Virus record (IMG/VR): IMGVR_UViG_3300046012_000505
Span: 1-64,000 of that record
Reading direction: 5' to 3' (one strand)
Length of the DNA: 64,000 nucleotides
Origin: a virus
Part shown: one piece after another, positions 1-64,000 of the stretch
How the letters are laid out: the number at the start of each line of letters is the position of its first letter
Numbering within the stretch: the stretch's first letter is position 1
Program-made: the position numbers and the translations under genes
The notes under the pieces: generated by a model
What the model saw: the letters and a program-made list of their open reading frames with translations, nothing else
Told to the model about the DNA's origin: nothing
Database searches by the model: none

Positions 1-3000
1 GCGTCCGCTTGACCACGCCAGTCCATTCGAGCGACCCAGGCTCCGCACCCTCGGCGCGCTTCTTGAAGAACAGGATGTCCGTCGTCACTTCCGTGCCGGC
101 GTTCTTCTTGAACGCCGACGATGGCAGCCGGACGCCGCCGACGAAATCCGCGCGGTCGGCGAGATAGTCGCGCGCCGACGGGTCGATCTTGTTCATCGTG
201 CCGGCGCTGGTCACGAAGCCGAGCAATCCGCCCGGCCGCACGCTATCGAGCGACTTGGCGAAGAAGTAGTCGTGCAGCATGAAATTGCGCGCCGAATACT
301 TCGGATCGGACTTGATGACCGTGTCCGAGAACGGCGGGTTGCCGATGACCAGATCGAAGGTGTTGTCGGGGATCGGCGTCGCCGTGAAATCGGCGTGCCG
401 GACGCCGGATTCCGGGTATAGCAATTTCGCGATATTGGCCGTCGTGTGGTCGTATTCGATACCCTGGTACTGCGACCGGCCGGCGAGGTCAGGCGGCATC
501 ATGCCGAGGAAGTGGCCGACGCCCATTCCCGGCTCGAACACGAGCCCGCCCTTGAAGCCCATGCCCTCGACGGCATGCCACATCGACCGGATGACATGGT
601 CCGCCGTGTAGTGCGCGTACTGCGTCGACCGCTTCGCCGCGGCGTATTCCTCTGGCGTCAGCAGTTCCTTGAGTCGCGCGCCGACGGTCTCGAAACCCTT
701 GCTGAATTTGCCGTCACTACCCTCAAAGGCACCGGACAGCCCACCCCACCCGACATACTTCGCGAGCGCCGCCTGCTCCTCGCGGGTGGCGGGCCGATCC
801 TCGGCGATGATCCGTTTGGTGAGTTCGATCGCCGCGAGGTTGTCGAGCGCCTTGGTACGGGGCGAACGGCCTTCCTCTACCGCCCCCGGCTCGATGGTGA
901 AGTTTTTGCCAGCGACTTGGCTGTCCGGGGCAGGTCGTCCGGCGGTTCCGGGTTCTGCTCCGCTGACGGTGTCGGGAACTCGATCAGCGTCGCGAACACC
1001 TGCTCCTCCGCCGCCCGGAGCGCCGCCAGGTTCTTCGGCAGGCCGTTCGCCGCCTTGGGCAGGTCCGCTGTCAACTCGCCCAGCATCTCGTGGGCCTGCT
1101 CCGATTTCTGCTGCAGGTGCTGGTCGAGCAGCCCCGTCCGCCGCAGGCTCATGAACAACTGCGGGTCTTGCTGCCTCATCGCCAGCAGGTACGGCGTCTT
1201 GAAGTCCATGACCGGCCTCCTCGCCAGCAGTAGGCTCCTCTCTTGCCGCCAGCGCAAATGGCTTCTTGGTGCTACCCTCTTTGAGCCAATCCTTGAATTG
1301 GTCCATCGAGACAGCATGCAGGCCGCCGATCCGGTCAGCCGCCCTGCCGTCCGAGAAGGCGCCGTGATAGTCGGCCAGCGCTTGCTCCGGCGTGTCGTAG
1401 CCGAGCATGACCTTGTGCTCGTCGAAACGGCCGGTGTCGGCATGGACTTGATCGATGACGAACACCCGGTCCGACTTCGGGTTCGGCCCGATGAACGCGT
1501 CAACGCCCTCGCCGTCCGCGCCCCTGGTGCGCCGGATCTCGCCGTAGTCGGCAGGAAAGTCCTCGACCCGCCAGGCCGGCGGCGTCGCCTTGTCCTCGCG
1601 GACACCGCCCTTTGCCGTCTCGATCTTGATGGGCAAGCCCTGAAAATCCGCATAACCGCCCGCGGCGTTGCCGGCGGCGATCTTGGCCTTGCTCGGCTCA
1701 GGCTCGACGTGACGGCGCACGGATTCCATGTCGGCCGGCGTCTCGACCTTGACCGGGTCGCTGCGCTTGCCGGCAGCGGGCGGGCGATCGGTTACTGCGG
1801 CCGGTTCCGCCCCGCTACCGCGATCGCCCGGATCGCCAGTTTCACGTTCGCCTTGGCCGACCGGACGAGCGCCAACAACCGGCGCCGCTGGTCCGGCGTC
1901 AGGCCCGGCCGGCGCGCCGCCTCCTGGACGATTTGCAACTTCCGCCGGCTGATCGCCAGCATTTCCTGTGCGGTCGGCACTTATGCCCTCCTGATGCTGA
2001 ACATCAAACAACTCCGGGTGCATCGCGGCAAGTACGTGGTCGTATTCGTCGTTGTTCCGCTCCCACGCGCTCTGGATGCCTTCCCCTTCTGCCTGCATGG
2101 CCTCGCGCTCGTGCACGGCGGCGATGATGTCCTCCGGACCCCATCCCTCCGGCGCGTCGATGCCGAGCTCGTGCGCGCGCTCCCTGATCTGGTCATTGAA
2201 TGGCTGCTGTTCCTGCCGTGCTTCGGACCATGCTCGCGCCGCGGTCTCGTCGCGATCCGAGAACACATGCCGACCGGCGAGGTTGTCGCGCACACGCTCG
2301 AACAGGTGGTCGAGATCGGAGTTGGGAGGCGCGTTCGGGTCGTCAGGCGGCAGAAAGCCTGCCTCTTGCGCTTTCTCACGCGCCTCATCGTTGCTCATGC
2401 CGTCCGGGTTCACTAGGCGCCGGCGGAATGGCTTCTCGAGGTGCCACTTGTCCGCGTCCATCGCGCGGAACTCGCCGGTGTCGTCGCGCAGACCGCCATT
2501 AGCCAGCAGGAATTCAATCAGGTCCGTCGGGCGCTTCGGCGCCGGCTCTGCCGCGGCGCGAGGCACGCCGGCCAGCAGGTCGCCACGCCCCGGCAGCGGC
2601 GTCGCCCGCTCGGCGGCCGCCTGCGTGACCCACGTCGGCACGCCGGACGCCGGTGACCCGGCTGGCGCAGCCTGCCCCAAATCACCCAGCCGCGCGGCCT
2701 CGCGCGCCGCCACCGTGCGTGCCTGAGCGTCCGGGTCTCCGACCGTTACCTCGTCAGCCGGATGGCCGAACTTCCGGCGCAGTTCCTGCGCGGCCGCATA
2801 GTCGTCCGCCCGCTGCTCCGCCGTGCGATTCGGGTCGGTCATCGCACGGCGCTCGAGCGCATCTGCCTGCTCGATCGCCCGGATGGCGTCCTCGCCGAGG
2901 ACCGGCGTCGACGGCCGCCGCGCCGGCTGGCGCGCGTTGCGCTCACCCTCCGCCATGAGGTCGAAGGACTCCGCCTCGCTCATCGGCTGGCCGCGCATTG

Positions 3001-4642
3001 GCGCGGCGCTGGCCGCCGCGTCGACGGGGGGCGCCTCCGCGATGGTCCGCATGACGTCGGCAGCGGTGTAGTCGGCCGGCGTGCCGTCGTCGAACCGGAC
3101 GCGGACGTATTGGCCCTGGTCGCCCCAATATTGTTCCACCGTCGCGCCGCGTGGCGGCTGGCCGGGAAAGCTCAGCCCGATCCGCGTATCCGGCGCAGGA
3201 GGCGGAGGAGAACCGGGCGGCACACCGCCACCACTGGGCGCCGCTGGCTGCCAATCGTCCGGACCGGCAGCAGCGCCAGGCGTTGCCTCGTCTTCTCGCT
3301 TGCCGCGGATGCGCTCGATGCCCTTGTGAGCGCCGACAAACCCCGCACCCATGCCGGCGTTCATCGCGTAGCCTTGGGCGATCTCCTCGGGTGTCGCTGG
3401 CTTGCCCTCGGCCAGCCCCGCGGCAACCTGCTGACCGGCACCGATCGCCGGCTGCACGCCGAATATCTGCGCCAGCGCCTCGGAGACCGGTCGCTTGAGC
3501 GCTTCGACCGCGGCGCCCGTGGCGTCCTGGCCTACGGTCTTGCCGAACAGCGAAACGCCCGGCGCCAGTCCCATAGCGGTGCCAAAGGCACCGGCGATGC
3601 CGGTGTCGACCAGCGCCCGGTTCACGGCGTCGTCGTGGCTCAGGTGCTCGGACCGCGCTCGCTGATACGCCGGGGCGATCTCCTGGATCATTGATCCGAG
3701 GCCAAAACCGGCGGCGCTGCCGACCAGGGCACCAGGCGCGCCGGCGACTGCTGTGCCTGCGGCACCGCCGGCGATACCGGTTGCCAGCGACGGCGCCGAA
3801 TGACCAAGACCGTGACCGAACTGCGCTGCCCACCAGTTCGGGCTCGTCCATCCCTCGCTGATCGGAGTTTGCAGCAGCTTCCCGACATAGGAGGTATCGG
3901 GCGTTTCCTCCGGCCGGTCGGCGAACGGGGTCGCCGCCTGCGCCGCTTCCTTGCCGCCCTCTACGATACCGCGCAGGCCCGCGCGCGCGGCGGTGCCGAG
4001 GAATCCCGGATGCGGCGCTTCGTCTGCCGCGCGCGCCACCGGCGCGTGCGCGGGCGTAGCAGCCGGCGCTACCGGGGCCCAATCGTCATCAGGCGCAGCA
4101 ACGGGCTCTGGACGGCCAGCAGCAGCCACGGGACGAGGCGCCGCCGCAGGGATGACCGGCGCCCAGTCATCGGCATCGCTGGCCTCACCGCCCACTGCGC
4201 GCGGCTGACGATTCTGCGCGCGGTCATCAAAGAGGACCTTACCGTCCGGCGTGACAAGATGGTCACTGTCGTTCCAGCGCGGCGCCTTCTCAGGATCGGC
4301 CCACTGACTCTCGTTCGAAAACGTAGCGTGGTACGGCGTCTTCCAATAGTCCGGGTAGTGCAGCCGGTCATCGTTCGGGTCGATCGCCGATTTCGCCTTC
4401 GGATCACCGGCCTGCAGCGCGCTCCAGAAACCACGCATATCGTAGTCAGCGTGCGGGCTCGGGTCGAAAGGGACACTATGCTCGCGCACCCAACTCTGAA
4501 ACTTCGCCTCATCCTCCGGAGGTAACGCGGTCTGATAGCTATCGGCGCGCTTCGCCCACGCCATGTTCCGGTCAAACGGCCGCACCAACGCACCGGCATC
4601 GACCGGCGCGTTGAGCCCAGAGTCGTCCACCCCGTCAGCCAT
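1..4642 (-). CDS. Giant DarB-like polyvalent virion/ejection protein, 3' end outside window: N-terminal domain, Ala/Pro linkers, InPase-like domain (~1270-1660), N6-adenine methyltransferase domain (<900)
   Basis: ATG at 4642 overlaps the upstream TGA; same frame as the MTase at the window edge and open in the stretches checked. Motifs AKYVGWGG, LEPGMGVGHF, VIGNPPF, RLPSSAFKKNAGTEVTTDILF; InPase-like DYGEIRRTRGADGEGVDAFIG...FDEHKVMLG. Confidence 0.85.
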   Translation of the reverse strand, partial: MADGVDDSGLNAPVDAGALVRPFDRNMAWAKRADSYQTALPPEDEAKFQSWVREHSVPFDPSPHADYDMRGFWSALQAGDPKAKSAIDPNDDRLHYPDYWKTPYHATFSNESQWADPEKAPRWNDSDHLVTPDGKVLFDDRAQNRQPRAVGGEASDADDWAPVIPAAAPRPVAAAGRPEPVAAPDDDWAPVAPAATPAHAPVARAADEAPHPGFLGTAARAGLRGIVEGGKEAAQAATPFADRPEETPDTSYVGKLLQTPISEGWTSPNWWAAQFGHGLGHSAPSLATGIAGGAAGTAVAGAPGALVGSAAGFGLGSMIQEIAPAYQRARSEHLSHDDAVNRALVDTGIAGAFGTAMGLAPGVSLFGKTVGQDATGAAVEALKRPVSEALAQIFGVQPAIGAGQQVAAGLAEGKPATPEEIAQGYAMNAGMGAGFVGAHKGIERIRGKREDEATPGAAAGPDDWQPAAPSGGGVPPGSPPPPAPDTRIGLSFPGQPPRGATVEQYWGDQGQYVRVRFDDGTPADYTAADVMRTIAEAPPVDAAASAAPMRGQPMSEAESFDLMAEGERNARQPARRPSTPVLGEDAIRAIEQADALERRAMTDPNRTAEQRADDYAAAQELRRKFGHPADEVTVGDPDAQARTVAAREAARLGDLGQAAPAGSPASGVPTWVTQAAAERATPLPGRGDLLAGVPRAAAEPAPKRPTDLIEFLLANGGLRDDTGEFRAMDADKWHLEKPFRRRLVNPDGMSNDEAREKAQEAGFLPPDDPNAPPNSDLDHLFERVRDNLAGRHVFSDRDETAARAWSEARQEQQPFNDQIRERAHELGIDAPEGWGPEDIIAAVHEREAMQAEGEGIQSAWERNNDEYDHVLAAMHPELFDVQHQEGISADRTGNAGDQPAEVANRPGGGAPAGPDAGPAAPVVGARPVGQGERETGDPGDRGSGAEPAAVTDRPPAAGKRSDPVKVETPADMESVRRHVEPEPSKAKIAAGNAAGGYADFQGLPIKIETAKGGVREDKATPPAWRVEDFPADYGEIRRTRGADGEGVDAFIGPNPKSDRVFVIDQVHADTGRFDEHKVMLGYDTPEQALADYHGAFSDGRAADRIGGLHAVSMDQFKDWLKEGSTKKPFALAAREEPTAGEEAGHGLQDAVPAGDEAARPAVVHEPAADGAARPAPAAEIGAGPRDAGRVDSGPAQGGERPAEEPGGAPGGGGAGVRDADRVPDTVSGAEPGTAGRPAPDSQVAGKNFTIEPGAVEEGRSPRTKALDNLAAIELTKRIIAEDRPATREEQAALAKYVGWGGLSGAFEGSDGKFSKGFETVGARLKELLTPEEYAAAKRSTQYAHYTADHVIRSMWHAVEGMGFKGGLVFEPGMGVGHFLGMMPPDLAGRSQYQGIEYDHTTANIAKLLYPESGVRHADFTATPIPDNTFDLVIGNPPFSDTVIKSDPKYSARNFMLHDYFFAKSLDSVRPGGLLGFVTSAGTMNKIDPSARDYLADRADFVGGVRLPSSAFKKNAGTEVTTDILFFKKRAEGAEPGSLEWTGVVKRT
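877..1209 (-). CDS. Overprinted TnpV-like small protein inside the DarB-like gene (alternate frame)
   Basis: AGGAGG 6 nt before ATG; MDFKTPYLLAMRQQDPQLFMSLRRTGLLDQHLQQKSEQA...RAAEEQVFATLIEFP resembles TnpV; host frame is low-complexity linker here. Confidence 0.65.
   Translation of the reverse strand: MDFKTPYLLAMRQQDPQLFMSLRRTGLLDQHLQQKSEQAHEMLGELTADLPKAANGLPKNLAALRAAEEQVFATLIEFPTPSAEQNPEPPDDLPRTAKSLAKTSPSSRGR
1792..1980 (-). CDS. Overprinted small basic helical protein inside the DarB-like gene
   Basis: AGGAGG 6 nt before GTG; amphipathic 62 aa; host frame open and low complexity. Confidence 0.5.
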   Translation of the reverse strand: MPTAQEMLAISRRKLQIVQEAARRPGLTPDQRRRLLALVRSAKANVKLAIRAIAVAGRNRPQ

Positions 4643-7600
4643 CACTCAACCGGGTTGCCAGTGGCGTCGTAGATTTTTCCAGTGGCCCTGTCCCGGAATT
4701 GGCGGCGTCCCGCGCTCCAATCGAGGTTCGGGGCAATGTCGGCAAGCGGCGCCGGTATCTGCGGACGAGCGGCAGGCGCGGCGGCCGTAGCCACGCCTGG
4801 AGCGGACGCCGGGGCAGCGCCGAGGCCGTAGTACGATCGCCACTTGTTCAGCGTGCCCACCGGATCGCCGACGCCGCCGACATCGCCCTTCGACGCTTCG
4901 ACGGCCAGCTTCTCTTGTGCCTGGTGGAGCATCTGCGCGTGCGTACCGGCCGGATCCTTGATGATTGCGAGCGCTTCCTGCGCCGTTTTGGCCGCGCCGC
5001 TATCCATGAGCGTCTTCACCAGCGCCTGCGTCATGCCGGCGTTGCCGCCAGCCTTTCCGGTGATCGATGAGCCCGGGTGGAATACCGGCTTCTCGTCGCC
5101 CTTGGTCGGCAACTGCCACATGCCGGTAACCGGCTGTCCCGACTCCGGGTCGGTGTCCGTGCCCGGCTGCCACTGGTAGCGGCCCATGTTGAGCAGTCCA
5201 GCGTGGTAATCTGCCAGTTCGTGATCGCGCTGCGCCTCGCGCGTGGCTTGGTCCTGCCGCACGCCGAGCTCGCCGCGATGATAGCCAGCAAGTTCATCGA
5301 GCTTCTTCGCCTCGAGCTCGTAGCCCTGCTTCCGGGCTGCGATCTCGTCCTTGCGGTACTGCGCCTCTGTGTCGAGCTTCTGCTGCTCGCGACCGGTCTG
5401 CTGCTGCTCGGCGATCGACTTCAGCCCGTGCTGCAACCCTTCGCCGACGGCGCCGAGCGCCTGCGGGTTGCGGCTCGCGGCCATACCCGCGCCGGCGGTA
5501 GCGAGCGCGAGCCACAGATTGGCGTTCCCGAAGCCGGACGGTGCCGGGTGCGAAGGCGCGGTAGGCTCGGCGGCCGCCGTCGTTGATGGGCCGGCGCTGA
5601 AGCCTGACGGTGCCGGCGGGAACGTGCCCTCGTGCGGCCGGTCGTCATCGCCGGGTGCCCCAAGGCCGCCTGGACCCCACTCGATATCGCCAACTCGGAC
5701 CATGCGACCGCGCCCGGAGACAGGGTCCCCCTGCCAGGTGAGAGTATTGGGATCGATATCGCTGATCGCGCCAGCCTTCGACCCGGGCAGCGGGCCATCG
5801 GTCTGCTGCCCAGAGAACCGCTGCAGGTCCGCCGCTATCGCCTTCTGTTGCGGAGAGAGCGGCGGGCGCGACGGGTCATAAAGTCCATCAGTAGCAGCGC
5901 GCCGCGCCGCCACCCTTGCAACCGCCGCCGGCGATGGCGTCGCGTCAACGCCCATGTCGACGCCGGGCATATTCATCTCCGGGCGGCCATACCGCACGGC
6001 ATCGTCGACAACGGCTGGATCGACGTCATCGCGAGTCGTCGGCGCGAAGCCACGCAGCGGGACCGGCGCGGCGTCAGGCGCGGGCGCCAGTTCGGCAGCT
6101 GACGCGACACCGGCAGGCACTGCCGGCATGCCATCGCGCATCGCCAGAGACGTCGGATGCCCCTCCGGAACGTCCGGAACATCATGGAACAGATTTGGCG
6201 TATTTGCCGGGTTGAAGGCGCGGGCGGCGCCGTGATAGATCGCGCTTCCAACATCCCCGAACCAGTCGCCCGGGTTGACAGGCGGCCGAGAACCCTTGAA
6301 ACCAGCAGGCAGCGTCGGCCCGACGAACGGCACCACATCCGGCTCCGGGCCGAACGTGTCGGCGAAATCGATATCCCCGCCGTCGGCAAACCCAGCGCGC
6401 CCGCCGCGCCGCATGCCGCCGGTCGGCATCGGCGCCGGGGCAAATCCGCTCGGCGCCGACGCGAAGGCCGTCGGCCCCATCTGTTGGTCCGCGCCCGGAT
6501 TCATCGTCTTCGCCGCCATTGCGCGGCGTAGCATCGCGCCCTGCGGCGTCGACGCCGGAACGCGCATCGAAAGCTCGCGCAGTTTCTCGATCGGCATCTG
6601 CGTGTAGTTCTGGTAGGAGCTCTGAAGATTGGCGTTGCCGGCGAACCCGCCGCCAGGCGCCATTGCAGCCGTGCTGACGTCGCCGCCTACATCGAAGTGA
6701 TGGCGCCGACGCACTGTCCCGCCATACCGCTTGCTGTTGTGGACGCGGAATCCGCCGGCGACGTAGGTATGCAGCCCCTCGACCGTAAGGTTGTAGACGT
6801 CATGCACACCATCGGCTCGGGCGATCCGCTCGACCACATGCAGGCCACCATTCCCAAGCGTCAGTTCGTCGCCCGGATTGATCGAGTCCGCGTCGACCCA
6901 GTCACCGCCGCCGGAAAGGAACGGATGCTCGCCCGTCGCGAGAACGAGCCCGTCAATCGAATAGACGGAATGGTTCTCGTGCTTCATCACGTCAGTGACG
7001 GCGCGAGACTCAAGGGCCGAGCCACGATGATCGGCGAACGCTGCGACCAGATCGCCGACGACGATATCCGCTATCGGGCGACTCGTTCCGTCGGCCATGA
7101 GAATGAGAGTCTCGCCGGTGAAGCAGCCGTCTCCGCCGCCGCCGTCGCCGCCGCCATCTCCCCCGCCGCCATCACCCCCGCCGCCGCCGCCACCACCAGC
7201 ATCGGCGCCAGTGCCGCCACCGCCGGCCTCGCCGCCGACGCCGCCCTCGCCATGGCCCGAGCCCGTGCCACTTTCGCCGCCGCCGTTGCCCACCCCGCCT
7301 GCGCCATTGTCGCCGCCAGGCGAACTTCCGACGCCGCCGGGACCTCCCTGCGTCCCGCCTTGCGCATTGTCCGCGCCTACCGAACCGGAGCCTACTCCGG
7401 CGCCATCGGTAGCGCCCGGAGCGCCTTCGCTGTCGACGCCGCCAGCGGATCCCTTCGGGCCCATCGGTTCCGGGCCGCCGAAGACGGAATTGGCCGGCGT
7501 CGGCGGGTCGATCGCGTGACCGATCGTTGCTCCAAGAGACCGGCCGGCGATGGCACCGACAGGACCAAGCAGACCACCGCCGATCGTCGATCCGATGTCC

Positions 7601-9354
7601 CTGCCGATCCCGACCGGGCTTGTGTCGATCCCGATGCTGTCGAGCGCGCTACCGAGGGACATGCCACCCCCCGACGTTGCCCCGCCACCCATGCCGCCCG
7701 CCGGACCGCTGCCGCTGCCGGGATCGCCGCCGCCGGTCGACGTGACCGGCAATCCGGTTGGCGACGCGCTCGCGCCCGTCGCCGCGGGCGAACCAGCCGG
7801 CGGCGTCGTGAACGGCGCGCTGCTCGGAGGCGGCGGCGAATAGTACGACGTCGGATTGATGTCGAGATTTCCGGACGGCGCCCCTCCCGTTCCGGAACCG
7901 CCGCCCGAAGGCACGCCCAGAATCGGGATCGGGATGCCGCGGCCAGGCGACGGCATGAACCCGGAGACGAGACCGATGCCGTTCGCATCTGCGAACCCAC
8001 CTTCCGCGAATCCGCGCCGCACGGCCCCGCCGCGACGAAAATCCGTCGGTACGGCACTGTCCAGCCATGAGACATCGCCGCCGCCGAACCCACCGAGCGA
8101 CCCGCTGACATCGCCGCCGAACCATCCGGCGCCAGCCGACTGACCGCTGGTCGCCGCCTCTGCGGCACCCGCCGACGATCCGCCCGAATCGAACGGCACG
8201 TTCGGACCGTTGTTCGGCCGCAGATTCATTCCGCTGACAGCCTTGGCAGCCGCGAGGGGGTCACCTGCCTCGTATGGCGGCGGAAATGCCGGCGGCCCCT
8301 TGCCGCGCGGTCCCGGCGGCAGATCCGGAATGAACGAGATCGACATATCAGGGATGTCGTGATGCGGCCCGACGAAACCACCGGCCGCACGGTGCGGAAT
8401 GCGACCGCCGCGAGCGGCGAACAGGTTCGTCAGCCACCCGTTCGACCCGAATCCGCCTGTGCCACCGATGACGCCAAGGGCACCGAGCCCCAGCCCGGCA
8501 ATCTGCCCAGTCGTGCTCGGCGCCGGCGATGTCGTCGTGCTCGTGCCGCCGCTATTCCCCCCGATGCCCTCGGTGATATTCGCGAGGTAATTGGTGGTCT
8601 GGAACGGATATGCCTGCCGCTGCAGGAACTGCTCGTACGGGATGTTGATTTCCGACTGCGCCAGTTGCTGCTGGAGCGCGCCGGTCTGCAATTGAGCCGA
8701 CGCGCCGGACAGCGCCGAATTCTGCGCTTCGTTGCCGAGCGCGCCAAACTGCGACGCCGCGTTCTCGGCGAGCCAGTTCTGCGCCTCCTGGGCACCAACG
8801 CCGGTTTGCTGCTCCGTGTTGAACTCGCCGAGCGCCTGGCTGTAGCCTTGGTTTCGCAGCCCGGCGAGGGTCTGGTCCTCGGCGAGCTTCTGCTGCCGCG
8901 CGAGCTCGCCCTGCGCCACGCCCGCGCGGTCACCACCCCATGCACCCTTCGCGATCGCGTTGCCGACGACACCCTGCTGCTGCTCGGCGTTGCTTTCGTC
9001 GATATTGGCGCGCGTCGTGTTGACGACGTCGTTCGTGTACGGCGACTCGTACTGCTGGACAGCCTGCGGCGAGAATGCGGTCGGCGTGACCGGAGTCGTG
9101 CCGGACGACGCAAACCCAGCCGCGGCGTTGATGTACGGGTTGGCCGCCCCTTGCGCATTATTGACGGTGTCGAACGCCTGCTGTTGCGCGGGCGTAAACC
9201 CGGCAACCATCGGGCCGGTGTACTGCTGCAACGGCGCATTGGCCGCCGTGGTCGCGCGCGAGACGACGTTGTTGTAGTTGTCGAGGACGCTCTGCGGCGG
9301 TCCCGACGTCGATGAGACTTGCTGGGTGCCGCCGCCGCTTGAGCCCTTGCACAC
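4642..9354 (-). CDS. Internal virion/DNA ejection protein, Gly-rich, with a Hint (mini-intein) domain at 6736-7125
   Basis: GTG start after GGAG; Gln/Ala-rich N-terminus (YESPYTNDVV, GAWGGDR) typical of podophage ejection proteins; CFTGET...TGEHPF...VYNLTVEGLHTYVAGGFRVHN|S. Confidence 0.8.
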   Translation of the reverse strand: MCKGSSGGGTQQVSSTSGPPQSVLDNYNNVVSRATTAANAPLQQYTGPMVAGFTPAQQQAFDTVNNAQGAANPYINAAAGFASSGTTPVTPTAFSPQAVQQYESPYTNDVVNTTRANIDESNAEQQQGVVGNAIAKGAWGGDRAGVAQGELARQQKLAEDQTLAGLRNQGYSQALGEFNTEQQTGVGAQEAQNWLAENAASQFGALGNEAQNSALSGASAQLQTGALQQQLAQSEINIPYEQFLQRQAYPFQTTNYLANITEGIGGNSGGTSTTTSPAPSTTGQIAGLGLGALGVIGGTGGFGSNGWLTNLFAARGGRIPHRAAGGFVGPHHDIPDMSISFIPDLPPGPRGKGPPAFPPPYEAGDPLAAAKAVSGMNLRPNNGPNVPFDSGGSSAGAAEAATSGQSAGAGWFGGDVSGSLGGFGGGDVSWLDSAVPTDFRRGGAVRRGFAEGGFADANGIGLVSGFMPSPGRGIPIPILGVPSGGGSGTGGAPSGNLDINPTSYYSPPPPSSAPFTTPPAGSPAATGASASPTGLPVTSTGGGDPGSGSGPAGGMGGGATSGGGMSLGSALDSIGIDTSPVGIGRDIGSTIGGGLLGPVGAIAGRSLGATIGHAIDPPTPANSVFGGPEPMGPKGSAGGVDSEGAPGATDGAGVGSGSVGADNAQGGTQGGPGGVGSSPGGDNGAGGVGNGGGESGTGSGHGEGGVGGEAGGGGTGADAGGGGGGGGDGGGGDGGGDGGGGDGCFTGETLILMADGTSRPIADIVVGDLVAAFADHRGSALESRAVTDVMKHENHSVYSIDGLVLATGEHPFLSGGGDWVDADSINPGDELTLGNGGLHVVERIARADGVHDVYNLTVEGLHTYVAGGFRVHNSKRYGGTVRRRHHFDVGGDVSTAAMAPGGGFAGNANLQSSYQNYTQMPIEKLRELSMRVPASTPQGAMLRRAMAAKTMNPGADQQMGPTAFASAPSGFAPAPMPTGGMRRGGRAGFADGGDIDFADTFGPEPDVVPFVGPTLPAGFKGSRPPVNPGDWFGDVGSAIYHGAARAFNPANTPNLFHDVPDVPEGHPTSLAMRDGMPAVPAGVASAAELAPAPDAAPVPLRGFAPTTRDDVDPAVVDDAVRYGRPEMNMPGVDMGVDATPSPAAVARVAARRAATDGLYDPSRPPLSPQQKAIAADLQRFSGQQTDGPLPGSKAGAISDIDPNTLTWQGDPVSGRGRMVRVGDIEWGPGGLGAPGDDDRPHEGTFPPAPSGFSAGPSTTAAAEPTAPSHPAPSGFGNANLWLALATAGAGMAASRNPQALGAVGEGLQHGLKSIAEQQQTGREQQKLDTEAQYRKDEIAARKQGYELEAKKLDELAGYHRGELGVRQDQATREAQRDHELADYHAGLLNMGRYQWQPGTDTDPESGQPVTGMWQLPTKGDEKPVFHPGSSITGKAGGNAGMTQALVKTLMDSGAAKTAQEALAIIKDPAGTHAQMLHQAQEKLAVEASKGDVGGVGDPVGTLNKWRSYYGLGAAPASAPGVATAAAPAARPQIPAPLADIAPNLDWSAGRRQFRDRATGKIYDATGNPVE

Positions 9355-9567
9355 GGATGGTCGCTCCAACTGAGCAACCCATCAGCAAGCGCTGCAAGAA
9401 ATGGGAAGGATTATCGACCGGACCGGCGGCGCGCCGATCGGGGAGATGGCTATTGTACGGCGATGCGAGGTCGCGCGCAACTGCGCGGTCGGGGATTTGA
9501 CTTTTCTGGAAATGCGCGCTCTGATTGCGCCGGTGTGCAGCAACGAACCATGCGAGCGAGATTCAAT

Positions 9568-9903
9568 ATGAGAACATTTCTGGTCTGCTCTCTTGCCGTC
9601 GCGCTGGCCGGATGCGGCCTCATGAAGGCCAACGAGACGTCCCGCATGGACGCTACGCAGATACAGCAGGTGACGAACTACGATCTATGCAACCGCTATG
9701 TGAACAGTCGGGTGGCCGACATTGAGCGCGACAGGCGCGGGCTCGGAAATTGCCGCTCGCCGGACGACGCGATCAACCGAGCGACCTACATGCAACTCGT
9801 CCCGGTCGGCGCGCAATTGGCCGTGCCGCAACGACCCGCCGTGTCGACGGCAACGTGCAACTCGGTCGGTGGCACGCTGTTCTGCACCGGAGTGACGCAG
9901 TAG
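9568..9903 (+). CDS. Lipoprotein, antisense to the late operon (moron-like)
   Basis: Signal peptide with lipobox LAGC. Confidence 0.6.
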   Translation: MRTFLVCSLAVALAGCGLMKANETSRMDATQIQQVTNYDLCNRYVNSRVADIERDRRGLGNCRSPDDAINRATYMQLVPVGAQLAVPQRPAVSTATCNSVGGTLFCTGVTQ

Positions 9904-9905
9904 CC

Positions 9906-10367
9906 TTACGCCGCTGCGGGCGCTGCCCTCACGACGAACAGCGCGCCGATCTGCGGGCCAAGCTGTCGCTCGTACAGCCTGATCTTTGCCTGCGTGCGCT
10001 CGTTGGAGAGCACACCCATCAACAGCGGGCGCTCAAGTTCGCCGGCGGCGTACTTAGCCCATTGCAGCAGCGACTTCGCGTGCTCCGACTTCCGATACGG
10101 CTCGGACACGAAGTTCCATAGGTCTTCGATGTGCTGGTTCTGCGAATACCACCAGTTTCCCACGTAGAGTCCGACGCTCGCCTCGATCACGCCGTCTCCC
10201 CGGATGACGCCGATCACGGCGCGATCACGGTTGATGCCGCGGCCAAGCGCCGCCCTGACCATCGGCTCATCCATCGGCGCCAAGCCGTTCTCGGCGTGCA
10301 TTTCCCTGAGCAGAACCATCATCGGCTCTGCATCGGACGGGGTGGCGAGGCGGACCTCTGAGGGCAT
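9906..10367 (-). CDS. GNAT-family acetyltransferase of the virion module
   Basis: VRLATPSD...FVSEPYRKSEHAKSLL...RLYER. Confidence 0.8.
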   Translation of the reverse strand: MPSEVRLATPSDAEPMMVLLREMHAENGLAPMDEPMVRAALGRGINRDRAVIGVIRGDGVIEASVGLYVGNWWYSQNQHIEDLWNFVSEPYRKSEHAKSLLQWAKYAAGELERPLLMGVLSNERTQAKIRLYERQLGPQIGALFVVRAAPAAA

Positions 10368-10375
10368 GACGATCC

Positions 10376-10777
10376 TTAGGGGTTGATGGCCTGCCGCTCA
10401 TCGTGCGACGCACCGCGCTCGAAGTGCGCGAGCTCGCGCCGAATCCACGCTTTGAGGCCGACGAGCAATTCCGCATGGTCGCCGAACTGCTGCTCCATCG
10501 TCTTGGCCGCCTCGGCGACCGGCGCGGCCTGCGACACGATGGTTTCGGCGGCGGTCACGGCGCCGGCGAACGCGGCGGCCTGACCCTTCGCCTGGGCGGC
10601 CGCTCCGCCGATTTCCGCGCCGACCAGCGGTGCGGCGGTCTCGGCGACCTTCTCGATCGTATCGAGTGACGCCTGCTGATTGCCGGCCTGCGCGTCGGCC
10701 TGCGCATGGTCGCCGAGCGTCGGGCCGGCGGCGGGTCCTGCGTTTGGGGAATCGTTGCTCTGATCGTCCATGGTCAA
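10376..10777 (-). CDS. Hypothetical protein
   Basis: SD AAGGAG; operonic. Confidence 0.6.
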   Translation of the reverse strand: MTMDDQSNDSPNAGPAAGPTLGDHAQADAQAGNQQASLDTIEKVAETAAPLVGAEIGGAAAQAKGQAAAFAGAVTAAETIVSQAAPVAEAAKTMEQQFGDHAELLVGLKAWIRRELAHFERGASHDERQAINP

Positions 10778-10793
10778 CTCCTTCTATGGCCGG

Positions 10794-11486
10794 TCAACGG
10801 GCCGGCCCTGGCAATTTCTGCATCTGCTTGATCGTCTTGGCGCGGACGTGTTTCACAAACGCGTCCAGCACGTTATGCCCCCGTCGCAGGGCGAGCTTCT
10901 TGTGGCCCGGGCTCCCATTCGGGTTTCCGCCGCCCAGATTCGGGTGATACGCCACCACCTCCGGCGGGATCACGACCTCGCCACCAGCCGCGACGATCGG
11001 CACGCGGCCCTCGTCGACGCCACCAGACCCGCCGCCGTGCGCGAGGTGCGAGGCGGCTGGCGCGTGCGGGATCGTTGAGCCGCCATGGCGCGGCGCGGCA
11101 TGAATACCGTACGGCATCGAGCCGAACATCTTGTCCGTGACGGCGGCGCCGGCCATCGTATTGCCCTCGCCGAGACCGGAAACGACGTCCGCCGGCAGCA
11201 CGTAGGCGCCGGCGGGGACGTCGAGATTGTGGATGTCGGTGCGCCCGGGCCCGGTCGACTTTATGAGGCCAGCGTTGAAGGGTCTGCCCTTCGACTCCTC
11301 CTCATGATACGCCTCGCGGGCGCCGAACGTCGGCGATGGTGGCGTATAGCCGCCGGCGGCGCGCGCCGTGCGCCGCGCAGTGTTCAATGCGATCGCAATG
11401 GCTTGCTGCCTCGGCTTCCCGGCAGACAACTCGCGCCGGATGTTCTCCGACACGGCACCCCGACTATCGCCCTGAACCAGCGGCAT
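10794..11486 (-). CDS. Virion-associated protein
   Basis: SENIRREL..GKPRQQAIAIAL and GPGRTD..P.GAYVLPADVVS motifs seen in phage virion proteins. Confidence 0.7.
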   Translation of the reverse strand: MPLVQGDSRGAVSENIRRELSAGKPRQQAIAIALNTARRTARAAGGYTPPSPTFGAREAYHEEESKGRPFNAGLIKSTGPGRTDIHNLDVPAGAYVLPADVVSGLGEGNTMAGAAVTDKMFGSMPYGIHAAPRHGGSTIPHAPAASHLAHGGGSGGVDEGRVPIVAAGGEVVIPPEVVAYHPNLGGGNPNGSPGHKKLALRRGHNVLDAFVKHVRAKTIKQMQKLPGPAR

Positions 11487-11542
11487 TCAATAACTCCACG
11501 GGCCGTGAATATACACAACCCGCCAGCGGATGCCAATACCGC

Positions 11543-12181
11543 CTAATTGATGAACGTCACGGCCATGCCCATGCCCAGCACGTCATCCGCAGCCCCTGTA
11601 GTCGGACTGGCACCGGTGACCTTGAGCACGATGGCGCCCGAATCGGTCTCCGCCCCGTTGATCGGCAGGGCAGCCGCGAACAGCACCGCCCCCGCCTCGC
11701 CGCGGCCGGTCCCGATCTGCACGTTGGCGGCCTGCTTGAATATCTCCATCCGGATATACCAGCCGACGCCGCTCCCGGTCTGCACGCCGGACGAATAGGA
11801 CGAGGCGCCAAAGAACAGCTTGACCGTCTTGTTATCGGCGTTGGCGGCGAATTTGCCGAACGCCTCGATGACGACCCCGCGGCCGACCACGTCGAACGAG
11901 CTGGCCGGGAGCGTGTAGGTGAACAGGGTGTCGTCCGTCGTGTCGGCGCCGTTGCCGATGCCGGCAACGGAGAATTGCGACGAGAGCCGGCCCATCGGCT
12001 CGACGGTGCCGATTCCGACCGCGCCGGCGTTGATGACCGGCGGTATCTTGAACGTGTTCGTCCCGGTGAGCGTTTGGTCGCCCGCAACCGAGAGATAGGT
12101 GGCACCCATCGTCTTCGCGACATTGTTGATCGCGACGACGGCGTTCTTGATCGCGGTGACGACGTCATTGAGACTGCTCAT
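11543..12181 (-). CDS. Tail-associated protein
   Basis: Beta-rich; ATGA-coupled to upstream tail gene. Confidence 0.6.
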   Translation of the reverse strand: MSSLNDVVTAIKNAVVAINNVAKTMGATYLSVAGDQTLTGTNTFKIPPVINAGAVGIGTVEPMGRLSSQFSVAGIGNGADTTDDTLFTYTLPASSFDVVGRGVVIEAFGKFAANADNKTVKLFFGASSYSSGVQTGSGVGWYIRMEIFKQAANVQIGTGRGEAGAVLFAAALPINGAETDSGAIVLKVTGASPTTGAADDVLGMGMAVTFIN

Positions 12182-14205
12182 CGCTTACCCGCCGGCGCGC
12201 CGTTATGGAGGATCGACCCCGTTCTCAAAAACACCCCAAGCGCGCTCGTCTCGACCTTGAGAGAGACATATCGGCCGCGGCCGCGCACGATGACGTATTG
12301 GGTGCTCGGCGTGATCGTGAAGGGCCCGAAGGTCTGCACCGGCACATTCGGCGCCGGATAATCGGTCATCACCACCGTGAGCAGCGCGCTGGCGTTGGCG
12401 GGCGGCGCTATGCCAGGCGTCGGCGCCCAGATGAAGTCCGGGATCATGCGCTCGAGGAAGATGTAGTCCGTGCCCCCGTCGAGCAGGAAATAGCCGCTCT
12501 GCCAGTAACTATCGAGCGCGATACCGTCATTGTCGTAGACGCCCGGGAGATCGTGCTGCTGCATGAGCGCGTTGCCGTCGACGCCGATCGGCGGCCCGAG
12601 CGCCGACTGGTCGACCCATGTGGTCCGGACGAGGTTGCCGCAGCACCACGCTTGGTCGACGGTGTTGTAGGTCACGAAACTGTCGATCTCGCCGGTGCCG
12701 GTCGCCGACGGGAAATAGAACGTGATCTCGTTGAACAGCGAATTGACGGCCGCGTGGATCTTGTCGACCTGCTGCGCGTTGAGGTTCTTGAAGATGAAAT
12801 CCCAGACCGTGCAGGGCAGATCGCGAACGCCCTGCCCGTCGAGGATGTAGAAGCTGCGCTGACCCATCCAGACGACGCGCTCGCCGATGACGCCCGCCGC
12901 GTGCCCGGCGACCAGCCCGACCTCGGACGCCACTTTCGTGAATCCGAAGACGAGTGGCGGCTGCACATACTGCATCGCCCACAGGTCGACGTCCGTCCAG
13001 ATCAGACCCTGCTGCGGCGCCTGCACGCCGCCGACAATGCGCGATCCGGTCGGCAGCCGGAAGGAGCCCGCCTGATTGAGCGCCGTCGCCGTCCAGACGG
13101 TGAAGTCGCTGGCATCGGTCCAGCGGATCAGGTTGGGGTCTTGGGTGCCGCTCGTCTCGGCGCCGAGCGCGACGAATATCTGCTGCGGCATCGCGACGAA
13201 CGACGCCGTCATCATCGTCGGGCCGTTCGGCACCAACGTCGCCGGCACCTCGCTCGGCGGTGCCCAGTAGTAGGACGGCCCGTTCGTGTAGTTGCCGATC
13301 AAATCTTGGCCCCAGTTGTCGAGGAACCACTGCCTGACCGGGATGAGGACTGACCCCGGCGACGCTCCGCCATAATCGCCGCCGCCATAATCGCCAGCGC
13401 CGTATCCCGACGTCGCCGTGGCCGACGCGCTGCCGGATGGGATCAGGTACTGGTACTGTGCGTCGCCACCGTTTTCCGACCCCGTCGCATCGGCGTTCGC
13501 GTTGCCGCCCGGCGCGATGAAGAACGTGTTGGCCGTCACCGGAGCGGTGACGACAAACGTGCCAAGAATCACCACCGTGGCTACGGTCGTGGAAATCTGC
13601 ACCGTAAAAAGGTCGCCCGCGATCAGGCCGTGATCGTCAAGGGTGACCTCGATATCCGGCGACCCGTTCGTCGTCGTGAACAGCGGCACCGCCCCGCCGC
13701 CGGTGACACCCGCCGTCGCGTTGCTTGCCGCCGTGATCGTGTAGTTGTCGGCGTCGACGACGGTCTGGACGAGGTAAAACCCCTGGATGATGAGGCCGCC
13801 GACCGATATCGGGACGAAAATATCGACCCAGTCGCCAGCCTCGGCGCCGTGGCCCGTGTCCGTCACGGTGACGGTGGCCGAGCCCAACACCGTCGTGAGC
13901 GCCACGGCGACGTCGTGCGTCACGCGGAGCGGCGTGACGTCGAGGATTTGGCCGCCGGCGAACACCTCGAGCCGCTGGTTGGTGCCCTCAGCGAGGTACG
14001 GGTTGCCGCCGAGGTCGGACCAGACGTGCGAGCCGCGCGCGGTCCCGATCAGCGCCGTCGACGAGATGCGCTGCCAGCCGCCGATTTTCTCTGCCAGGCC
14101 GTCCTTGAAGCGCGCGAACGCGGACGAGCTGTAACCGCCCTCATTGAGAGCCGGCGTATACTGCTGGTTGACGCCCGGCCGGATTTTGAGTGGCGCGAAG
14201 CCCAT
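12178..14205 (-). CDS. Tail stabilization/nozzle protein (P22 gp10-like) with two inserted beta domains
   Basis: 675 aa beta-propeller-like; KIGGW, DNWGQDLI, IRWTD, NSLFNEITFYFPS. Confidence 0.7.
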   Translation of the reverse strand: MGFAPLKIRPGVNQQYTPALNEGGYSSSAFARFKDGLAEKIGGWQRISSTALIGTARGSHVWSDLGGNPYLAEGTNQRLEVFAGGQILDVTPLRVTHDVAVALTTVLGSATVTVTDTGHGAEAGDWVDIFVPISVGGLIIQGFYLVQTVVDADNYTITAASNATAGVTGGGAVPLFTTTNGSPDIEVTLDDHGLIAGDLFTVQISTTVATVVILGTFVVTAPVTANTFFIAPGGNANADATGSENGGDAQYQYLIPSGSASATATSGYGAGDYGGGDYGGASPGSVLIPVRQWFLDNWGQDLIGNYTNGPSYYWAPPSEVPATLVPNGPTMMTASFVAMPQQIFVALGAETSGTQDPNLIRWTDASDFTVWTATALNQAGSFRLPTGSRIVGGVQAPQQGLIWTDVDLWAMQYVQPPLVFGFTKVASEVGLVAGHAAGVIGERVVWMGQRSFYILDGQGVRDLPCTVWDFIFKNLNAQQVDKIHAAVNSLFNEITFYFPSATGTGEIDSFVTYNTVDQAWCCGNLVRTTWVDQSALGPPIGVDGNALMQQHDLPGVYDNDGIALDSYWQSGYFLLDGGTDYIFLERMIPDFIWAPTPGIAPPANASALLTVVMTDYPAPNVPVQTFGPFTITPSTQYVIVRGRGRYVSLKVETSALGVFLRTGSILHNGAPAGKR

Positions 14206-14391
14206 CTGTTGCGCGCAGCCGCTGTCGGGCAGGCGACTCGCGGGCGTCGCAAGGCGCGGCCAGGAAGATCAGCGGCCCGCAGCGCGCAGAGCCAACGGTA
14301 TTCTACGCGGTCGGCAGATGGGGCGCAACGCGGGTTTGCATGGTTGCCGCCGGGCGGCGGGCGGTGGTAGGAAGACGGCGAGGGGACGGGC

Positions 14392-15528
14392 ATGACAGAA
14401 CCGAAGCCGCTATTCGTCTTTGGCATCGCGCGATCGGGGACGAACCTCATCGCGCGGATGCTCGATCTCCATCCTTCCGTCGAGATCGCGCTCGATCCCT
14501 TTCTTGCGCTGTTCAAATCATTCCGAAACGCCGCTCAATCGGCGGCCGGCTTGCCGTTCGATCCCGGCGCGCCGTTTCAAGACTATTACTTCGCCCCTGG
14601 CTCCGCCGCTGCTCTCGACGCGATCCTCGCCGCCGATCTCAGCCTGCCGCTCGACCCCGCCGAGCTTCCCGCGCTGCGCGAGCGCATCGCCGGGCGGGCC
14701 GGTCTCGAGGCCGCCGATATCCCGCCCTTCCTCGCGCGTCTGTCCGGCGCGACCTATCGCGAGGCGTTCGCCAGCGGCCTCGCTCTCGTCGCCGCCGCGC
14801 GCGCCAGCGCCATAACCGAATGGGTCGGCGTCAAGGAGTTGTGGACGCTCGAATTCCTGCCGACGCTCGCCCGCGCTTTTCCAGACGCGAAATTCATCAT
14901 CGTCGAACGTGATCCGCGCGCGGTCATCGCCTCGCTGCAAGCAATGGCAGACCGCGACCCGACGCAAGCGGCGCATGCCCCGTCGTATCTCAGGCACTGG
15001 CGCAAGGGCATCGTGCTGGCGCGCCGCTTCGCCGCCGACGCCGCGCTCGGGCCACGCCTCGCCATCGTGCGCTACGAGGATGTCGTCGCCGACCTCGCCG
15101 CCCATGCGCGGCTTTGCCGCTTTCTCGATCTCGTCGAATCGGCCGCGCCCGATCTACGCCGCGCGCCCGACCGGATCGCCGGCGGGGAATGGCTCGGCAA
15201 CAGCAGCTTTGGCGCGCTGCATGGCGTCTCGCCCGCCTCGCTCGACCGCTGGCGGGACAACCTGACGCCGGCGGCGGTCGCTGCCGCCGAAATCATGTGC
15301 GGGCCGGAAATGATGCGCGCCGGCTATGCCGCTAGCCTCGCCGAGCCAGCGCCGGGCGCCCTGCTCGATTTTCTCGCGGCTTCCGATCGCGCGCCGGGCG
15401 GCTGGCGCAGCGATAGTGGCGACGCATTCGCCGAATTCGGCAACGAGGTTTCGCGATCACTGATCGCCGCCGGACAGATCGAGCCCGGTCGCGATACGCT
15501 GAGGCGGTGCTTTTTGGTCGACGGCTAA
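14392..15528 (+). CDS. Sulfotransferase-family protein, antisense within tail genes
   Basis: LFVFGIARSGTNL (5'-PSB), IIVERDPRAVIAS (3'-PB), IVRYEDVV. Confidence 0.8.
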   Translation: MTEPKPLFVFGIARSGTNLIARMLDLHPSVEIALDPFLALFKSFRNAAQSAAGLPFDPGAPFQDYYFAPGSAAALDAILAADLSLPLDPAELPALRERIAGRAGLEAADIPPFLARLSGATYREAFASGLALVAAARASAITEWVGVKELWTLEFLPTLARAFPDAKFIIVERDPRAVIASLQAMADRDPTQAAHAPSYLRHWRKGIVLARRFAADAALGPRLAIVRYEDVVADLAAHARLCRFLDLVESAAPDLRRAPDRIAGGEWLGNSSFGALHGVSPASLDRWRDNLTPAAVAAAEIMCGPEMMRAGYAASLAEPAPGALLDFLAASDRAPGGWRSDSGDAFAEFGNEVSRSLIAAGQIEPGRDTLRRCFLVDG

Positions 15529-16847
15529 TTGCCGATCGCCGCCCAAAAGATGGTCTGCGGGTTCGACGATCCGTTGAAAATCGCGATTTGCGAAGTGGAC
15601 ACGGTGACCGAGCACGAGTTCGCCGGTGGCGAGTTGATATCGTAGGTGGCGAAGGCTGCAAAAACGGCGCCGGGGAACCCTGTAGGGAAGTTGACTGACG
15701 CGCTGCTCGATCCCGAAACGCTGGCCGATCCCCACTGGATAATCAGCCCGCCCGGCAGCTTGTAATAGCCGCTCGAACCGATTGACTTGTTCCCCGCGAA
15801 GCCTGCCGCCGTCAGCCATTGCGTCGCATCGGTTCCGGCCAGCGTCGTTGCCGCCGAGGCCGCCATCGACGCGATCGTCGCCGTCTTCGCCGCGTTGCTC
15901 GCCGCCGCATCCTGGATGACGAGGCTGTCCGAGGTGGTTGGCGTCGCCTTCGTCAGGAGGTCGGACGGTTCCAGATTGGCCGTGATGACTCCCGTCGCAG
16001 CGGAGAAGCTCAATCCGCCATTGGTCGCGTCGGTGATCGAGGCGACGCCCGACGCCGTACCCGAGATAATCTGAAACTGCGTGCCGTCGTATTCGATCTC
16101 GACAAGATCGCCGTTCTGTATCTCGCCGCCGATGCAGGCCGCAGGAGACCCGGTCGGCACCTTCCGAAATACGTTCTTCGCGCCAATGCTGTCGATGTTG
16201 ACCGTCGTCGCCCCGCTGTTCGCCGCTGTCGCGGTGAACGAGTATTTCGCTCCCGTCACGTACGAGGCGGCCGCCGGCGAGTAGGCCAGCGTGATCGCGT
16301 TGCCGGTTCCGCCCACGGTCGGGCGCGTGAAGATTTCCGACGTCGAGATGGTCAGATTGTCGGCCGCCAGGCCGCCCACGGTCAGCGCGCCGCCTACGGT
16401 CAACGCACCGACGAACGCATCGAACCGCTCGGCGATATTCGTCCCGTCGCTTTTCAGCATGACGGTTTGGCCCTGCGGCACGACAACCGTGGCCCCCGGC
16501 GTGCCGACGACCGCGATCGTCAGCGTGAACGCGCCGGACGTCGAATTCTTGACCGAGAAGAACCGATTCCGGCTGGCCGGCCAGAACACGCTGATGTCGC
16601 CGGTCAAGGCGCCCGTGAATATGAAATCCTGGTTGCGTGCCTGATCGGGAGCGCCCTGCACGCTCGCCAGGGTGACGTCCGCGTTGCCCGCGACGCTGAG
16701 GGACAGGATACCCGCGATGGCGCTGTCGATCAGCGTCATGTCCGTGTTGAGGAGCGTACCCCACGCGTTCGCCACGGCCGGGTCGAACGGCGTCGGCTCC
16801 GTCAAGAGGAGGTTCGCGCTGAAAGTCGAGATAGCAGCCTCCAACAA
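15525..16847 (-). CDS. Tail fiber/spike protein (start possibly ATC at 16832)
   Basis: Thr/Ala/Gly-rich; N-terminal WGTLLN; C-terminal GYYKLPGGLIIQWG tail-fiber domain. Confidence 0.75.
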   Translation of the reverse strand: MLEAAISTFSANLLLTEPTPFDPAVANAWGTLLNTDMTLIDSAIAGILSLSVAGNADVTLASVQGAPDQARNQDFIFTGALTGDISVFWPASRNRFFSVKNSTSGAFTLTIAVVGTPGATVVVPQGQTVMLKSDGTNIAERFDAFVGALTVGGALTVGGLAADNLTISTSEIFTRPTVGGTGNAITLAYSPAAASYVTGAKYSFTATAANSGATTVNIDSIGAKNVFRKVPTGSPAACIGGEIQNGDLVEIEYDGTQFQIISGTASGVASITDATNGGLSFSAATGVITANLEPSDLLTKATPTTSDSLVIQDAAASNAAKTATIASMAASAATTLAGTDATQWLTAAGFAGNKSIGSSGYYKLPGGLIIQWGSASVSGSSSASVNFPTGFPGAVFAAFATYDINSPPANSCSVTVSTSQIAIFNGSSNPQTIFWAAIGN

Positions 16848-16973
16848 ATCGCTGTTGGTCGGCTACTCGCGAGCATCGCAATAAGCTGGCCGGTTGACAC
16901 GCCCCGCAGCACGCCGGGCAGGCGCTATTCTACGCTGTCAGCGGGCTGGGTGCAACGGCGGCTCCACGGCCCG

Positions 16974-17717
16974 TCAAGTCTGAGGCGGCGTTGCGAGCGG
17001 CGCCGGTGTACGCGAAGTCCAACCCTGGCTCGACCATTTTTTCCGGGCTTCCTCAACGTCCGCCGACTTGAGCAGCGTCTGAAACTGGCTCTCCCACGAC
17101 ACGGCGGTTTGCGGGTCCGATGACATCCCGCCAAAATCGCGCTGGAATCCGTACCACCACACAAGGCTGCCGGCGAGGAACAGGTCCGGGAGATACGTCG
17201 TCAGAAACGTCGTCGTGTTAGCCGCGCTCAACGGCGCCGGCCGCTGCGTCCCAAAGCACTCCACCGTGTAGGCGATATCCGGTGCCGGCGCGACCAGCAC
17301 GCTTACCTGATCCACCGGGCACCAGAACGTCGGCACGCTCGGCGCCGCCGGCGCTGTATCGCTCGGCCACATCGCCTCGAGAGCTTCCTTCGCCATCGGC
17401 AGCAGCGGCGGTTGCCGCACCCCGCCGACGAACACCGCCAGCTGCTCAAGCACCACGTAGACACCCTGATCGGTCGGCAGCGTGAATGTCCGGCTGTCGG
17501 GCGTCAGGGCACCCGTCCTGTCCGTCACCCGCGTCAGCAGCAGGTCGACCTCGCGGTAAATCCGCTGCTCGGCATACTCGATCGCCCGCGGATACGCGAT
17601 GTTGAAGGCTGCGTTCGATGACGGCGAGGCCGACGCCGCATCGGTGATCGTGCCGTCATACTGCAGCAGCACCGCGACGGCGTTGATCCATTCGCTGTAC
17701 GAATACCCTAGCGCCAT
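16974..17717 (-). CDS. Head-tail adaptor / tail tubular-type protein
   Basis: IEYAEQRIYRE...LVAPAPD..Y...FLTTYLPDLFL. Confidence 0.7.
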   Translation of the reverse strand: MALGYSYSEWINAVAVLLQYDGTITDAASASPSSNAAFNIAYPRAIEYAEQRIYREVDLLLTRVTDRTGALTPDSRTFTLPTDQGVYVVLEQLAVFVGGVRQPPLLPMAKEALEAMWPSDTAPAAPSVPTFWCPVDQVSVLVAPAPDIAYTVECFGTQRPAPLSAANTTTFLTTYLPDLFLAGSLVWWYGFQRDFGGMSSDPQTAVSWESQFQTLLKSADVEEARKKWSSQGWTSRTPAPLATPPQT

Positions 17718-17720
17718 CGG

Positions 17721-18050
17721 TCACTCGTCCCAGATTTGCAGCGATGGATTCGGCGGGGTCGCTGACTGAGTCGCCGACTCGCCGACATCCTCGGCGGCGT
17801 AGTTTTCAGGCCGCGGGTTTGCCACCGGGACGGGATCAGGCGGAATGATGCGGGCGCGCAGCTGCTCGTTGGGCACGTCTAAACACGGCCGGCATACAAG
17901 AACCTGTAAGTTGATGAGCTTAGTGCCGGCCCAGCCCCATTGGAATTGCAAATCCCGAAGATTGAAAAGTCGGGAGCACCGATCACAGACCGCGAATGCG
18001 CGCGGCGATCTTGGGTCGACACGCGCGTGACCATGGAATCGCCATGCCAT
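17721..18050 (-). CDS. Small Cys-containing morphogenesis protein
   Basis: AVCDRC...LVCRPCLD...PDPVPVANPRP. Confidence 0.7.
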   Translation of the reverse strand: MAWRFHGHARVDPRSPRAFAVCDRCSRLFNLRDLQFQWGWAGTKLINLQVLVCRPCLDVPNEQLRARIIPPDPVPVANPRPENYAAEDVGESATQSATPPNPSLQIWDE

Positions 18051-18056
18051 GTCAGG

Positions 18057-19253
18057 TCACCGGTAATACGACGAGAGGCCGGGAGAGATAAACAGACCGA
18101 CTCCCTCCTCGGCATCCTGCTTAGACGCCTTCATCCAAGCCTCTGCCGCCTCCTGCTTCAATTCCGCGACTGTGGTCGGCGGCGGCGGCGGGAACTTCCG
18201 CGCGAGCTTGGCAGCCAGGCCGGACGCGAACGCCTCAAAAAACCGCTGCGGCATGTCCATGGTGACGCCGCCGTTCATCACGGCATCCTGGATCTGTGTG
18301 ACGGTCCATGCGTAGAGCACATACGGCCCGTTGCCGTCCGGCACCATCCACAGCGTCGCGGTCGGATTGATCGTGCGGAGGAAGAACACACTGGTCGGAA
18401 ACCCCTGCTCCTCCTTGTTCGGCTGGGCCGCGTATTCGGTGCGCGAGATCGGGACAATGACGCGATCGAGCGGCGCGACGTTCGGCAATTGGTTCTCGAG
18501 TTGCGCCTGCCCCGCGTTCTCCGATACGGTCTCGCCGGATGCCGCATTCGCCGGCGCCGTGATCGTGAACACGCTAGAGCTCGTCACTGAAGCGACCGCA
18601 TACGAGCCAGAGAGCGTCAGGCCGCCTACCGTGACCGCCACCGGGACCGAGAACGGCACGCCGACCACGAGACCGTGGTTCGCCAGCGTCACGGTCACAG
18701 TGGGTGAGCCCAGCGTGGTCGCGAACGACGGCGTCAACCCGCCGGCAACCACCGAGCTCGTCGCGTTGCTCGCTGCGGCGATCGTGTAATTGTTGACGTC
18801 GACGACCGCGGCGATCTCGTAGAAGCCGAAAAGCACGATGCCGCCGACGGCGATCTGCACCACGACCGACATCCAGTTTCCGACCGCCATTCCGTGATTC
18901 GGCTGGTTGACATTCACGCTCGCCGAGCCAAGCGTCGTCGTGAAGACGCTCGACAGGTTGACCGGGTTACCGACCTGAAATTGCCGGATGAACCAGTCCG
19001 TGACCGCGATCACATTCGTCGGCAGCGCGTAAGTCGCGACGCCGGGCACCGTCGGGATGGCGAGGAGGTCTTGCTTCCAGGCGTTGGGCCCATCTTCGAC
19101 ATTCCAATCCGCAAGCAGCAGATTCGCGCTCATGCGGGCTTGGTAAAAATGATTCGCCGTGAGCGACGGCGGATGTATCTGGCAACGCGCGAAAGCCTCG
19201 AGCGTGAGATCGCCGAGGCTAGGCGCGAACGCAGTGGTGCCGCTGGATACCAC
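18057..19253 (-). CDS. Head-tail adaptor-like protein with two inserted beta domains
   Basis: EAFARC...ARMSANLLLADW...ISRTEY..PNK..QGFP...PQRFFEAFASGLA. Confidence 0.7.
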   Translation of the reverse strand: MVSSGTTAFAPSLGDLTLEAFARCQIHPPSLTANHFYQARMSANLLLADWNVEDGPNAWKQDLLAIPTVPGVATYALPTNVIAVTDWFIRQFQVGNPVNLSSVFTTTLGSASVNVNQPNHGMAVGNWMSVVVQIAVGGIVLFGFYEIAAVVDVNNYTIAAASNATSSVVAGGLTPSFATTLGSPTVTVTLANHGLVVGVPFSVPVAVTVGGLTLSGSYAVASVTSSSVFTITAPANAASGETVSENAGQAQLENQLPNVAPLDRVIVPISRTEYAAQPNKEEQGFPTSVFFLRTINPTATLWMVPDGNGPYVLYAWTVTQIQDAVMNGGVTMDMPQRFFEAFASGLAAKLARKFPPPPPTTVAELKQEAAEAWMKASKQDAEEGVGLFISPGLSSYYR

Positions 19254-19262
19254 CGCGGCTCC

Positions 19263-19931
19263 TTACCCGCCCTTGCCGCCCGCCTGCCGAACGACCAGCG
19301 TGGCGGCGCCCGGGTTGGTCTGCGAGTTCAGCGTGAGCCGGACCCACGCCGGCGGAGCGGTATAGACGTCGTTCGCCTTGATCGTCTGGCTGGCGAGGTT
19401 GGGGTGCGGCTGCCAGGTCATTGACTGCACTGGCACCGCGACCTGCGGCAGCATGAGGTTGGGATCATCGACCGACGACTCGACGGTGTAGTTGACGACA
19501 CCGGTGACATCGACACCGAGATCGACCGGCCCGAACCCCATGTCATCCAACCGCGCCCACGCCGAGCTCGCCACGCCGTTCGTGCCGACGGTCACGGCCG
19601 CGGTCCAGCCGCCGCCGGCCGGCGTCGCCGAAATCAGGGTCTTGTAGTCGAGGACGGACGCGACCGTTCCGCCGGCGCCGGACGGCACAGCGAGCGTCTC
19701 GCCCTGCCTGGCGCCATAGCGATCGGTTCCGACCAGCACCAGCGTGCGCGCGCCGCCCTCGTTGCCGTAGGTCAGCAGGACGCGCCGTGGCGCATCGAGC
19801 GTGGCGACGCCGCCGGACACCAGCGAACCGTTGAGGGTCAGCGCCGTGCCGGACGTCGGCGTCTGTGATAGGGCGATGTTGTTCGCCGACGGGGCCGCAA
19901 GAGGACCGGCAGTCAGGGTGATGGGCCGCAC
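19263..19931 (-). CDS. Structural protein
   Basis: SD AAGGAG; N-terminus resembles part of 20534-21463 (IALSQTPTSGTALTL / IAAAQVPTAGTPLTL). Confidence 0.65.
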   Translation of the reverse strand: MRPITLTAGPLAAPSANNIALSQTPTSGTALTLNGSLVSGGVATLDAPRRVLLTYGNEGGARTLVLVGTDRYGARQGETLAVPSGAGGTVASVLDYKTLISATPAGGGWTAAVTVGTNGVASSAWARLDDMGFGPVDLGVDVTGVVNYTVESSVDDPNLMLPQVAVPVQSMTWQPHPNLASQTIKANDVYTAPPAWVRLTLNSQTNPGAATLVVRQAGGKGG

Positions 19932-19967
19932 GATCAGCGCTCCTTTACTGAGGCGCCGGTTAAGCCC

Positions 19968-20475
19968 TCACGCCGAACCGATGCCGGGATACTTGCGATG
20001 CACGGCCGAGCGTACGGCAGCGCGTTCCGCCGGCGACCCGTTGCCCGATACGCGAGCCAGCGCATTCCGCGCGTGACTCGCATTCTCGATCGGATACCGC
20101 CGTCCCGGCAGCGCAAAGTCGCCGCCCGGGATGCGGTCACGCTGAGCGGCCGTCAGGCGGCCGCCGCGCGCCCGGTTAGGGACCGTCTTCCGCGTTGCCG
20201 GTGTCGGCGTCGTGATCGCGCGCGTTGGTGATCTTCGAGGCGGTCGACAGCGGGCTCATATCGGCGCCGGCGCGGCCGCCGCGCTTGCGGCCCGGCCGGT
20301 CTAGGCGATGCTTCTTCGCCTTGTGGTGCTCGCCGTCGACGTGCTTCTTGACCTTGCCGCCGTGCTTCTTCTCGTCGGCTTCCTTCTCGACCTCGGAGCC
20401 CTGAGCGTTGTACGGCTTCGGGTGAACCGCCGGTTCGATCTTGCCGCCCGCGGCCTTATGACGTGCTCGGCTCAT
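19968..20475 (-). CDS. Basic virion protein (99 aa, stop 20176) with ~70-aa C-terminal extension by predicted +1 frameshift at CCC-TAA
   Basis: +1 frame reads PNRARGGRLTAAQRDRIPGGDFALPGRRYPIENASHARNALARV...RKYPGIGSA and has no own start codon. Confidence 0.7.
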
Positions 20476-20533
20476 CTGCGAACTCCTTTTGCCCGGATCC
20501 GTGGGCTCGGGCGGCGCGAGGCGCCGCGAAAGG

Positions 20534-21463
20534 TTAGGCCTGGGTGACGCCGACCAGCCCCTTGGCCGTCGCGATATTCGCCAACTGCGGGGTTGCGCTG
20601 ATGATGAGGCGCCGCGTGTTGTTAGATGCCGTCTGCATCGCGTAGGTGCCGCGCACGTCGCCGGTGGTCGCCGTCGCCGGGTCGGTCGTCACAGCCGCCG
20701 TGAACCCGGTGGTCGCCGAGATCAGCGTCGCGTCCGGCATGTAGATCTGGACGTACTGGAACCGGTCGACACGCATCGGGAAGCCGATCGTGTCGCTCTG
20801 GCCGACGCTCAGGTTCGCACCCGACAGCGTGCCCGCCGGCGTGATCGAGGCGACGTACTTGAACGCCTTCTTGCTCGTCGCCACGCCCGTATTGGCGAGC
20901 GTGACGGTCTCCGTCACCGGGTACCAGTAGATGTCGTACCCGCGGACCGTCGCCGTGCCGCCGCTGTCGTCGCCGGCCGACGTGAACTGCAGCGCCCGCG
21001 CGAGCGCCTTCGTCGGATCCCAGAGGTTATTGCCGCCAGACTGCCCGAACGCCACCGCACCAGACTGGCCGTCGATGGCGAGCAGCCCCGTGACCGTCGC
21101 GCCCGTGTCCGACCGCGTGATCGACTGGCCGACGGTGATGCCGGCCGCGGTCGACGAAGCGAGCGTCAGCGGCGTGCCAGCGGTCGGAACCTGCGCCGCG
21201 GCGATCGCGTTCGTCGTGATCGTCGACGGCACCTGATCGATCAACACGATCCGGCTGCAGCCCAGCCAGCCATACGTGCCCGTCGACTTGCCGCCGGGCT
21301 GATAGGCGAACGGGTAGCGCGGGTCCATGATCCCGAGCCCCTGATCGAACAGGGACGGTCCGCGATGCGGATTGCTGTCCTGCGCCTGACCGACCTGGCT
21401 GCCAGGCGGCGTGGCGGCCGCGCCGAAGACGACCAGAGGGCCGGCGAGTGCGTCGAGTGCCAT
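20534..21463 (-). CDS. Structural protein
   Basis: Thr/Ala-rich, ATATTGDVRGTY motif, downstream of capsid gene. Confidence 0.7.
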   Translation of the reverse strand: MALDALAGPLVVFGAAATPPGSQVGQAQDSNPHRGPSLFDQGLGIMDPRYPFAYQPGGKSTGTYGWLGCSRIVLIDQVPSTITTNAIAAAQVPTAGTPLTLASSTAAGITVGQSITRSDTGATVTGLLAIDGQSGAVAFGQSGGNNLWDPTKALARALQFTSAGDDSGGTATVRGYDIYWYPVTETVTLANTGVATSKKAFKYVASITPAGTLSGANLSVGQSDTIGFPMRVDRFQYVQIYMPDATLISATTGFTAAVTTDPATATTGDVRGTYAMQTASNNTRRLIISATPQLANIATAKGLVGVTQA

Positions 21464-22527
21464 TACGCGGAGTCCTTCTTGGTCAGCGGGACGACGTTGT
21501 CCGGCGCCGGATCGGCTTGCAACGCGCGATGGCGCTCGAGGTAATCGGCGGCGGTGCGCAGCAGCCAGGGGTCGTCACCGACCAAGCCGAGCATCGCGTT
21601 GCAGGCAGTGCACAGCAGGTCGCGCGGCTGATCGGTCGCGTGGTCATGGTCGACGCAAAGCTGCTTGAGGGTGCCCTTTTGGCTCTGCCTCTCCGCGCGA
21701 CGACAGATCGCGCACGCGCCATTCTGCGCGGCGAGCATGCGCTTGTAGTCCCCATCGCTCAGGCCGAACCGGCCGAGATGGTAGTTCCGCTTGGCGGCGA
21801 CAGTTCCGTTCTCTTCGCGCTTCCACGGGAGCCGCCATGTGGCGTTGCCGGGGCCGATCGGGGCCGAATGCCTCACACGCATGAGCACATGATCGGCATC
21901 GGGCGGCTCGCCCATCTCGGCGAGAAACGCATCGAGCGAATCCCACCCGACAAGATGCGGCGCCCGCTGGATCGTCTCGTACCGAGCCCACCGCTGGCGG
22001 CGAGTCTCGCTTGGGTGACGAGGCATCAGCGTTCCGACGTCCGCCGGAACATCAGAACTCACCGCAGCATCATATGCAGCCGCCGCCTCCCCTGGCGTAT
22101 CGAAGACGCCGAGAAAGATGCGCCGATAGTTGCGCGTGAATGACGCGATCCACTTGCCCTTCTCAGAATTCCAGCTTACGCCCTTCAGGCCGCTGGTGTT
22201 CGTGCTGCGAATCTTGCCGCGGCGCGCAGTGGCACCTGCCGTCTCTTCGCGCAAATTTTCGATGCGCGCGTCGGTGCCGTCTCCGTTCCTCGGCACAACA
22301 TTGCCCGCAGGCCACTCACCGTGAACATAAAGCCACGCAAGTCGGCGGGCGTGATACTTCCGGCCGAATAGACCGATCAGCCAAGAATCTCTCCCGCCCG
22401 GATTGCCGGCCCTGGTGCCCACCGCTGCTCGATGGCCGGACGGCTTCTTCCAGGTGAAAACCCCGGTCGACGGATCGTAGCCCAGAACGTCGCGAAGCTG
22501 CTCTGCAGTGATATCGTCACGCGCCAT
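21463..22527 (-). CDS. Free-standing homing endonuclease: degenerate HNH + AP2 + endonuclease VII domain
   Basis: YDPSTGVFTW; NTSGLKGVSW...FLGVFDTPGEAAAAYD; QNGACAIC...CVDHDH...LLCTACN; SD GGAGG. Confidence 0.85.
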   Translation of the reverse strand: MARDDITAEQLRDVLGYDPSTGVFTWKKPSGHRAAVGTRAGNPGGRDSWLIGLFGRKYHARRLAWLYVHGEWPAGNVVPRNGDGTDARIENLREETAGATARRGKIRSTNTSGLKGVSWNSEKGKWIASFTRNYRRIFLGVFDTPGEAAAAYDAAVSSDVPADVGTLMPRHPSETRRQRWARYETIQRAPHLVGWDSLDAFLAEMGEPPDADHVLMRVRHSAPIGPGNATWRLPWKREENGTVAAKRNYHLGRFGLSDGDYKRMLAAQNGACAICRRAERQSQKGTLKQLCVDHDHATDQPRDLLCTACNAMLGLVGDDPWLLRTAADYLERHRALQADPAPDNVVPLTKKDSA

Positions 22528-22668
22528 GTCAATAACCTCCTCGTTAAGTCTCGAAGAGGATACTTCATAGCGACGGGCGCAGTCAACAGCGGTATTCTCT
22601 ACCGCCTCAACTCCATCCCGGATATGCGCAATCGCTGCGAACACGTTAACCGAAGCTCCTGTTATAGC

Positions 22669-23583
22669 TTAGGAAGTCGGAAAACTTGCGTAGGCCGCTC
22701 TCGGATTATAATATCCGAAAGAGTACCGTTCGTATCCTTTTACGAGCAAGTTATCAGTGGTGAACTCTACCTGCATATCGGTCTCAAAAGCGATTCGCTC
22801 CATGTACGCGAGGCCCTTGATGTTGGTCAGCAGGAACCACGCGAAGGCGCTGGTCAGATAGTCGTTGACCAGGTAGCCCTCAGGCAGGCCACCGGCGGTG
22901 CTGCGGATCGCGTTCACGTCGTTGTCCGCGGTGCCGGGCCGGAGCTCGGTCTGCAGGAGGCGGATGGCGATCGGCTCGAGCTCGGGCGGGACGATGAGCT
23001 TGCGGCCGCGCGCGTGCATCTTCAGGTTGGCCTGATCGATGAAGTTGCGGCGGATCGAGATCATGGCCGACAGCAGGGTCGCCTCGTTGAGGTCGACCTG
23101 GACGCTCGGCGTGTTGGCGTACGTGTTGCCGTCGACCGGGTGCGCGGTCGAGAACAGCGCGACACCGTCGCCGCCGACCGCGCTGTTGAGCACGTTGCCG
23201 GTGTTCAGCACGTTGGCGCCGTAGATTTCCTTCGTCTGCGTGAAGGACTCCATGAGGCCGAGGTTCGACGGCTGGAACTGCGTCTTGTAGAGGTTGTCGT
23301 CGATCGCCTTGCGGGTGATCGCGTAGCCAAGAGCGATCTCGTTGTGCTCCTGGTTGAACGTGAACCGCTGGCCCGCGTTGTTGTCGAAGGTCGTTGCCTG
23401 ACCTTCGGTTTTCAGCGCGGCGAAGCCGAGATAGCGCGCCTCGACCGTGCGTTCGAGGGCCATCTCCGACTTCATGTAGTCGAAGATCTTGTCGTATTGC
23501 TTCTCGATCTGCTGATACTTGCCCGTGACCTCGCGGAGGCCCGGGAACAGCAGGTTGGCGATACTCGCGAGTGCGACCGGCAT
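22669..23583 (-). CDS. Major capsid protein
   Basis: 304 aa after scaffold; LFPGL, ALGYAITRKAIDDNLY, GDGVALFSTAHP, KLIVPPEL, ERYSFG. Confidence 0.9.
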   Translation of the reverse strand: MPVALASIANLLFPGLREVTGKYQQIEKQYDKIFDYMKSEMALERTVEARYLGFAALKTEGQATTFDNNAGQRFTFNQEHNEIALGYAITRKAIDDNLYKTQFQPSNLGLMESFTQTKEIYGANVLNTGNVLNSAVGGDGVALFSTAHPVDGNTYANTPSVQVDLNEATLLSAMISIRRNFIDQANLKMHARGRKLIVPPELEPIAIRLLQTELRPGTADNDVNAIRSTAGGLPEGYLVNDYLTSAFAWFLLTNIKGLAYMERIAFETDMQVEFTTDNLLVKGYERYSFGYYNPRAAYASFPTS

Positions 23584-23604
23584 GGTTTGCTCCTACGCTA
23601 TCCG

Positions 23605-24219
23605 TTAGACGCCGGTCGTCCCGACCTTGAGCGCGCTCTGGTTCAGAACCACCTCAACCTGATTGCCGGCCGTGGTGATGTCCGTGCCATTGACGCCAGG
23701 CGGGTCCTGGACGAGGCCAATGAGGGTGAGCGGCAGCGTGTTGGTGGTGGCGAGCGAGGCGTAGTCGAGATACGCGCCGCTGATGCCGCTGAGCGCGTTG
23801 CCCGTGCCGACCTGCCAGTTGAAATTGGCGCCGAGGTCGGCGAGGACCGCGGGACCGCCCGACGCGCTTGACGCGCCGGTGCCGACCCAGCAGCGGAAGA
23901 CCACGCTCGGGTCGAAGCAGATGAAGGCTTTCGTGTCGACCGTCTGTGCGACACCGGCGTAGCTCTGCGCCCAGGGCGAGCCGGACGACGTCGCCTGCAG
24001 TTCGCAGCCGAGGAAGATGCCGAGCGTGCCCTGCGTCGGGATCGAGCCGATCGCGACGCGATCGATGTAGCCGCTGGCGAGGGCGACGACGGGGTCGCCG
24101 CGGAAGAATGAATGAGTGTTCGCGGCGGCGATGAGCCGTTGCGTGACCTGATCGTTCCAAGCGGCGCCATCGACGCGGCGCACAGGCTGGAAGCCGTTCG
24201 GGGAAAACACGTTCGCCAT
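23605..24219 (-). CDS. Capsid decoration / minor capsid protein
   Basis: MANVFSPNGFQP...FFRGDPV...GIFLGC; immediately upstream of MCP. Confidence 0.7.
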   Translation of the reverse strand: MANVFSPNGFQPVRRVDGAAWNDQVTQRLIAAANTHSFFRGDPVVALASGYIDRVAIGSIPTQGTLGIFLGCELQATSSGSPWAQSYAGVAQTVDTKAFICFDPSVVFRCWVGTGASSASGGPAVLADLGANFNWQVGTGNALSGISGAYLDYASLATTNTLPLTLIGLVQDPPGVNGTDITTAGNQVEVVLNQSALKVGTTGV

Positions 24220-24404
24220 GGCCGACCCTTCGGTCTTGACCTTGGCCGTCGCGAGCGTCGCGCGACTTAGGTTGGTGTGGGGGAGCGATCCGGCGGAGAC
24301 CGCTTAGCTTTGCTTCCGGTCCCGTGGCGTCACGGCAGAAGCGGGAACCTGGAGTGGGCCGGCCCGGCTCACTGTGCTGCCGAGGCAGCGAATTTCAGTT
24401 GCGC

Positions 24405-24457
24405 AGGATAATCGGCGAATTTGTCGAGCGCAAGAAAAATTATTCACGCGCTGTGGA
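24405..24457 (-). promoter_or_regulatory. Sigma70-like promoter of capsid genes with upstream palindromic operator
   Basis: TTGCGC-N17-TATCCT; TTCACG-CGC-TGTGGA at 24443-24457. Confidence 0.55.
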
Positions 24458-24484
24458 GGGCGCTCGCGCGCCCTCCCGCGACGG

Positions 24485-25057
24485 TCATTCCTCCGGCACC
24501 CGCAGCGGCTCATAGCTGCGGCCGAGTTTCGTGTTCGCGCGCACCGACGGATGGTCGCGCGTGAACGTGCCTTCCGGCGCGGCGCCGCCCTTGAGCTGAG
24601 TCTCCTTTCGATGGACCTGCTCCATTGCGTCATCGAACCCTTCCTTGCGCGCTTCCTCGGTCAGATAGGCCGGCCGCTCCATGAGCACCTGGCCGTCGAG
24701 CCGGATCGCGCCGTCCTTGTCGGCGACGTCGGGCACGAGCTCGGGATGGCGGGAGGCCGGCACCGGGCGCCAATGGTTCTCGCGCAGCGCGATCTGGTGC
24801 CGGCCGTCCGGCTTGCCATAGACCGACTCGCGCTTCCACTCGTACGACATCCCTGGCGGGATCATCGACTGCGGGATATGGAACGCGTCGTCGTTCCTGG
24901 TGCGCTGGCGGCGGAGCCGTTGCCCCTCGGCGCGGACAGGCTCGCGGGCTTCCGATGCGGCGCGCTGCTTCGGTGCGGCCTTGATGCGCGCGCCGGCGGG
25001 GCGCTGGGCGCGCTGCAACGGCTCGGCGGCTGTCTCGTTGCTCTCGCTCATGTCCAT
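24485..25057 (-). CDS. Conserved head-module protein
   Basis: IPPGMSYEWKRES...WRPVPASRHPE...GQVLMERP. Confidence 0.75.
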   Translation of the reverse strand: MDMSESNETAAEPLQRAQRPAGARIKAAPKQRAASEAREPVRAEGQRLRRQRTRNDDAFHIPQSMIPPGMSYEWKRESVYGKPDGRHQIALRENHWRPVPASRHPELVPDVADKDGAIRLDGQVLMERPAYLTEEARKEGFDDAMEQVHRKETQLKGGAAPEGTFTRDHPSVRANTKLGRSYEPLRVPEE

Positions 25058-25064
25058 TCCTTCC

Positions 25065-26096
25065 TTAGAACCGGCGGCCTTCGGCGATCGCCTTCTGTTT
25101 CTGCTGCGCATAAACCACCTCGGGATCGCGCGGCAGCTTGGTCACCGGGTCGACGCCGATGATGTCCGGCGTGAGGGTGAGGCGGGCGATTTGCCGCTCC
25201 TCGGCGGACAGTGTCACGGCGACGCGACCATCGCCGCGCGGGGCATCGGCGGTCGGCACGACGCGCGACGGCGCCGCGGCAGCGACGGGGCGGGCCGGCG
25301 CAGCGGCAGCAGCCGGAGCTGCGGCGGCTGCCGCGGCGGCCGCACGGTCGATGACGGGCGCGGCAGCCGACGACGTGGCATCGCTGGCAGCCGCCGGCGC
25401 CGACGCAGCGCCTGGCTGGCGCAGGCCCACCGCTTCCTCGATTTCCTTGTAGTAATCGGGGTGCGCGACCGTGATGCCCTTGACGCTTTCGAGATAGCCG
25501 GCGGTGCCGTTGACCTTGGCACGGAACGCCGGGTCGCTGAAATACTGCGGGTGCGACCGGATCCACGCGGCGCTCGTCGGCGGGATCGAGCGCAAGAACT
25601 GCTCCTGCTGCTCGCTGGCGCTGAGCTGCGCCGGCGCGTTCTTCTCCTGCTCGCGCTGACGCTCGATCGCGGTCTTGCCGTCCTCGAGTTGCACGAGGCG
25701 CGCGCCGGTGACCGACATCTTCTGCTGGATTTCGGCCGCTTTGCCGAACTCCCCAGCCTCCATGGCGACGGCGTAGTCCTTCGTCATCGTCTCGAGCGAC
25801 GTCTTCGTGCTGGCGAGCGCGTTGACCACCGAGTCGTACTCGGCGCCGCGTGCGGCGGCGGTCTGCTGACGCTCGCGGGCGGCGGCGTCGTTGGCCCGCT
25901 GGGTCGCATCGGCCGCAGCGCGCGCGTCGTGCGCCGACTGGTCGCGCAGCGCCTTCTTCTCCGCTTCCGACGCAGCCAGCTGCGACTTGAGATCGTCCAG
26001 CCCCTTCTGAGGATCGTCGGCGGCTACCTCGGCCGCCGCAGCGGCGCCGTCGGCCGAGATCACGATGGTCGTCGGCTCGAGAATTTCGTCCGGCAT
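25065..26096 (-). CDS. Capsid scaffolding protein
   Basis: Coiled-coil Ala/Glu/Gln-rich; C-terminal VTLSAEERQIA...YAQQK. Confidence 0.75.
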   Translation of the reverse strand: MPDEILEPTTIVISADGAAAAAEVAADDPQKGLDDLKSQLAASEAEKKALRDQSAHDARAAADATQRANDAAARERQQTAAARGAEYDSVVNALASTKTSLETMTKDYAVAMEAGEFGKAAEIQQKMSVTGARLVQLEDGKTAIERQREQEKNAPAQLSASEQQEQFLRSIPPTSAAWIRSHPQYFSDPAFRAKVNGTAGYLESVKGITVAHPDYYKEIEEAVGLRQPGAASAPAAASDATSSAAAPVIDRAAAAAAAAAPAAAAAPARPVAAAAPSRVVPTADAPRGDGRVAVTLSAEERQIARLTLTPDIIGVDPVTKLPRDPEVVYAQQKQKAIAEGRRF

Positions 26097-26109
26097 TGCT
26101 CGCCCTCGC

Positions 26110-26562
26110 TTAGTAGAACATGTCCGGCCGCGCGACCTTGCCGGCGATCAGGACGTCGTTGATGATCTTGCAGGGGACCTTTTCGAAGGTGCCCGGCGGC
26201 TGGTAGTCGACGTTGTGCCCGTCGCTGTACGAGAAGGCGACCCAGTCGCCGACATCGACCTTGTCGGGCCCGAAGTCGTTGCTCTCGTCGGACTTGAAGG
26301 CGAGATGCCCCATCGCGAGGACGAGGCCGATCTTGCCCTGCCACTCGTCCTCCTTCTTGGTGGACTCGGCAACGGCGAGATTGTCGCTCAGGCGGTCGCG
26401 GATGAACGTCGCGACGAGCACGCGCTGGCCGAATATCTGCAGCCCCTTGAGGTCCGGGAATTTCGCCATGATCTTCTTGCGCTCGGCGGCCGGGTCGAAC
26501 CCCGACTGAGTTGCCGGCGGCACGCCGTGGATAAATCGCTGTGGCACCAGCAATCGTGACAA
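26110..26562 (-). CDS. GroES-like co-chaperonin
   Basis: GQRVLV...GKIGLVLAMG..AF...VDVGDWVAF...KIINDVLI; GGAGG before TTG. Confidence 0.75.
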   Translation of the reverse strand: MSRLLVPQRFIHGVPPATQSGFDPAAERKKIMAKFPDLKGLQIFGQRVLVATFIRDRLSDNLAVAESTKKEDEWQGKIGLVLAMGHLAFKSDESNDFGPDKVDVGDWVAFSYSDGHNVDYQPPGTFEKVPCKIINDVLIAGKVARPDMFY

Positions 26563-26563
26563 A

Positions 26564-26752
26564 TCAACCTCCAGTGAGTTGCTTGTTGACGTCCTCGGCA
26601 TGGCCGAGGGCTTCTCGTAGACCTGCAATGTGTTGGCAGCGACCCTTGTAGTCGGCGAAATCGGCAGCGGTGCCGTTCGCGACACTCTCGGTCGCCTCGG
26701 CGATTCGCTCGACGAGACGGGTGCGCAGCATGTCGAAGAATTGGTAGCTCAT
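26564..26752 (-). CDS. Small conserved phage protein
   Basis: G.AADFADYK..C..IAGL pattern. Confidence 0.7.
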   Translation of the reverse strand: MSYQFFDMLRTRLVERIAEATESVANGTAADFADYKGRCQHIAGLREALGHAEDVNKQLTGG

Positions 26753-26970
26753 GGGGTGGGCGACTCGGCGACAGGTTCGGCCGCCGGCTCATCGACCGCC
26801 ACCGCGATCATCACGATGCGGAACGGACCGCCCGGGAGATCGGCAAGCTTCATCTGCGCTTCCTTGAGCGCAGTGACCATGCTTTCCGCCGGGATCGTGA
26901 GGGTCTTTTCGTCTCCGCCCAGCGAGGGCTTGTAGGCGATATCCCAGCGCGGGATAGGGGGAGCGGTCAT
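26749..26970 (-). CDS. Hypothetical protein
   Basis: ATGA-coupled on both sides. Confidence 0.55.
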   Translation of the reverse strand: MTAPPIPRWDIAYKPSLGGDEKTLTIPAESMVTALKEAQMKLADLPGGPFRIVMIAVAVDEPAAEPVAESPTP

Positions 26971-27299
26971 TTTCGCTTGCGTCCCACCCTGCCGCCGCGG
27001 CGATCGCCTTCCGGCGCATCGAGCTTCGGGCTCACCGCGCGGGCGAAATCTCGGTTCTTCCGCAACTGCTCCTGGTTGTCCCGCGGCTCGCGCGCGATTT
27101 CCTCGTCGCTCACCGTGGAGCCTTCGCGGTAGGCGCCGCGCATGGCGCTATCCGCCGCCAGCGAGTCGGTGAATTTCCGGCCGCCAACCTCGATCGGCCC
27201 GCTGTTGCCGTAGCCGTCGGCCGAGCCGCCGGACGCATACCCGGCGCGGGCGAGGTACGCCTGCGCCTTGGCATGATGCTTGTTGCCAGCATGTCGCAT
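26967..27299 (-). CDS. Small basic virion-associated protein
   Basis: Translationally coupled; YASGG and RRGGRVG motifs. Confidence 0.6.
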   Translation of the reverse strand: MRHAGNKHHAKAQAYLARAGYASGGSADGYGNSGPIEVGGRKFTDSLAADSAMRGAYREGSTVSDEEIAREPRDNQEQLRKNRDFARAVSPKLDAPEGDRRGGRVGRKRK

Positions 27300-27493
27300 T
27301 ATTTGCGACCCGGCTCGCCGGCCTTCGAGCGCGTCGGCTCGGCCGCCATGTCATCGTGCCGTTCGAATTTGCGGGCGTTCGCCACGTAGTCAGCGTCCGC
27401 GTCGACATGCGCGCCGTTCGGCGGCATGCCCTTCGCCCGCTCGAGTTCGAGATCGACCGGGTTGATCCGCCCGCGCGACATCCCGCCTGTCAT
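27299..27493 (-). CDS. Hypothetical protein
   Basis: MTGGMSRGRINPVDL...; coupled to neighbours. Confidence 0.5.
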   Translation of the reverse strand: MTGGMSRGRINPVDLELERAKGMPPNGAHVDADADYVANARKFERHDDMAAEPTRSKAGEPGRK

Positions 27494-28110
27494 CGAGCGC
27501 CCTTCCGGACCGCCGGGATATCCTCGCCGGTCGGCTTCTTGCCGTAGGCGCGAATCTTCTCCAAGCGCCCCTCGCCGCTGCCGGCGCCGTCGTCGATGAT
27601 CGACTCGACCTTGCCGCCATCCTTGCGGCCGACGCGCCCGCCGGCCTTGTGCGGCATCCCCATCGGGGCGCCGGCGCCGACCGGCGGACCCATCGGCGGC
27701 CGCGGCGGCATGACGGGCGGACCGCCAGGCGGCGGACCGGGCGGCAGAACGACCGGCGGGTGCGGCGGCGGCATCATGGCGGGGCCGGCACCGGCCCCGG
27801 GAGCGCCACCGCCCTGCGGTGCGATGATAACGTTGACCTTCGTGTGGCCGCCGCCCTTGGTGCGGCCGCCCTTCTTGCGGCCGGGGCGATCGAGTCGCAT
27901 CTTCGCCGGTCCGCCTTCCGCGCGACCGCCGGTCTTCAATTTCAGTTTGGTCTTCGGCTCGCCGGCATGATCGTGCGACTCGTGCTGCGAGATCGCGCGC
28001 TCGACCATGCGCTTGTCCTGAGCCTCGTCGTTCGCACGGCCCCCTGACATGCGGTGCAGCTTCTCGCTGTGATGCTTGCTCGACTGGCGGCGAAGGGCTG
28101 CGTGCGACAT
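27490..28110 (-). CDS. Basic Pro/Gly-rich virion-associated protein
   Basis: Several KxGG motifs, TKVNVII, GAGSGEGRLEK. Confidence 0.7.
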   Translation of the reverse strand: MSHAALRRQSSKHHSEKLHRMSGGRANDEAQDKRMVERAISQHESHDHAGEPKTKLKLKTGGRAEGGPAKMRLDRPGRKKGGRTKGGGHTKVNVIIAPQGGGAPGAGAGPAMMPPPHPPVVLPPGPPPGGPPVMPPRPPMGPPVGAGAPMGMPHKAGGRVGRKDGGKVESIIDDGAGSGEGRLEKIRAYGKKPTGEDIPAVRKGAR

Positions 28111-28292
28111 GCGGGCGCTCCGGTGCGATAGCCGCGCGGCAACGCCGCAGCGGTGGTGCTATCGCGTTCCCGATCCCGGAGCGCCCGGCCTCGATCACGC
28201 TAAACCGCCCAACCGCCAACCGGAGCACCCGGAGGTTTGGCTGGACAACGCCAGAACTACACGATGCGTGGAGAAAGCGCAAGCGGCCTGGC

Positions 28293-28913
28293 TTAGCTCT
28301 CGAGCGGCACGTTCCAGTAAAGCCAACTGCCAAAGTCCTCGCGGACGTCGGTCGGTAGGAACTCCAGCCCGGCGCGCAGCAGTTCCGCCGCCGTCGGCTG
28401 ACGCGGCTCCTTGAGCGGCCGCAGCCGACCATGCGCCGCGATTACGCCGCGCCGGCCACTGTGGTTGGCGTCCTTGTCGCCCTTCACGCCGTTGCAGTCC
28501 AGGCAAGCCGTCAGGATGTTCGTCCAGACGGTCTTGCCGCCCTTCGAACGCGGGACGAGGTGATCGAACGTGAGCTCGTTCGAGGGAAACGGCCCACCGC
28601 AATACTGACACCGGAATCGGTCTCGCAGCAAAATCGAGCGCCGGCAGAATTTCGGGGCGCCCGACACCGGCGCATACTGGCGAAGCGCTACGACCTTCGG
28701 GACAGCGACCGTGCACGACGGCGAATGGAAGAACGCATCTTCCCACGTCTCGACGACAGTCACGCGATCGCGATACTGCGCATGCACGGCCGCCTGCGCC
28801 GAGATCAGCGACAACGGCCACGTCGACAGCGGCTGGAAATCGGCGTTGAGCACGAGCGTGCGAAGCCCGGCGGCCGGCAGCGGTCTTCGTTGGGCCTCGC
28901 GAGCGGTTTGCAT
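28293..28913 (-). CDS. HNH endonuclease (McrA-like) at the end of the tRNA array
   Basis: TLVLNADFQPL...RRSILLRDRFRCQYCG...TFDHLVPRSKGG...ACLDCN..KG. Confidence 0.9.
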   Translation of the reverse strand: MQTAREAQRRPLPAAGLRTLVLNADFQPLSTWPLSLISAQAAVHAQYRDRVTVVETWEDAFFHSPSCTVAVPKVVALRQYAPVSGAPKFCRRSILLRDRFRCQYCGGPFPSNELTFDHLVPRSKGGKTVWTNILTACLDCNGVKGDKDANHSGRRGVIAAHGRLRPLKEPRQPTAAELLRAGLEFLPTDVREDFGSWLYWNVPLES

Positions 28914-28929
28914 GGTCGTCTCCGATGGA

Positions 28930-29004
28930 TGGTGCCGGATGAAGGAATCGAACCCTCGCCGCCTGCGTACGAAACAGGAGCGCTACCACTACGCTCAATC
29001 CGGC
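28930..29004 (-). tRNA. tRNA-Thr(CGT)
   Basis: Cloverleaf, CCA encoded. Confidence 0.85.
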
Positions 29005-29009
29005 TATGC

Positions 29010-29084
29010 TGGTAGGGCCACGGAGAATCGAACTCGCGATCTACCGGTTAAAAGCCGGCAGCTCTGCCATTGAGCTATGGCCCC
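29010..29084 (-). tRNA. tRNA-Lys(TTT)
   Basis: Cloverleaf, CCA. Confidence 0.9.
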
Positions 29085-29090
29085 ATAGTT

Positions 29091-29167
29091 TGGTGCGCGG
29101 CCCGAGACTCGAACTCGGAACATCCGGGATTTGAAGCCGGCGCCTCTGCCTATTGGGCCAGCCGCGC
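29091..29167 (-). tRNA. tRNA-Leu(CAA), short variable loop
   Basis: Cloverleaf, A73, CCA. Confidence 0.8.
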
Positions 29168-29170
29168 GAT

Positions 29171-29246
29171 TGGTGGTCCCGCCGGGAGTCGAACCCGGAA
29201 TCTCCCGCTTCGGAGGCGGGCGCTCTGTCCATTGAGCCACGAGACC
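29171..29246 (-). tRNA. tRNA-Arg(CCG)
   Basis: Cloverleaf, CCA. Confidence 0.9.
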
Positions 29247-29250
29247 ATGT

Positions 29251-29322
29251 TGGCGACCCCGGCTGGATTCGAACCAGCAAAGGCGCGTTTAGAAGACGCG
29301 CGCGCATCCAATGCGCGGGGCC
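29251..29322 (-). tRNA. tRNA-Arg(TCT), reduced D-arm
   Basis: T-arm, anticodon arm and CCA clear. Confidence 0.75.
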
Positions 29323-29329
29323 ATGAAAT

Positions 29330-29407
29330 TGGCGCTCCCGGAGGGACTCGAACCCCCATTTTTCCAGATTCGTAATCTGGTGCCATCTCCAGTTAGGCGA
29401 CGGAAGC
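29330..29407 (-). tRNA. tRNA-Arg(ACG)
   Basis: Cloverleaf, CCA. Confidence 0.85.
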
Positions 29408-29408
29408 A

Positions 29409-29482
29409 TGGAGCCGCGGACGGGATTTGAACCCGCGTTGCGCTGATTGAAAATCAACTGTCCTACCTTAGACGACCGCGGC
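29409..29482 (-). tRNA. tRNA-Glu(TTC)
   Basis: Cloverleaf, CCA. Confidence 0.85.
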
Positions 29483-29486
29483 AAAA

Positions 29487-29561
29487 TGGTGGGCAACCGG
29501 CGAATCGAACGCCGCACATCTTGGATGTCGACCAAGCGCTCTGCCAATGAGCTAGTCGCCC
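29487..29561 (-). tRNA. tRNA-Val(GAC), C33
   Basis: Cloverleaf, CCA. Confidence 0.85.
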
Positions 29562-29566
29562 GTAAC

Positions 29567-29642
29567 TGGTGCTCCGTGAGGGACTCGAACCCCCGAATGC
29601 CTCGGTGTAAACGAGGTGACTTTGCCGCTTGTCGAACGGAGC
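29567..29642 (-). tRNA. tRNA-Val(TAC)
   Basis: Cloverleaf, CCA. Confidence 0.85.
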
Positions 29643-29744
29643 AAATTGAGTGCGGGGCGAGGGCGTGGCTGGCCATGTCACAGCCCTTTGGACTCGCGAT
29701 CTCGCCCCGCAGCGGACGACGCTCCTATCGCGCTCTCCGCAAGA

Positions 29745-29819
29745 TGGTCGGAGTGAGAGGAATCGAACCCCCATAGTCCTGCTCCCAAAGCAGGCGATCA
29801 GCCATTGACCCACACTCCG
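29745..29819 (-). tRNA. tRNA-Pro(TGG)
   Basis: Cloverleaf, C1-G72, CCA. Confidence 0.9.
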
Positions 29820-29823
29820 ATGA

Positions 29824-29899
29824 TGGTGCCCCCGACAGGATTCGAACCTGCGGCCTCCGAGTTAGGATCTCGGCGCACGTCCAATCGTGCTACGAGGGC
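29824..29899 (-). tRNA. tRNA-Arg(CCT)
   Basis: Cloverleaf, CCA. Confidence 0.9.
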
Positions 29900-29902
29900 A
29901 AT

Positions 29903-29980
29903 TGGTCAGCGTGGCAGGATTTGAACCTGCGGTCTCCTGCGTCCGAGGCAGGCACTTTTGCCAGGCTAAGCTACACGCTG
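29903..29980 (-). tRNA. tRNA-Pro(CGG)
   Basis: Cloverleaf, C1-G72, CCA. Confidence 0.9.
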
Positions 29981-29986
29981 AAAATC

Positions 29987-30063
29987 TGGCGCCCACGACG
30001 AGGATCGAACTCGCCGCAAACCGGATCGACAATCCGGCCCCGTCACCAGCTGGGTCCGTGGGC
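29987..30063 (-). tRNA. tRNA-Asp(GTC)
   Basis: Cloverleaf, G73, CCA. Confidence 0.85.
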
Positions 30064-30127
30064 ATGAAAGGTTCGCCGCGCTGCTGCTCATCAGGACCTA
30101 TGCAGCACGGCTACGCCGGCCGGCGAT

Positions 30128-30200
30128 TGGTGGCCCAGGTGGGGTTCTTACCCACATTGTCCTGCTTAAGAGGCAGGCCCGATTGTCCGGTCACTGAGCC
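30128..30200 (-). tRNA. tRNA-Lys(CTT), atypical T-loop TAAGAAC
   Basis: Acceptor, anticodon and T stems pair; CCA. Confidence 0.75.
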
Positions 30201-30207
30201 GTCGTGT

Positions 30208-30282
30208 TGGTAGTCGCGCGTGGAATCGAACCACGATCTCGCCCTTATCAAGAGCGTCCTCTGCCATTGAGATTACGCGACC
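30208..30282 (-). tRNA. tRNA-Ile(GAT)
   Basis: Cloverleaf, CCA. Confidence 0.85.
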
Positions 30283-30286
30283 AAAC

Positions 30287-30369
30287 TGGTGAGCCGGTGA
30301 GAAGTCGAATCTCTCCCCGAAGGAATGGATTTACAGTCCACCTGCCAGAACCGCTGGCTTTCCCGACCC
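30287..30369 (-). tRNA. tRNA-Tyr(GTA)
   Basis: Cloverleaf with variable arm, CCA. Confidence 0.85.
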
Positions 30370-30375
30370 GTGATA

Positions 30376-30449
30376 TGGAGCCCCAGCGCGGTACTGACCC
30401 GCGATACCCGCCTTACCAAAGCGGTGCACTGCCATTGTGCTACAGGGGC
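30376..30449 (-). tRNA. tRNA-Thr(GGT), atypical T-loop GTCAGTA
   Basis: Stems pair; CCA. Confidence 0.75.
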
Positions 30450-30452
30450 GAT

Positions 30453-30540
30453 TGGCGGAGCGGCGGGAATTCGAATCCCACACCGTGAGGTGCGCAGAGC
30501 TTAGCAGGCTCGCTCGGCGCCCTGACCGATTGCGCGCTCC
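30453..30540 (-). tRNA. tRNA-Ser(GCT)
   Basis: Cloverleaf with variable arm, G73, CCA. Confidence 0.85.
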
Positions 30541-30647
30541 ATACGTTTCCTCGAATACAGCCTCCTGCTGCGCACGATGCGCGGCCGGAAGATTCGCTCA
30601 CCGAGCGCCTTCGCCGCGGCGCTCCGGGATTTCTTCGGCTTGCGCAT
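30501..30647 (-). CDS. ArfA-like (alternative ribosome rescue factor A-like) peptide reading into tRNA-Ser(GCT)
   Basis: AAGGAG SD; MRKPKKSRSAAAKALGERIFRPRIVRSRRLYSRKR resembles the ArfA core (..L.DPLFRQRV..K....SY.RK); stop codon is in the tRNA anticodon loop. Confidence 0.6.
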   Translation of the reverse strand: MRKPKKSRSAAAKALGERIFRPRIVRSRRLYSRKRMERAIGQGAERAC

Positions 30648-30661
30648 GGCGCGCTCCTTGT

Positions 30662-30750
30662 TGGCGGAAGGCGGAGGAATCGAACCCCGATCGCTCATCA
30701 CGAACCCCTGGTTTTCAGGACCAGTTGCCAGCCATTTAGCGGCACCTTCC
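30662..30750 (-). tRNA. tRNA-Ser(TGA), C33
   Basis: Cloverleaf with variable arm, G73, CCA. Confidence 0.85.
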
Positions 30751-30755
30751 ATAAT

Positions 30756-30833
30756 TGGTACTCGCGGTCGGATTCGAACCGACACTGTCTTCCTTCTGAG
30801 GGAAGCGACTCCTTCCAGTTGGTCTACGCGAGC
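30756..30833 (-). tRNA. tRNA-Leu(CAG), short variable loop
   Basis: Cloverleaf, CCA. Confidence 0.85.
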
Positions 30834-30834
30834 A

Positions 30835-30911
30835 TGGTGCATGCGGAGAGATTCGAACTCTCACTTGACGGCTTCTCGAACCGCTTCCTCTGCCAGTTGG
30901 GATACGCATGC
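30835..30911 (-). tRNA. tRNA-Leu(GAG), short variable loop, C33
   Basis: Cloverleaf, CCA. Confidence 0.8.
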
Positions 30912-30913
30912 GT

Positions 30914-30988
30914 TGGTGCGGGCGTAGGGAGTCGAACCCTAAGAGCCTGGGGTTTAAGCCCGGCTGCGTCGCCGTGCGCCACGCCCGC
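30914..30988 (-). tRNA. tRNA-Leu(TAA), short variable loop
   Basis: Cloverleaf, CCA. Confidence 0.8.
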
Positions 30989-30993
30989 GTTGT

Positions 30994-31069
30994 TGGCGTC
31001 CCGTGGGGGAATCGAACCCACCGTTCCCGACTTGAGAGGCCGGTTTCCGAACCACTAGAAGAACGGGAC
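30994..31069 (-). tRNA. tRNA-Glu(CTC)
   Basis: Cloverleaf, CCA. Confidence 0.9.
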
Positions 31070-31073
31070 ATGA

Positions 31074-31144
31074 TGGAAGCCGGTGACGGTAGCGCGCCGC
31101 CCTCGGGAGCTTCAAAGGCTCCCTCACTCCTTGAGCAACCGGCC
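31074..31144 (-). tRNA. tRNA-Gln(TTG), degenerate T-loop and short D-arm
   Basis: Acceptor and anticodon stems pair; CCA. Confidence 0.65.
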
Positions 31145-31149
31145 AGAGA

Positions 31150-31224
31150 TGGAAGCGATCGGGGGAGTCGAACCCACCATCAGCGCGTTCAGAGCGCGCC
31201 GTCCTACCGTTGAACGAGATCGCC
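31150..31224 (-). tRNA. tRNA-Gln(CTG)
   Basis: Cloverleaf, CCA. Confidence 0.85.
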
Positions 31225-31225
31225 A

Positions 31226-31300
31226 TGGAGCCCGCGGCGCAGAATCGAACTCGCGTCGGCCAGGTACAGGCTGGCTGCTCTGCCACTGAGCTACACGGGC
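31226..31300 (-). tRNA. tRNA-Thr(TGT), C33
   Basis: Cloverleaf, CCA. Confidence 0.8.
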
Positions 31301-31303
31301 AAT

Positions 31304-31377
31304 TGGGGTGAAGCCGGGGATCGAACCCTGCTCTCCGCGTTCACAGCGCGGTGTCCTGCCACTGAACGAGCCTCACC
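31304..31377 (-). tRNA. tRNA-His(GTG) with G-1:C73
   Basis: Cloverleaf, CCCA end. Confidence 0.9.
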
Positions 31378-31384
31378 ATCGACT

Positions 31385-31456
31385 TGGAGTCGCAGTCGGG
31401 AATTGAACCCGACCGCGCGGTTTTGCAGACCGCGCCGTCCGCCTGGACACCGCGAC
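31385..31456 (-). tRNA. tRNA-Cys(GCA)
   Basis: Cloverleaf, U73, CCA. Confidence 0.85.
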
Positions 31457-31459
31457 AGT

Positions 31460-31530
31460 TGGCACCAGCGGAAGGAATCGAACCCTCGTCCAGGCGTTTG
31501 GAGTGCCTGTTGGCGCCACGCCACGCTGGT
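31460..31530 (-). tRNA. tRNA-Trp(CCA)
   Basis: Cloverleaf, G73, CCA. Confidence 0.85.
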
Positions 31531-31533
31531 AAT

Positions 31534-31610
31534 TGGCTCCTCACCCAGGACTCGAACCTGGAACGACGAGATTAACAGTCTCGCTCCCGTGCCGACCGGG
31601 ACCGTGAGGA
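31534..31610 (-). tRNA. tRNA-Asn(GTT)
   Basis: Cloverleaf, TCC start, G73, CCA. Confidence 0.9.
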
Positions 31611-31618
31611 ATAAAACT

Positions 31619-31694
31619 TGGAGCGGACGGCCGGAATCGAACCGTGCTTAGGGCGGTTTGGAAGACCGCTGGGCAGCCAATGCCCCACATCCGC
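31619..31694 (-). tRNA. tRNA-Gly(TCC)
   Basis: GCG start, U73, CCA. Confidence 0.85.
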
Positions 31695-31697
31695 AAT

Positions 31698-31773
31698 TGG
31701 TGCCGCCCCTCGGGATCGAACCGAGATATCCGGTTCTTCAAACCGGCGCCTTGACCACGTCGGCCAGAGCGGC
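31698..31773 (-). tRNA. tRNA-Phe(GAA)
   Basis: Cloverleaf, CCA. Confidence 0.9.
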
Positions 31774-31885
31774 AAATGGGAAACAGGAGGTCTGACTGGT
31801 GAGGCCAGTATTCTCCTGCCCGGCATCGCGACAGACAGGGGACCACCCTGCCCGCCCTAGCCCCATCGTGCGCCAATCGGCGCGT

Positions 31886-31957
31886 TGGTTGCAGCGGTCG
31901 GAGTCGAACCGACGCGACTGAGTTTATGAGACTCAGCGGGAACCGTTCCTCACTGCA
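31886..31957 (-). tRNA. tRNA-Met(CAT), U1-A72
   Basis: Cloverleaf with short D-arm, CCA. Confidence 0.8.
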
Positions 31958-31958
31958 A

Positions 31959-32053
31959 TGGTAGTCGTCGTAGGTTTCGAACCTACCCGTTCCAGGCCGT
32001 CCGCCCGGTCTCGCGCGCTTATAAGGCGCACCCGCTCACCAGAGCCGACGACC
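31959..32053 (-). tRNA. tRNA-Ile(TAT) with long variable arm
   Basis: 7-bp acceptor, TTCGAAA T-loop, loop CT-TAT-AA, ~25-nt variable region. Confidence 0.8.
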
Positions 32054-32058
32054 AAATA

Positions 32059-32132
32059 TGGAGCGTCCGCCGGTAATCGAAACCGGTCCTTCTCGTTGGC
32101 AACGAGAGGCTCGACCCTCGAGCTACGGACGC
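32059..32132 (-). tRNA. tRNA-Gly(GCC)
   Basis: GCG start, U73, CCA. Confidence 0.9.
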
Positions 32133-32136
32133 GAAT

Positions 32137-32211
32137 TGGTGGACCTATGGGTAGTCGAAACCCAAGACAGTGATCTTGCAAAGATCGCCCGCTGTTCCGC
32201 AGCTTAGGCCC
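32137..32211 (-). tRNA. tRNA-Ala(TGC)
   Basis: G3:U70 present, CCA. Confidence 0.85.
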
Positions 32212-32323
32212 ATAGCGGCACGCATGGCTGCGCGCCGCGAAATTCTGCCGACGCTTGAAACCAGCCTGCCCCGCCGGTCCGCATCTCTGCGGGTTTGATC
32301 GGAGCCGAACTACAAGCCGCCGT

Positions 32324-32360
32324 AACAAACAAAAAACCCTCTCCGGGTGAGGGAGAGGGC
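32324..32360 (-). terminator. Intrinsic terminator (attenuator) between promoter and tRNA array
   Basis: GCCCTCTCC-CTCACCC-GGAGAGGGT followed by TTTTTGTTTGTT. Confidence 0.85.
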
Positions 32361-32389
32361 TTGGTCTTCGTGACCTGTGGTGCTGCGGT

Positions 32390-32527
32390 TTACGCGCTCC
32401 ACCCCTCTCCGGTCGTACCCATCCCGTGATTTCTCGCGGGTTGATAGGCGCACGCAATGGCGAACCGCCGGACCGATCGCGTCGGTTCCGGAAGTATCTG
32501 CCAGGCGGTTGTGCGTAACGATTTCAT
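32390..32527 (-). CDS. Leaderless 45-aa attenuator leader peptide MKSLRTTAWQILPEPTRSVRRFAIACAYQPARNHGMGTTGEGWSA
   Basis: ATG 7 nt after the -10 box; 3' end carries CCGGAGAGGG, identical to the terminator 3' arm. Confidence 0.7.
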   Translation of the reverse strand: MKSLRTTAWQILPEPTRSVRRFAIACAYQPARNHGMGTTGEGWSA

Positions 32528-32534
32528 GTGGGGG

Positions 32535-32563
32535 AAGATGCTCGCGAGTTGCGGCGGTGTCAA
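32535..32563 (-). promoter_or_regulatory. Sigma70-like promoter of the tRNA operon
   Basis: TTGACA-N17-CATCTT. Confidence 0.75.
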
Positions 32564-32845
32564 CAGGAATTCACGGAGCGTTCATTTTTTCAGATCACGC
32601 GCGATCAGAGATTCCGCGGAGCCGGTCACGGCGATGCAAAAACTCCGCTTCACTCTTTGGCAGTCCGCAATCGCAATTTGAATCGACGCAGATATTGCCG
32701 GCCCCGCCAAAAACTACAGGATGGTCGACATTCCACTCAGCCCAAACGGCCGCAGACACGGCGTCGATGCCGGCCTCACGATGATGGTCCGTCCAACTTC
32801 TGACTCTTGACGCCCTATCCATTGTCTACCAACTCCGTTCTGTAA

Positions 32846-35485
32846 TCAAATCACCCGCGGATGACCACTCGGCGGTTTCGCGAGACCACCTTTGTCGCGA
32901 GCGGCCTTCGCGGCTGCTTCGCGCTCGGCCTCGGCAGCGGCCATCTCGTCGGCGTGGTGACGGTCCTCCTGAGCGATGACGTCGCGGTGGTGCTCGTCCG
33001 CCTGCCGGTGCTCGGCGACGCCGCGCAGGTGCTCGCGGATTACGCCGCCAGTCTTGGCGCCCATCTCGGCGGCGTGCCGATCGGCATCGGCGGAAAGCTC
33101 GTTCCTCTGCTGGATATGATCCGACACGAGGCCAGCCGCGTGACGCGCCTGCTCAGCGGCCAAGCTGTCGCTGTGCTGCTGCAAGTCTGACGCGATGCCG
33201 GCGTGCGTCTTCGCCAGGTCGGCATTCGCCTTGATCTGTTCCGTCTCCTCGCGCATGCCGGCGACACGCTCGCGCGACTCGCGATCGGCGGCGCGATCGG
33301 CGGACTCGACGGCCACCTCGCGGGCACGCGCGTCTTGCGCGGCCTTCGCCTCGATCGCGTCCTGCGCACTCTGCGCCGCGTTGGCCTGCTGCTTATTCGC
33401 CTCGGTCGAGGCTTTCAACTGCAGCGCCGCCATCTTCGCCGGGTCCGGCGGCGGCGCACCAGGCGCCGGTGCGCCGGGCGGAGGCGGTGGCGCGAACAGC
33501 TTCTGGTAATTGCCGATCCCGATCATCTTCAAGATCATGCTATCGACCGCCTTGCCGTCGTACAGCCCGGGGTTCATCGCCTGCAGCTGCTTGATGGCGA
33601 CCGCCTTCATGATCCGCTGCATGTGGCTCGAGGTGTTCGGGTCGGCGGCCGGCACGATGTCGCACTTTTCGAGCGCGGCGATGAACTGCGCCTGTTTCCA
33701 CGGCTTCGCGCATTTCGGATTGTGGCGCCAGAACGCTTCCGGGTCTTCGCGGAACCTCTCTTTGAGCAGCTGGAATTCCTCGCTCTGCGCGGCGTGCAGG
33801 CGGACGTGCACCGCTGACAGCATCTTGCCGGCCTGCTCAATGAGCGCCAGAGTCGTGCCGACCGGCGCGTCCTGGCGCCCCTCGCCGACCTGGAGCTCGG
33901 CCGTGCCGCCGACGCGCTGGCCGGTGGTCTCGACGTCCTTGACCAGCATCGCGAGCCCTTGGCCCACGTCCTTGTAGGGCAACGGCATCACGACGTTCTG
34001 AATGGGCTGCGAGCCGGTCTGGATTTTCGCGCCCATGCCGGGCCCGACGCGGAACACGTTGGTCTGCTGGCGACCAACCGAGTCGGCGTACAGGAAGCCG
34101 GGAAAAGACGCGAACATGCCGGTGTCGAGCATCATGCGCCACGCCGCGGTCAGCGCCTTGTCGGCATTGCCGAGCAGGTGCAGCAGGCCGATGTCGTAGA
34201 AGCCCATGGCGGGGATGAACGGGAATTTGACGAACACCCGCTTGGGCAGGCAGTTGATGTCGTCCTTCTTCCAGTTGCGGCGTATCTCGAGGATTTGCCG
34301 GCTGTCCTTGTCAAGCGTCACCCGGTAGGGAAGCTCCAGCCCGGTCGGCTTGCCGTCGCTGTCGACGTGCTCGAGCCCCTTGATGTTCAGTTCCGTGTAG
34401 CACTCGTAGATCGTGAACTGCGCGTCTTCCGGCCGCTGCATCCGATCATTGAAGCCCTGCACCATCGCGATGGTCGTATCGACGGCGTTCGGCTGGTAGG
34501 TCGGCTGGCCGGCGGTGAGGCTCCCGAGGTTGCGGTAGACGCCGGCGATCTGCATGCGGACCAGCGTCGAGCGGCGCATGAGAATACGGTGCGTGACGCG
34601 TCCGGAATCCTCGAAGTCGTTCGCGGCGTTCGACACGATGAGGTCCGACGCATCGACCGAGCGCGAGATCGGCATCCGGCGGATCGGGCAGTTGTAGACC
34701 TTCTTGAACCCGGCGCCGCCGAAGCCGACCCAAAACAGCATCCGGTCCGTGTCGGGCCGATAGCCCTTATCTGTCGCGGTCAGGTAGTGGTTGAAGTCTT
34801 TCTCTAGCGCTTCGGCGAGATCGTCGCCGTCCTCATCGGTCTGCGCGTTTGGATCGGCGGAGGCGGCCGCGGGGTCCGGACCGTCCGTCAGTTCCGGGCC
34901 GCCGTTGTGGCCGATGCCAGGCGGAGCGCCCGGCGGCGGCGCAGGCTTGATCGGCGAGTCGTCGCGGACCTTGACTGGTCCGCCGGCTGGCAGCAGCTCG
35001 GCGCTGGCATTCGACTGGAACCGGATCACGGCCTCGGTGAGCAGCGGGTGACGGACCGTCGACATGCCCTCGACCGGCGCCGATGCCGTGCCGGTGTCGC
35101 CGCGCGGCTCCTCGAGCTTGAAGCCCAGCAACTCGATGCCGGCCGCGCGGGTTTGCAGCCATTCGTCGCGCGACTGGTCGTCCTGCTGGATCGCGTCGCT
35201 CAATTGCGAGGCGATGCGCCCGAGCTCGCCGGGATCGATGAAGTCGGCGAGGTTGGCGTCGTGGTCTTCGGGGTTGATTTTCTTCGCCGCCGGCGACTGC
35301 GGGCTGAGGTCGATCTTTACCGAGCCATCCTCGACCTCGATTTTGAGCGCGCCGGAAGCCGGGTCCGCCGTTCCCTCGGCGGTTTCCTCGCCGGGCAGGA
35401 TGATAACCGTCGACTCGCCGGGCTCATCGTTCGCGGCGGCCGGCTCCGGCGCCGGCATGAACCCTCTGGCGAGATTGGCGACCAT
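32846..35485 (-). CDS. Portal protein with long helical C-terminal barrel
   Basis: DDQSRDEW, HPLLTEAVIRFQS.A.AELLPAGGPVK, GFKKVY, PAMGFYDIGL, APVGTTLAL. Confidence 0.9.
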   Translation of the reverse strand: MVANLARGFMPAPEPAAANDEPGESTVIILPGEETAEGTADPASGALKIEVEDGSVKIDLSPQSPAAKKINPEDHDANLADFIDPGELGRIASQLSDAIQQDDQSRDEWLQTRAAGIELLGFKLEEPRGDTGTASAPVEGMSTVRHPLLTEAVIRFQSNASAELLPAGGPVKVRDDSPIKPAPPPGAPPGIGHNGGPELTDGPDPAAASADPNAQTDEDGDDLAEALEKDFNHYLTATDKGYRPDTDRMLFWVGFGGAGFKKVYNCPIRRMPISRSVDASDLIVSNAANDFEDSGRVTHRILMRRSTLVRMQIAGVYRNLGSLTAGQPTYQPNAVDTTIAMVQGFNDRMQRPEDAQFTIYECYTELNIKGLEHVDSDGKPTGLELPYRVTLDKDSRQILEIRRNWKKDDINCLPKRVFVKFPFIPAMGFYDIGLLHLLGNADKALTAAWRMMLDTGMFASFPGFLYADSVGRQQTNVFRVGPGMGAKIQTGSQPIQNVVMPLPYKDVGQGLAMLVKDVETTGQRVGGTAELQVGEGRQDAPVGTTLALIEQAGKMLSAVHVRLHAAQSEEFQLLKERFREDPEAFWRHNPKCAKPWKQAQFIAALEKCDIVPAADPNTSSHMQRIMKAVAIKQLQAMNPGLYDGKAVDSMILKMIGIGNYQKLFAPPPPPGAPAPGAPPPDPAKMAALQLKASTEANKQQANAAQSAQDAIEAKAAQDARAREVAVESADRAADRESRERVAGMREETEQIKANADLAKTHAGIASDLQQHSDSLAAEQARHAAGLVSDHIQQRNELSADADRHAAEMGAKTGGVIREHLRGVAEHRQADEHHRDVIAQEDRHHADEMAAAEAEREAAAKAARDKGGLAKPPSGHPRVI

Positions 35486-35569
35486 TGGCGCGCACAGACC
35501 CTGATGCGGCCAGCCCGCGGCGTCGCGGAACAGCGGCAGAGGAGGTCACCCGGCAGCGCGCCAGGAAGG

Positions 35570-35998
35570 TTAGCGGCGAGAGAATAGCACGGGTGCCCGG
35601 TCGAGGGTAAGGGCCGCTGGCGACCCTCGGCTGGCGCCGGAATGGCCCGCCAACTCCCGCTCCATAGCGCGGCGCATCGCCGCGCGCCTCGACGCCTTCG
35701 CCCGCCCGCGGGCCAACGCCTCGGCAGGCGCGGCAAGGGAGCAGAGCGTTTCCGGGAGATCGCGCCCTCTATAGGCAGCAACGAACTCTTCCGCCGTCAT
35801 GTCGCCCTTGACGTTGTTGCAGCGGTAGCAAGCAGCGACGATGTTGCGGGCGCCACGACCGCCCCGCGAGCGCGGGAGGACGTGGTCGCGGGTGACGCTA
35901 TTCGGGCGGCCGTAGGCCAGCACCATCTCGCGCCGGCAGTAGTGGCAACGGCCGCGGGATCGCTGGAAGAGGTGATTCAGAGAAGGTCCAGAAGGCAT
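35570..35998 (-). CDS. HNH endonuclease
   Basis: CHYC...TRDHVLPRSRGG...NIVAACYRCNNVKG. Confidence 0.85.
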   Translation of the reverse strand: MPSGPSLNHLFQRSRGRCHYCRREMVLAYGRPNSVTRDHVLPRSRGGRGARNIVAACYRCNNVKGDMTAEEFVAAYRGRDLPETLCSLAAPAEALARGRAKASRRAAMRRAMERELAGHSGASRGSPAALTLDRAPVLFSRR

Positions 35999-36254
35999 GG
36001 CACACTCGCGCGACGCAAACGACAGGGCGACCAACTAGGATCGCTTCAACCACTGTCCGCGTTTTGCGTGCGAGCGCTGCATGATGGTCCCGTATAGCAA
36101 ATAGCCTGGCCGCACGACAGCCAAAACTAACGCGGTGGTCGACGCCTTTGCGGGGATGATCTTCCCGGGGCCCGCATTCAAAGCGCCTCTTTAATAGGGG
36201 TCGTTACCTTCCCGAAACTGACGCCACCGCTCGCCTGCCAGCATTTCCCCCGAA

Positions 36255-36737
36255 TTACTCCACGCCCTCGCCGATCGGCGGGAACGCCTTGCCGAGTTCA
36301 TCGATGCCGCGCGCGGTCAGCCGGCATCTCGGCGCCGCCGTCTCATGCTGCCAAACGGCACCGGACCCGGTCCAATTCACCTGCTGGCGATGGACGCCGA
36401 ATTCGATCCAGCCGGGCCCGAGCAGATGCCGAAGACTTCCGACATTCACCTCGATCCCCTGCGGCCCCCTCGCGCCGGCAAGGTCGAGACGCCGCAACTC
36501 CTCGAGTTCCTTCGCCGTCGGCTCCCGAAACAGTTCCGGCCGATCCCGCCGCCGCGTCGCCTCGCGCCACGCGTTCGCCGCCCGATCGTGCGCTGCGGAG
36601 AACCGCCCGGCCGCCGACTTGAACTGCTCGTCGCGCTTCTGAGCGATCAGCGCGTTCTCGACGCTCTTGATCGCCGCCGTCGAGAACAGCAGCGCCTCGA
36701 GGTCGTCGCTGTCGATGGTGACCGGCACGCCCGTCAC
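36255..36737 (-). CDS. Hypothetical protein
   Basis: GTGA-coupled to upstream gene. Confidence 0.55.
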   Translation of the reverse strand: MTGVPVTIDSDDLEALLFSTAAIKSVENALIAQKRDEQFKSAAGRFSAAHDRAANAWREATRRRDRPELFREPTAKELEELRRLDLAGARGPQGIEVNVGSLRHLLGPGWIEFGVHRQQVNWTGSGAVWQHETAAPRCRLTARGIDELGKAFPPIGEGVE

Positions 36738-37078
36738 TGCGCGCCGCCCTCGGTCACGAAGTCGCGATACAGCGACGGCGTTTCCGCGGTGATCCGCTCG
36801 AAACTGTCCCGACACCGCTGCGTGTTGAACCCGACCGGCGCCCGGTAGCCATCGACGATCGGCCGCGGCTTGCCGTCCAGGCCCTGCCCCATCCCGACCA
36901 GCATCGGAACCGGTGGGTTCGCACAGCAGGCGCCGAACTTCGATCCCGGCGCGTTAGGCAGGTACGCCGTGCACATGCCGCATGACTCGATCTCCTGCTC
37001 GACGGACGGCCGGATGATCGGCGACGATGGCGCGTCGTTCGCGACGGCGGGAAGTTCGAATTCGGGTAGGTCGGCCAT
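36734..37078 (-). CDS. Cys-containing hypothetical protein
   Basis: CxxC...CCANPP; SD GAGGGG. Confidence 0.6.
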   Translation of the reverse strand: MADLPEFELPAVANDAPSSPIIRPSVEQEIESCGMCTAYLPNAPGSKFGACCANPPVPMLVGMGQGLDGKPRPIVDGYRAPVGFNTQRCRDSFERITAETPSLYRDFVTEGGAQ

Positions 37079-37095
37079 CTATCCCCTCGTCTTCC

Positions 37096-37347
37096 TCACG
37101 GCATAACCGCCATCAACCCCTCGCGGTGCACCGACAGAATGAAATCCCGCTGGCGCAGATCACTGTCCGACAACCCGGTCGCCGCTATCTCCGCCAGCTT
37201 CGCCTTCGCCTCATCGACCAGCGCCGGGTTCAAAGCCGCCGCATCGGCAAATGCCGCCGTCACTTTGGCGACCGGTTCCTGAGAAAGCACCTTGGCGCGG
37301 TAGTAGCGGCCGAGGAAGTCGTCGAGGGTGACGATAGGCGGAGTCAT
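37096..37347 (-). CDS. Hypothetical protein
   Basis: ATGA-coupled. Confidence 0.5.
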   Translation of the reverse strand: MTPPIVTLDDFLGRYYRAKVLSQEPVAKVTAAFADAAALNPALVDEAKAKLAEIAATGLSDSDLRQRDFILSVHREGLMAVMP

Positions 37348-37634
37348 GCAAACCACCATGCGAGCGCGCGCCTGATCGCCGATTTTCTCGGAACCTTTGT
37401 TCTGTCGAGCGTTACCAGCGCAGCATCTCGCACAGCCAGTATCGGACGCCCTCTTGTGGCGACGAGAATGGCATCAAAATCCTCGCGAGGAATTATGACT
37501 AGCTGCTGGGGATACTGCAGGTCCGGCCAATGACTGGATACGAGACCGGGAAGGCTGGTATCGAATGTCCTAACCTTGCCTCCGGACTCAGCCACGCCGG
37601 CCGATATTTTCACGCTGAGATCGAAGGCGCTCAC
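37344..37634 (-). CDS. Hypothetical protein (lower GC)
   Basis: Coupled to the HTH gene. Confidence 0.45.
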   Translation of the reverse strand: MSAFDLSVKISAGVAESGGKVRTFDTSLPGLVSSHWPDLQYPQQLVIIPREDFDAILVATRGRPILAVRDAALVTLDRTKVPRKSAIRRALAWWFA

Positions 37635-37864
37635 CGCCTCGCCTCCACCCCAACCGCCTTCCCGCGATCATCGAACGTCGGCCGCACACCGCCCTTGGCG
37701 AGCGCCGTCCTGATCGCCGACAGCGCACGCTCGCCGGGCATCCGGTTCCGTCGCTCGAAATTCACCACCGTCGCCGCGCTCAACCGCGAGCGAGTCGCCA
37801 ACTCGACTTGCGTCCAGCCAAGCCAGCCACGAGCCGCGCGACACTGTTTGGAGGTGATTATCAT
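37631..37864 (-). CDS. Xre-family HTH regulator, probably leaderless
   Basis: QCRAARGWLGWTQVELA.RSRLS..TVVNFER; TTGACG-N17-TATTTA ends 6 nt before ATG. Confidence 0.8.
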   Translation of the reverse strand: MIITSKQCRAARGWLGWTQVELATRSRLSAATVVNFERRNRMPGERALSAIRTALAKGGVRPTFDDRGKAVGVEARR

Positions 37865-37941
37865 ATTTTCTAAATACGGCTGTCTCCACGCTACGTCAAT
37901 TATTTTCTGCCATGCCGCCCGGCCGACCGGCCAGTTCGCCC

Positions 37942-39756
37942 TCACGTCGGATAGAGCGGCCGCAACCTCTGCGGCACGCGGAACGACTCCTCGTATGCCG
38001 CGTCCTGCTCGTCGTTTCGCACGGCGAGCCCGCGGTCGCGTAGGTGCTGCAGCGCCTGAGTCGCAGTGTCGGTGATGTCACGGCCGCCGCGGGGGAAGAT
38101 CGCCATGTCGGAAATCACAGTTTCCGCCCAGGCGGGGTACGCCCAACGATCTTCCTTTGCGATGAACAACTGCGGGGCAAATATAATGCCGTTCGAATAC
38201 AGGTGCACGACCGAGTGCGCGCGCGCCACCTTGTCGCCCTTCGGCGTGATGAGCTCGACGCCCCAATCCTCGTTCGCGTACAGGCGCCGCAACTCAGACG
38301 CGACGTCAAGCCCGTTCGCCTTCGCCTCGATCAGCAGCGTGTCGATCCGATAATTCCTGCACGCATGCACCGTCCACTCGACAATGCCCCAGAACTTCTG
38401 CTGCTCGCGCAACCACTCCCGGCAGGTGTCCGCGTGCTTCATCCCGGTCACCGCCTGGCAGAGGTGGCAGTAGGTCGTCGCGATCTGCGCTTCGTCCGGC
38501 ACCGGCGGCCCGTGCAGCTCGAGGTGCTTCTTCCAGCCATACACCAGCATGATCTTCGACCGCTGGTCATCGTCCAAGCGCACCAACTGGTTCCCGTCCG
38601 TGATGAGCCGCGGCCCAAGCTTCTTCACGCCCGTGTCGCGCCACACTCCCCAGATCGTCAGCGCGCTCGGATCATTCTCCTGTTTCTCGGTCAGCGCGGT
38701 ATCGAGCGACGCCACCAGATATTCGAAGGGCGGATAGACGATCCGGCCGCCTGAGTCGCGTTCCGGATGATCGAGCGGCGGATAGAGGCCCCACCATTTA
38801 CGCTTGAAGATGCCGCCGCCGCGAGGAGCGGGCAGCTGTTGCAGCTGCGCGGCCGCTGCATATTCTCCGATGTCGTTTTTAAGCTTGGCGACGACACTCG
38901 ACGTGAACCGCTCAGGGAACGCGAGATCGCCGTCCTCAGACCGGGGATCTTCCCATGTGCGGGTCGGCTCGCCGTCCTCGTCGACCGCCAGCACCGTCAC
39001 ACAGCGGCGGGCGCTGTCGTACTCCATGGGGACCATGTAGTAGACGTAGTCCATTTCTTTCGAGAGAATGGTGCCGGTCACATCGCTTTCGTGCGTTCTC
39101 TGCTGGATGACTACGATCGCGCTTTCTTCCGGGTCGTTGATGCGAGTTGGCACCACCTCGGTGAACCAACGATTGGTCTCATTGCGAACCACATCGGACT
39201 CAACGGACTTGATAGAATTTGGATCGTCCGCGATGACGCGATCTCCGCGCTCCCCAGTGCCGACACCCCCGACGCTTGATGCCAATTTCCAGCCAGATTT
39301 GTTGTTCTCCGGCTTGGTAACGGTGTCGCGCGTGACCTCGAAACGATCACCCCAGAGTTTCTGAAATTCCGGCGAGCGGATGACCTGCAAAAACTTGCCG
39401 TTGTCTCGGACAGTGAGTCCCTGCGAATACGACGCGGCGAGATACCGCATCGACGGCATGTTGCGCGGGCCCCATTCCCACGCCGGCCAGAACACGGATG
39501 AACTCAAGCTCTTGAGAAAGCCTGGCGGCACCCCAAGGAGAAGCCGCTTTATGTGCCCATCCGTCACGGCGGTCAGGTGCTCGCACAACCCATCAATCGC
39601 CCAGCCGCGGACGAACTCGCGTTCCGGCTCGACGACATGCCATAGGTGCGCGATGAACTCGACAAGCGACGCCTCACACCGCGCCTTGATCTCCGCCCGC
39701 CGTTCGAGCTCGTCGCGGACAAGCTGGCGGAGTGACGCGCGGTCGGCCCGGATCAT
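37942..39756 (-). CDS. terL: Terminase large subunit
   Basis: VPPGFLKS, GTGERGDRVIADDP, VIQQRTHESD, QQLPAPRGG, SLDTA, LIEAKANG, DKVARA. Confidence 0.92.
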   Translation of the reverse strand: MIRADRASLRQLVRDELERRAEIKARCEASLVEFIAHLWHVVEPEREFVRGWAIDGLCEHLTAVTDGHIKRLLLGVPPGFLKSLSSSVFWPAWEWGPRNMPSMRYLAASYSQGLTVRDNGKFLQVIRSPEFQKLWGDRFEVTRDTVTKPENNKSGWKLASSVGGVGTGERGDRVIADDPNSIKSVESDVVRNETNRWFTEVVPTRINDPEESAIVVIQQRTHESDVTGTILSKEMDYVYYMVPMEYDSARRCVTVLAVDEDGEPTRTWEDPRSEDGDLAFPERFTSSVVAKLKNDIGEYAAAAQLQQLPAPRGGGIFKRKWWGLYPPLDHPERDSGGRIVYPPFEYLVASLDTALTEKQENDPSALTIWGVWRDTGVKKLGPRLITDGNQLVRLDDDQRSKIMLVYGWKKHLELHGPPVPDEAQIATTYCHLCQAVTGMKHADTCREWLREQQKFWGIVEWTVHACRNYRIDTLLIEAKANGLDVASELRRLYANEDWGVELITPKGDKVARAHSVVHLYSNGIIFAPQLFIAKEDRWAYPAWAETVISDMAIFPRGGRDITDTATQALQHLRDRGLAVRNDEQDAAYEESFRVPQRLRPLYPT

Positions 39757-40253
39757 TTAGGCGAGAACCCAGCCGGCGGCGGGTCCGGTTGCTCGTCGAC
39801 CTCGCTGTATTCCGTCTCGTCCAGCTCGAGCAGCATGTGCTCGAGTTGTTCCGTCGGCATCTGGTCGAGCGATGGAAAGGTGATTTCCTTCCGCTGGACG
39901 AAGTGGCCTTTGAACTTGCCGATTAGCTCGATGGCAGAGAGGGCGGGTTTGTGCATGCCGGCCTGCGCCGCGGCGACGTAGGTCTTCCACGCCTCCTTCA
40001 TCAACCGGTTCGGCGTCATCTCCGTCGGGTCGAGATCGGCGTCGACAGGCGCCGCCGGCGCCGGCACGACGATCTGCCGCTCAGCGCGTATCTCGTCGAC
40101 GCGGGCGATCACCTGGCCCCAATACGGGCCAGCCTTGATGCCGTCGAGCGCGCCGGCCGAGAAGCCGGACAGCCGCACAGCCTCCGTCTCGCTCTGCCCC
40201 TCAGCGAGAAGGGCGGCGAGATTTTCGTATTTTGGATAGGGAATCTCCGCCAT
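39753..40253 (-). CDS. Probable terminase small subunit
   Basis: Coupled upstream of terL; ALSAIELIGKFKGHF motif. Confidence 0.65.
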   Translation of the reverse strand: MAEIPYPKYENLAALLAEGQSETEAVRLSGFSAGALDGIKAGPYWGQVIARVDEIRAERQIVVPAPAAPVDADLDPTEMTPNRLMKEAWKTYVAAAQAGMHKPALSAIELIGKFKGHFVQRKEITFPSLDQMPTEQLEHMLLELDETEYSEVDEQPDPPPAGFSPK

Positions 40254-40299
40254 GACAGCAGGATAGCGGAAACTCCACGGACCGTGAAGTAGGCGCCGA

Positions 40300-40497
40300 T
40301 CAGCGGACTCGGACCATCACCTCGTTCACTACCCCGCCAGCAGCCCACACCGCGACCGGCTCACCCTGGAACAGCAGACGCCAGCCGCGTCGCCCACCCT
40401 CATCGAAGGACCGTTGCTGGAGGATCGGGAGCTCGCGCTTGATGCGGTGGAAGTCCTCCACCGTGCGCCGGACCCAGTGAGGCGCTTGGTCGGTCAT
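40300..40497 (-). CDS. Hypothetical protein
   Basis: ATGA-coupled. Confidence 0.45.
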   Translation of the reverse strand: MTDQAPHWVRRTVEDFHRIKRELPILQQRSFDEGGRRGWRLLFQGEPVAVWAAGGVVNEVMVRVR

Positions 40498-41147
40498 CGG
40501 GTGGCCGGCGAGGTGAACCGCGGCCATATCTGCATGGTGATCGGCTCGGGCGGCGGCGGAGGATCGACGCGGAAATCGTAGTCGCCGAGCGCGAGAATCG
40601 CGGCGTCCACGGTTTTCTCAGTGGCAGTCATGGCGGCAAGCTGGGTGTCGATCGCCACCATCCTCGACAGCACGATCTCGCCGAGGCGGTTCGGGCGGCC
40701 AGGCTTCGCGGTGATCCTCTCGGCGAGCGCGGCCCAATTCGGCCGCGAGTCGATCAGGCCGGCGCGGTGCTTATCGAGGTGTTCGCGTTGTGCGCGGATA
40801 TGCTTGAACATGACCTTGATGAGGTCCGTCCGCGCCACGGCCTGCACGCCGCCTGTCTTGGCGATCTCCTGCAGCGCGGCGTCCAGCGCGTTCGACAGCA
40901 TGCCCATCAGGGCGACGTGCGAGTTATCGACCGCCGTCGGATCGATGGCGCCAGTCGCGTCGTATTTCGCGCGGCGAGCCTCGTCCGTCAGCACGTCGTG
41001 CGCGAGCTTGATGCGATCGAATACCTCAGCGTCGCCACCGACGTCGGGATGCGCCTTCTTGGCGAGCCGGCGGTACGCCGTGCGGACCTGCGCGGTCGTG
41101 GCATCGCGGGGCAGGCCGAGGAGCGCGTAGGGGTCGAGCGGACTCAC
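40494..41147 (-). CDS. DnaJ-domain protein
   Basis: DPYALLGL...AYRRLAKKAHPDVGGD...VLTDEARRAKYD. Confidence 0.9.
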   Translation of the reverse strand: MSPLDPYALLGLPRDATTAQVRTAYRRLAKKAHPDVGGDAEVFDRIKLAHDVLTDEARRAKYDATGAIDPTAVDNSHVALMGMLSNALDAALQEIAKTGGVQAVARTDLIKVMFKHIRAQREHLDKHRAGLIDSRPNWAALAERITAKPGRPNRLGEIVLSRMVAIDTQLAAMTATEKTVDAAILALGDYDFRVDPPPPPEPITMQIWPRFTSPATR

Positions 41148-41391
41148 TTCCCCGGCTGCTTCCTGCCGGCCGCGGCGTATGCGTAGTCGAGCACGCCGGG
41201 GTTTACGTAGCCCGCTATCCTGGCCACTTCCATGGCGCCCAGCAGCAGGTCCAGCGTCCTGCGAACATCGTCGCGCTCGCGTGCGAACTGAGCGGCCTTA
41301 CCGACGTGATCCCGGCAAATCCGCTCGTGGCTCGACCGCGTCATCATCGCGACCGGTCGCTTGGTGCTGGCCTTCTTGGTCGGCTTCATGC

Positions 41392-41877
41392 TCATCCGGC
41401 AAAATCCGTGTCGAACACCGCCGCGCACCCCGCGCAGAGGAACAGATGCGTTGGACGCGGTCGGATCGCTGGAATGTCGCTGTCACTCGTGCCGTGACGC
41501 AACTCCACGCCTTCCGGCACTGGACGCGTCTTCACGTTGTCGTAGCGAACCTGACCGCCGTGCATGTCGCAGAGAACGAAGGCGCGATACGAGGCGGGCT
41601 GCGGCTGCGGGGCGAGCCCCTTCCTCGCCAACTCGACGAGCGCCATGATCGTCGGCGGATCGGCGAGCCCGACGTGCAGCATGAGAGCGCGGCGGTCATC
41701 CGGGCTGAACGCGAAATGAGAGTTGAGCGTGTCGCACACCGGGCCGTCCGCGCAGACCACCTGCCGATCGTCAGGCCAGTCGGGCATGCTGTCATCCAGC
41801 CATCCGCCCGGCGCGACCTTGTCGGCGGCAGTCGCCGCGGCGGCGAGCTTGTCGAGTAGTTCGGCGGTTATCGTCAT
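41392..41877 (-). CDS. Hypothetical protein (ead/Ea22-like N-terminus)
   Basis: LDKLAAAA.AA....GGW...ADPPTIMALV. Confidence 0.5.
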   Translation of the reverse strand: MTITAELLDKLAAAATAADKVAPGGWLDDSMPDWPDDRQVVCADGPVCDTLNSHFAFSPDDRRALMLHVGLADPPTIMALVELARKGLAPQPQPASYRAFVLCDMHGGQVRYDNVKTRPVPEGVELRHGTSDSDIPAIRPRPTHLFLCAGCAAVFDTDFAG

Positions 41878-42323
41878 GCCGGCGGCTCCAACTGCAGCAC
41901 GTCCACCTCGCCACCGCAGTGGGCGCTGTACCTGATCGCGACGTCGACGGCTTGCACGGCGCTCGCGCCCATGGCCAGCGCGCCGTAGGCCACCTTCTCC
42001 CCGATGCCGATGGCGTAGAATGGCGCGACGGTGCGGAATGGATTCCCAAATTCGTCGACGAAGAAAACATCGCCGCACGGTCTCGCAATGATTGCCTCGA
42101 AGCTGATGTCGTTTTCTTCGATCTTGAACCGACTGCCGAGGTCGGCATACGGCGAACGAACCCATGCGAGATATCTCTCGCCAATCCCTGCTCTGCCGCA
42201 TACGCCAACGACAGAGCCATCGGCCGCCCGCGCGATCTTCGATGTCGATCCGACGAGGACGTCGCCGCCCCACAGCGCTGTGTCGGCTGCGAGCACGCCA
42301 GCCCGATAGCAGACTATCGTCAC
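41874..42323 (-). CDS. HslV/proteasome-beta-like Ntn-hydrolase fold protein
   Basis: MTI...LAADT...KI...YAIGIG...AYGALAMGASAVQAV..A...CGG. Confidence 0.65.
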   Translation of the reverse strand: MTIVCYRAGVLAADTALWGGDVLVGSTSKIARAADGSVVGVCGRAGIGERYLAWVRSPYADLGSRFKIEENDISFEAIIARPCGDVFFVDEFGNPFRTVAPFYAIGIGEKVAYGALAMGASAVQAVDVAIRYSAHCGGEVDVLQLEPPA

Positions 42324-42945
42324 CGCCGCTCCTCCTTCGCCCTCATCCGCGCGTCATCCGCCATGTCGGCGAGTCGGTCGCGCATCGCCGGGTACGCCCG
42401 CTCGGATGCGATCTCCTCGGCAAGGTCATCGGGGCATCCGGCATCAACCAACTTGTTTCGGATGCGATCGTATTCGGCGATGTAGAGGTCTTTCACTTCG
42501 CCGCCCTCCCCTTCGCCGCATCCGCCCGCAGCTTCCTCATGAAGGCGCGATACCGGCAGAGCGCGCAGCAGAACCGCTTGCTGGCGACGCGCTTGGGGAA
42601 CTTGTCGCCGCACTCGGCGCATGTGCCGCTGGGGTATCGACGCGCCGGCACGCTCATAGGGTCAGCAGCCACAGGACGCCGATCGCAACGATCGCAATAT
42701 CGGTGAAGATGCCAGCGGCCCACGCGTTCAGCCATCGGGCGCTGCGCTTTGCCAAGCATCCGGGCACGAATATAGGGAACGGGTAAAACGTCACCCCGGC
42801 GAGGAAGCCGCGCACTCGCTCGGTCATATGAGTGCACAGAGAACGAATAACGGGAGTGCGAAGATCAACACTCCCCCGACCGGTGACCACGCGATCGCAG
42901 CGAAGGCGAGCGCGAGTCCCGCGATGGCAATACCCTTACCGACCG

Positions 42946-43203
42946 TCACGCCACCTTCTCCGCGACCTTCCGCTCGACCAGCGCAACCACATCGCTGACG
43001 AGCGCCTTCGCCGGCGGCACATCCGTGATGTCGTCCATCTCGATGCCGAACTCATCCTCGAGCGCCATGGCGAGGTCGACACCGTCGAGGCTGTCGGCGT
43101 TGAGGTCGTCGCGAAGTCGCGCGCTGGCTGTCACGCGCTCGACGTCGACGCCCAGCCGGTCGGCCAGCACGTCGCGCACCCGGTCGGCGATCGACGCGCT
43201 CAT
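42946..43203 (-). CDS. Acyl carrier protein
   Basis: DDLNADSLDGVDLAMALEDEFGIE with phosphopantetheine Ser. Confidence 0.85.
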   Translation of the reverse strand: MSASIADRVRDVLADRLGVDVERVTASARLRDDLNADSLDGVDLAMALEDEFGIEMDDITDVPPAKALVSDVVALVERKVAEKVA

Positions 43204-43889
43204 GCGATGGGCGTCCAGCCGAAGCCGAGCACCGCCGTCGGGAACGGCTTGTGGACGCGCCGCGGCTCCTCGTCGGGGATCGGGGGCTTGGCGGGGCGCA
43301 TGGGGACGAGGACGTTGTCACGCTCCACTGCGTCGTCGGCGAGAGACTGGGTGACCGGCGGGGCCGGGCGCCATGCGGCGAGCTCGGCGTGTAGAGCGTC
43401 GATGATATGGTCACGCTCCAGCACGGCAGCGCGCAGATCGCGGTTCGCGCCCTCCAACTGCTCGACGCGCTGGTCGGCCGCCCGCTCGCTGCGCACCAAG
43501 GCGTCGAGATCGCCGCGCGAGATGGTGACGGAGTCGGCGGCATGCCCGCCCAGCAGCTTCGCCGCCACCTCGGCGCGGAGCAATTCGGTCTGATAGGTCG
43601 CCGGCGAGCCGTTCTTGAAGCGCTCCCACTCGGCATCGCTGTACACGAACCGGCTCGCGGCATCCCGCATCGCCCGGGCGACAGCCTCCAAATTCGCCGA
43701 CGCCGGCTCTCGCCACAACCCGGTATACCGACTTGGCATGGGATCCAGCTTCACCTGCGTCTCACGGTCGCCCCGCATATCGCCGGCATGCCCGCTAGCG
43801 CACCGCTCCGCATGCACCCCGTACTGCCCGCAGAACACGCAGAACGGCCCCGCCTGCTTCTGGAACTGCGCACCATCGGTGGTCGTCAT
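43200..43889 (-). CDS. Hypothetical protein
   Basis: Coupled on both sides. Confidence 0.5.
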   Translation of the reverse strand: MTTTDGAQFQKQAGPFCVFCGQYGVHAERCASGHAGDMRGDRETQVKLDPMPSRYTGLWREPASANLEAVARAMRDAASRFVYSDAEWERFKNGSPATYQTELLRAEVAAKLLGGHAADSVTISRGDLDALVRSERAADQRVEQLEGANRDLRAAVLERDHIIDALHAELAAWRPAPPVTQSLADDAVERDNVLVPMRPAKPPIPDEEPRRVHKPFPTAVLGFGWTPIA

Positions 43890-45323
43890 CCGCCTGCCTC
43901 CCTGTCCGCCGCTACCTCGCGCATATCGGCCGCCACCTCGATCGCCCGCGCGTCACGATCCAACCGATCGTAATCCGCAATCACCTTCGCGATCCGGCTG
44001 ATCGTTGCTAGCCGCGCCATCGGGTTTGGCGACCCGAGGCCGAGGTGTTCGATCACAGTTACCGCACGCTCCCAGGCATTATGCCGAGCGTGCGGCCGAT
44101 GACCCGTTGGGTAAGGCAGGGGGAAGTCTGGGATCGGCGAATCTGAGATGACGCTGTGCTTGTTCATGCGGCGGTCTTTCGCTTGCCGCGGCGCAGCCAT
44201 GGCGGGATGCGCGAGGCAGCGAGGAAGTCGCGACGGCTCATCCCGCGATGCACGGTCATGGAATGCGTCGCGCCATCGATGCGGCCGATCGTCTTGATCT
44301 CCTTCGGATAGCCCTTCGCGCGGAGGATCACGTTGACGCTGTTTTTCTTTCCGGGTCCCGTTCTCATCTTCGCTTCACCGACTCCACGTTACGTGGATTT
44401 CCTACCTACGCCCATCGCCATCCGTTTGCAACGGGCATTTTCTCACCCGCTCAATTATTCGACGAACGGACCGCCGTATATGCAGCGACCGGCCGCGCTA
44501 TCGTGCCAGCACACAGAGCACGCCGCGCACCTGACGGCTCGATACCGCGGCGGCCCATACGGCAGGACGGGACTCAGCAGCCGACCCACCCGCACCGGCC
44601 GCGATCCTGGCAGCCAGTATCGCACCTCGTCGATTGGCACGCCGATCAGCGGGACACCGCGAGAGTCGACGGGTGAGGTCACCCCCACAGAACCCGCCGT
44701 ATCTGCACATCGATCTCATATTTCGCGCGCAACCGCTCGAGCTGTTTTCGCGCCTTCCACGCCGGCGACGGCGACCGCAAGCATGCAATGTCGGGATCAA
44801 GTCCACCGACGCGCACCGCCGCCATTCGATAAGCCTCCGAATGCGCCTGCTCGCGCAGTCGGTCGAGTTGTTTTCCCAATGCCTGACCGATACCCCCGTA
44901 GTACTGCTGGGGTATCGGCGCCGGCGGCTCACCGAGAGCGCCAGCCGCCGACACGGCCGTCGTCGCCCGCGCCAACACGGACGGCAGCGCCGACGCCACG
45001 CTTGGCAGCGTAACCGGAGCCGCGCCGAGCAGCTTCATGATCGACCGTCTCGTCAGCGCCATCATCGGCAAATCTTCTCCGCTATGTGCCACACCGAAGC
45101 ACCGATCAACATGAGCAGAATCCCGCGCACAAGGCCAACGTGCTCGCCGCCCCAGTCCAGCGCGACCCAGAACGCCAACGCGCAGACCACCTGGACCGCT
45201 ACCCATCCGATGCGCGCCATCATCGCTTACCTCGCCACCAAGCGGCCAGCCAGGCGACACCGCCGGCCGCCAGCCACACAGCCCCGCTGACGCCAAGCAC
45301 CCAGAGCAGGGACCAGAGCCAGA

Positions 45324-45824
45324 TCACGCCGACCACGCCCGGTTCACCCACACGTCGCTCATCACGTCATGAACCCAATCCGCCGACCGCTCGATGAACA
45401 GCCGCGTCGGTCCCGGCAATCTCAGCAGGTCGACCGCCGACACATTCGGCAGCCGGCTCACCGCATCGATGGTCAGCGTCTCGTACGGCACGGCGAGCTC
45501 GTCGGTAGCCGTGTCGACGGCCAGTGCGTCGCTCGGGTCGTCGACCCACGACAGGTTTCCGCGCTCGTCCAGCGCCAGCGCCCCAGACAGCGTCGCCCAT
45601 GTCGTCAGATCGCCAACCCGCGACCAATCCACCATCTTCGGAACCGTCTCGCCGAACAGAACCATCGGCGCGTCGCTGAACCGCACGTCCACCCGCTCGG
45701 CCGCGATCTCAAGCGGCACGATCCGCGACCGGTGGGCCGGCTCAGGCACCGGGCCGTTCACCCGACGTCCAAACACGGTCGTCAACCACGCGCGTTCGCC
45801 AGCCGTCAGCCCTTCGTCCGCCAT
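45324..45824 (-). CDS. Hypothetical protein
   Basis: SD GGAGG. Confidence 0.5.
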   Translation of the reverse strand: MADEGLTAGERAWLTTVFGRRVNGPVPEPAHRSRIVPLEIAAERVDVRFSDAPMVLFGETVPKMVDWSRVGDLTTWATLSGALALDERGNLSWVDDPSDALAVDTATDELAVPYETLTIDAVSRLPNVSAVDLLRLPGPTRLFIERSADWVHDVMSDVWVNRAWSA

Positions 45825-45825
45825 A

Positions 45826-46011
45826 TCAGCCTCCCGCCTCATCACCCGGCCAGCGCGCTCGCTCGTACGCATCCACCGCCGTCATTAGCGCGTCGAGACG
45901 GTCGCCGTCCGGCGTGCCACGCGGCAAGCCCCACAGCCGCTCGATTTCCCGCAGAGCAAGCTGGTGCGATGCATCGTCGGTCACGGTCACGGGTAGCGCG
46001 GTGTCAGCCAT
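45826..46011 (-). CDS. HigA-antitoxin N-terminal-like peptide lacking HTH
   Basis: HQLALREIERLW....GTPDGDRLDAL..AVDAYE; SD GGAGG. Confidence 0.6.
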   Translation of the reverse strand: MADTALPVTVTDDASHQLALREIERLWGLPRGTPDGDRLDALMTAVDAYERARWPGDEAGG

Positions 46012-46012
46012 C

Positions 46013-46912
46013 TCAGCCTCCCACGCTCGCCACCAGTCCGATGGTGGGCGCCTCCTCCGCTATCCGCGCAACCGCCTCTCCGCCATCCAATACCCTCGCC
46101 GCCTCGCGCAGCAGGGATCGAAGCCTTCGCACCTCGGCATCGACCTGGAGCGCTTGGGCCCGCCGCTTCACCTCACCGAGCACGGAGTATTCCGAGGCAT
46201 CTGCCGGCATGCCGAACGCCGTGCGGATGCCAGCCAGCGCGGCCTTCGCCTGCTCAGCTTCGGCCGCGGCCTCGACGCGCGCGTTCTCCACGATCTGCTT
46301 TGCCTTAGCGGTCGCCTTGTCGAGAACCTCGCGCGCGCTCTTGGGAGCCGCTAGATATTCCGCGATATCCTTCCCGAGGCGCTCACCGATCTTCCGCCTG
46401 GCGCGCGCATCGACCAAGTTGTCGTGCTCTCGCCGGTAGTAGTCGCTGGCGTGATAGCGATCAGCCGTTTCTCCCGCGCCAGAGCGCGCACCCTGCGCCA
46501 CATTGATCAGCCGCAGCCACGCGCCAGTCGGCAACTCGATCCGCTGCAGCGTCGGCCGCCGGAGGTGACGCCACATCTTGGACCCGCGCACGATCAGGCC
46601 GCAGCCCGACGGAATGTCCTTCAGTGTGCACAGCCCCTGCGGCACCGCGAAGGTAACGCCGCCGGCTATCTTCAAATACTTCTGCCACTTCCCGCCGGTC
46701 AGATCGGAGCGCAGATCGGCGACCGATATTTTTACCTCGTATGCGACGAGCTCCGGATGGTCGTAGCTCCACCGCTTGAGCGCGTAGACGTCGGGCCGCG
46801 ATTGCCCGCTGCCTAGCACCGCCATGTTCTGCCAGACCCATCGTTCGCCGCCACACCGCAGGTGCAGCGCCAGGTCATTCGCGAGATGATCGTGGCCCCA
46901 ATCGACGGTCAT
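46013..46912 (-). CDS. MmcB-like PD-(D/E)XK nuclease-family protein
   Basis: RPDV...AYEVKISVADLRSD...KWQKY...FAVP...P.GCGL. Confidence 0.7.
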   Translation of the reverse strand: MTVDWGHDHLANDLALHLRCGGERWVWQNMAVLGSGQSRPDVYALKRWSYDHPELVAYEVKISVADLRSDLTGGKWQKYLKIAGGVTFAVPQGLCTLKDIPSGCGLIVRGSKMWRHLRRPTLQRIELPTGAWLRLINVAQGARSGAGETADRYHASDYYRREHDNLVDARARRKIGERLGKDIAEYLAAPKSAREVLDKATAKAKQIVENARVEAAAEAEQAKAALAGIRTAFGMPADASEYSVLGEVKRRAQALQVDAEVRRLRSLLREAARVLDGGEAVARIAEEAPTIGLVASVGG

Positions 46913-46922
46913 CGCAGGTACT

Positions 46923-47243
46923 TCATCGAGCGGCGGGCGTGGTCGGCACGCCGAGTTGCGCCAAGACGGCGGAACTGTGGCCATGCTCGCGGGCGTGACG
47001 CATGAGGGCTATCATGAAGCCGTCGACATTGACGGCGCCACCTTCGCACCAGCATCGCCCGAGCGTGTCGGCGAGCCGAAGCATGAAGGGGACATTTTCC
47101 GGAAGCGTCACCGTTCGACCGACTGACCCCGCATCGTCATAGCCGACCATCGCGAGGAACCCGATCCCGCGCTCCTCGCACTTCCGCGCCAGATCACTCA
47201 GCGCCGGAGCGATTTCCTCGTCATAGAATTTTTCGTCGTTCAC
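46923..47243 (-). CDS. Hypothetical protein
   Basis: EKFYDEEIAP.L..L...C; SD GGAGG. Confidence 0.55.
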   Translation of the reverse strand: MNDEKFYDEEIAPALSDLARKCEERGIGFLAMVGYDDAGSVGRTVTLPENVPFMLRLADTLGRCWCEGGAVNVDGFMIALMRHAREHGHSSAVLAQLGVPTTPAAR

Positions 47244-47911
47244 GGGCAGTCCTCCCTCCATCGGCGTCACCCCCGCACCCCCGCAGCAGGTGACGACGTC
47301 GTTCGAACCGCCTTCGCCAGCGTGGCTTCCGCCGAGCTCAATCGCGACACCGCAGCGGGCACCGCAGCCGTGTCCTTCCACGCATCGGCCTGACACAGCG
47401 CCAGGCGCGCGGCGGCCCACTCAATCGCCGCGGTCTCTACCTCGCTACTCGCCATCCCGCCCTCCATGCTCGCCAGCGCGCGCCTCAATCCGCCGCAGCC
47501 GCTCCAACTCCGCCGACCGACGCTTCCGCCGAGCCCGCTCGTTACACGCCCGCCCGCAATACGCGTGCGACGCCCGCAACTTCGAGATCGGCTTCCCACA
47601 CGTCGCGCAGGTCCGCAACCCCGTCACCGGCACATCAGCCAAGCCGCCCGTCATCTCGCAAAACTCCACAATCCGTGGATGATATACGCGTGTATGAAGA
47701 TCATGGGAAGGAAAAAATTATTACGGGCGAGGGGAGAACGTGAGAAAAGCCGGTGGGTTTTTCTGGCAGCGGTCCCCACCCCACCCCTCGAACACTCTGA
47801 CGCGCGCTCGCCGATCCGCCTGGCAGGGTCGGCGCCGGCCGGGCAACCCGCCGACCGACGGCGCACCCAGGTCAGCGCGCCGTCGTCGTGGTTGGGCCGC
47901 CAGCGAGCGGA

Positions 47912-48547
47912 TCAGCGCCCACCGCGCCCGATCGATGGCGTCTGTGACGCTGTTCGTGGCGGCCGAGCCGTGTCACTGCCCACGAGCGAGGCGTCAGCGG
48001 CCTGCCTCAGCAACCGATAGAGCGTCGAGCGGTCTATACCGAACGTCGCGGCGACGCGTGAAGCCGATTCCTTCGGGTTGCTCATCAGCAGCCGCGCCTG
48101 CTCGATCTGGTGCGGGGCAAGCTTCGGCCGCCGGCCGCCGACCTTCCCGCGTGCTCGAGCGGCGACAAGCCCGGCATTGGTCCGCTCCCGGATCAGGTCG
48201 CGCTCCATCTCGGCGAGCGCGGCCATCATGTGGAAGAACATCCGACCCGCCGGCGTCGACGTGTCGATCGTGTCGGTGATCGAGCGGAAGGCGACGCCGC
48301 GATCGGCCAAGGTGCGAACGAGGTCGACCAGCTGGTGCACGGTGCGGCCGAGCCGGTCGAGCTTCCAGACCATGAACGCGTCGCCATCGCGCAGATCGGC
48401 GATCGCCTTGGCGAGCTCCGGGCGGTCCAGGCGGGATCCGCTGGCCGTCTCGGTGTAGACGCGCTCGCAGCCGGCCCGCTGCAGGGCGTCGAGTTGGAGG
48501 TCGAGGAGCTGGTCATCGGTCGAGACGCGAGCGTAGCCTATCAGCAT
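47912..48547 (-). CDS. Small serine recombinase (resolvase/invertase)
   Basis: MLIGYARVSTDDQ, VWKLDRLGR, ERDLIRERTNAGL, C-terminal HTH. Confidence 0.95.
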   Translation of the reverse strand: MLIGYARVSTDDQLLDLQLDALQRAGCERVYTETASGSRLDRPELAKAIADLRDGDAFMVWKLDRLGRTVHQLVDLVRTLADRGVAFRSITDTIDTSTPAGRMFFHMMAALAEMERDLIRERTNAGLVAARARGKVGGRRPKLAPHQIEQARLLMSNPKESASRVAATFGIDRSTLYRLLRQAADASLVGSDTARPPRTASQTPSIGRGGR

Positions 48548-48568
48548 GGCGGCGGTTCCCCTGAAAGT

Positions 48569-48701
48569 GTTGCACAAACGACAATAACTCTACCATCGCC
48601 ACTTTGATTATGCAACAGCATCAATGAGACTGAGGGGTGGCGCGGTCGCGTCGTCCGATCAACCTTCGCGCGACCGTCGCACAACCCACCGTTTGTGCAA
48701 C
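48569..48701. promoter_or_regulatory. Putative res site
   Basis: Inverted 12-mers GTTGCACAAACG (48569) / CGTTTGTGCAAC (48690) with related half-sites between. Confidence 0.55.
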
Positions 48702-48974
48702 GCACTGGACCATCTACCAATCCGGTCATATGACCGCCGAGGCGTCCGGCGGCTGGTCGGCCGGCCAGTCGGGCACCGCGCCGCCGTGGTCGATGATGTT
48801 CGCTTCGAGGGCGCCGAGCGCCAAGGTCGCCGACCAACTGCCGACCGGCCACCAACCTCGCCCGCCTCACGGCGCTGACCCTAGCTCGCCCTAGCATCAG
48901 CCTTTCGATCAGCCTATCCACCGTCGCCGCCATCGTTCCCTCCATTGTTGAGTCAACCTCTCAACCACACCTAT

Positions 48975-49345
48975 CGCGGGACGTGACACGCTCCAAAATC
49001 CCGTGGCCCCCTTGTGTCACACCCCGTCACCCCCTCTCTGTCTCTCTTACCACTTTGAAAAGAAAGAAAGAAAGAAAGGGGGGCCACGGATTTCGCACAT
49101 CTCCACCCATATACACACGCGCACATCACGCGCGCACCTGAAGGGGTGTCTCCCGAGCGTGTCACCTGTGGCCCCCCCCTAAAAGATTGCTATAAATCAA
49201 ACACATGACAGAGACAGAGGGAGGGCAACAGCCTGTGACACAGGGGGGCGACAAGGCTCGATCTGGGGCGTGTCACGTAGACTGGGGCGATAGTCGAACG
49301 GTCGGCGTGCACGTTAATCGTGTGTGATGTAGGTGACACGCTGGA
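48975..49345. repeat. Putative replication origin with GTGACAC/GTGTCAC iterons
   Basis: Six or more copies in both orientations, pyrimidine/purine tracts, noncoding, directly downstream of the replication NTPase. Confidence 0.55.
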
Positions 49346-49348
49346 GGG

Positions 49349-51133
49349 CTATTCGGTCGGATCGATGGCTTTGAAGGGGACGGCGACGGCACGGAAGGAC
49401 GACCCGTGGCCGAATTTCATCGAGGATTTGGACTTGATCGCACCCGGAGCGCGGGCGAGCGGCACGGCCCATTGGACGGCCCAGGAGGTGTCGCGGAGGA
49501 CGCGCTCGAGGGCAGAGTGCGAGTTTGCGAACCACACGTAGTAGCCGTCTCCAGCGCCCGGGTAGGGTGCCTCGGCGGACGGCGTGGAGCCAAGCGGGTT
49601 GAGCCGCTCGACGCGTATCCCGTAACGCCGCAGATAGACCAAGGCGTTGTCCGGCGGGATCACCTCATCCTGATACTCCTTGGCCACGCTGGCTATGAGA
49701 TCGCCAATCGTGCGCTCGTAGATCGAGCCGTTGCCGAGACGCAAAATGACGACCTGCTGGCAGATGAACGAGAGCAGCTTGGCGTGGTCCGGCGTCGAAT
49801 TCGCCTCGATCGCAGCCTCGTTGATCCAGCCGAGCTTGATGATCGACTCGCGGGCCTGATCGATCGTCAGGGTCTTGGAGTGGTGCAGCGCCGCGGCGCC
49901 AGCGAGCAGCACCCCTAATTGGTCGCCATTGCGGCGGCTTGGCATGATCTCCGCAGCTGCCTTCGCATAGGTCTCGGCGTTGGCGCGGATCGCCGGCAGG
50001 AGGGCCAACGAGCGGCTTAGGAGACGGGTCGAGAAGTCCTTTGTCAGCGTCTTGGCCGTCATCGCGCTGATCGTCTCGAAATGTTCGGCGATCGCACGCT
50101 TCATATCGCTGGTATTGCCTTCCGGACCCAGCAACTGGATCACCGTGAAGCGCGACTCGTCGGCCTGTTCGGTCAGCATGGGCTGGACCGACGAGAAGCA
50201 CATGGACGACCGCACGCGGTATTGCTGCCCCTTACCGGCATCGCCGCCCTTGACGATCGGCGCACCGCCTTCGGTCGACGCGGCCCGGGCGAATTCGATG
50301 ATGGTCTGGAGGCGCTCACGATCGCGCGGGTTTTTGGTGTCCGCCTCGTCGAAGATGACCGGGCGCGCATCGGATTTGAGCGCCTGGCGCAAGCCGGGCT
50401 CCGTCGTTCGAGACTGCACGGAGAGGGCGATGCCGGACAGAGACGCCTCTACGATGTGCTCCTGCACCCAGGACTTGCCGGAGCCGGGCGGCGCGCATAT
50501 CCAGATGTGAGGGCGCCATGCCAGCGCACCGCAAAGAGGCGCCACGACGCACCAGCCGGCCAGGATGGTAGCCATCCAGGGCCGCTCCCATCGCAGCAGC
50601 TCGCACAACTCGAAGAACCGCCGCGCCTCGTCATTGTCGAGCCGAGGACCTGGGTTGATGCCGAACGATGTGGCTTCCTCGTAGATATTGGTGGTGTCAA
50701 ACGACGCGACGGGCTGCCGCTCGCCGTCGACGATGAGATGGTCGCCCAGGTGCAGGACGACGCGCTTGCGGTCCCACCACGCGCCACGGCCGCGCAGCCG
50801 GTCGATGTTGAACACGCCGGCGCGCAGGCACGCCTGGATGAGCGCGTTGATGGCTGCAGGACGGTCGTAACCACCCTTCTTCGGGTATTCCCGTTCCCAG
50901 TAATGCAGCGGCGCCAGCCCGAGCAGCGTGCCGTCATTGCTCAACGCCCGGCCGTTCGCCTCAGTGATTTGGCCGGATCTGCGCGCGAGGAAGTAATAGA
51001 CGCCGTGATTGTGCCCTAGCGCCCGGAATTCCGTCTCATCGAGCGAGACCTCAGCCGACTCGCCGCCGGGCTTGGCCCGCTTGGCGGCTTTGCGCGCATC
51101 GGCGAGCGGAACGACTCTCTCGTCGTCTGGCAC
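49349..51133 (-). CDS. Replication NTPase / primase-associated helicase
   Basis: Walker A APPGSGKS, Walker B VIFDEA. Confidence 0.75.
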   Translation of the reverse strand: MPDDERVVPLADARKAAKRAKPGGESAEVSLDETEFRALGHNHGVYYFLARRSGQITEANGRALSNDGTLLGLAPLHYWEREYPKKGGYDRPAAINALIQACLRAGVFNIDRLRGRGAWWDRKRVVLHLGDHLIVDGERQPVASFDTTNIYEEATSFGINPGPRLDNDEARRFFELCELLRWERPWMATILAGWCVVAPLCGALAWRPHIWICAPPGSGKSWVQEHIVEASLSGIALSVQSRTTEPGLRQALKSDARPVIFDEADTKNPRDRERLQTIIEFARAASTEGGAPIVKGGDAGKGQQYRVRSSMCFSSVQPMLTEQADESRFTVIQLLGPEGNTSDMKRAIAEHFETISAMTAKTLTKDFSTRLLSRSLALLPAIRANAETYAKAAAEIMPSRRNGDQLGVLLAGAAALHHSKTLTIDQARESIIKLGWINEAAIEANSTPDHAKLLSFICQQVVILRLGNGSIYERTIGDLIASVAKEYQDEVIPPDNALVYLRRYGIRVERLNPLGSTPSAEAPYPGAGDGYYVWFANSHSALERVLRDTSWAVQWAVPLARAPGAIKSKSSMKFGHGSSFRAVAVPFKAIDPTE

Positions 51134-51278
51134 GGATCAGACCGACACGCGGAGCGGCATGAAATCCCCCATAAACCGCCGAGCATCGGCGGGGTTGGAC
51201 CGGGCGCGCAGGCTGTGGGGGACAGCCCACGCACCCAGTCCTCACGTTGATTGCAGGTCAACGCGGCGCCACAGAATA

Positions 51279-51420
51279 CTCACAAAATGTGGATTGGTGG
51301 TAGCCCGAAATAGCGGGGAACACGGCTTGATTGTGGCTATCTACGCTGATCGCTGACTGAGATATTCACATTTTGTGAACTTTAGCGGTTGACAATGCGT
51401 GGAGTCGGTAGCAGAAATGA
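51279..51420. promoter_or_regulatory. Divergent control region with three palindromic operators and a rightward TTGACA
   Basis: CTCACA-AAA-TGTGGA, TTCACA-TTT-TGTGAA, TTGACA-ATG-CGTGGA. Confidence 0.65.
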
Positions 51421-51459
51421 GGGACCGGAAGCTGGTTCCGGTCGCACGGAGAAAACGAC

Positions 51460-51747
51460 ATGACTCACGCCTTCATAATCACCAGGGATTGCCTCGAAAA
51501 ACGCGACATCACCGTCATCGGACCGCGCAACGCGAACGACGGTCTGGTTGCCCAACTGAAGGACGGCGGCGGTCGCGCCTTCCGCATGCTCGATGACGAC
51601 GGCGAGGTCTACTACGAGGGCCGCATCCTCACGAGCGACGGCCCCGGCTCGCAAGACGACTTCGCCCCGCTCGATTGCTACGGCGAGCCGAATGCGGGCT
51701 GCACGTCCATCCAATATCGCCAAGGCGCCGTCTGGAAATCCCTCTGA
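51460..51747 (+). CDS. Early-region hypothetical protein
   Basis: SD GGAG; FRMLDDDGEVYYEG...FAPLD.YG.PNAGCT.I.Y. Confidence 0.7.
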   Translation: MTHAFIITRDCLEKRDITVIGPRNANDGLVAQLKDGGGRAFRMLDDDGEVYYEGRILTSDGPGSQDDFAPLDCYGEPNAGCTSIQYRQGAVWKSL

Positions 51748-51817
51748 CCCATCGCAGCGCGGCGGGTCCGTCCAGCCGCGTCACGATGCGCCAGAGCATC
51801 CGACCGAGAGGCACGCC

Positions 51818-52015
51818 ATGAGAGTCAAAATCTACGATATCGACAGCAACACGGGCGAGCAGACCCTGCGCGGCGAGGACGCTACCTTGGCCATGTTCGA
51901 CGACGACGACGACCGGCATTGGGTCGAGCACGAACTGCGGTCGCGCGGCCGCTCGTATGTCGGCGGCGGCGCTGCCCCGCTCGTCCTGCTGGTGCGCGCC
52001 GGAGACGCCCAGTGA
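51818..52015 (+). CDS. Early hypothetical protein
   Basis: SD GAGG; GGGAAP motif. Confidence 0.55.
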   Translation: MRVKIYDIDSNTGEQTLRGEDATLAMFDDDDDRHWVEHELRSRGRSYVGGGAAPLVLLVRAGDAQ

Positions 52016-52443
52016 CCCGCCGCGCCATCCGTCGCGGCCTCATCTACGCCGCCATCGTGATCGTGCCGTGGGCCGTCATAGGCGTGGGCTGCGCGATGCT
52101 GGCGGGCTGCGCTGGCGCGCCGCTGACAATCAGCGACGATCCGATGGCGCCGCCGCGTGCTGCCGTCTACCGGGCGATCGGTGAGCGCGACCCGTCGTTC
52201 GCGTTTCCTGCCTGTTACGATCTCGCGTTTGCCGCCTTCGATCGGATGCGCGCAGCGGGCGAGCATCCCATTCTCGTCGCCGCCCTCACCGAGACCGGCG
52301 AGGGTCATATGCTCGTCGAGGCTGACGGGCTGGCTTTTGACAACCGCTACTCGCGTCCGCAGCCGATCGACAGCCTACCCTACCGCTGGATCGAGGCGAG
52401 CGCCGACGGCGTGTCGTGGTTCAAGGCGGGAGTCGTGCAGTGA
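52012..52443 (+). CDS. Lipoprotein resembling transglutaminase-like cysteine proteases (BTLCP/LapG-like)
   Basis: LAGC lipobox; CYD...GEGHML...AFDNR candidate triad. Confidence 0.5.
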   Translation: MTRRAIRRGLIYAAIVIVPWAVIGVGCAMLAGCAGAPLTISDDPMAPPRAAVYRAIGERDPSFAFPACYDLAFAAFDRMRAAGEHPILVAALTETGEGHMLVEADGLAFDNRYSRPQPIDSLPYRWIEASADGVSWFKAGVVQ

Positions 52444-52564
52444 CCGCCGAGACCCGCGCGATCGTCCGAAACACCCTCGCCTACGTCGCGATCGTGGTTG
52501 GTTCCTGGAGCGCCGTGCTGGCGGTCATCGCGCTGCTTAGGGCGCTGATCGCCGGAGTCGTTCA

Positions 52565-55500
52565 GTGAAGACCGGACCGCGCCTGTTCTGCGGCATCTAC
52601 CCGTGCGGGCTGGTGTTCGCCGATCGCCACGTCGAGGTCGCGGGCGACTACAAGCGCCTCGCGTTCCTGCCCTACCGCACGCTGGTGGTGGAGTTCGAGA
52701 AGGACTGCCCTGCAGCGCTCCGCGCCGAGATCGCGGCCGACATCGCGCGGATGGCGCTGCGGGCCGGCGACGAATTCCAGATCAGCACCAGCGGCCAGAC
52801 GATCATCCTTGGAGGCGGGAAGTGATCGACAACGGCACCCCACCAGCGATCCAAGCCGCGATGGCGCGCCGGCCCAAACTCACCGTCACCGGACTGCCGG
52901 GCCGCAGCGACGACTTCACCGTCTACCCGCTCACGCTGGCCGACGCGGAGAAGATGGCCGAGCGGTACGCCGCGAAGCATCCCGGCTGCAGCGTCACGAT
53001 CACGTCAGCCGGAGCCGCACCATGACCGACTTCGCCATCGCGAACGAGCGTCCCGGCGACTGCGCGAAGTGCCACGGCACCGGGCGCTACCGTTGGGGCG
53101 GCCGCACGGTCAACGGGCAGTGGCGCGGCCACGAAGGCGACTGCCATTCGTGCCGGGGAACGGGCCGGCAGACCGAGCAGGATATCCGCCGGAACCGCGC
53201 CTACAACCGCCGGAAAATTTCCACGATTTCACTCTGACCAGCAGCAGGAGAAACGACCATGCCGAAAATCTACATCGTCCAAGCCGAACACCCCGCTGTG
53301 CCGGGCCGGCCGATCAGCGCCCACGCGACGATGGTGGGTGCACTGGCGCGCGCGCTGGAGCTTGTGAACATCATCCGCGAGGCTGTCGAGTTACCACAAA
53401 TCGCCAAGTTGGCAGATGAGGCGGCGCTTGATGCCGCGCTCGCCCAAGTGGCGACCGCTAGCGACTATGCGTTCGACCCCGAGGGTGATGAGGGCGATTT
53501 CGACGTCTGGATTACCTCGCTCGATTTGCAGGGCGACGCGGAAGCCGTCGCGGTGCCGCGCACGGTATTAGCCGATCTTCTCAAACTTGCGGCCACGGCG
53601 CCGGCCTATGCCACGAGTGGCCAGCAATGGGCCGTTCGGGCGGTATGGGACGCGCGTGGGCTTGAGGGCGCCACGGCCGCGCCAGAGGCGTCCGCTCCGG
53701 CGACGCGACATTTCGCGCATACCGAGGAATCCTGCCCGTCGAAGCACTGGAACGACGGCGACGACGTTTGCGCCGACTGCGGCGCCGACTTGCAGGGAGC
53801 CTGACCCTCTCGCCAGCGCGCTCGCCCACCACCGGGCGCGCTGGAATGAAGGCCAGACGACCAGCAGAGGGAGAAGCAGATGAAATCGTTCGCCGACGTG
53901 AAACGCCGCCTGCAGATCGGCACCGTGCTCGAGTGCGTCGAGAACACCTATCGACCGGAACTGAACGGCACGCGCCGCATCGTCACGAAGGTGCAGGGCA
54001 ACGCGATCCGCTGGCGCAACACAGACGAAGCGCCCGACGCGCGCCCGAGCTGGACGCCGTTTCCGCCCGCCAGCAACACCGCGATCGTCGACGCCGACAC
54101 TTTCCAACTCTCACTCAAGCGCGATGGCCACTACGTGCGCCTGCGCTTCATCGACGCCGCCTAACCAGCAACCCCGAGAACGGAGAGACAGATGAGCAAA
54201 TTCCACGTCCACCTATACGCGACCGTTCGCGTCAAGATGTGCGACGTCGAAGCCGCCGACCAAGGCGCGGCCGTGCGCGAGGCTGTGCGCCTGTTCGATG
54301 GCGATGCGACCTTCAGCCGGTTCAACGAGAACGTCGCCTATGCCGACGAGATTACCGCCGCGCTAGTCGACACCGTCGGGGACGAACAATTCTCCGAGAG
54401 CCGCACCTACACGCCCGATGGCGAGCCGGACAGTGGAGCGGCACGTAGGATCGACGCCGCCACGGTCGCGGAGGCAATCACCGTCCTGCGCCGCCTGCAC
54501 GCCACCCTTGAGGGAGAGTGGGCCGACCCCGCCGCCTACGGCATGCCGATCGAGAACCCCGACCACAACCACCACGACGACATGATGGCGCTGCGTGGCG
54601 TCATAGCCAAGCTCCCCTCGCCCTGATCGCAGCTAGAGCGCCGGCACCACGCGCCGACGCTCACTGCTGCAATCGGCAGCGTCATCAACCGGAGACCTAC
54701 CATGTCGAACGTGAAACTGAAGAACGAACTCACCCGCCAGATCAACAGCGCAATCGCCAGCGGCGTATTCGCCCGGCTGTGCGGCGGGCTGCCCGGCCTC
54801 GAGGTCTCCACCGCGCTGAAGGACGGCGCCATCGGCATCGACATCGAGCGGTCGCCGGTCGACCTCGTGAGCCATGACGTACTCGAGCCGAGCGATCACG
54901 GCTACGTCTACAAGATCACCTTTGCCGACGACAGCACGCCCGAGGGCGCCGCGATCAAGGCGGCACTCCGCGAAATCGCCGAGCGGGTCATCCAGCGGCA
55001 CGCGCGCTACCGGATCCACGTCACCGGCCGCTGCATGGGGCAGCAAGTCGACAGGATGCGCGCAGGCCAGTCCGTCGAGACGGTCACGGTCCCGCCAGCC
55101 GCGATCGTCGCGGCGCCGGCAGCCGACCTGTTCGCCGCGCTCTGACGCACTGCGAGCGGCAGGGGTCGCACCCGGCCGCTCCGATGTGCACCAGACCAGA
55201 AGAAGGGGAGACACGATGACCAAGCACACCGCCGAGCCGTGGACGGCAACCGATATCGGCACGCTTCACGGCAAGGATAGCCAATTCATAGCCGAGCTAG
55301 GTGGCATGCGGGCCGAGGCGGATCTGCGCCGCATCGCCGCTTGCGTCAACGCCTGCGCCGGCATTTCCACGCAACAACTGGAAGCGTTCGCCTTCGTCAT
55401 GAGGCCCGGGAGTGACAGACCGTTCGATCGCCTGGCGACAAAAGAGGCGTGGCGCAAACTGCGCGTCGCCCAGGCCACCCCATGACCCGCAAACCCGTCA

Positions 55501-56176
55501 TCTACAACGGCCGGCCGATCGGCGAGGCGTCGACTTGGCGCGAGGTCGACGAGCTTATCGCCGAGCAGGGCCGCCCGATGTCCGGCGGCGATCGAGTGTC
55601 CGAGGGACCGGACGGATTTCACATCGAGACGAGGAGGAAATAGCCATGTCAGACCGTAGCAGCGCCAGCATCGACATCGGCGGGAAACTTGCCGCCGACA
55701 AGATCGACGAACTCGCCGACGCCATCGAGAGCGAGGGAGTCGGACTCGATTGGGGCGAGTATCTCGACGCCGCCGGCGCGCGTGCCGCAATCGTCGACGC
55801 GTTCACCAGCAAGGGACCGCTGCGCCTCATGGCGAACGAGGTACGCGGCGGCGCGTTCGAGTCGCTGGAATCCATCTGCCGCGAACTCGGCCTCACCTAC
55901 TGCCGAGGCGACGACGGGCGCTACACATGGACGGCCAGCCTCGTCTACTGGGAGCCGGGATTTGCCGAGCCGCAGGAATGGAACGGCACCGTCGACAACC
56001 ACACCCCGCAACTCGACGCCTGGAAAATCCGCAAACTACTCGGCCCGCAGTGCGACAACATCGCTGCCCTGCGCGCCGAACTCGACCTGATGGACAAAGC
56101 CGAGAAGTTCGCCATCCCGCTCGTGATTGAGGGCGATATCGTTGAGCCGGCCGACGACGAGGCGACGGCGCAATGA
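52565..56176 (+). other. Cluster of small early genes: 52565-52825, 52822-53025, 53022-53237, 53259-53804, 53880-54164, 54192-54626, 54702-55145, 55216-55485, 55482-55643, 55646-56176
   Basis: Co-oriented short ORFs with GGAG SD or ATGA coupling; no family recognised. Confidence 0.65.
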
Positions 56177-56367
56177 CCGGCGCCGACATGTGCGCGTGGA
56201 GAACCCGTCTCGCGCTGCGCCAGGAGGACGCCGCGTCGCTCATCGGCTGCTCCAGCCGCCGGCTACGCAGCTACGAGCACGACGACGCGATTATCCCGAG
56301 GAAGATCGAACTCGCGTGTGAGGCGATCGAGGCACGTTTAACGAGGGGGAATGAAAATGCAGCGTGA
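56173..56367 (+). CDS. Small HTH (Cro-like) protein
   Basis: AWRTRLALRQEDAASLIGCS.R....YE....IPRKIELAC. Confidence 0.7.
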   Translation: MTGADMCAWRTRLALRQEDAASLIGCSSRRLRSYEHDDAIIPRKIELACEAIEARLTRGNENAA

Positions 56368-59038
56368 GATCGAGGTCGACAACTTCGCGGGCGGCGGCGG
56401 CGCGTCCACTGGCATCGAGATGGCGACAGGGCGCCCGATCGCCATCGCGGTGAACCACGACGAAGAAGCCATCGCGATGCACGCCGCCAATCATCCCGAC
56501 ACGGAACATATGTGCCAGTCCGTGTGGCGCGCTGATCCCCGCGACGTGGCGCGCGGGCGCCCCGTCGGCCTCGCGTGGTTCTCGCCCGATTGCTTTCCAG
56601 CCGGCACAATGGTTCTGACGCGCGACGGCTACCGCGCGATCGAGGAGATTCAAGCCGGCGACGAAGTGCTCACGCACAGGCTGCGCTGGAAAAAAGTCAC
56701 CGAGACGCACCAAACCACCAAGCCTGTGCTGACGCTACGCGGGCACGGCCATCCAGGCTTGACCGTGAGCCATGAGCATCCGTTCTATGCGCGCCAGCGA
56801 CCGGCGCCGGTTTGGAACAATGATCGCCGGTCTTACGAGTGGAATTTGAACGAGCCGAGATGGGCGCCAGCATCGATGCTGGATCGCGGATGGTACTGGG
56901 GCACGCCGCGCCAGTTTCCCCCGTCAGAAGCTCCCGCCGTTGGCGGCCGCGGAATGATGGTCGACGAAAGCCTGATGTGGCTCGCCGGCCGCTATCTCGG
57001 CGATGGCTGGTCTCGCATCACAGAAACGCGCGCCGAACTTGTCATAATCTGCGGCAAGCATGAGCATCAAACCCTCCGCGCGACGCTGGAGGCATGGCCG
57101 CGCCAGGGTTACCGTGCGGGACACAACGAACTTGCATGGCATTGGCGCGAGGTCGAGACCGCCTATCAGGGATCAACCAATCATCGCGGCCTTGTCGAGT
57201 GGCTACGCTCGCACTTCGGTCACGGGGCCGGCACGAAGACCGTGCCAGCATGGGCCTTGGGTCTATCCGACCACCTGCGCCGCGCTCTGCTGCAAGGCTA
57301 CCTCAGCGCCGACGGCAACCGCGATCACGCCAAGGCTTTCGTCGAGTGCAACACAATCTCTAAAGCTCTCGCCTTCGGCATCAAGGCGCTGGCTAATAGC
57401 CTGGGTCACACCGCAGGAATCTATCTCAACAGCAATAACACCACTACCATCGAGGGCCGCATTGTCTCGGCGCAACCGATTTACAAGCTGCGCTGGCGGG
57501 ATGAAGTCTCGGCACTTCACGAGCAGACGCGCACCGAGAACGGCATCGAATGGTGTCCCATCCGTGAGCAGTCTGACACGGGGCAATCAGCCACGGTCTA
57601 TAACATCGGCGTTGAGGACGACGAGAGCTATATCGTCGAGGGGATCATCGTCCACAACTGCAAGCACTTCTCCAAGGCGAAGGGCAGTCAGCCCGTCAAG
57701 CGCAACATCCGCGACCTCGCCTGGGTGGTGATCCATTGGGCGAAGCTCGTGCAGCCGCGCATCATCATGCTGGAGAACGTCGAGGAATTCCGCGATTGGG
57801 GTCCGCTGATCGAGGGCGTCGACGGTAAGATGGTTCCCTGCCCGCTCCGCAAGGGGCTGACCTATCGCCGCTGGAAACGGGAGTTGGTGAAGCTCGGATA
57901 CCGCGTCGAGGACCGCGAGCTACGCGCCTGCGACTACGGTGCGCCGACCATCCGCAAGCGCCTGTTCGTCATCGCGCGGCGCGACGGCCTGCCGATCATT
58001 TGGCCGGCGCCTACGCACGCCCCTCTTCGGCTAAGCCAGGATGGCATCGTTACGGAGTGGGCACGCGGACATGGCCTGACACTTAAGGACATCCAAAACC
58101 TCAAGCCGTACCGCACCGCGGCAGACTGCATCGACTGGTCTATTCCTTGCCCGTCGATCTTCGAGCGCGATCGCCCGCTGGCCGAGAACACCATGCGGCG
58201 TATCGCGGCAGGCATCAAACGCTACGTGATCGACGCGGCCACGCCATTCATCGTGCCGGTGACGCACCACGGCGACAGCCGAGTCCACGGCATCGACGAG
58301 CCGCTCCGTACCGTGACCACGGCACCCCGAGGCGAACACGCCCTGGTGACGCCGTTCATCGCCCCGCGCTACGGCGAGCGCCCGGGCCAGGAGCCGCGCA
58401 CCCACGCCGCCGACAAGCCGATCCCGACCATCGTTCCGACCGCGAACGGCGCCCGGCTAGTCGCGGCGTTCATGGCGCAGCACAATACCGGGATGGTAGG
58501 CCACCCGATGACCAAGCCTCTCTCCACCATCATCCAACGCGGAACGACGCAGGGTCTCGTGACGTCCAACCTCGTCAAGCTGCGCGGCACCTGCAAGGAC
58601 GGCCAGCCAGTCGACGAGCCGGCGCCGACGATCACCGCCGGCGGATGGCACATCGGCGAAGTCCGCGCCTTCCTCATCAAGTATTTCGGCACCGACCAGG
58701 ATCCGCGCCTGGAGGAGCCGATGCACACCGTCACGACGCGCGACCGCTTCGGCCTCGTCACCGTGGCCGGCGAGGAATACCAGATTGTCGACATTGGGAT
58801 GCGGATGCTGACCCCGCGCGAGCTTTTCCGGGCGCAGGGCTTCCCGGAATCGTACATCATCGATCCGATGTTCAACGGAAAGCCCCTGACGAAGACATCC
58901 CAGGTCCGCTGCTGCGGCAACTCTGTCTGTCCGCCGCTGTCCGAGGCGCTTGTCCGGGCGAATTACGTGCCCGATCAGGTCGCGCCGACGCGGCGCCGTC
59001 CAGCCGCCGTCCAGCCTGTCGTCGCGGCGCTGTTCTGA
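56351..59038 (+). CDS. DNA cytosine-5 methyltransferase with intein
   Basis: DNFAGGGGAS, SPD|C, LENVEEF, YGAPTIRKRLF, RMLTPREL..AQGFP, CGNSV. Confidence 0.92.
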   Translation: MKMQREIEVDNFAGGGGASTGIEMATGRPIAIAVNHDEEAIAMHAANHPDTEHMCQSVWRADPRDVARGRPVGLAWFSPDCFPAGTMVLTRDGYRAIEEIQAGDEVLTHRLRWKKVTETHQTTKPVLTLRGHGHPGLTVSHEHPFYARQRPAPVWNNDRRSYEWNLNEPRWAPASMLDRGWYWGTPRQFPPSEAPAVGGRGMMVDESLMWLAGRYLGDGWSRITETRAELVIICGKHEHQTLRATLEAWPRQGYRAGHNELAWHWREVETAYQGSTNHRGLVEWLRSHFGHGAGTKTVPAWALGLSDHLRRALLQGYLSADGNRDHAKAFVECNTISKALAFGIKALANSLGHTAGIYLNSNNTTTIEGRIVSAQPIYKLRWRDEVSALHEQTRTENGIEWCPIREQSDTGQSATVYNIGVEDDESYIVEGIIVHNCKHFSKAKGSQPVKRNIRDLAWVVIHWAKLVQPRIIMLENVEEFRDWGPLIEGVDGKMVPCPLRKGLTYRRWKRELVKLGYRVEDRELRACDYGAPTIRKRLFVIARRDGLPIIWPAPTHAPLRLSQDGIVTEWARGHGLTLKDIQNLKPYRTAADCIDWSIPCPSIFERDRPLAENTMRRIAAGIKRYVIDAATPFIVPVTHHGDSRVHGIDEPLRTVTTAPRGEHALVTPFIAPRYGERPGQEPRTHAADKPIPTIVPTANGARLVAAFMAQHNTGMVGHPMTKPLSTIIQRGTTQGLVTSNLVKLRGTCKDGQPVDEPAPTITAGGWHIGEVRAFLIKYFGTDQDPRLEEPMHTVTTRDRFGLVTVAGEEYQIVDIGMRMLTPRELFRAQGFPESYIIDPMFNGKPLTKTSQVRCCGNSVCPPLSEALVRANYVPDQVAPTRRRPAAVQPVVAALF
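56591..57658 (+). mobile_element. Intein (356 aa) with LAGLIDADG homing endonuclease
   Basis: CFPAGT...HEHPF...WLAGRYLGDG...LLQGYLSADG...VYNIGV...IVHN|C. Confidence 0.9.
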
Positions 59039-59209
59039 GTATCGAGAGAAACCGCACCAAGCACTTTTTTCAATTATTTTTCGCTAATGAAATCAAGGGG
59101 CACGATTCAAAAAACCCTTGATATTGGCCTGTTTCTGCAATTTCCGAAAACTCGATATGCTACAATAGCACTGTCAGCCGGTGGAACGGCTGGCAGTGTC
59201 GAAAGCAAG

Positions 59210-59506
59210 ATGGAGATGAAAATGGGTTGGATTATGTTGCCGAAACCCGGAGCGAAAGATGGACCTTGCAAGGGGAATTGTAAACACCTCGATTGCAAGG
59301 CGACGAAGCAGGAGGCCGAATGCCTCTGCACGCATTGTCAGAAGCCGATCGGCTTCGAGACGAAGTTCTATATCGACCGCCCGGAGTCGGGCATCAGCGT
59401 CGTCGGCCAGCGCATCTACTCGCACTTCCTCTGCGCGATCAAAGCCGCCGACGAGAGGCGCAAGAAACTTCCGCCGCTCGACCTCGGCCATCTAGGCGCT
59501 ATGTAA
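59210..59506 (+). CDS. Cys/His-rich hypothetical protein
   Basis: GPC...C.H.DC...C..C.KPI...H..C; AT-rich upstream with TGCTACAAT. Confidence 0.55.
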   Translation: MEMKMGWIMLPKPGAKDGPCKGNCKHLDCKATKQEAECLCTHCQKPIGFETKFYIDRPESGISVVGQRIYSHFLCAIKAADERRKKLPPLDLGHLGAM

Positions 59507-59522
59507 TCGGCTGGCCGCGCTC

Positions 59523-60503
59523 CTAACCGGGCGCGGCCGCCGCCACAAATATCCGCGGTATCGCCCGGTAAGCCAACTTCTGCAGCGCTTCCCCGTGCTC
59601 TGTGCTATCGCCGGTCAGCCCCGTCGCCTCAATTAGCAGCCGGCGAGCGCGGCCAGATTTCCAGTTGAGTACGCAGCAGCCCGGCGCTCCGGCCGCGCCC
59701 GCCTCGTTCCACGCGGCCGGCGTCGCATACACCCTTACCGCTTTACCATCCTCGAGACGCTGTTCCGCATGAGCCCATCCGACGATGTCGAGTCCGCCTT
59801 CTCTGACCCACCACTTCGCTGGCTCTTTCGGATCCCAGGCGACGATATCGGCGACGTCCAGCCAGCGCGGCCGCGTGGCGACCGTGGTGCCGCACCACTC
59901 ATCGAGTACCGGCTGCATCGCCTCGCGAATGATCTCTACCGGGCAGTCCTCACAATCGGCCGCCAGCAGCGCCGGCTCGACGTGCTCGATATAGCAGAAA
60001 TCCATGAGCCACCGGGCGCGCCCTTCCTTGTCCGTTGGTGCTAAATTCAGCCACGCTAGGCGGTCCGCATACGACCACAACGACGGCTCCCGAGCTTCGT
60101 ACAGCGGCAAAGTCGCCAGCCAGCGCCCTTCCGGGTCCGGCTCCCAATACTTGCTTCCCACGGACGCGCGGACGGCTCCAAGCGGCATCGGCGCCGGCTC
60201 AGACGGCCACCAGGACGGCACGCCAGCCTCAAAACCCAAGTCGGAATCGACGATATCCGCGTGCGGTGGCAACAGCACGCCAGGCGCCATCGTCAGCGCC
60301 GCATCGAGCAGCTGTGGAAACGATTCAGCGAACCGCTTTCGGTTCCGTCGCGCCCATGCCTCCCACGCCTCGACGGCAATGGACGACCGCAGATTGCCGC
60401 TTCGTTCGCGTATCTGACCGTCGACGAGCCCGCGAATCGCGCGCCGAACCGCCAGGGCGCGCGACTGCTCGACCGTCAGCCCGCTACCCAAACAGCCCGC
60501 CAT
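59523..60503 (-). CDS. Hypothetical protein
   Basis: 326-aa ORF overlapping the end of the VRR-NUC gene. Confidence 0.55.
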   Translation of the reverse strand: MAGCLGSGLTVEQSRALAVRRAIRGLVDGQIRERSGNLRSSIAVEAWEAWARRNRKRFAESFPQLLDAALTMAPGVLLPPHADIVDSDLGFEAGVPSWWPSEPAPMPLGAVRASVGSKYWEPDPEGRWLATLPLYEAREPSLWSYADRLAWLNLAPTDKEGRARWLMDFCYIEHVEPALLAADCEDCPVEIIREAMQPVLDEWCGTTVATRPRWLDVADIVAWDPKEPAKWWVREGGLDIVGWAHAEQRLEDGKAVRVYATPAAWNEAGAAGAPGCCVLNWKSGRARRLLIEATGLTGDSTEHGEALQKLAYRAIPRIFVAAAAPG

Positions 60504-60882
60504 CGAGCGCCGCCTGCGCGTCCGCGACCGAGCGGGCGACGACCGCGACGCCGCCGAAATCCGTCACCATCGCGAGGAACCGCTTCTGCGCGTCAGACGC
60601 TCGCCCGGTATCTCCCTTGGTCTCGACCGCAACGAACCGCGCGATCGACCGCCCGACCATTGCCGGCGTAATCAGCACGCGCTGCAGCCCGATGATATCC
60701 GAGCCGCCCTCGACCATACCGGCCCGCAGCGGTCGCGGATTGCGGATCAACACCGAACCGTCCTGCAGCCGCGTGACATCGCCCGCCCAGCCCATGCCCG
60801 TGTTGACCCGGAACGCCCGCACGTCCGGCCGGCTGCCGACGGCCAGCAGGACAGATTTCAGGACCGGTGACTCGCGCGTCAT
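60484..60882 (-). CDS. VRR-NUC domain nuclease
   Basis: FRVNTG...GGSDIIG...FVAVETK...GRASDAQKRF...GGVA.VARS. Confidence 0.85.
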   Translation of the reverse strand: MTRESPVLKSVLLAVGSRPDVRAFRVNTGMGWAGDVTRLQDGSVLIRNPRPLRAGMVEGGSDIIGLQRVLITPAMVGRSIARFVAVETKGDTGRASDAQKRFLAMVTDFGGVAVVARSVADAQAALDGGLFG

Positions 60883-62330
60883 CCCGCGCGCCTTTGCCCG
60901 CGCAGGACGTGCATCGCCCAAGTGCGCCGGTACTTCTTCGCCTTCGCGATTTTGTAGAGCTTTTCGATGTCGGTCCCGGCCCAGGCGAGCGACTCCTTGT
61001 AGGTCATCGCCTTCAGCCGATCGGCTTCCGGGTCGCGCCGGAACTCGACGAGCTCGCCGTCGACCTGCTCGGGACCAGGGCGCCCGACGACCTTGAAGGG
61101 TTTGCCGCATGCCGGGCAGGCGGTCAGCGTGGCGGCGCAAACGGCGAAACACTGGTCGCACTGACGGATGGCCGGACCGTCCTCGCTCGCCTCAGACTTC
61201 CGCCGCTTCTTCCGCCCTTCCAGACTCCACTCGCGCACGTCGTCAGGCAGCCCGTGCATGTGGCAGCAGCCGGCGTGATCGAGCAGGATGGCATAGGGTT
61301 TCGGACCCGCCGCGATCGCCGCGCGCCGCCCCCCCACCGTGGTCAGATCAAATCCAGGCGCGTAGACCGGGCGCAGCACGCGGCCACACTGCTGCAGGAA
61401 CAGCCCGAGCGACTGGGTAGGTCGCAGCAGGATAGCCACCTCCGCGCCCGGCACGTCGTAGCCTTCGCCGAACAGATCGACGTTCGATAGACCCTGGACC
61501 TGCTCCTTCGCAAAGGCCCGCGTGCCGGCCATGCGCGTGCCAGGATCGGTATTGCCATCGATATGGAGAAACGAAAACCCGGCGCCCCCGAATTGCGCCG
61601 CGACGTGCTCGCTGTGCTTGATCGAGACGCAGAACACCAGGGCGCGCTTGCCGGCGGCGAGTCGGCGGTAATGGTCGACGGCATCGCCCGTAATTGTCGG
61701 TTTATCCATCGCCGCGACAAGCTCGGCCGCAACGTAGTCGCCCATCCGGGTTTGCACCTCGGCGAGGTCAGGGCGCGTCGGCGCGTACAGCCGATATGGC
61801 GAGAGATAGCCTTGCTCAATCAATTCCGCGACCGTCGGCCCGACGATGATTTCGCTGAAATGGTTGCCGAGCCCGCGACCATCGAGACGCTCCGGCGTGG
61901 CGGTCACGCCCAGCACAAAGGCGTTCGGGTACGCGGCCATGATCTTTTCCCAGGAGCCGGCCGCAGCATGGTGCGCCTCGTCGACCACGATCATGTCGAA
62001 GCCCGGGTACTGATCCAGCCGGCGCACCAGCGTTTGCACGGACGCTACCTGCACCGCTCCCTTTCGGCCAGTCCGACCGCCGGCTATGACGCCGTGTTCG
62101 ACGCCCATCTCGTCGAGCGCGCGGCTGGTTTGGTCGAGCAGTTCCTGACGATGGACGAGTATACAGATACGCTTGCCACGCGCCGCCGCACCACGGGCGA
62201 TGTAGACGAACATCACCGTCTTGCCGGATCCGGTAGGGCTCACGGCCAGCACGCGCCGCTTGCCGGCAGAGAAGGCTGCTCGGATCGACGTAACGAACGA
62301 AGTCTGGTAGTCGCGGAGGTCGAAACTCAC
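60879..62330 (-). CDS. SF2 DEAH-box helicase with C-terminal Zn finger
   Basis: LRDYQ, SPTGSGKT, VDEAHH, GVTATP, QQCGRVLR. Confidence 0.92.
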   Translation of the reverse strand: MSFDLRDYQTSFVTSIRAAFSAGKRRVLAVSPTGSGKTVMFVYIARGAAARGKRICILVHRQELLDQTSRALDEMGVEHGVIAGGRTGRKGAVQVASVQTLVRRLDQYPGFDMIVVDEAHHAAAGSWEKIMAAYPNAFVLGVTATPERLDGRGLGNHFSEIIVGPTVAELIEQGYLSPYRLYAPTRPDLAEVQTRMGDYVAAELVAAMDKPTITGDAVDHYRRLAAGKRALVFCVSIKHSEHVAAQFGGAGFSFLHIDGNTDPGTRMAGTRAFAKEQVQGLSNVDLFGEGYDVPGAEVAILLRPTQSLGLFLQQCGRVLRPVYAPGFDLTTVGGRRAAIAAGPKPYAILLDHAGCCHMHGLPDDVREWSLEGRKKRRKSEASEDGPAIRQCDQCFAVCAATLTACPACGKPFKVVGRPGPEQVDGELVEFRRDPEADRLKAMTYKESLAWAGTDIEKLYKIAKAKKYRRTWAMHVLRGQRRAG

Positions 62331-62606
62331 CGACTCACCCGCCCCTCAGCCGGACATTCTCATACCGAAGCCCGCGATACAGTTCCGCCTCTCTCCCCAG
62401 ATCCGCCGGCGTCAGCGTCTCCGGCGCGCTGTACGGATTTCCCGCCGCCCGCTCATGCACCCGGAAATGCGCCGGCGAGCAGAATCGCCGGGTCTTGTAT
62501 TTGCTCGCCGGCTCGTTCGGCCGCCGGGGAATCGCCTCGCCGCAGTGCTGGCAGAACCGCACGGCGTAGGGTACGGCGCGCGGCGACGCGGCGATCGGGT
62601 CGGAGG

Positions 62607-62933
62607 TCACGGGATTTCTGTCTCGACGCGACGGAGGCAGTCCACGGCGGCGCCGATGACGGAGGCCGGCGCGCCCGATGGTTCGCGACCTACGCCAGCG
62701 GCGATATCGGCGAGCGAGTCGCCGTGCTGCAGGCAACGAGAGACGAGAACGGCCACGTCGTCGAGGAGGTGATCCCGCTCGCTGCCGACCTGGCCGCCGC
62801 CACGCAGGAATGTTTCGACGATTCTGCCGTCGCGCGCGAAGCCAGCTGTGACATGGATGCGCTTGCCGCCATCGAGCGGCCACCGAATGTTGTCAGTTGC
62901 GTTGTTGCGCCGATCCGGCGGACGCTCTCTCAT
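62607..62933 (-). CDS. TSCPD-like domain protein (resembles class II RNR C-terminal region)
   Basis: RERPPDRR...DGRIVETFL...AVLVSRCLQHG. Confidence 0.6.
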   Translation of the reverse strand: MRERPPDRRNNATDNIRWPLDGGKRIHVTAGFARDGRIVETFLRGGGQVGSERDHLLDDVAVLVSRCLQHGDSLADIAAGVGREPSGAPASVIGAAVDCLRRVETEIP

Positions 62934-63148
62934 CTCGCTTTCCTCGAATAATTCGGGTGAGGAATGCCCTTCATCGCCCGCGCGCCGCCGCGCGACCGCA
63001 GCGGGATGCCGGACGCCGCGAGATAGGCCCGAACGGGCGATTTTGTGTATCCGAGGATCTTCGCGACCTCGCGCATCGTCTTGCCCTCGCCGTAAAGGCG
63101 GATGGCTGCCGCGAGAGGGAATACACGGCCGAGGCGGGCGCGGGTCAT
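62930..63148 (-). CDS. Small HTH protein
   Basis: RLYGEGKTMREVAKILG....VR..L...GIPLR. Confidence 0.55.
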   Translation of the reverse strand: MTRARLGRVFPLAAAIRLYGEGKTMREVAKILGYTKSPVRAYLAASGIPLRSRGGARAMKGIPHPNYSRKAR

Positions 63149-64000
63149 GCCACCACCCCGGTGAACAGCGGAGCGTCGAGCCCGCTGAGTTTCGCGATGC
63201 GATGCCGGATGTCGGCCGCGTATTGGTCCTCGCGTTCGATCAGGATGCACTCGAACCCCTCGCGAAGGCAGGCGACGCCGGTAGTGCCGCTGCCGGAGAA
63301 CGGGTCGAGAACTAGGCCGCCTGGCGGTGTGACGAGGCGCGCGAGCCAGCGCATGAGCGCCACGGGCTTGACTGTGGGGTGCTTGCTGTCGCAGCGATCA
63401 TCGGCGTCGGCCTTGGCGGAGAAGAAGAAGCGGGCGGCGGAACTGCTACCGCAACCCGGGAAAGCCGCCAGCACATCATCGCTGCCATCAAGCAGCAAAT
63501 TTGCCGGCCAGCGCCCTGTCGGGTCGTAATTCTCTCGATCCTTCGAGAACTTGCCATAGACCCGATTTGTCATCGGCCCAGTGCCAAAATCGCCGTGCTG
63601 GTTTTTGCCCTTGCTCTCGACTTCGTCCCCGTCGCCGGCAAACTCGACCCTGCACCCGTCGATGTTCAGCGCGCCCGTCCCCCACTTGAGAACATTAGCC
63701 GCGACGGTCGATTCCGAGAGAGGCTTGCGCGCAAGGCAGATCGGCTCCCAAGCCGGTTTAATGGCAGTGCCCCACCCTTCCCAGATGGCGGCGTCCGCCG
63801 TGGCCGGCGCCGTCACCGCATGGGTATAGGTCCGGTCGCCCAACTTCTCCCAGGTGCCATCCTTGCCCTGGTCGGCGCCGGGCCGGATGCGACGCACGGT
63901 AGGACCTTCTTCGATGACCTCGCGCGTCGCACCAGCCGCCTTGTCGATTCCTTTGCTGACATCGTGAGACTTTGGGAATCCTGTTGCGAAGGCCCAGCCC
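63145..64000 (-). CDS. DNA N6/N4 methyltransferase, 5' end outside window
   Basis: TGFPKS, GWGTAIKPAWEPI, GRWPAN, HPTVKP, VLDPFSGSGTTG. Confidence 0.9.
   Translation of the reverse strand, partial: GWAFATGFPKSHDVSKGIDKAAGATREVIEEGPTVRRIRPGADQGKDGTWEKLGDRTYTHAVTAPATADAAIWEGWGTAIKPAWEPICLARKPLSESTVAANVLKWGTGALNIDGCRVEFAGDGDEVESKGKNQHGDFGTGPMTNRVYGKFSKDRENYDPTGRWPANLLLDGSDDVLAAFPGCGSSSAARFFFSAKADADDRCDSKHPTVKPVALMRWLARLVTPPGGLVLDPFSGSGTTGVACLREGFECILIEREDQYAADIRHRIAKLSGLDAPLFTGVVA

Follow-up and report, generated by a model that had tools for sequence, protein, structure and literature searches.

The locus as a whole is, we are fairly confident, best explained as a tRNA-array cassette (or 'tRNA array unit') that moves horizontally and in which 36 tRNA genes are followed by an HNH endonuclease gene. 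A tRNA block joined to a gene for a DNA-cutting enzyme is an already known kind of phage accessory module. The cassette lies in a window of 64,000 nt (the whole stretch analysed, from IMG/VR record IMGVR_UViG_3300046012_000505), part of a high-GC soil phage contig of ~101 kb. It sits between the portal gene, which matches PF23899, and the head genes, the flank on that side being a major head protein gene (22669-23583). The hosts of the phage are likely Alphaproteobacteria, and its own genome encodes an Rnl2-type RNA ligase. The first-pass annotation, made from the letters alone, had described 36 packed, co-oriented tRNAs with an HNH gene, which ARAGORN, Rfam and HNH domain matches confirmed. 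The built-in ribosome-rescue and attenuator parts that it added to the module are proposed rather than established.

tRNA content of the array

The 36 tRNA genes are co-oriented on the minus strand (28930-32211) and carry 36 distinct anticodons. ARAGORN, a check that the first-pass annotation had suggested, called 31 at default settings, all on the minus strand within 28930-32211. Relaxing the settings to ps90 recovered Lys-CUU, Ser-UGA and Gln-UUG, and at ps75/85 Tyr-GUA and Ser-GCU appeared as well; each fills a gap in the array exactly, for a total of 36. Rfam independently matched 29 of these. The array covers all 20 amino acids by anticodon assignment, as had been claimed, and CCA is encoded in 36/36, the predicted boundary of tRNA-His being shifted by one base relative to it. 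Packing is indeed tight, with 32 of the 35 inter-tRNA gaps measuring 1-8 nt and the long ones 64, 102, 112 and 121 nt.

In transcription order, and called by ARAGORN at default settings with an Rfam match except where another basis is given, the array begins with Ala(UGC) (32137-32211; ARAGORN default), Gly(GCC) (32059-32132), a tRNA with anticodon UAU (31959-32053; ARAGORN default) and one with CAU (31886-31957; ARAGORN default). These are followed by Phe(GAA) (31698-31773), Gly(UCC) (31619-31694), Asn(GUU) (31534-31610; ARAGORN default), Trp(CCA) (31460-31530; ARAGORN default), Cys(GCA) (31385-31456), His(GUG) (31305-31377), Thr(UGU) (31226-31300), Gln(CUG) (31150-31224), Gln(UUG) (31074-31144; relaxed threshold only, with an odd T-loop, and placed where relatives also have Gln(UUG)) and Glu(CUC) (30994-31069). 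Next come Leu(UAA) (30914-30988, 75 nt), Leu(GAG) (30835-30911, 77 nt), Leu(CAG) (30756-30833, 78 nt), the type II Ser(UGA) (30662-30750; ARAGORN relaxed, Rfam), the type II Ser(GCU) (30453-30540; ARAGORN relaxed, covariation), Thr(GGU) (30376-30449), the type II Tyr(GUA) (30287-30368; ARAGORN relaxed, Rfam), Ile(GAU) (30208-30282), Lys(CUU) (30128-30200; ARAGORN relaxed, Rfam), Asp(GUC) (29987-30063), Pro(CGG) (29903-29980), Arg(CCU) (29824-29899) and Pro(UGG) (29745-29819). The array ends with Val(UAC) (29567-29642), Val(GAC) (29487-29561), Glu(UUC) (29409-29482), Arg(ACG) (29330-29407), Arg(UCU) (29251-29322; ARAGORN default), Arg(CCG) (29171-29246), Leu(CAA) (29091-29167, 77 nt), Lys(UUU) (29010-29084) and Thr(CGU) (28930-29004).

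The tRNA read earlier as Ile-UAU turned out to be an atypical 95-nt type II tRNA with A73 and a long variable arm, whose anticodon cannot give its amino-acid identity; Rfam scores it as Sec-like at 34 bits, below threshold. It is kept with compensatory changes in seven related cassettes (L082, L086, L092, L100, L111, L113 and L146). The claim of a single Met tRNA held in that there is only one CAU tRNA, which is not initiator-like since it has U1-A72 and lacks a GGG/CCC anticodon stem. No initiator-type tRNA, tmRNA, RF-1 or Pth is found in the cassette set, so that the description 'self-contained' had to be dropped. All four Leu tRNAs are short and of type I, and tRNA-Leu(CAG) shares 73-80% DNA identity with tRNA-Leu genes from phages of Pseudomonas, Streptomyces and Mycobacterium. 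Ser-GCU is the weakest call; compensatory changes in 18 of 22 pairs of a 9-sequence alignment indicate that it is a real conserved tRNA. Because several members are atypical (the type I Leu tRNAs, the type II UAU tRNA, Gln-UUG with its odd T-loop and the five relaxed-threshold calls), some may be inactive or serve another role.

The HNH gene and mobility of the cassette

The HNH gene (28293-28913, minus strand) starts 16 nt past the last tRNA and forms the 3′ border of the cassette. It encodes 206 aa with an intact domain (PF14279, 5e-15; PF01844, 6e-14; phrog_16726, 6e-27), and its GC3 of 0.81 is coding-like. Relatives of the protein, 59-75% identical, always lie downstream of a syntenic array with the same isotype order, on >20 soil viral or metagenome contigs and in four alphaproteobacterial MAGs, the MAG contigs being assigned to Alphaproteobacteria, Acetobacteraceae and Stellaceae. 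All ten IMG/VR contigs with an HNH relative have a tRNA array directly upstream, and the five close relatives among them (65-68%) keep the isotype order. The link to arrays holds for this subclade only, as relatives ~35% identical in the cultured phages RHph_TM30 and PA5oct do not adjoin tRNAs. Distant relatives on jumbo-phage contigs directly follow a tmRNA.

Similarity to related cassettes found by blastn is confined to 28295-32192, its HNH-side end falling at 28295-28314; the borders are sharp, at the first tRNA (~32192) and the HNH stop codon. Among 19 window proteins around the locus, the HNH protein alone recurs beside related arrays, save for one 85-aa match (L082/L095 contig). A comparison of related phages, also suggested at first pass, revealed no portal-adjacent array in 80 portal relatives (≤51% identical) nor in phage MW202675. 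Our search for close relatives of the phage found none without the cassette, and relatives ~89% identical in runs X3 and X4 carry it too. With array and HNH gene recurring in many unrelated contexts and similarity ending at the cassette borders, the view of the tRNA block as a mobile cassette, at first put forward only as possible, is strongly supported by these sequence comparisons. An inverted repeat with 27-nt arms (32232-32258 and, inside the HNH gene, 28634-28660; 24/27 bases complementary) scored 18, against a maximum of 13 among 200 shuffles.

The known link between large tRNA arrays and HNH genes agrees with published work on tRNA array units, whose associated genes include those for HNH, tmRNA, RF-1-domain and Pth products (PMC5966550, PMC6409571). 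The HNH enzyme would cut cassette-less DNA, and recombinational repair would then spread or maintain the cassette, a role like that of SegB in the T4 tRNA region; SegB mobilises and amplifies this region in T4/T6 (PMC2330249, PMC13096335).

Decoding capacity and possible function

With standard wobble the array reads 54/61 codon types, or 91% of phage codons, and with four-way U34 wobble 60/61, or 99.8%. Such a set could be a fine-tuned compensation for the codon usage of the phage. That reading fits less well than a replacement set, because tRNAs are also present for codons that are very rare in the phage, TTA (0.2 per 1000) among them. Counter-defence against tRNA-cleaving systems is a plausible function. 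It is favoured by the presence of one tRNA per anticodon with 91-99.8% of phage codons readable, by the RNA-repair cargo of related cassettes, and by published cases of phage tRNAs overcoming tRNA-targeting defences (PMC10264068, PMC11555353). Cargo genes in related cassettes encode RtcB (L159; 4e-133), a TROVE/Ro60-like protein (L084) and Fic (L092), which fit a theme of tRNA damage, as well as extra HNH proteins.

In the model that we envisage, a single precursor transcript spans array and HNH gene, and the host's RNase P and enzymes of 3′ processing would release the tRNAs from it. The cassette would use its own promoter, with a terminator shielding it from upstream late genes. The phage would thereby gain a near-complete private tRNA pool, which could sustain late protein synthesis even if host tRNAs run low or tRNA-targeting defences cleave them.

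Leader, spacers and a small open reading frame

An intrinsic-terminator-like hairpin with a U-run is predicted ~100-125 nt before the first tRNA (32334-32362, minus strand), and a hairpin with a T-run occupies the equivalent place (-75 to -160) in six relatives (L082, L086, L100, L116, L117 and L146), with differing sequences. This conserved position is the part of the proposed attenuator that stood. The leader sequence is not shared with related cassettes. A 45-codon 'leader' frame (32390-32527, minus strand) is open, has no family match, and is probably not coding, judging by a GC of 0.52/0.63/0.67 by codon position versus a GC3 of 0.78-0.91 for phage genes. The terminator 3′ arm has a copy 51 nt upstream (reached by 9/1000 shuffles), and such an antiterminator-type repeat was found in the window and in only 1/7 relatives. 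The promoter candidate read at first pass, TTGACA-N17-CATCTT (32535-32563, minus strand), was not flagged in a consensus scan because its -10 box matches at only 3/6 positions, and no promoter was identified 3′ of the terminator. The case for attenuator-based inducibility is thus weak.

Two long spacers are structured. The 102-nt spacer (29643-29744, minus strand) folds strongly (z-score -3.9; 0/200 shuffles fold as well), and its junction measures 1-7 nt in relatives, except for 81 tRNA-like nt in L083 and a large insertion of 1228 nt in L084. The 112-nt spacer (31774-31885, minus strand; z-score -2.6) has no Rfam match, and its junction is 2-10 nt in relatives. The 64-nt Lys-Asp spacer (30064-30127) contains a hairpin (30075-30111, minus strand) whose stem is 10 bp long and whose 17-nt loop starts with AUAGGUCC. 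At the same junction, four relatives (L083, L093, L100 and L159) have hairpins with stems of 8-14 bp, all different in sequence, and a conserved loop; Rfam has no match for this element. These structures, like the small ORF described below, are optional insertions at tRNA junctions and not core parts of the cassette.

The small basic ORF (P0001; 30501-30647, minus strand) is an open frame of 48 codons after AAGGAG-N7-ATG. The 121-nt spacer holds codons 1-35, and the remainder with its TAA stop lies inside tRNA-Ser(GCU), whose first 38 nt overlap the frame. It looks coding from its GC3 over codons 1-36 (30/36 = 0.83, counted by hand). Its designation as 'ArfA-like' is not supported in the sense of homology: no ArfA homology was detected in any of the ArfA homology tests, and most related arrays lack the ORF. 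The likeness to arfA is one of gene layout only, in that the frame reaches the tRNA 5′ end before any stop codon. A 2008 discussion of T4 segB reportedly dealt with genes whose ends fall within tRNAs. Similarity to relatives resumes at 30541/30542, where tRNA-Ser(GCU) starts, and the one homologue of the ORF, P0003 (61% identity, E 2.4e-5), likewise runs into a Ser-type tRNA.

The 36-gene tRNA array and its HNH gene

The window lies in a single IMG/VR virus contig of 101,002 bp, which is ∼89% complete (CheckV) and has a GC content of ∼66%. ARAGORN at default settings detected 31 minus-strand tRNA genes at 28930-32211 and none outside this interval in the genome. Relaxed ARAGORN runs added five more, every one in a gap of exact tRNA size: Lys-CUU, Ser-UGA and Gln-UUG were recovered at ps90, and Tyr-GUA and Ser-GCU at ps75/85. 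Default and relaxed runs together confirmed the first-pass annotation, which had described 36 co-oriented, tightly packed, CCA-encoded tRNAs. The array comprises 36 tRNAs in 3282 nt, on the minus strand only, with 36 different anticodons, CCA encoded in all and inter-tRNA gaps of 1-8 nt at 32 of 35 junctions. It has the size, density and single orientation of a tRNA array unit (at least 20 tRNA genes, one strand, high density). Rfam backed 29 of the 36 tRNAs; several are poor scorers, and the weakest call is Ser-GCU. Compensatory changes affect 18 of the 22 cloverleaf pairs of Ser-GCU across nine homologues, and comparison identifies it as a genuine conserved tRNA.

Using standard wobble, the set reads 54 of 61 codon types, corresponding to 91% of phage codons; allowing U34 to read four ways in family boxes raises these values to 60 of 61 and 99.8%. 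The tRNAs supplied include ones for codons that the phage hardly uses (TTA, AGA and ATA, at 0.2, 1.1 and 2.3 per 1000). The array had been called self-contained, which overstates its content, since the sole CAU tRNA is not initiator-like and neither an RF-1-domain gene nor a Pth gene was found in the phage genome; ARAGORN found no tmRNA in the genome either. The gene annotated as Ile-UAU (31959-32053, minus strand) does have a UAU anticodon, but it is a 95-nt type II molecule whose variable arm is long, with A73 and a D-loop of 4 nt, and it may be specific for Ile, Leu or Ser. This long-arm UAU tRNA is conserved with compensatory changes in seven of the loci from viral, metagenome and MAG contigs that we compared with the cassette (L082, L086, L092, L100, L111, L113 and L146). 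All four Leu tRNAs are short-armed (75-78 nt), and they occur in the same arrays as the long-arm UAU tRNA.

The HNH endonuclease gene annotated at the end of the array (28293-28913, minus strand) is intact, starts 16 nt past the last tRNA and was confirmed by matches to PF14279 and PF01844. Domain and family matches also supported the portal and head genes named as flanks: the upstream neighbours are the genes for the large terminase, another HNH enzyme and the portal, and downstream are genes of unknown type and the major head protein (22669-23583). The second HNH endonuclease gene (35570-36034, minus strand), in the terminase-portal interval, is only distant kin of the cassette HNH. A 15-bp palindrome, TYCACR-N3-YGTGRA, occurs at 11 window sites with at most one mismatch, compared with 1.7 expected. 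One copy (28258-28272) sits past the HNH stop and before the next gene, so that the genes downstream of HNH probably have their own regulatory site.

Recurrence of the cassette in unrelated replicons

A search of IMG/VR with the HNH protein returned 10 loci, and a tRNA array lay directly upstream in all 10. The five close HNH relatives (65-68% identity) keep a common isotype order, Ala-Gly-(UAU)-Met-Phe-Gly-Asn-Trp-Cys-His-Thr-Gln-Gln-Glu-Leu...Ser-Ser-Thr-Tyr-Ile-Lys-Asp-Pro-Arg-Pro-Val-Glu-Arg-Arg-Arg-Leu-Lys-Thr-HNH. More than 20 further arrays of this kind were detected in a metagenome scan, and a GTDB scan placed it in alphaproteobacterial MAG contigs, one of them 697 kb long, and in contigs from Rhodospirillales, Acetobacteraceae and Stellaceae MAGs. 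No tRNAs were found adjacent to the ∼35%-identical HNH relatives in cultured Rhizobium and Pseudomonas phages (RHph_TM30, PA5oct); the link between HNH and array thus holds within a subclade only.

The first-pass annotation had considered the module possibly mobile, and the presence of the same array and HNH gene amid unrelated flanks, with sharp similarity borders, supported this view. When 19 window proteins from around the array were looked for beside related arrays, HNH alone recurred, save for one 85-aa match on the L082/L095 contig. DNA similarity to relatives spans 28295 (the HNH stop) to ∼32192 (within the first tRNA) and then ends. Isotype synteny in unrelated replicons, a mark of horizontal transfer in tRNA array units, is present here, along with unrelated flanks and sharp borders. 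A presence/absence comparison beside the portal, proposed together with the claim of mobility, found no array in 80 relatives of the portal, none more than 51% identical, or in phage MW202675. Among sequencing runs, X1 contained the same phage, and X3 and X4 contained ∼89%-identical relatives with the array between the same flanks. We found no close relative lacking the cassette and no empty site; X3 and X4 also carry the array, so the insertion is older than these strains. Judged on sequence, the locus belongs with the published mobile tRNA array units that carry an HNH gene.

Among the genes that accompany published tRNA array units, HNH is the most frequent; synteny extends across replicons, and tmRNA, RF-1-domain or Pth genes are present in some units (PMC5966550, PMC6409571). 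The mycobacterial, plasmid and mycobacteriophage units (Morgado & Vicente 2018, PMC5966550; PMC6409571) share with the window dozens of tRNA genes that lie densely on one strand and serve most or all amino acids. They share with its family the HNH partner, an isotype synteny across replicons that implies horizontal transfer, occasional ribosome-rescue or RNA cargo, and embedded structured RNAs; a Leu-Leu-Leu-Ser sub-block in Bixzunavirus mycobacteriophages resembles that of the window. Unlike these actinobacterial units, the window family belongs to Alphaproteobacteria from soil and to phages of such hosts, has its own HNH clade at the array 3′ end and, in relatives, RtcB, Ro60/TROVE-like and Fic cargo, while the window copy is without tmRNA, RF-1 and Pth. 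Since large HNH-linked tRNA arrays have been described already, the core of the finding is ordinary. What it adds is one delimited family, more than 30 tRNAs in fixed order with a specific HNH clade, that moves among unrelated soil phages and alphaproteobacterial chromosomes.

The cassette also resembles the tRNA region of T4/T6 with SegB (PMC2330249, PMC13096335) and that of T5 with the F-Tfl HNH enzymes, where a free-standing nuclease gene, lying inside the cluster and co-transcribed with it, promotes inheritance or amplification of the region. SegB, however, is a GIY-YIG enzyme associated with 8 tRNAs, whereas the window has an HNH gene behind 36. As regards a SegB-like homing cassette, the window cassette is found in unrelated contexts, and both ∼89%-identical relatives (X3, X4) carry it.

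Leader, spacers and the basic ORF before tRNA-Ser(GCU)

The first-pass annotation had further interpreted the locus as an inducible rescue operon, in which an attenuator (promoter at 32563, leader and terminator) gates both the array and an ArfA-type ORF. RNase P cleavage at tRNA-Ser(GCU) would leave the ORF on a stop-less mRNA, and the peptide would accumulate only when trans-translation fails. Taken as a whole, we find this model improbable. The part of the attenuator claim that stood is the terminator: a terminator-like hairpin with a U-run (32362-32334, minus strand) lies ∼125 nt ahead of the first tRNA, and a T-run hairpin, different in sequence in each, lies 75-160 nt before tRNA-Ala in six relatives (L082, L086, L100, L116, L117 and L146). 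Because its position is kept, the terminator belongs to the cassette architecture. Two further features favour an attenuator. An 8-10-nt copy of the terminator 3′ arm occurs 51 nt upstream, a match reached by 9 of 1000 shuffles, and L117 is arranged likewise (17 of 1000 shuffles). In addition, the leader (32209-32563) is 97-99% identical in soil runs X3 and X4, compared with about 88-89% for portal and HNH pieces (X3), which is a hint of constraint. The other parts of the claim are weak. An intrinsic terminator is present as in leader-peptide attenuators, but a translated tRNA-sensing leader ORF is probably lacking: the 45-codon leader frame (32390-32527) is not coding-like, with a GC3 of 0.67 against 0.78-0.91 in phage genes, and has no family match. 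Moreover, DNA comparison revealed no leader similarity to any related cassette, and the antiterminator-type repeat is absent in 6 of 8 arrays. The promoter proposed at 32563 has a weak -10 box. An insulating terminator with a putative promoter behind it would be a simpler reading than an attenuator.

The ORF of this model, P0001 (30501-30647, minus strand), begins with a strong AAGGAG-N7-ATG start, encodes 35 residues within a 121-nt spacer and then runs into tRNA-Ser(GCU). The frame stays open up to the tRNA 5′ end (30540) and overlaps the tRNA by 38 nt plus a TAA in the anticodon loop. It is an example of the CDS-tRNA overlaps known from phage tRNA clusters (T4 segB, T5 nuclease genes), in which the stop comes from the next tRNA gene or lies close beside it. 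Several observations speak for a gene. GC3 over codons 1-36 is 0.83 by hand count, within the phage-gene range. A single homologue, P0003, was recovered among 1.8 billion proteins (61% identical across 42 residues; E 2.4e-5); it is encoded on a 577-nt ENA contig, has the same MRKP start and reads into a Ser-type tRNA, apparently at the same nucleotide. As to a rescue function, K and R make up 14 of the 35 residues, and on visual comparison IFRPRIV...YSRK in P0001 resembles LFRQRVE...SYMRK in ArfA (loosely [LI]FRxR[IV]...YxRK). Other tRNA arrays are known to carry rescue genes (PMC5966550).

The label ArfA-like, if understood as homology, was not upheld. P0001 has no match to the ArfA Pfam family (PF03889) at E up to 10, no ArfA chain is among its PDB matches, a six-frame search of the genome found no ArfA, and the unfiltered ArfA HMM gave only 1-2 bits. 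The residue aligned with ArfA F25 is Phe in P0001 but Cys in P0003. Most related arrays are without the ORF: the Ser-Ser junction gap is 0-5 nt in L082, L086, L111 and L113, the second Ser tRNA is missing altogether in L159, tRNA remnants occupy the junction in L084 and L117, and the L083 frame at this junction has no detectable similarity to P0001 or P0003. The conserved MRKP and RPRIVRS blocks are encoded by the opposite arms of a predicted hairpin burying the AUG, so conservation at the RNA level could account for them, and an RNA element could be a rival reading of the conservation of P0001. The start region, furthermore, duplicates 9-12 nt from the 5′ end of tRNA-Ser. We lean slightly against translation of P0001, and we doubt strongly that it is a rescue factor. 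It is similarly improbable that the 35-residue peptide (MRKP...LYSRKR) is a new, non-homologous analogue of ArfA/BrfA on mobile tRNA cassettes, which would free stalled ribosomes for the phage tRNA set. If functional, the stop-less basic ORF pattern would offer a new route to non-stop-regulated factors.

Other searches with the peptide gave little. Using both peptides, tblastn on 1.6 Mb of loci detected no more homologues of P0001/P0003. L158 was the sole locus from the viral-contig scan with an ORF alignment, and L158:2870-2977 was rejected as a homologue, since its 53% identity is due to chance and the frame is an alternate one within a phage primase gene; this look-alike warns about motif-level matches among short basic peptides. 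P0001 retrieved only unnamed small-protein clusters, under the recognition mark, from the ESM Atlas, and complex prediction with peptide residues 1-36 and Caulobacter RF2 gave a score of 0.02, which bears neither way on binding. We also considered the ORF spacer as a decayed tRNA-Ser and rejected this, as its first 12 nt alone match the tRNA 5′ end and the remainder is not significant.

Frames that meet a tRNA are familiar from mitochondrial tRNA punctuation, where frames abut tRNAs, tRNA excision makes the mRNA ends and polyadenylation completes the stop codon. P0001 likewise meets its tRNA directly, with a proposed mRNA end made by tRNA excision; in contrast to mitochondria, the cut would leave ...CGU AU, and an added A would give AUA, not a stop. 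In T4, the segB frame ends at or within the next tRNA as P0001 does, and a 2008 proposal holds that tRNA maturation cleaves the segB mRNA ahead of the stop codon, damping expression (PMC2330249). The frame entering the tRNA is, however, a nuclease gene in T4 and a 48-codon basic ORF in the window. ArfA (PF03889, E. coli) and BrfA (Bacillus subtilis) are small rescue factors produced from stop-less mRNAs (PMC8012679). P0001 is similar in being small, very basic and without a stop before a predicted RNA-processing site. It differs from ArfA in having no detectable homology to it, in its length (35 residues, not ∼55), in not being conserved in related cassettes and in the proposed cut, by RNase P at the tRNA 5′ end rather than by RNase III in a hairpin.

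The annotation had also noted structured spacers, and two indeed fold better than shuffles: a 102-nt spacer at 29643-29744 (z -3.9) and a 112-nt spacer at 31774-31885 (z -2.6), both on the minus strand. Both lack an Rfam match and are unique to this phage, with no equivalent in related arrays. A third element, a hairpin (30075-30111, minus strand) in the 64-nt spacer between tRNA-Lys(CUU) and tRNA-Asp, occurs at the same junction in L083:8902-8932, L093:9221-9257, L100:4210-4242 and L159:7923-7965, thus in five independent arrays including that of the window. Its 8-14-bp stems differ in sequence in all five, while a 15-17-nt loop, AUAGGUCC-N-RRGCR, is kept. It has no Rfam match and is not in other arrays of the same cassette family; comparison of the five copies identifies it as a real covarying element. 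A hammerhead ribozyme, suggested by CUGAUGAG in the loop, was rejected: the motif is missing from the homologous hairpins and Rfam gave no match. Together with the long-arm UAU tRNA and the short-arm Leu tRNAs, this covarying fixed-loop hairpin could reveal new tRNA biology. Finally, the leader (32232-32258) and the HNH coding region (28634-28660) hold the arms of an inverted repeat of 27 nt, complementary at 24 positions and above all shuffles, which brackets the whole array. A comparable 22-nt leader-HNH pairing exists in L146/L165 and not in eight other arrays; we therefore rejected this repeat as a general feature of the cassette.

A proposed private tRNA pool and its alternatives

Related cassettes carry additional genes. 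In the 697-kb alphaproteobacterial MAG contig, an RtcB RNA ligase gene (4e-133; L159:8678-9898) is sited between the last tRNA and HNH. The L084 cassette encodes a TROVE/Ro60-like VWA protein (7077-8585) and extra HNH genes, the L092 cassette a Fic/DOC protein (8639-9031) and the L085 cassette a DUF7873 protein (1491-2225). The RtcB, Ro60-like, HNH and Fic cargo points to RNA damage. In bacteria, rsr-yrlBA-rtcBA is an RNA-repair operon, and related cassettes similarly bring tRNA-like RNAs together with RtcB in L159 and with a TROVE/Ro60-like protein in L084. In the window copy, by contrast, the RtcB/Ro60 genes are not present and the RNAs are ordinary tRNAs; the YrlA Rfam model gave sub-threshold scores of 21-24 bits on the window, against a gathering score of 69. 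The acquisition of RNA-repair genes (RtcB, Ro60-like) by some copies supports a place for the arrays in tRNA-cleavage conflict.

With one tRNA per anticodon, including those for barely used codons, the set suggests a replacement pool more than it does tuned compensation for codon usage. Phage tRNAs have been found to defeat tRNA-cleaving defences in experiments (PMC10264068, PMC11555353), and a homing nuclease amplifies a tRNA region under tRNA-cleaving pressure (PMC13096335). In the mechanism that we infer, the private tRNA pool would counter tRNA-cleaving defences and HNH would spread the cassette. Such counter-defence is the best-supported reading of the gene content and comparisons. The cassette is a defined unit that can be cloned for trials against tRNA-targeting defences.

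Codon compensation, the classical account of phage tRNAs (discussed in PMC6409571, PMC10264068), would have the tRNAs supplement host pools or fit the phage to hosts with other pools, with no link to defence. The distribution of the cassette across phages and MAGs of several alphaproteobacterial families would suit such a host-independent translation aid, but the array provides one tRNA for each of 36 anticodons without enriching particular codons, supplies the near-unused TTA, AGA and ATA, and has relatives whose cargo suggests RNA damage and repair, not codon bias. We regard this account as unlikely. More doubtful still, and to our mind the least probable alternative, is that the cassette is kept mainly through HNH driving its own inheritance and that the tRNAs are hitch-hikers of little or no benefit, some of them perhaps decaying. 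Unrelated contexts with sharp borders are what such a selfish element would produce, and it would also explain the poor scores of several tRNAs and the highly polymorphic junctions, where tRNAs are partly duplicated, spacers look like pseudo-tRNAs and nuclease genes are inserted. Yet more than 30 isotypes keep their order even between cassettes with HNH proteins of only 59-75% identity, and compensatory changes have kept the cloverleaves of Ser-GCU and the type II UAU tRNA. Retained order and compensatory changes imply purifying selection on the tRNAs themselves, which argues against pure hitch-hiking.

Two further observations, on RNA functions elsewhere, bear on the proposed role of the array. 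In jumbo-phage contigs (148-536 kb; L087-L091, L134, L135 and L144), a tmRNA stands at the array end and is followed by a distant HNH relative (31-38% identity). Beyond the window, at 77684-78181 on the plus strand, the genome of the phage itself encodes an RNA ligase domain of the Rnl2 type, matched to PF09414 at E 1e-18.

Follow-up and report, generated by a model that had tools for sequence, protein, structure and literature searches.

A probable ArfA relative encoded between two tRNAs of a phage tRNA array, with its only stop codon inside a tRNA-like element

ArfA (YhdL; PF03889) serves E. coli and other beta- and gammaproteobacteria as an alternative factor for ribosome rescue that depends on RF2, and its mRNA is made stop-less by RNase III at a hairpin. 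The 5′ ends of bacterial tRNAs are made by a different nuclease, RNase P. Expression of both arfA and brfA goes through stop-less mRNAs and is repressed by tmRNA, the brfA message being made stop-less by a terminator inside the ORF (PMC8012679). Small rescue factors have evolved more than once, the KH motif is common to ArfA and BrfA, a 40-residue truncation of ArfA has been reported inactive, and further back-up rescue factors are expected to exist (PMC8012679). Such back-up factors are tiny, fast-evolving and easily missed. ArfA genes in phages have already been published for Citromicrobium phage RXM, whose g10 is annotated as ArfA and named as such (PMC8953757).

We analyzed a 64,000-nt stretch of phage DNA (the window), which is the first 64 kb of the 101,002-bp IMG/VR record IMGVR_UViG_3300046012_000505 (65.8% GC; completeness estimated at 89%). 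One spacer of its tRNA array encodes a peptide that is probably, to judge from its alignments, a divergent, shortened relative of the ArfA family. What is new here is a branch lacking KGKGS, its location in a near-complete array with a tRNA on either side, and its dependence on the next tRNA-like element for a stop codon.

The tRNA array and the open frame

The SU10-type portal gene is followed by a terminator on the same strand and then by a dense tRNA array (28930–32211) of about 36 tRNA genes. ARAGORN found 31 of these at default settings, and another three, Ser-UGA, Gln-UUG and Lys-CUU, once its thresholds were lowered; Rfam, and Rfam only, adds a probable class-II tRNA, perhaps Tyr. The irregular array tRNAs missed at the ARAGORN defaults lie at 30662–30750, 31074–31144, 30128–30200 and, for the Rfam-only case, 30291–30369 (all minus strand). 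No tmRNA gene was found in the whole 101-kb record. Directly after the last tRNA is a 206-codon ORF (28293–28913, minus) with, by eye, an HNH-type CxxC...DH...N...CxxC pattern, which would be an HNH endonuclease gene at the array end if that pattern holds. Elsewhere in the window, intein-type Hint domains occur in two genes, at 4642–9369 (minus) and 56351–59038 (plus); one encodes a 1,575-residue protein, and the other a C-5 cytosine DNA methylase interrupted by Hint plus LAGLIDADG.

Spacers in the array are mostly 1–8 nt, with five long ones of 64–121 nt. The longest, at 121 nt, carries the ORF studied here. The other four are at 29643–29744, 30064–30127, 31774–31885 and 32212–32322 (all minus), and their folding compared with shuffles gives z-scores of −3.9, −1.7, −2.6 and −2.4, respectively. 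An ATG with a Shine-Dalgarno sequence is absent from all four, which may serve as processing sites or represent small RNAs or decayed tRNAs.

Table 1. Features of the ORF-bearing spacer and its surroundings, in coordinates of the 64,000-nt window
Feature	Position	Strand	Basis or remark
Portal gene	32846–35485	minus	SU10-type
tRNA-Ser(UGA), class II, encoded CCA	30662–30750	minus	ARAGORN at lowered threshold; Rfam long-arm tRNA model, 32.4 bits
Shine-Dalgarno AAGGAG	30654–30659	minus	2 nt past CCA, 6 nt ahead of ATG
Whole open frame, 48 codons plus TAA	30501–30647	minus	sequence
35 spacer codons before the tRNA-like element, proposed functional peptide	30543–30647	minus	family alignment
Residues 6–28 (KSRSAAAKALGERIFRPRIVRSR)	30564–30632	minus	aligned to N-terminal half of ArfA-family proteins
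Long imperfect hairpin	30570–30654	minus	−53.7 kcal/mol; encloses ATG and codons 1–26
Strongly diverged block in the relative from soil run X3	30589–30630	minus	17 substitutions, +1 and −1 indel; frame kept
tRNA-Ser(GCU)-like element, irregular acceptor/D junction, G73-CCA	30453–30540	minus	hand-drawn cloverleaf
First in-frame stop TAA	30501–30503	minus	positions 36–38, CUGCUAA anticodon loop

The ORF-bearing spacer lies between tRNA-Ser(UGA), which sits upstream and whose CCA ends at 30662, and a tRNA-Ser(GCU)-like element (Table 1). An initial annotation of this DNA, made by reading the letters, had pointed to the Shine-Dalgarno sequence close behind that CCA; it is directly visible, with the ATG (30647–30645) at the distance given in the table. 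Translation yields MRKPKKSRSAAAKALGERIFRPRIVRSRRLYSRKR and then 13 further codons, up to the TAA at 30503–30501. The same annotation had described this frame as running to a stop in the anticodon loop of the next tRNA: the frame and its TAA stand in the sequence, whereas ARAGORN and Rfam do not recognize the element as a tRNA. On the minus strand the spacer has no promoter and no terminator inside, and there are no copies of it elsewhere in the genome; it is not a repeated element.

The downstream element was missed by ARAGORN even at -ps90, and by the Rfam tRNA models at E ≤ 10 in searches with 321 nt and with 98 nt. By hand it can be drawn as an 88-nt class-II cloverleaf: the 6-bp acceptor stem, which has a C:C mismatch, is followed by G73-CCA, the T-loop is TTCGAAT, the anticodon loop reads CUGCUAA and the variable arm has 4 bp. 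For the drawing to work, the acceptor and D stems must be joined by a connector of 4 nt, and the anticodon stem must be one of 4 bp. This cloverleaf has −29.7 kcal/mol, compared with −39.8 for the minimum free energy fold, which differs from it. AGY codons have no other decoder in the array and several of the array tRNAs are irregular, so we take the element as a probable, putative tRNA. RNase P is proposed to act at its 5′ end, where a cut at 30541/30540 would leave 35 codons plus ‘AU’.

Similarity to the ArfA family

The likeness to ArfA had first been seen by eye, and direct searches do not recover it. The peptide has no match at E ≤ 10 in Pfam or NCBIfam, and none among PDB sequences, ArfA chains included; BLASTP against E. 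coli ArfA (from NC_000913.3) gave nothing, as did a six-frame search of the whole genome with PF03889. An hhalign comparison with 20 enterobacterial ArfAs reproduced the by-eye alignment, but with P 0.17. Nor were homologues of the peptide found in IMG/VR or GTDB genomes, in a word search of 5.8 billion proteins at near and longer lengths, or by tblastn of phages and plasmids; HMMER on 1.84 billion proteins returned one repetitive junk match only, and the ESM Atlas returned unnamed clusters only, with scores of about 0.9 and low recognition. Exact patterns of the tRNA ends and spacer had no match in IMG/VR, and the portal relatives in IMG/VR and metagenomes (at most 57% identity) have no tRNA array near the portal gene.

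The connection to ArfA was made through phage proteins. In PHROGs the peptide has one match, to phrog_20887, a family of unknown function (E 6e-4, 20.7 bits; peptide residues 7–36 against profile positions 3–32 of 46), and in a six-frame search of the 101-kb genome with that profile this ORF is the only match reported (E 1.4e-4). The profile has no match in 11 phage records with related portals, nor in nine of ten tRNA-rich phages. In the tenth, Microcystis phage Mwe-JY26, it matches an annotated 52-residue protein with KGKGSY (XAI95969.1) that is itself above the Pfam ArfA gathering score, at 27.1 bits.

Further phage homologues were collected by tblastn with the Mwe-JY26 protein, giving a set of nine: Mwe-JY26, RXM g10, Caulobacter phage Cr30, Erythrobacter phages vB_EliS-L02 (L02) and XM05, Roseobacter phages CRP-212 and CRP-13, Ralstonia phage RsoM2USA, and Pelagibacter phage HTVC034P. 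All except CRP-13 pass the PF03889 gathering score, and the same eight keep KGKGS or KGRGS, CRP-13 being without KGKGS. Over the same region as our peptide, phrog_20887 scores 22.0 bits with Cr30, 20.4 with CRP-13, 19.1 with RXM and 17.2 with Mwe-JY26; the match to CRP-212 is weak (12.6 bits, E 0.2), and L02, XM05, RsoM2USA and HTVC034P have none at E ≤ 1. A profile of the nine phage sequences finds enterobacterial ArfA with E 2.7e-12, over E. coli residues 11–49.

When the nine homologues, our sequence excluded, were compared with the 35-residue peptide by hhalign, 23 columns aligned at 39% identity with P 1.6e-4. The score, 20.5, was reached by none of 300 composition-preserving shuffles of the peptide (mean 8.6, maximum 16.2), and the reversed peptide scored 8.9, the background level. 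MAFFT places the peptide in register with the phage family, at 37% identity to Cr30. In that alignment the last homologous residue is codon 35, the next base is position 1 of the tRNA-like element, and the Cr30 homologue has its stop opposite codon 36 of our ORF. Where the family has KGKGS the peptide has a 3-residue gap and RR-LY, which bears out the statement in the initial annotation that this motif is absent; the KH motif is absent too, there being no histidine in the 35-residue part.

Against the full-length phage-family HMM the peptide reaches only E 0.76, because KGKGS dominates that profile and the peptide lacks it. With an HMM of the part before KGKGS, the ORF (E 0.07) and the peptide of a relative from soil run X3, described below (E 0.03), are the top two of 2,210 sequences, namely the 2,209 six-frame ORFs of the genome plus the X3 peptide, which ranks first. 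Homology to ArfA over the pre-KGKGS region (A-x-x-L ... F-R-x-R-V) is thus found by way of the nine phage proteins. The by-eye likeness accordingly fails with Pfam, BLASTP and the enterobacterial profile and is recovered, in the same alignment, through phage members of the ArfA family as intermediates; the profile search against ArfA that had been suggested as a check is likewise negative when direct and positive through the phage profile.

Genes of the ArfA family proved common in phages, among them many that infect Alphaproteobacteria, cyanobacteria and others; in GenBank records, several lack annotation or have a wrong-strand CDS called across them. The Cr30 ORF (KF301602.1, about 11139–11291, reverse strand) is unannotated, between two annotated genes, and two genes upstream of an RNA ligase gene; it scores 27.2 bits, above the Pfam ArfA threshold. 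Phage L02 has an unannotated 43-residue ORF (OL955261.1, 144095–144226) with a Pfam ArfA score of 33 bits and no tRNA within 5 kb. In RsoM2USA (MG752970.1) a 40-residue ORF above the Pfam ArfA threshold is overlapped in GenBank by the opposite-strand CDS RsoM2USA_176, and its TAA stands 10 nt before tRNA-Pro, the first of the cluster Pro, Cys, Glu, Glu.

A second family may be related. Cr30, CRP-212 and CRP-13 have weak matches to DUF7230 (PF23876), with E 0.02–0.09, and the DUF7230 proteins of phages CBB, nt-1 and phiPsa381 have an N-P-[VL]-A start and a basic K-H-K tail, as do the phage ArfA-like proteins; the Pfam families DUF7230 and ArfA may be related. The DUF7230 genes of CBB, nt-1 and phiPsa381 each end at a stop of their own, with no tRNA closer than 1.5 kb, and our peptide has no match to PF23876 at E ≤ 10.

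Coding and folding signals of the spacer

An open frame of 35 codons is nothing unusual at 66% GC. The codon-usage score of the ORF is 2.96 bits, which lies at the 24th percentile for windows read in frame and within the top 17% for windows read out of frame, and does not discriminate coding from non-coding. GC3 is 83% for the ORF and 76% for the phage genes. The Shine-Dalgarno sequence and start codon are canonical; the arrangement AAGGAG-N4-9-ATG occurs at five sites on both strands of the 101-kb genome, compared with about two expected, and three of the five start long genes. The long hairpin of the spacer (Table 1) has z −1.8 against dinucleotide shuffles and buries the ATG in its stem.

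From the open frame, codon usage, Shine-Dalgarno count and hairpins alone, a non-coding spacer was the leading reading before the homology tests. By this reading the spacer is a structured processing element, such as a double-strand nuclease site or a folding insulator, and both the ORF and its family likeness are fortuitous. It accords with the structured state of all five long array spacers (z −1.7 to −3.9), with the position of the ATG inside a stem and with a codon usage that does not discriminate. It is harder to reconcile with a profile similarity that is specific and survives shuffling, and with the restriction of Shine-Dalgarno plus ATG to this one of the long spacers.

A relative of the spacer bears on the same choice. 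The region is contained in three public runs, all of DNA, and no RNA run is listed. A lake-water metagenome has an identical 330-nt contig, covering 30257–30586 of the window. Soil run X3, from another study, has low-depth contigs that are 97–100% identical over the neighboring tRNAs, and a 224-nt contig that covers 30556–30709 with 24 substitutions and three indels. The X3 spacer was rebuilt from the listed differences, three of the substitutions not being among those listed. Its GGAG core, ATG and frame are all kept, the frame through a +1/−1 indel pair, and its peptide is MRKPKK-PPNLAAQAVRSPLC-RPRIVRSRRL, the ends of which have no listed difference from ours, though up to three differences near the contig ends are possible. 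The middle 42 nt have been replaced, in mosaic fashion, with the indels 6 nt apart. Past 30556 (codon 30), the remaining 71 nt of the contig are unlike our sequence, and the junction of ORF and tRNA-like element is thus not conserved in X3.

The X3 peptide matches the phage family with an hhalign score of 21.7, where ours has 20.5, with P 3e-5 and none of 300 shuffles as good. That a replaced block should fit the ArfA-like family equally well would be hard to explain for a non-coding hairpin, and the fit of both alleles to the family profile argues for ongoing selection on the protein. The block is also the apex of the hairpin: it is again self-complementary in X3, and the two conserved blocks at the stem base pair with each other, so the RNA structure may be under selection too, as the non-coding reading would have it. 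The X3 hairpin is, however, no more stable than shuffles (z −1.2), and the retained Shine-Dalgarno core, ATG and frame also tell against a purely structural element. We regard that alternative as improbable, and consider it likely that the spacer ORF is a real gene related to ArfA.

Proposed stop-less control and comparison with known systems

The explanation that we propose is that a real ArfA-like gene without a stop of its own would have its message made stop-less by an RNase P cut and so come under tmRNA control; as a whole we hold it tentatively, with a little less than even confidence. The array would be transcribed as one precursor, and RNase P would cut at the 5′ end of the tRNA-Ser(GCU)-like element while maturing it. 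The spacer RNA would be translated, the peptide being made mostly from the stop-less message; ribosomes on that message would need tmRNA, which would tag the product, so that the peptide level would be tied to tmRNA capacity. The peptide itself would act on stalled ribosomes. As there is no stop before the element, tRNA maturation could leave the message stop-less, and non-stop control by RNase P, inferred from this layout, is geometrically plausible.

A non-stop message made by RNase P was the central claim of the initial annotation. The geometry agrees with it, as does the end of the homologous part at the 5′ end of the element; the uncertified status of that tRNA and the stops of the homologues do not. 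Whether homologues also abut a tRNA 5′ end had been suggested as a check: a tRNA adjoins one of the nine phage genes (RsoM2USA), and all nine have their own stop codon. Also against the mechanism, the junction differs in X3, the start codon is buried in a stable stem, the channel contacts of KGKGS and KH are missing, and the 35-residue product would be shorter than the inactive 40-residue ArfA truncation. We rate the parts separately. That stop-less control operates is a possible prediction toward which we are somewhat skeptical; that the peptide has true release-factor-dependent rescue activity is predicted with still more reserve, as rather unlikely. The full picture of an ArfA-type phage factor in the array, from whose message RNase P removes the only stop and which accumulates only when host tmRNA is saturated, is a prediction that we would likewise place on the unlikely side.

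The stops of the nine homologues are also the first point for a simpler account, in which the gene is real and ArfA-related and its overlap with the tRNA has no regulatory meaning. A 48-residue protein would then be made from the unprocessed precursor and would terminate as usual at the UAA, or the ORF would be a remnant in decay, KGKGS and the stop having been lost once the gene had landed in the array. The loss of both KGKGS and KH fits this account, as do the altered junction in X3 and the irregularity of the downstream element, which may be processed poorly as a tRNA. The exact coincidence of the end of homology with the 5′ end of the element speaks against it, as does the ongoing selection on the protein suggested by the two alleles of the diverged block. 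We judge it unlikely, though well worth weighing. Another account would make the peptide a phage inhibitor or modulator of rescue, one that occupies stalled host ribosomes, at the A site or in the empty mRNA channel, and recruits no release factor. The pre-KGKGS part and basic tail are kept, while the contacts that ArfA and BrfA conserve through KGKGS and KH (PMC8012679) are missing, which would suit such a role; we infer this possibility from the retained parts and think it very improbable.

If our explanation is true, this would be a third independent route to the same feedback, after RNase III for arfA and the internal terminator for brfA, and a single transcript would link tRNA supply, tRNA processing and ribosome rescue. 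If stop-less control holds, phages with near-complete tRNA sets would also manage stalled ribosomes, and the roughly 300-nt locus would be a compact genetic device for tmRNA-dependent control. The locus would add a KGKGS-less branch to the ArfA family in phages, and its design is simple and testable, with tRNA maturation itself as the step that would deprive the message of a stop.

Like ArfA, the product is a small basic peptide, and its residues 6–28 align through the phage homologues with the ArfA stretch before KGKGS (NAIEALLHDPLFRQRVEK); its frame too has no usable stop of its own, and a nuclease-made stop-less mRNA is plausible. Unlike ArfA, it has no direct profile match, no KGKGS and no KH, and it has 35 residues where active ArfA has about 55; in the ribosome-channel tail, RSRRLYSRKR stands where ArfA has KGKGS and KH. 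The proposed nuclease differs as well, RNase P acting at a tRNA-like element in place of RNase III at a hairpin, and the gene is phage-encoded, inside a tRNA array.

BrfA of B. subtilis and ArfT of Francisella are likewise small basic factors, and brfA is also made stop-less by a device other than RNase III; its internal terminator points to repeated origins of this control logic (PMC8012679). For both factors the mechanism has been established by experiment, whereas ours is read from sequence, and no sequence relation to them was seen. Animal mitochondrial tRNA punctuation resembles our layout in that an ORF abuts a tRNA 5′ end and RNase P cleavage sets the mRNA 3′ end. There, polyadenylation turns U or UA into a stop, whereas our message would end in ...CGU AU, which is not completable in this way.

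The closest relatives are the phage ArfA-family mini-proteins, which were grouped with phrog_20887 and phrog_37108. Ours shares with them its size class, the N-terminal motif N-x-x-A-x-x-L ... [FY]-R-x-R-x-V, and phrog_20887 scores comparable to those of Cr30, CRP-13, RXM and Mwe-JY26. CRP-13 is also without KGKGS, and the RsoM2USA gene is also directly upstream of a tRNA cluster; in comparison with all nine, only ours is embedded between two tRNAs and reads into one of them.

Follow-up and report, generated by a model that had tools for sequence, protein, structure and literature searches.

What decides when a phage transcribes its own tRNA genes is the question raised by the locus described here, in which an array of 36 tRNAs (36 different anticodons, all 20 amino acids covered) is preceded by a short open reading frame (ORF) and an intrinsic terminator. 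Why and when phages use their tRNA genes has been debated for decades, and to our knowledge almost nothing has been established about the regulation of phage tRNA arrays. The roles under debate are codon compensation and, lately, a supply of substitutes for the tRNAs that host defences destroy (PMC10264068, PMC11555353). The window (the whole stretch of phage DNA that was analysed, 64,000 nucleotides) comes from a phage whose source is described as soil. A preliminary description had proposed that a "pan-codon" leader peptide gates the array; the sequence comparisons and RNA folds reported below make it fairly likely that the leader is a ribosome-dependent transcription attenuator controlling a mobile tRNA-array cassette, and transcription of the phage's own tRNA set is probably reserved mostly for times of slow translation.

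The leader and its alternative folds

The leader elements named in the preliminary description were all recovered on the minus strand (Table 1). Direct reading gave a promoter with TTGACA at 32563-32558, a 17-nt spacer and CATCTT at 32540-32535, an ATG at 32527-32525 that lies 7 nt past the -10 and lacks a Shine-Dalgarno sequence (a leaderless-type start), and an ORF of 45 codons (32527-32390) closed by the TAA at 32392-32390. The -10 hexamer CATCTT is weak. The intrinsic terminator, whose arms were read and folded (5' arm 32362-32352, 3' arm 32344-32334, -18.1 kcal/mol), stood where it had been placed, ahead of the tRNA array, and the GTGG...CCAC/GCG..CGC hairpin described around the stop codon was present in the folds. 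The long imperfect hairpin predicted within the ORF possibly acts as a pause structure.

Table 1. Features of the tRNA-array cassette and its leader, in the order of transcription.
Feature	Coordinates	Strand	Remarks
Operator-like palindrome TGAACG-CTC-CGTGAA	32570..32584	-	6 nt upstream of -35
Sigma-70-type promoter	32535..32563	-	TTGACA, N17, CATCTT; same geometry in 4/4 related cassettes
45-codon leader ORF, no Shine-Dalgarno, leaderless or nearly so	32390..32527	-	19 different amino acids
Long imperfect hairpin within the ORF, core CCGGAACCGA/TCGGTCCGG	32450..32514	-	minimum-free-energy folds
Antiterminator partner ("region 2") CCGGAGAGGG, codons 39-42	32403..32412	-	ends 10 nt before the stop codon
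Two small hairpins inside the antiterminator helix	32363..32401	-	first (32401-32376) holds the stop codon; folds
Intrinsic terminator: 11-bp stem AAGCCCTCTCC/GGAGAGGGTTT, 7-nt loop, T6 then GTTTGTT	32324..32362	-	
Spacer, terminator to tRNA-Ala	32212..32323	-	no sigma-70-like promoter
36-tRNA array, putative regulated genes	28930..32211	-	syntenic with the L283, L284, L287 and G001 arrays
HNH endonuclease gene closing the cassette	28293..28913	-	translation read

The word that had been reported as an in-ORF copy of the terminator 3' arm, CCGGAGAGGG at 32412-32403, is indeed repeated at 32346-32337; since the second copy begins with two loop bases, the pairing core is GGAGAGGG. Its proposed pairing with the terminator 5' arm was borne out by minimum-free-energy folds, in which transcripts cut before the 3' arm folded GGAGAGGG with CCCUCUCC, and with a ribosome on the stop codon the RNA downstream of the ribosome folded into the terminator, as had been predicted. 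The antiterminator duplex reached -17.1 kcal/mol, compared with a dinucleotide-shuffle mean of -11.4 (p = 0.011), and the whole leader folded with z = -3.4 against shuffles. In the full-length fold of this locus, forcing the antiterminator cost ~10 kcal/mol relative to the terminator form, so that read-through would hinge on the order of folding, on which read-through of the trp attenuator likewise depends. No region 1 sequestering the antiterminator partner in a 1:2 hairpin was found in the full-length folds, and an untranslated leader is thus predicted to read through, unlike that of trp. The partner word itself was unpaired in the full-length fold of this locus, and was still held in the antiterminator in three of the related cassettes introduced below (L287, L283 and L284).

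The arm words CCCTCTCC/GGAGAGGG are frequent terminator or REP-type words in Alphaproteobacteria and Planctomycetota, so that a nearby repeat can have other origins. A pattern scan of viral contigs with these words yielded no match; the matches in genome contigs (>120) all came from unrelated, nested REP-like palindromes of Alphaproteobacteria and Planctomycetota that share no homology with the leader, and were discarded. When Rfam was scanned permissively over 28000-33500, only tRNA-type matches came up; a T-box riboswitch was rejected on the lack of an Rfam T-box match in this interval and on the unalignable leaders of the relatives.

Related cassettes and the mobility of the leader

Relatives of the locus were reached through the HNH gene that follows the array. 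The HNH relatives (65-68% identical) all lay directly after syntenic tRNA arrays, and the four cassettes thus obtained (L287, L283, L284 and G001) form, together with this locus, a comparative sample of five. The preliminary description had suggested a search upstream of other tRNA arrays, and the layout of ORF and terminator recurred in 4/4 of these HNH-linked cassettes. Blastn between this leader and the four related leaders gave no match, and the leader peptides were also unrelated; L283, L284 and L287 show partial conservation of the spacer that follows the terminator (GGCAGGTT..GGTGGAAGCCCC). Scans for further cassettes found nothing new with the HNH alignment and only two known loci with the spacer motif, and a blastn comparison of INPHARED phages with 31900-33000 gave no match. 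The cassette tRNAs were too diverged for pattern design.

All five cassettes had a -35/N17/-10 promoter 6-10 nt upstream of the ATG of the ORF. The -35 matched at 5/6 positions or better in three of the five (background 0.28% of ATGs; probability of at least three in five, 2e-7) and at 4/6 or better in all of them, as against 1.8% of ATGs, both background rates being taken over the ATGs in these phages. No Shine-Dalgarno sequence was found at any of the five leader ATGs; under a lenient criterion, one was present in 34/50 of the long genes of this phage. The ATG of G001 and L283 lies 10 nt past the -10, implying an untranslated leader of ~3 nt, and L283 has a second TTGACA promoter, whose transcript would exclude the ATG. 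Every cassette carried an ATG-initiated ORF of 31-53 codons with its stop within -14 to +11 nt of the antiterminator partner, while the background for an ATG-ORF of at least 30 codons stopping so near the partner was 9.3% per locus. As a matter of geometry, the partner ends 5-11 nt upstream of the stop in four loci, and in G001 it begins right after the stop codon, its 3' end being 14 nt past the first stop base. The terminator was located 88-310 nt upstream of tRNA-Ala in 5/5 cassettes, and under a relaxed criterion no sigma-70-like promoter lay between the two in 4/5 of them, including this locus.

The antiterminator pairing was evaluated against shuffles in the five cassettes, with p values of 0.011 (this locus), 0.002, 0.003, 0.14 and 0.31, and a combined Fisher p of 2e-5 for all five and of 1.8e-4 without this locus; taken individually, the complementarity in L284 and G001 was not above shuffles. 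Between L287 and L283 a G-C to C-G swap is seen inside the antiterminator helix. The layout shared by the four relatives, together with pairing that exceeds shuffles, leaves a ribosome-dependent attenuator well supported computationally. An architecture that is kept despite sequence turnover would be typical of leader-peptide attenuators, and not of ligand-binding RNAs or functional small proteins.

The upstream neighbour of the cassette varies, being the portal gene in this phage, a gene for a DarB-like giant protein in L287 and a PurZ-like gene in G001. About 160 portal relatives from IMG/VR and JGI metagenomes (≤57% identity) had no tRNA array next to the portal gene, so that they offered nothing to compare with the leader. 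Both observations indicate that the leader travels with the array. Closer portal relatives are present in the protein database (P0005, 87%, partial; P0002, 67%). The upstream genes of G001 are divergent, leaving the leader promoter as the sole evident one, and the upstream gene of L284 has its own terminator, both of which indicate that the leader promoter belongs to the cassette itself. A 97%-identical copy of exactly 32563-32209 was detected in another soil metagenome, between unrelated flanks, and its variants were compatible with the leader fold. Among the natural variants, one extra A in the loop of the second small hairpin leaves the fold intact, and G32360 to A in the terminator turns a G-U pair into an A-U pair; inside the ORF there were only two substitutions (one synonymous, one Cys26Phe), too few for a test of selection. 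The loose ends of the variant contigs had no match elsewhere in the phage genome, and none of the sequencing runs containing this DNA was listed as RNA. An inverted match of 24 nt links the spacer (32258-32232) to the HNH gene (28634-28660); the idea that it forms a processing stem around the array was rejected, as the match is not conserved in the relatives.

These comparisons bear on two other readings of the locus. Taken by itself, the locus could be a coincidence, in which the ordinary terminator of the portal operon happens to have a promoter-like sequence, a fortuitous open frame and an accidental second copy of a widespread GC-rich arm word in its vicinity. Frames of 45 codons are common at such base composition, the arm words are frequent, codon diversity is at the level of random sequence, and the locus was picked from a pattern search over 64 kb. 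Coincidence becomes very improbable, however, with the full architecture replicated in four independently retrieved cassettes, and with the module kept almost identical between unrelated flanks in another metagenome. It is also quite unlikely that the locus is a self-contained small gene, whose product (a 45-residue peptide or a stable RNA of ~200 nt) acts in trans, with the array driven by some other signal. An RNA of that length between the promoter and the strong terminator would indeed be highly structured, phage-specific promoters would escape the sigma-70 scan, and small stable RNAs are also carried by the tRNA cluster of T4. The small-gene reading leaves unexplained why the unit always lies directly before tRNA-Ala, whatever the upstream gene, and why peptides and RNAs are not conserved among cassettes whose HNH proteins are so similar; moreover, a plain small RNA would have no use for an alternative pairing with the terminator arm. 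A precedent for action in trans is offered by Sinorhizobium, whose terminated attenuator RNAs and peptides can act in this way (PMC6614838, PMC7968998).

Leader codons and the operator-like palindrome

The "pan-codon" part of the preliminary description stood only in part. Its counts were correct (33 distinct codons and 19 amino acids, with only Asp absent), and the codons that it had called rare (TTA, ATA, AGA, CGA, ACA, AAA and CAA) occur at 0.2-7.7 per 1000 in the long genes of the phage. Nevertheless, neither codon diversity nor the matching of codons to the array set the leader apart, and only its amino-acid diversity did. For random sequence of local composition 33 distinct codons are ordinary (P about 0.26-0.30), and the count was not above random sequence in any relative either. 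The match between leader codons and array tRNAs at this locus (30 of 36) was marginal (P = 0.053), and in the relatives the leader could call on no significantly larger number of array tRNA species than a random sequence (Fisher p = 0.19); with a complete array, codon matching cannot discriminate. The 19 amino acids of this leader, in contrast, were mildly unusual (P about 0.04-0.05), and the diversity recurred in the four related leaders (19/32, 16/31, 19/53 and 18/32; Fisher p = 0.0015), each of the five peptides using 16-19 different amino acids and none of them showing a run of codons for one sensed amino acid. An amino-acid-diverse leader fits a sensor that is not tied to a single amino acid, and this is the weakest part of the proposal. 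The GC3 of the ORF (0.69, vs 0.76-0.87 in long ORFs with a coding-type GC pattern) means that codon usage alone is no proof of coding.

Such non-coding-like codon usage and the missing Shine-Dalgarno sequence would also suit a real switch that is not read by the ribosome. Terminator and antiterminator would then be genuine and the ORF incidental, the antiterminator being set by a phage or host factor (a protein antiterminator, a repressor binding TYCACR-N3-YGTGRA palindromes, or an RNA), or the terminator being simply leaky and giving a low constitutive level. In line with this reading, the leader is strongly structured, the post-terminator spacer is better conserved than the ORF, and an operator-like palindrome lies just upstream of the -35. 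The palindrome family is real, with 9 perfect sites in the phage vs 0 expected, and an operator 6-9 nt upstream of TTGACA is found also at 51365 and 71240. The palindrome at 32570..32584, however, matches the family at 10/12 positions, a level at which sites are no commoner than chance (19 seen vs 28 expected), and no similar palindrome was seen by eye upstream of the -35 of the relatives in the stretches inspected. Its membership of the family is therefore uncertain, and it could add a repressor layer. A switch that ignores the ribosome also fails to explain why the ATG lies 6-10 nt past the -10 in 5/5 cassettes and why an ORF of at least 30 codons ends within 15 nt of the antiterminator partner, and a factor-binding RNA should retain sequence or shape, whereas these leaders are unalignable and match no Rfam family. 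We consequently regard this explanation as unlikely.

A proposed ribosome-dependent switch and its relation to known systems

As a ribosome-dependent attenuator, the leader would operate as follows. Judging from the promoter geometry, host RNA polymerase would start on the ATG at 32527 or a few bases away from it, and a ribosome would translate the 45-codon leader, despite its lack of a Shine-Dalgarno sequence, while the polymerase advances. According to the folds, GGAGAGGG in the last codons would pair with the terminator 5' arm as it emerges, forming the antiterminator. A fast ribosome would reach the stop codon, 10 nt downstream of GGAGAGGG, and cover that word; the 5' arm would then be free for the 3' arm, and transcription would terminate at the U-tract, leaving the 36 tRNA genes mostly silent. 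If the ribosome were slowed or blocked earlier, the antiterminator would persist and the polymerase would enter the array; tRNAs in short supply or cleaved, a lack of amino acids, inhibition of the ribosome and high demand from late genes are possible causes. Once the new tRNAs had restored decoding, the loop would be closed, and decoding capacity would be under feedback control.

The proposed switch shares with the trpL, hisL, leuL and pheL leaders, and with the multivalent thrL and ilvGMEDA leaders, a promoter-proximal mini-ORF, an intrinsic terminator upstream of the genes under control, an antiterminator competing for the terminator 5' arm, a stop codon placed so that the terminating ribosome masks the antiterminator partner, and a fast sequence turnover with the architecture retained. 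It differs from these amino-acid-operon attenuators in its output, which is tRNA genes and not biosynthetic enzymes, in an unusually diverse peptide without a regulatory codon run, in the absence of a Shine-Dalgarno sequence, with a start codon that coincides with the predicted 5' end or lies a few nt from it, and in the lack of a region 1 (anti-antiterminator), the ORF being also longer (31-53 codons).

A second group of ribosome-mediated attenuators responds to translation inhibitors, among them bmrB-bmrCD, vmlR and lmo0919. The mef(E)/mel leader is of this type (PMC4335068). In such systems, as in the one proposed here, a ribosome stalled on the leader ORF blocks the terminator, and what is sensed is how fast translation proceeds and not a single amino acid. 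The genes controlled in those systems encode resistance pumps or ribosome-protection proteins of Firmicutes, and their leaders are Shine-Dalgarno-led and code for specific stalling peptides; the phage cassette would instead deliver a full tRNA set, and its leader shows no evident stalling motif. The trn operon of Anabaena sp. PCC 7120 (26 megaplasmid tRNA genes) is induced by translational stress and repressed by TrcR (PMC10272220); it is a large accessory tRNA array that is mostly silent and comes on when translation is impaired, as is proposed for the array of this phage. There, a protein represses the initiation of transcription, while here the evidence points to a cis-acting switch of mini-ORF and terminator. 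No published account of a leader-ORF attenuator before a phage tRNA array was found.

More tentatively, the leaderless, amino-acid-diverse mini-gene of these mobile phage cassettes (leader, near-complete tRNA array and HNH endonuclease) may be a general gauge of decoding capacity, in which shortage or cleavage of host tRNAs would stall the ribosome, replacement tRNAs would be made and the array would then be shut off. The cassette might in that case be a self-regulating module for translation rescue and counter-defence, and the first known attenuator controlling tRNA genes. If the ribosome-dependent switch is real, transcription of the array is tied to ribosome speed, with tRNAs made only upon decoding failure, and the question of why and when phages use tRNAs becomes testable. 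Leader-peptide attenuation would be extended to tRNA genes as its output and to a leaderless mRNA as its input, and the cassette might find use as a portable translation-stress sensor.

The tRNA array and its leader

The window covers the opening 64 kb of a 101-kb IMG/VR viral contig (~66% G+C). Its minus-strand gene order runs from the large terminase through an HNH gene, the portal gene and a 634-nt gap to the tRNA array and a second HNH endonuclease gene. Using a relaxed ARAGORN threshold plus Rfam, 36 tRNAs with 36 different anticodons, covering all 20 amino acids, were counted in the array.

All the leader elements listed in the preliminary description were found before the array: a promoter followed at 7 nt by an ATG, a 45-codon ORF, a strong terminator (11-bp stem, 7-nt loop, T6; -18.1 kcal/mol), and, within codons 39-42, a repeat of CCGGAGAGGG whose end lies 10 nt short of the stop codon. 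A -35/-10 pair so placed is seen at 0.28% of the ATGs in these phages. For transcripts ending before the 3' arm of the terminator, the predicted minimum-free-energy fold joins GGAGAGGG in the ORF to CCCUCUCC; inside this antiterminator helix lie two small hairpins, and the stop codon is in one of them. With a ribosome placed on the stop codon, the downstream RNA adopted the terminator fold. When the antiterminator was forced on the full-length leader, it came out ~10 kcal/mol less stable than the terminator fold; kinetics would therefore decide between the two, as in the trp attenuator. The structure of the whole leader exceeded that of shuffles (z = -3.4).

Nine perfect copies of the palindrome TYCACR-N3-YGTGRA were found in the phage (0 expected), with copies flanking or overlapping TTGACA -35 boxes at 51365/51389 and 71240/71273; they are probably phage repressor/Cro operators. 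An operator-like palindrome 6 nt before the leader -35 has the form of this family, but its 10/12 match is at chance level; it is a possible extra control layer.

Features of the window and of related tRNA-array cassettes
Feature	Positions	Strand	Detail
Portal gene	35485-32846	minus	
Leader -35 box	32563-32558	minus	
Leader ATG	32527	minus	
Leader stop codon	32392-32390	minus	TAA
tRNA array	32211-28930	minus	
Second HNH endonuclease gene	28913-28293	minus	
Perfect palindrome 15-mers	window 11495, 24443, 40274, 44383, 47665, 51365; genome 70516, 71240, 71273		
Inverted match	32232-32258 and 28634-28660		24 nt, 22/24
Leader, window			TTGACA-17-CATCTT-7-ATG; 45 codons
Leader, L287			TTGTCA-17-TATATC-6-ATG; 32 codons
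Leader, G001			TTGACA-17-CATCAT-10-ATG; 32 codons
Leader, L283			TGGACG-17-TATCGT-10-ATG; 31 codons
Leader, L284			TTGTGA-17-CAGAAG-7-ATG; 53 codons
Post-terminator motif	L283 4131-4152; L284 3610-3632; L287 ~4190-4215		
tRNA-Ile(UAU)	window 31959-32053; L283 4363-4457; L287 4428-4522		95 nt
tRNA-Ala(UGC)	L283 ~4210-4283; L296 3752-3824		non-canonical D-arm
PurZ-type gene	L296 1085-2203	minus	

Related cassettes

The leader had no match in INPHARED or Rfam, and a tRNA array beside the portal gene was absent in ~160 portal relatives at up to 57% identity; closer portal relatives are known as proteins. The terminator arm words, tried as a homology handle in a bacterial-genome scan, gave only unrelated REP-like nested palindromes. 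These repeats (L163-L282) are widespread, and often numerous within a single genome, among Alphaproteobacteria, Planctomycetota and other groups. The pattern runs from CCCTCTCCC-loop-GGGAGAGGG through GGGGTGAGGG...CCCTCACCC to another CCCTCTCCC hairpin accompanied by a T-run; the words CCCTCTCC and CTCACCC are shared by the phage terminator.

The HNH gene downstream of the array proved more useful: each of its IMG/VR relatives at 65-68% identity immediately follows a syntenic array (Ala-Gly-Ile(UAU)/Met-Phe-Gly-Asn-Cys ... Leu(CAA)-Lys-Thr(CGU)-HNH). The four whose sequence includes the array start (L287, L283, L284 and G001, the last a complete 120-kb genome with terminal repeats) formed the comparative set. 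The arrays have a single Met-type CAU tRNA, ATA being served by Ile-UAU, whose length in three of them is unusually great for an Ile tRNA and may reflect an insertion or intron. The first tRNA (Ala) of L283 and of L296, the G001 locus, was overlooked by ARAGORN at default settings. In the window, an inverted match joins the spacer before tRNA-Ala to the conserved GAPKFCRR motif in the coding sequence of the second HNH gene. In a long transcript its two halves would lie on either side of the entire array; the match was not conserved in the four related cassettes. A G001 product matches phrog_1211, an adenylosuccinate-synthetase-like PurZ-type enzyme (E = 9e-56), a hint that the genome of this phage contains 2-aminoadenine (Z). 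More distant HNH relatives (L288-L292, 31-38% identity) occur in jumbo-phage contigs (108-536 kb), where they adjoin dispersed tRNA genes and have a phage-encoded tmRNA immediately upstream.

The layout of promoter, ORF, antiterminator and terminator, sought before these other arrays, was the same in all five cassettes. The four relatives' leaders gave no blastn match to that of the window, and the five leader peptides are unrelated. Every promoter spacer is 17 nt long, and no Shine-Dalgarno sequence precedes any of the five ATGs. The -35 box matches at 5/6 or better in three cassettes (background 0.28% per ATG; P ~2e-7) and at 4/6 or better in all five (background 1.8%). The best upstream partner of the terminator 5' arm reaches to 5-11 nt upstream of the stop codon in 4/5 loci; in G001 it starts just past the stop codon, with its 3' end 14 nt beyond the first stop base; a terminating ribosome would cover the partner in all five. 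The background for an ORF of at least 30 codons ending that near a given point is 9.3% per locus. An alternative in which the ORF is incidental and the terminator is factor-dependent or simply leaky would leave this ATG and stop-codon geometry unexplained in 5/5 cassettes and is an unlikely reading.

The antiterminator duplex was stronger than dinucleotide shuffles in the window (p = 0.011), the shuffle p-values elsewhere being 0.002 (L287), 0.003 (L283), 0.14 (L284) and 0.31 (G001), with a Fisher's combined p of 2e-5 for the five loci and 1.8e-4 without the window. L287, L283 and L284 retain the antiterminator even in the full-length minimum-free-energy fold, and one helix pair is exchanged, G-C for C-G, between L287 and L283. 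The replication of the architecture in relatives speaks against pure chance, which we consider very improbable.

The leader belongs to the array. Its upstream neighbors differ: the portal gene in the window, a DarB-like 1238-residue protein in L287, a gene with its own terminator in L284, and divergently transcribed genes in G001, where no upstream gene can supply transcripts, so that the leader promoter is the evident promoter of the cassette. Another soil metagenome yielded, between unrelated flanks, a copy 97% identical to exactly 32563-32209, the segment that opens with the first -35 base and closes at the first tRNA. The differences are compatible with the fold: a terminator G-U became A-U, a hairpin G-C became G-U and is also synonymous, and one base was inserted in a hairpin loop. 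A minor related phage in the source sample lacks 32583-32845 (263 bp, containing a 75-codon ORF between portal gene and leader promoter) and has 11 other bases there; it retains the 33 nt spanning the palindrome and TTGACA, and beyond them its sequence differs, the 30 visible bases again reading N17, AATGGT, 7 nt and ATG, which is only suggestive. The terminator lies 88-310 nt before tRNA-Ala across the cassettes. The idea that the leader is an independent gene for a small RNA or peptide is at odds with the absence of any conservation and with the fixed position of the unit before tRNA-Ala, and seems slightly less likely still than the factor-dependent or leaky terminator.

No sigma-70-like promoter was found after the terminator in 4/5 cassettes. 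A motif just past the terminator in three cassettes, GGCAGGTT(N)GGTGGAAGCCCC, is better conserved than the leader ORF. Not recognizable as a promoter of the sigma-70 or sigma-54 kind, it may serve in processing or represent an unknown promoter type.

Codon and amino-acid content

The preliminary description had proposed a "pan-codon" sensor, a reading that was not accepted as shown. Random ORFs of local base composition have a mean of 31 distinct codons, and 26-30% of them attain the 33 of the leader; the codon count did not replicate in the relatives; and the array tRNA species callable by the leader were marginal in the window (30/36, P = 0.053) and not significant in the relatives (Fisher 0.19). 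The "rare codons" are the content expected of non-coding sequence, GC3 being 0.69 against 0.76-0.87 in long ORFs with a coding-type GC pattern. What did replicate is amino-acid diversity: the 19 amino acids of the window's leader are attained by ~4-5% of random ORFs, and the four independent leaders use 19, 16, 19 and 18 different amino acids in 32, 31, 53 and 32 residues (Fisher's p = 0.0015 against composition-matched random ORFs), ranking high among real ORFs of equal length (P = 0.010, 0.082, 0.088 and 0.031). A sensor not specific for one amino acid is therefore plausible.

A proposed ribosome-dependent mechanism

The core of the initial interpretation, supported by the folds and by the five-cassette recurrence, is the reading we favor, with some reserve. 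Transcription would start at the ATG or within a few nt, and a 70S ribosome would translate the leaderless ORF; at the stop codon it would mask the partner word, allowing the terminator to form. No region 1, the segment that sequesters the antiterminator partner in trp-type attenuators, was found in the leader, and an untranslated leader should thus read through, whereas that of trp behaves oppositely (superattenuation). The logic is nearer to mef(E)/mel, an attenuator responding to translation inhibitors (PMC4335068).

The closest precedent in print for regulation of an accessory tRNA array is the trn operon of Anabaena, which the repressor TrcR controls (PMC10272220). Full-text literature searches found no paper in which phage tRNA arrays are described as preceded by leader peptides or controlled by attenuation or antitermination. 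Leader-peptide attenuation is itself known; new, if the ribosome-dependent mechanism holds, as is moderately probable, would be its use with a leaderless input and with tRNA genes as its output. Phage tRNAs that replace those destroyed by host defenses are documented (PMC10264068, PMC11555353). A ribosome delayed upstream in the leader would leave the antiterminator in place and let the polymerase enter the array, and the new tRNAs would then bring back fast decoding.
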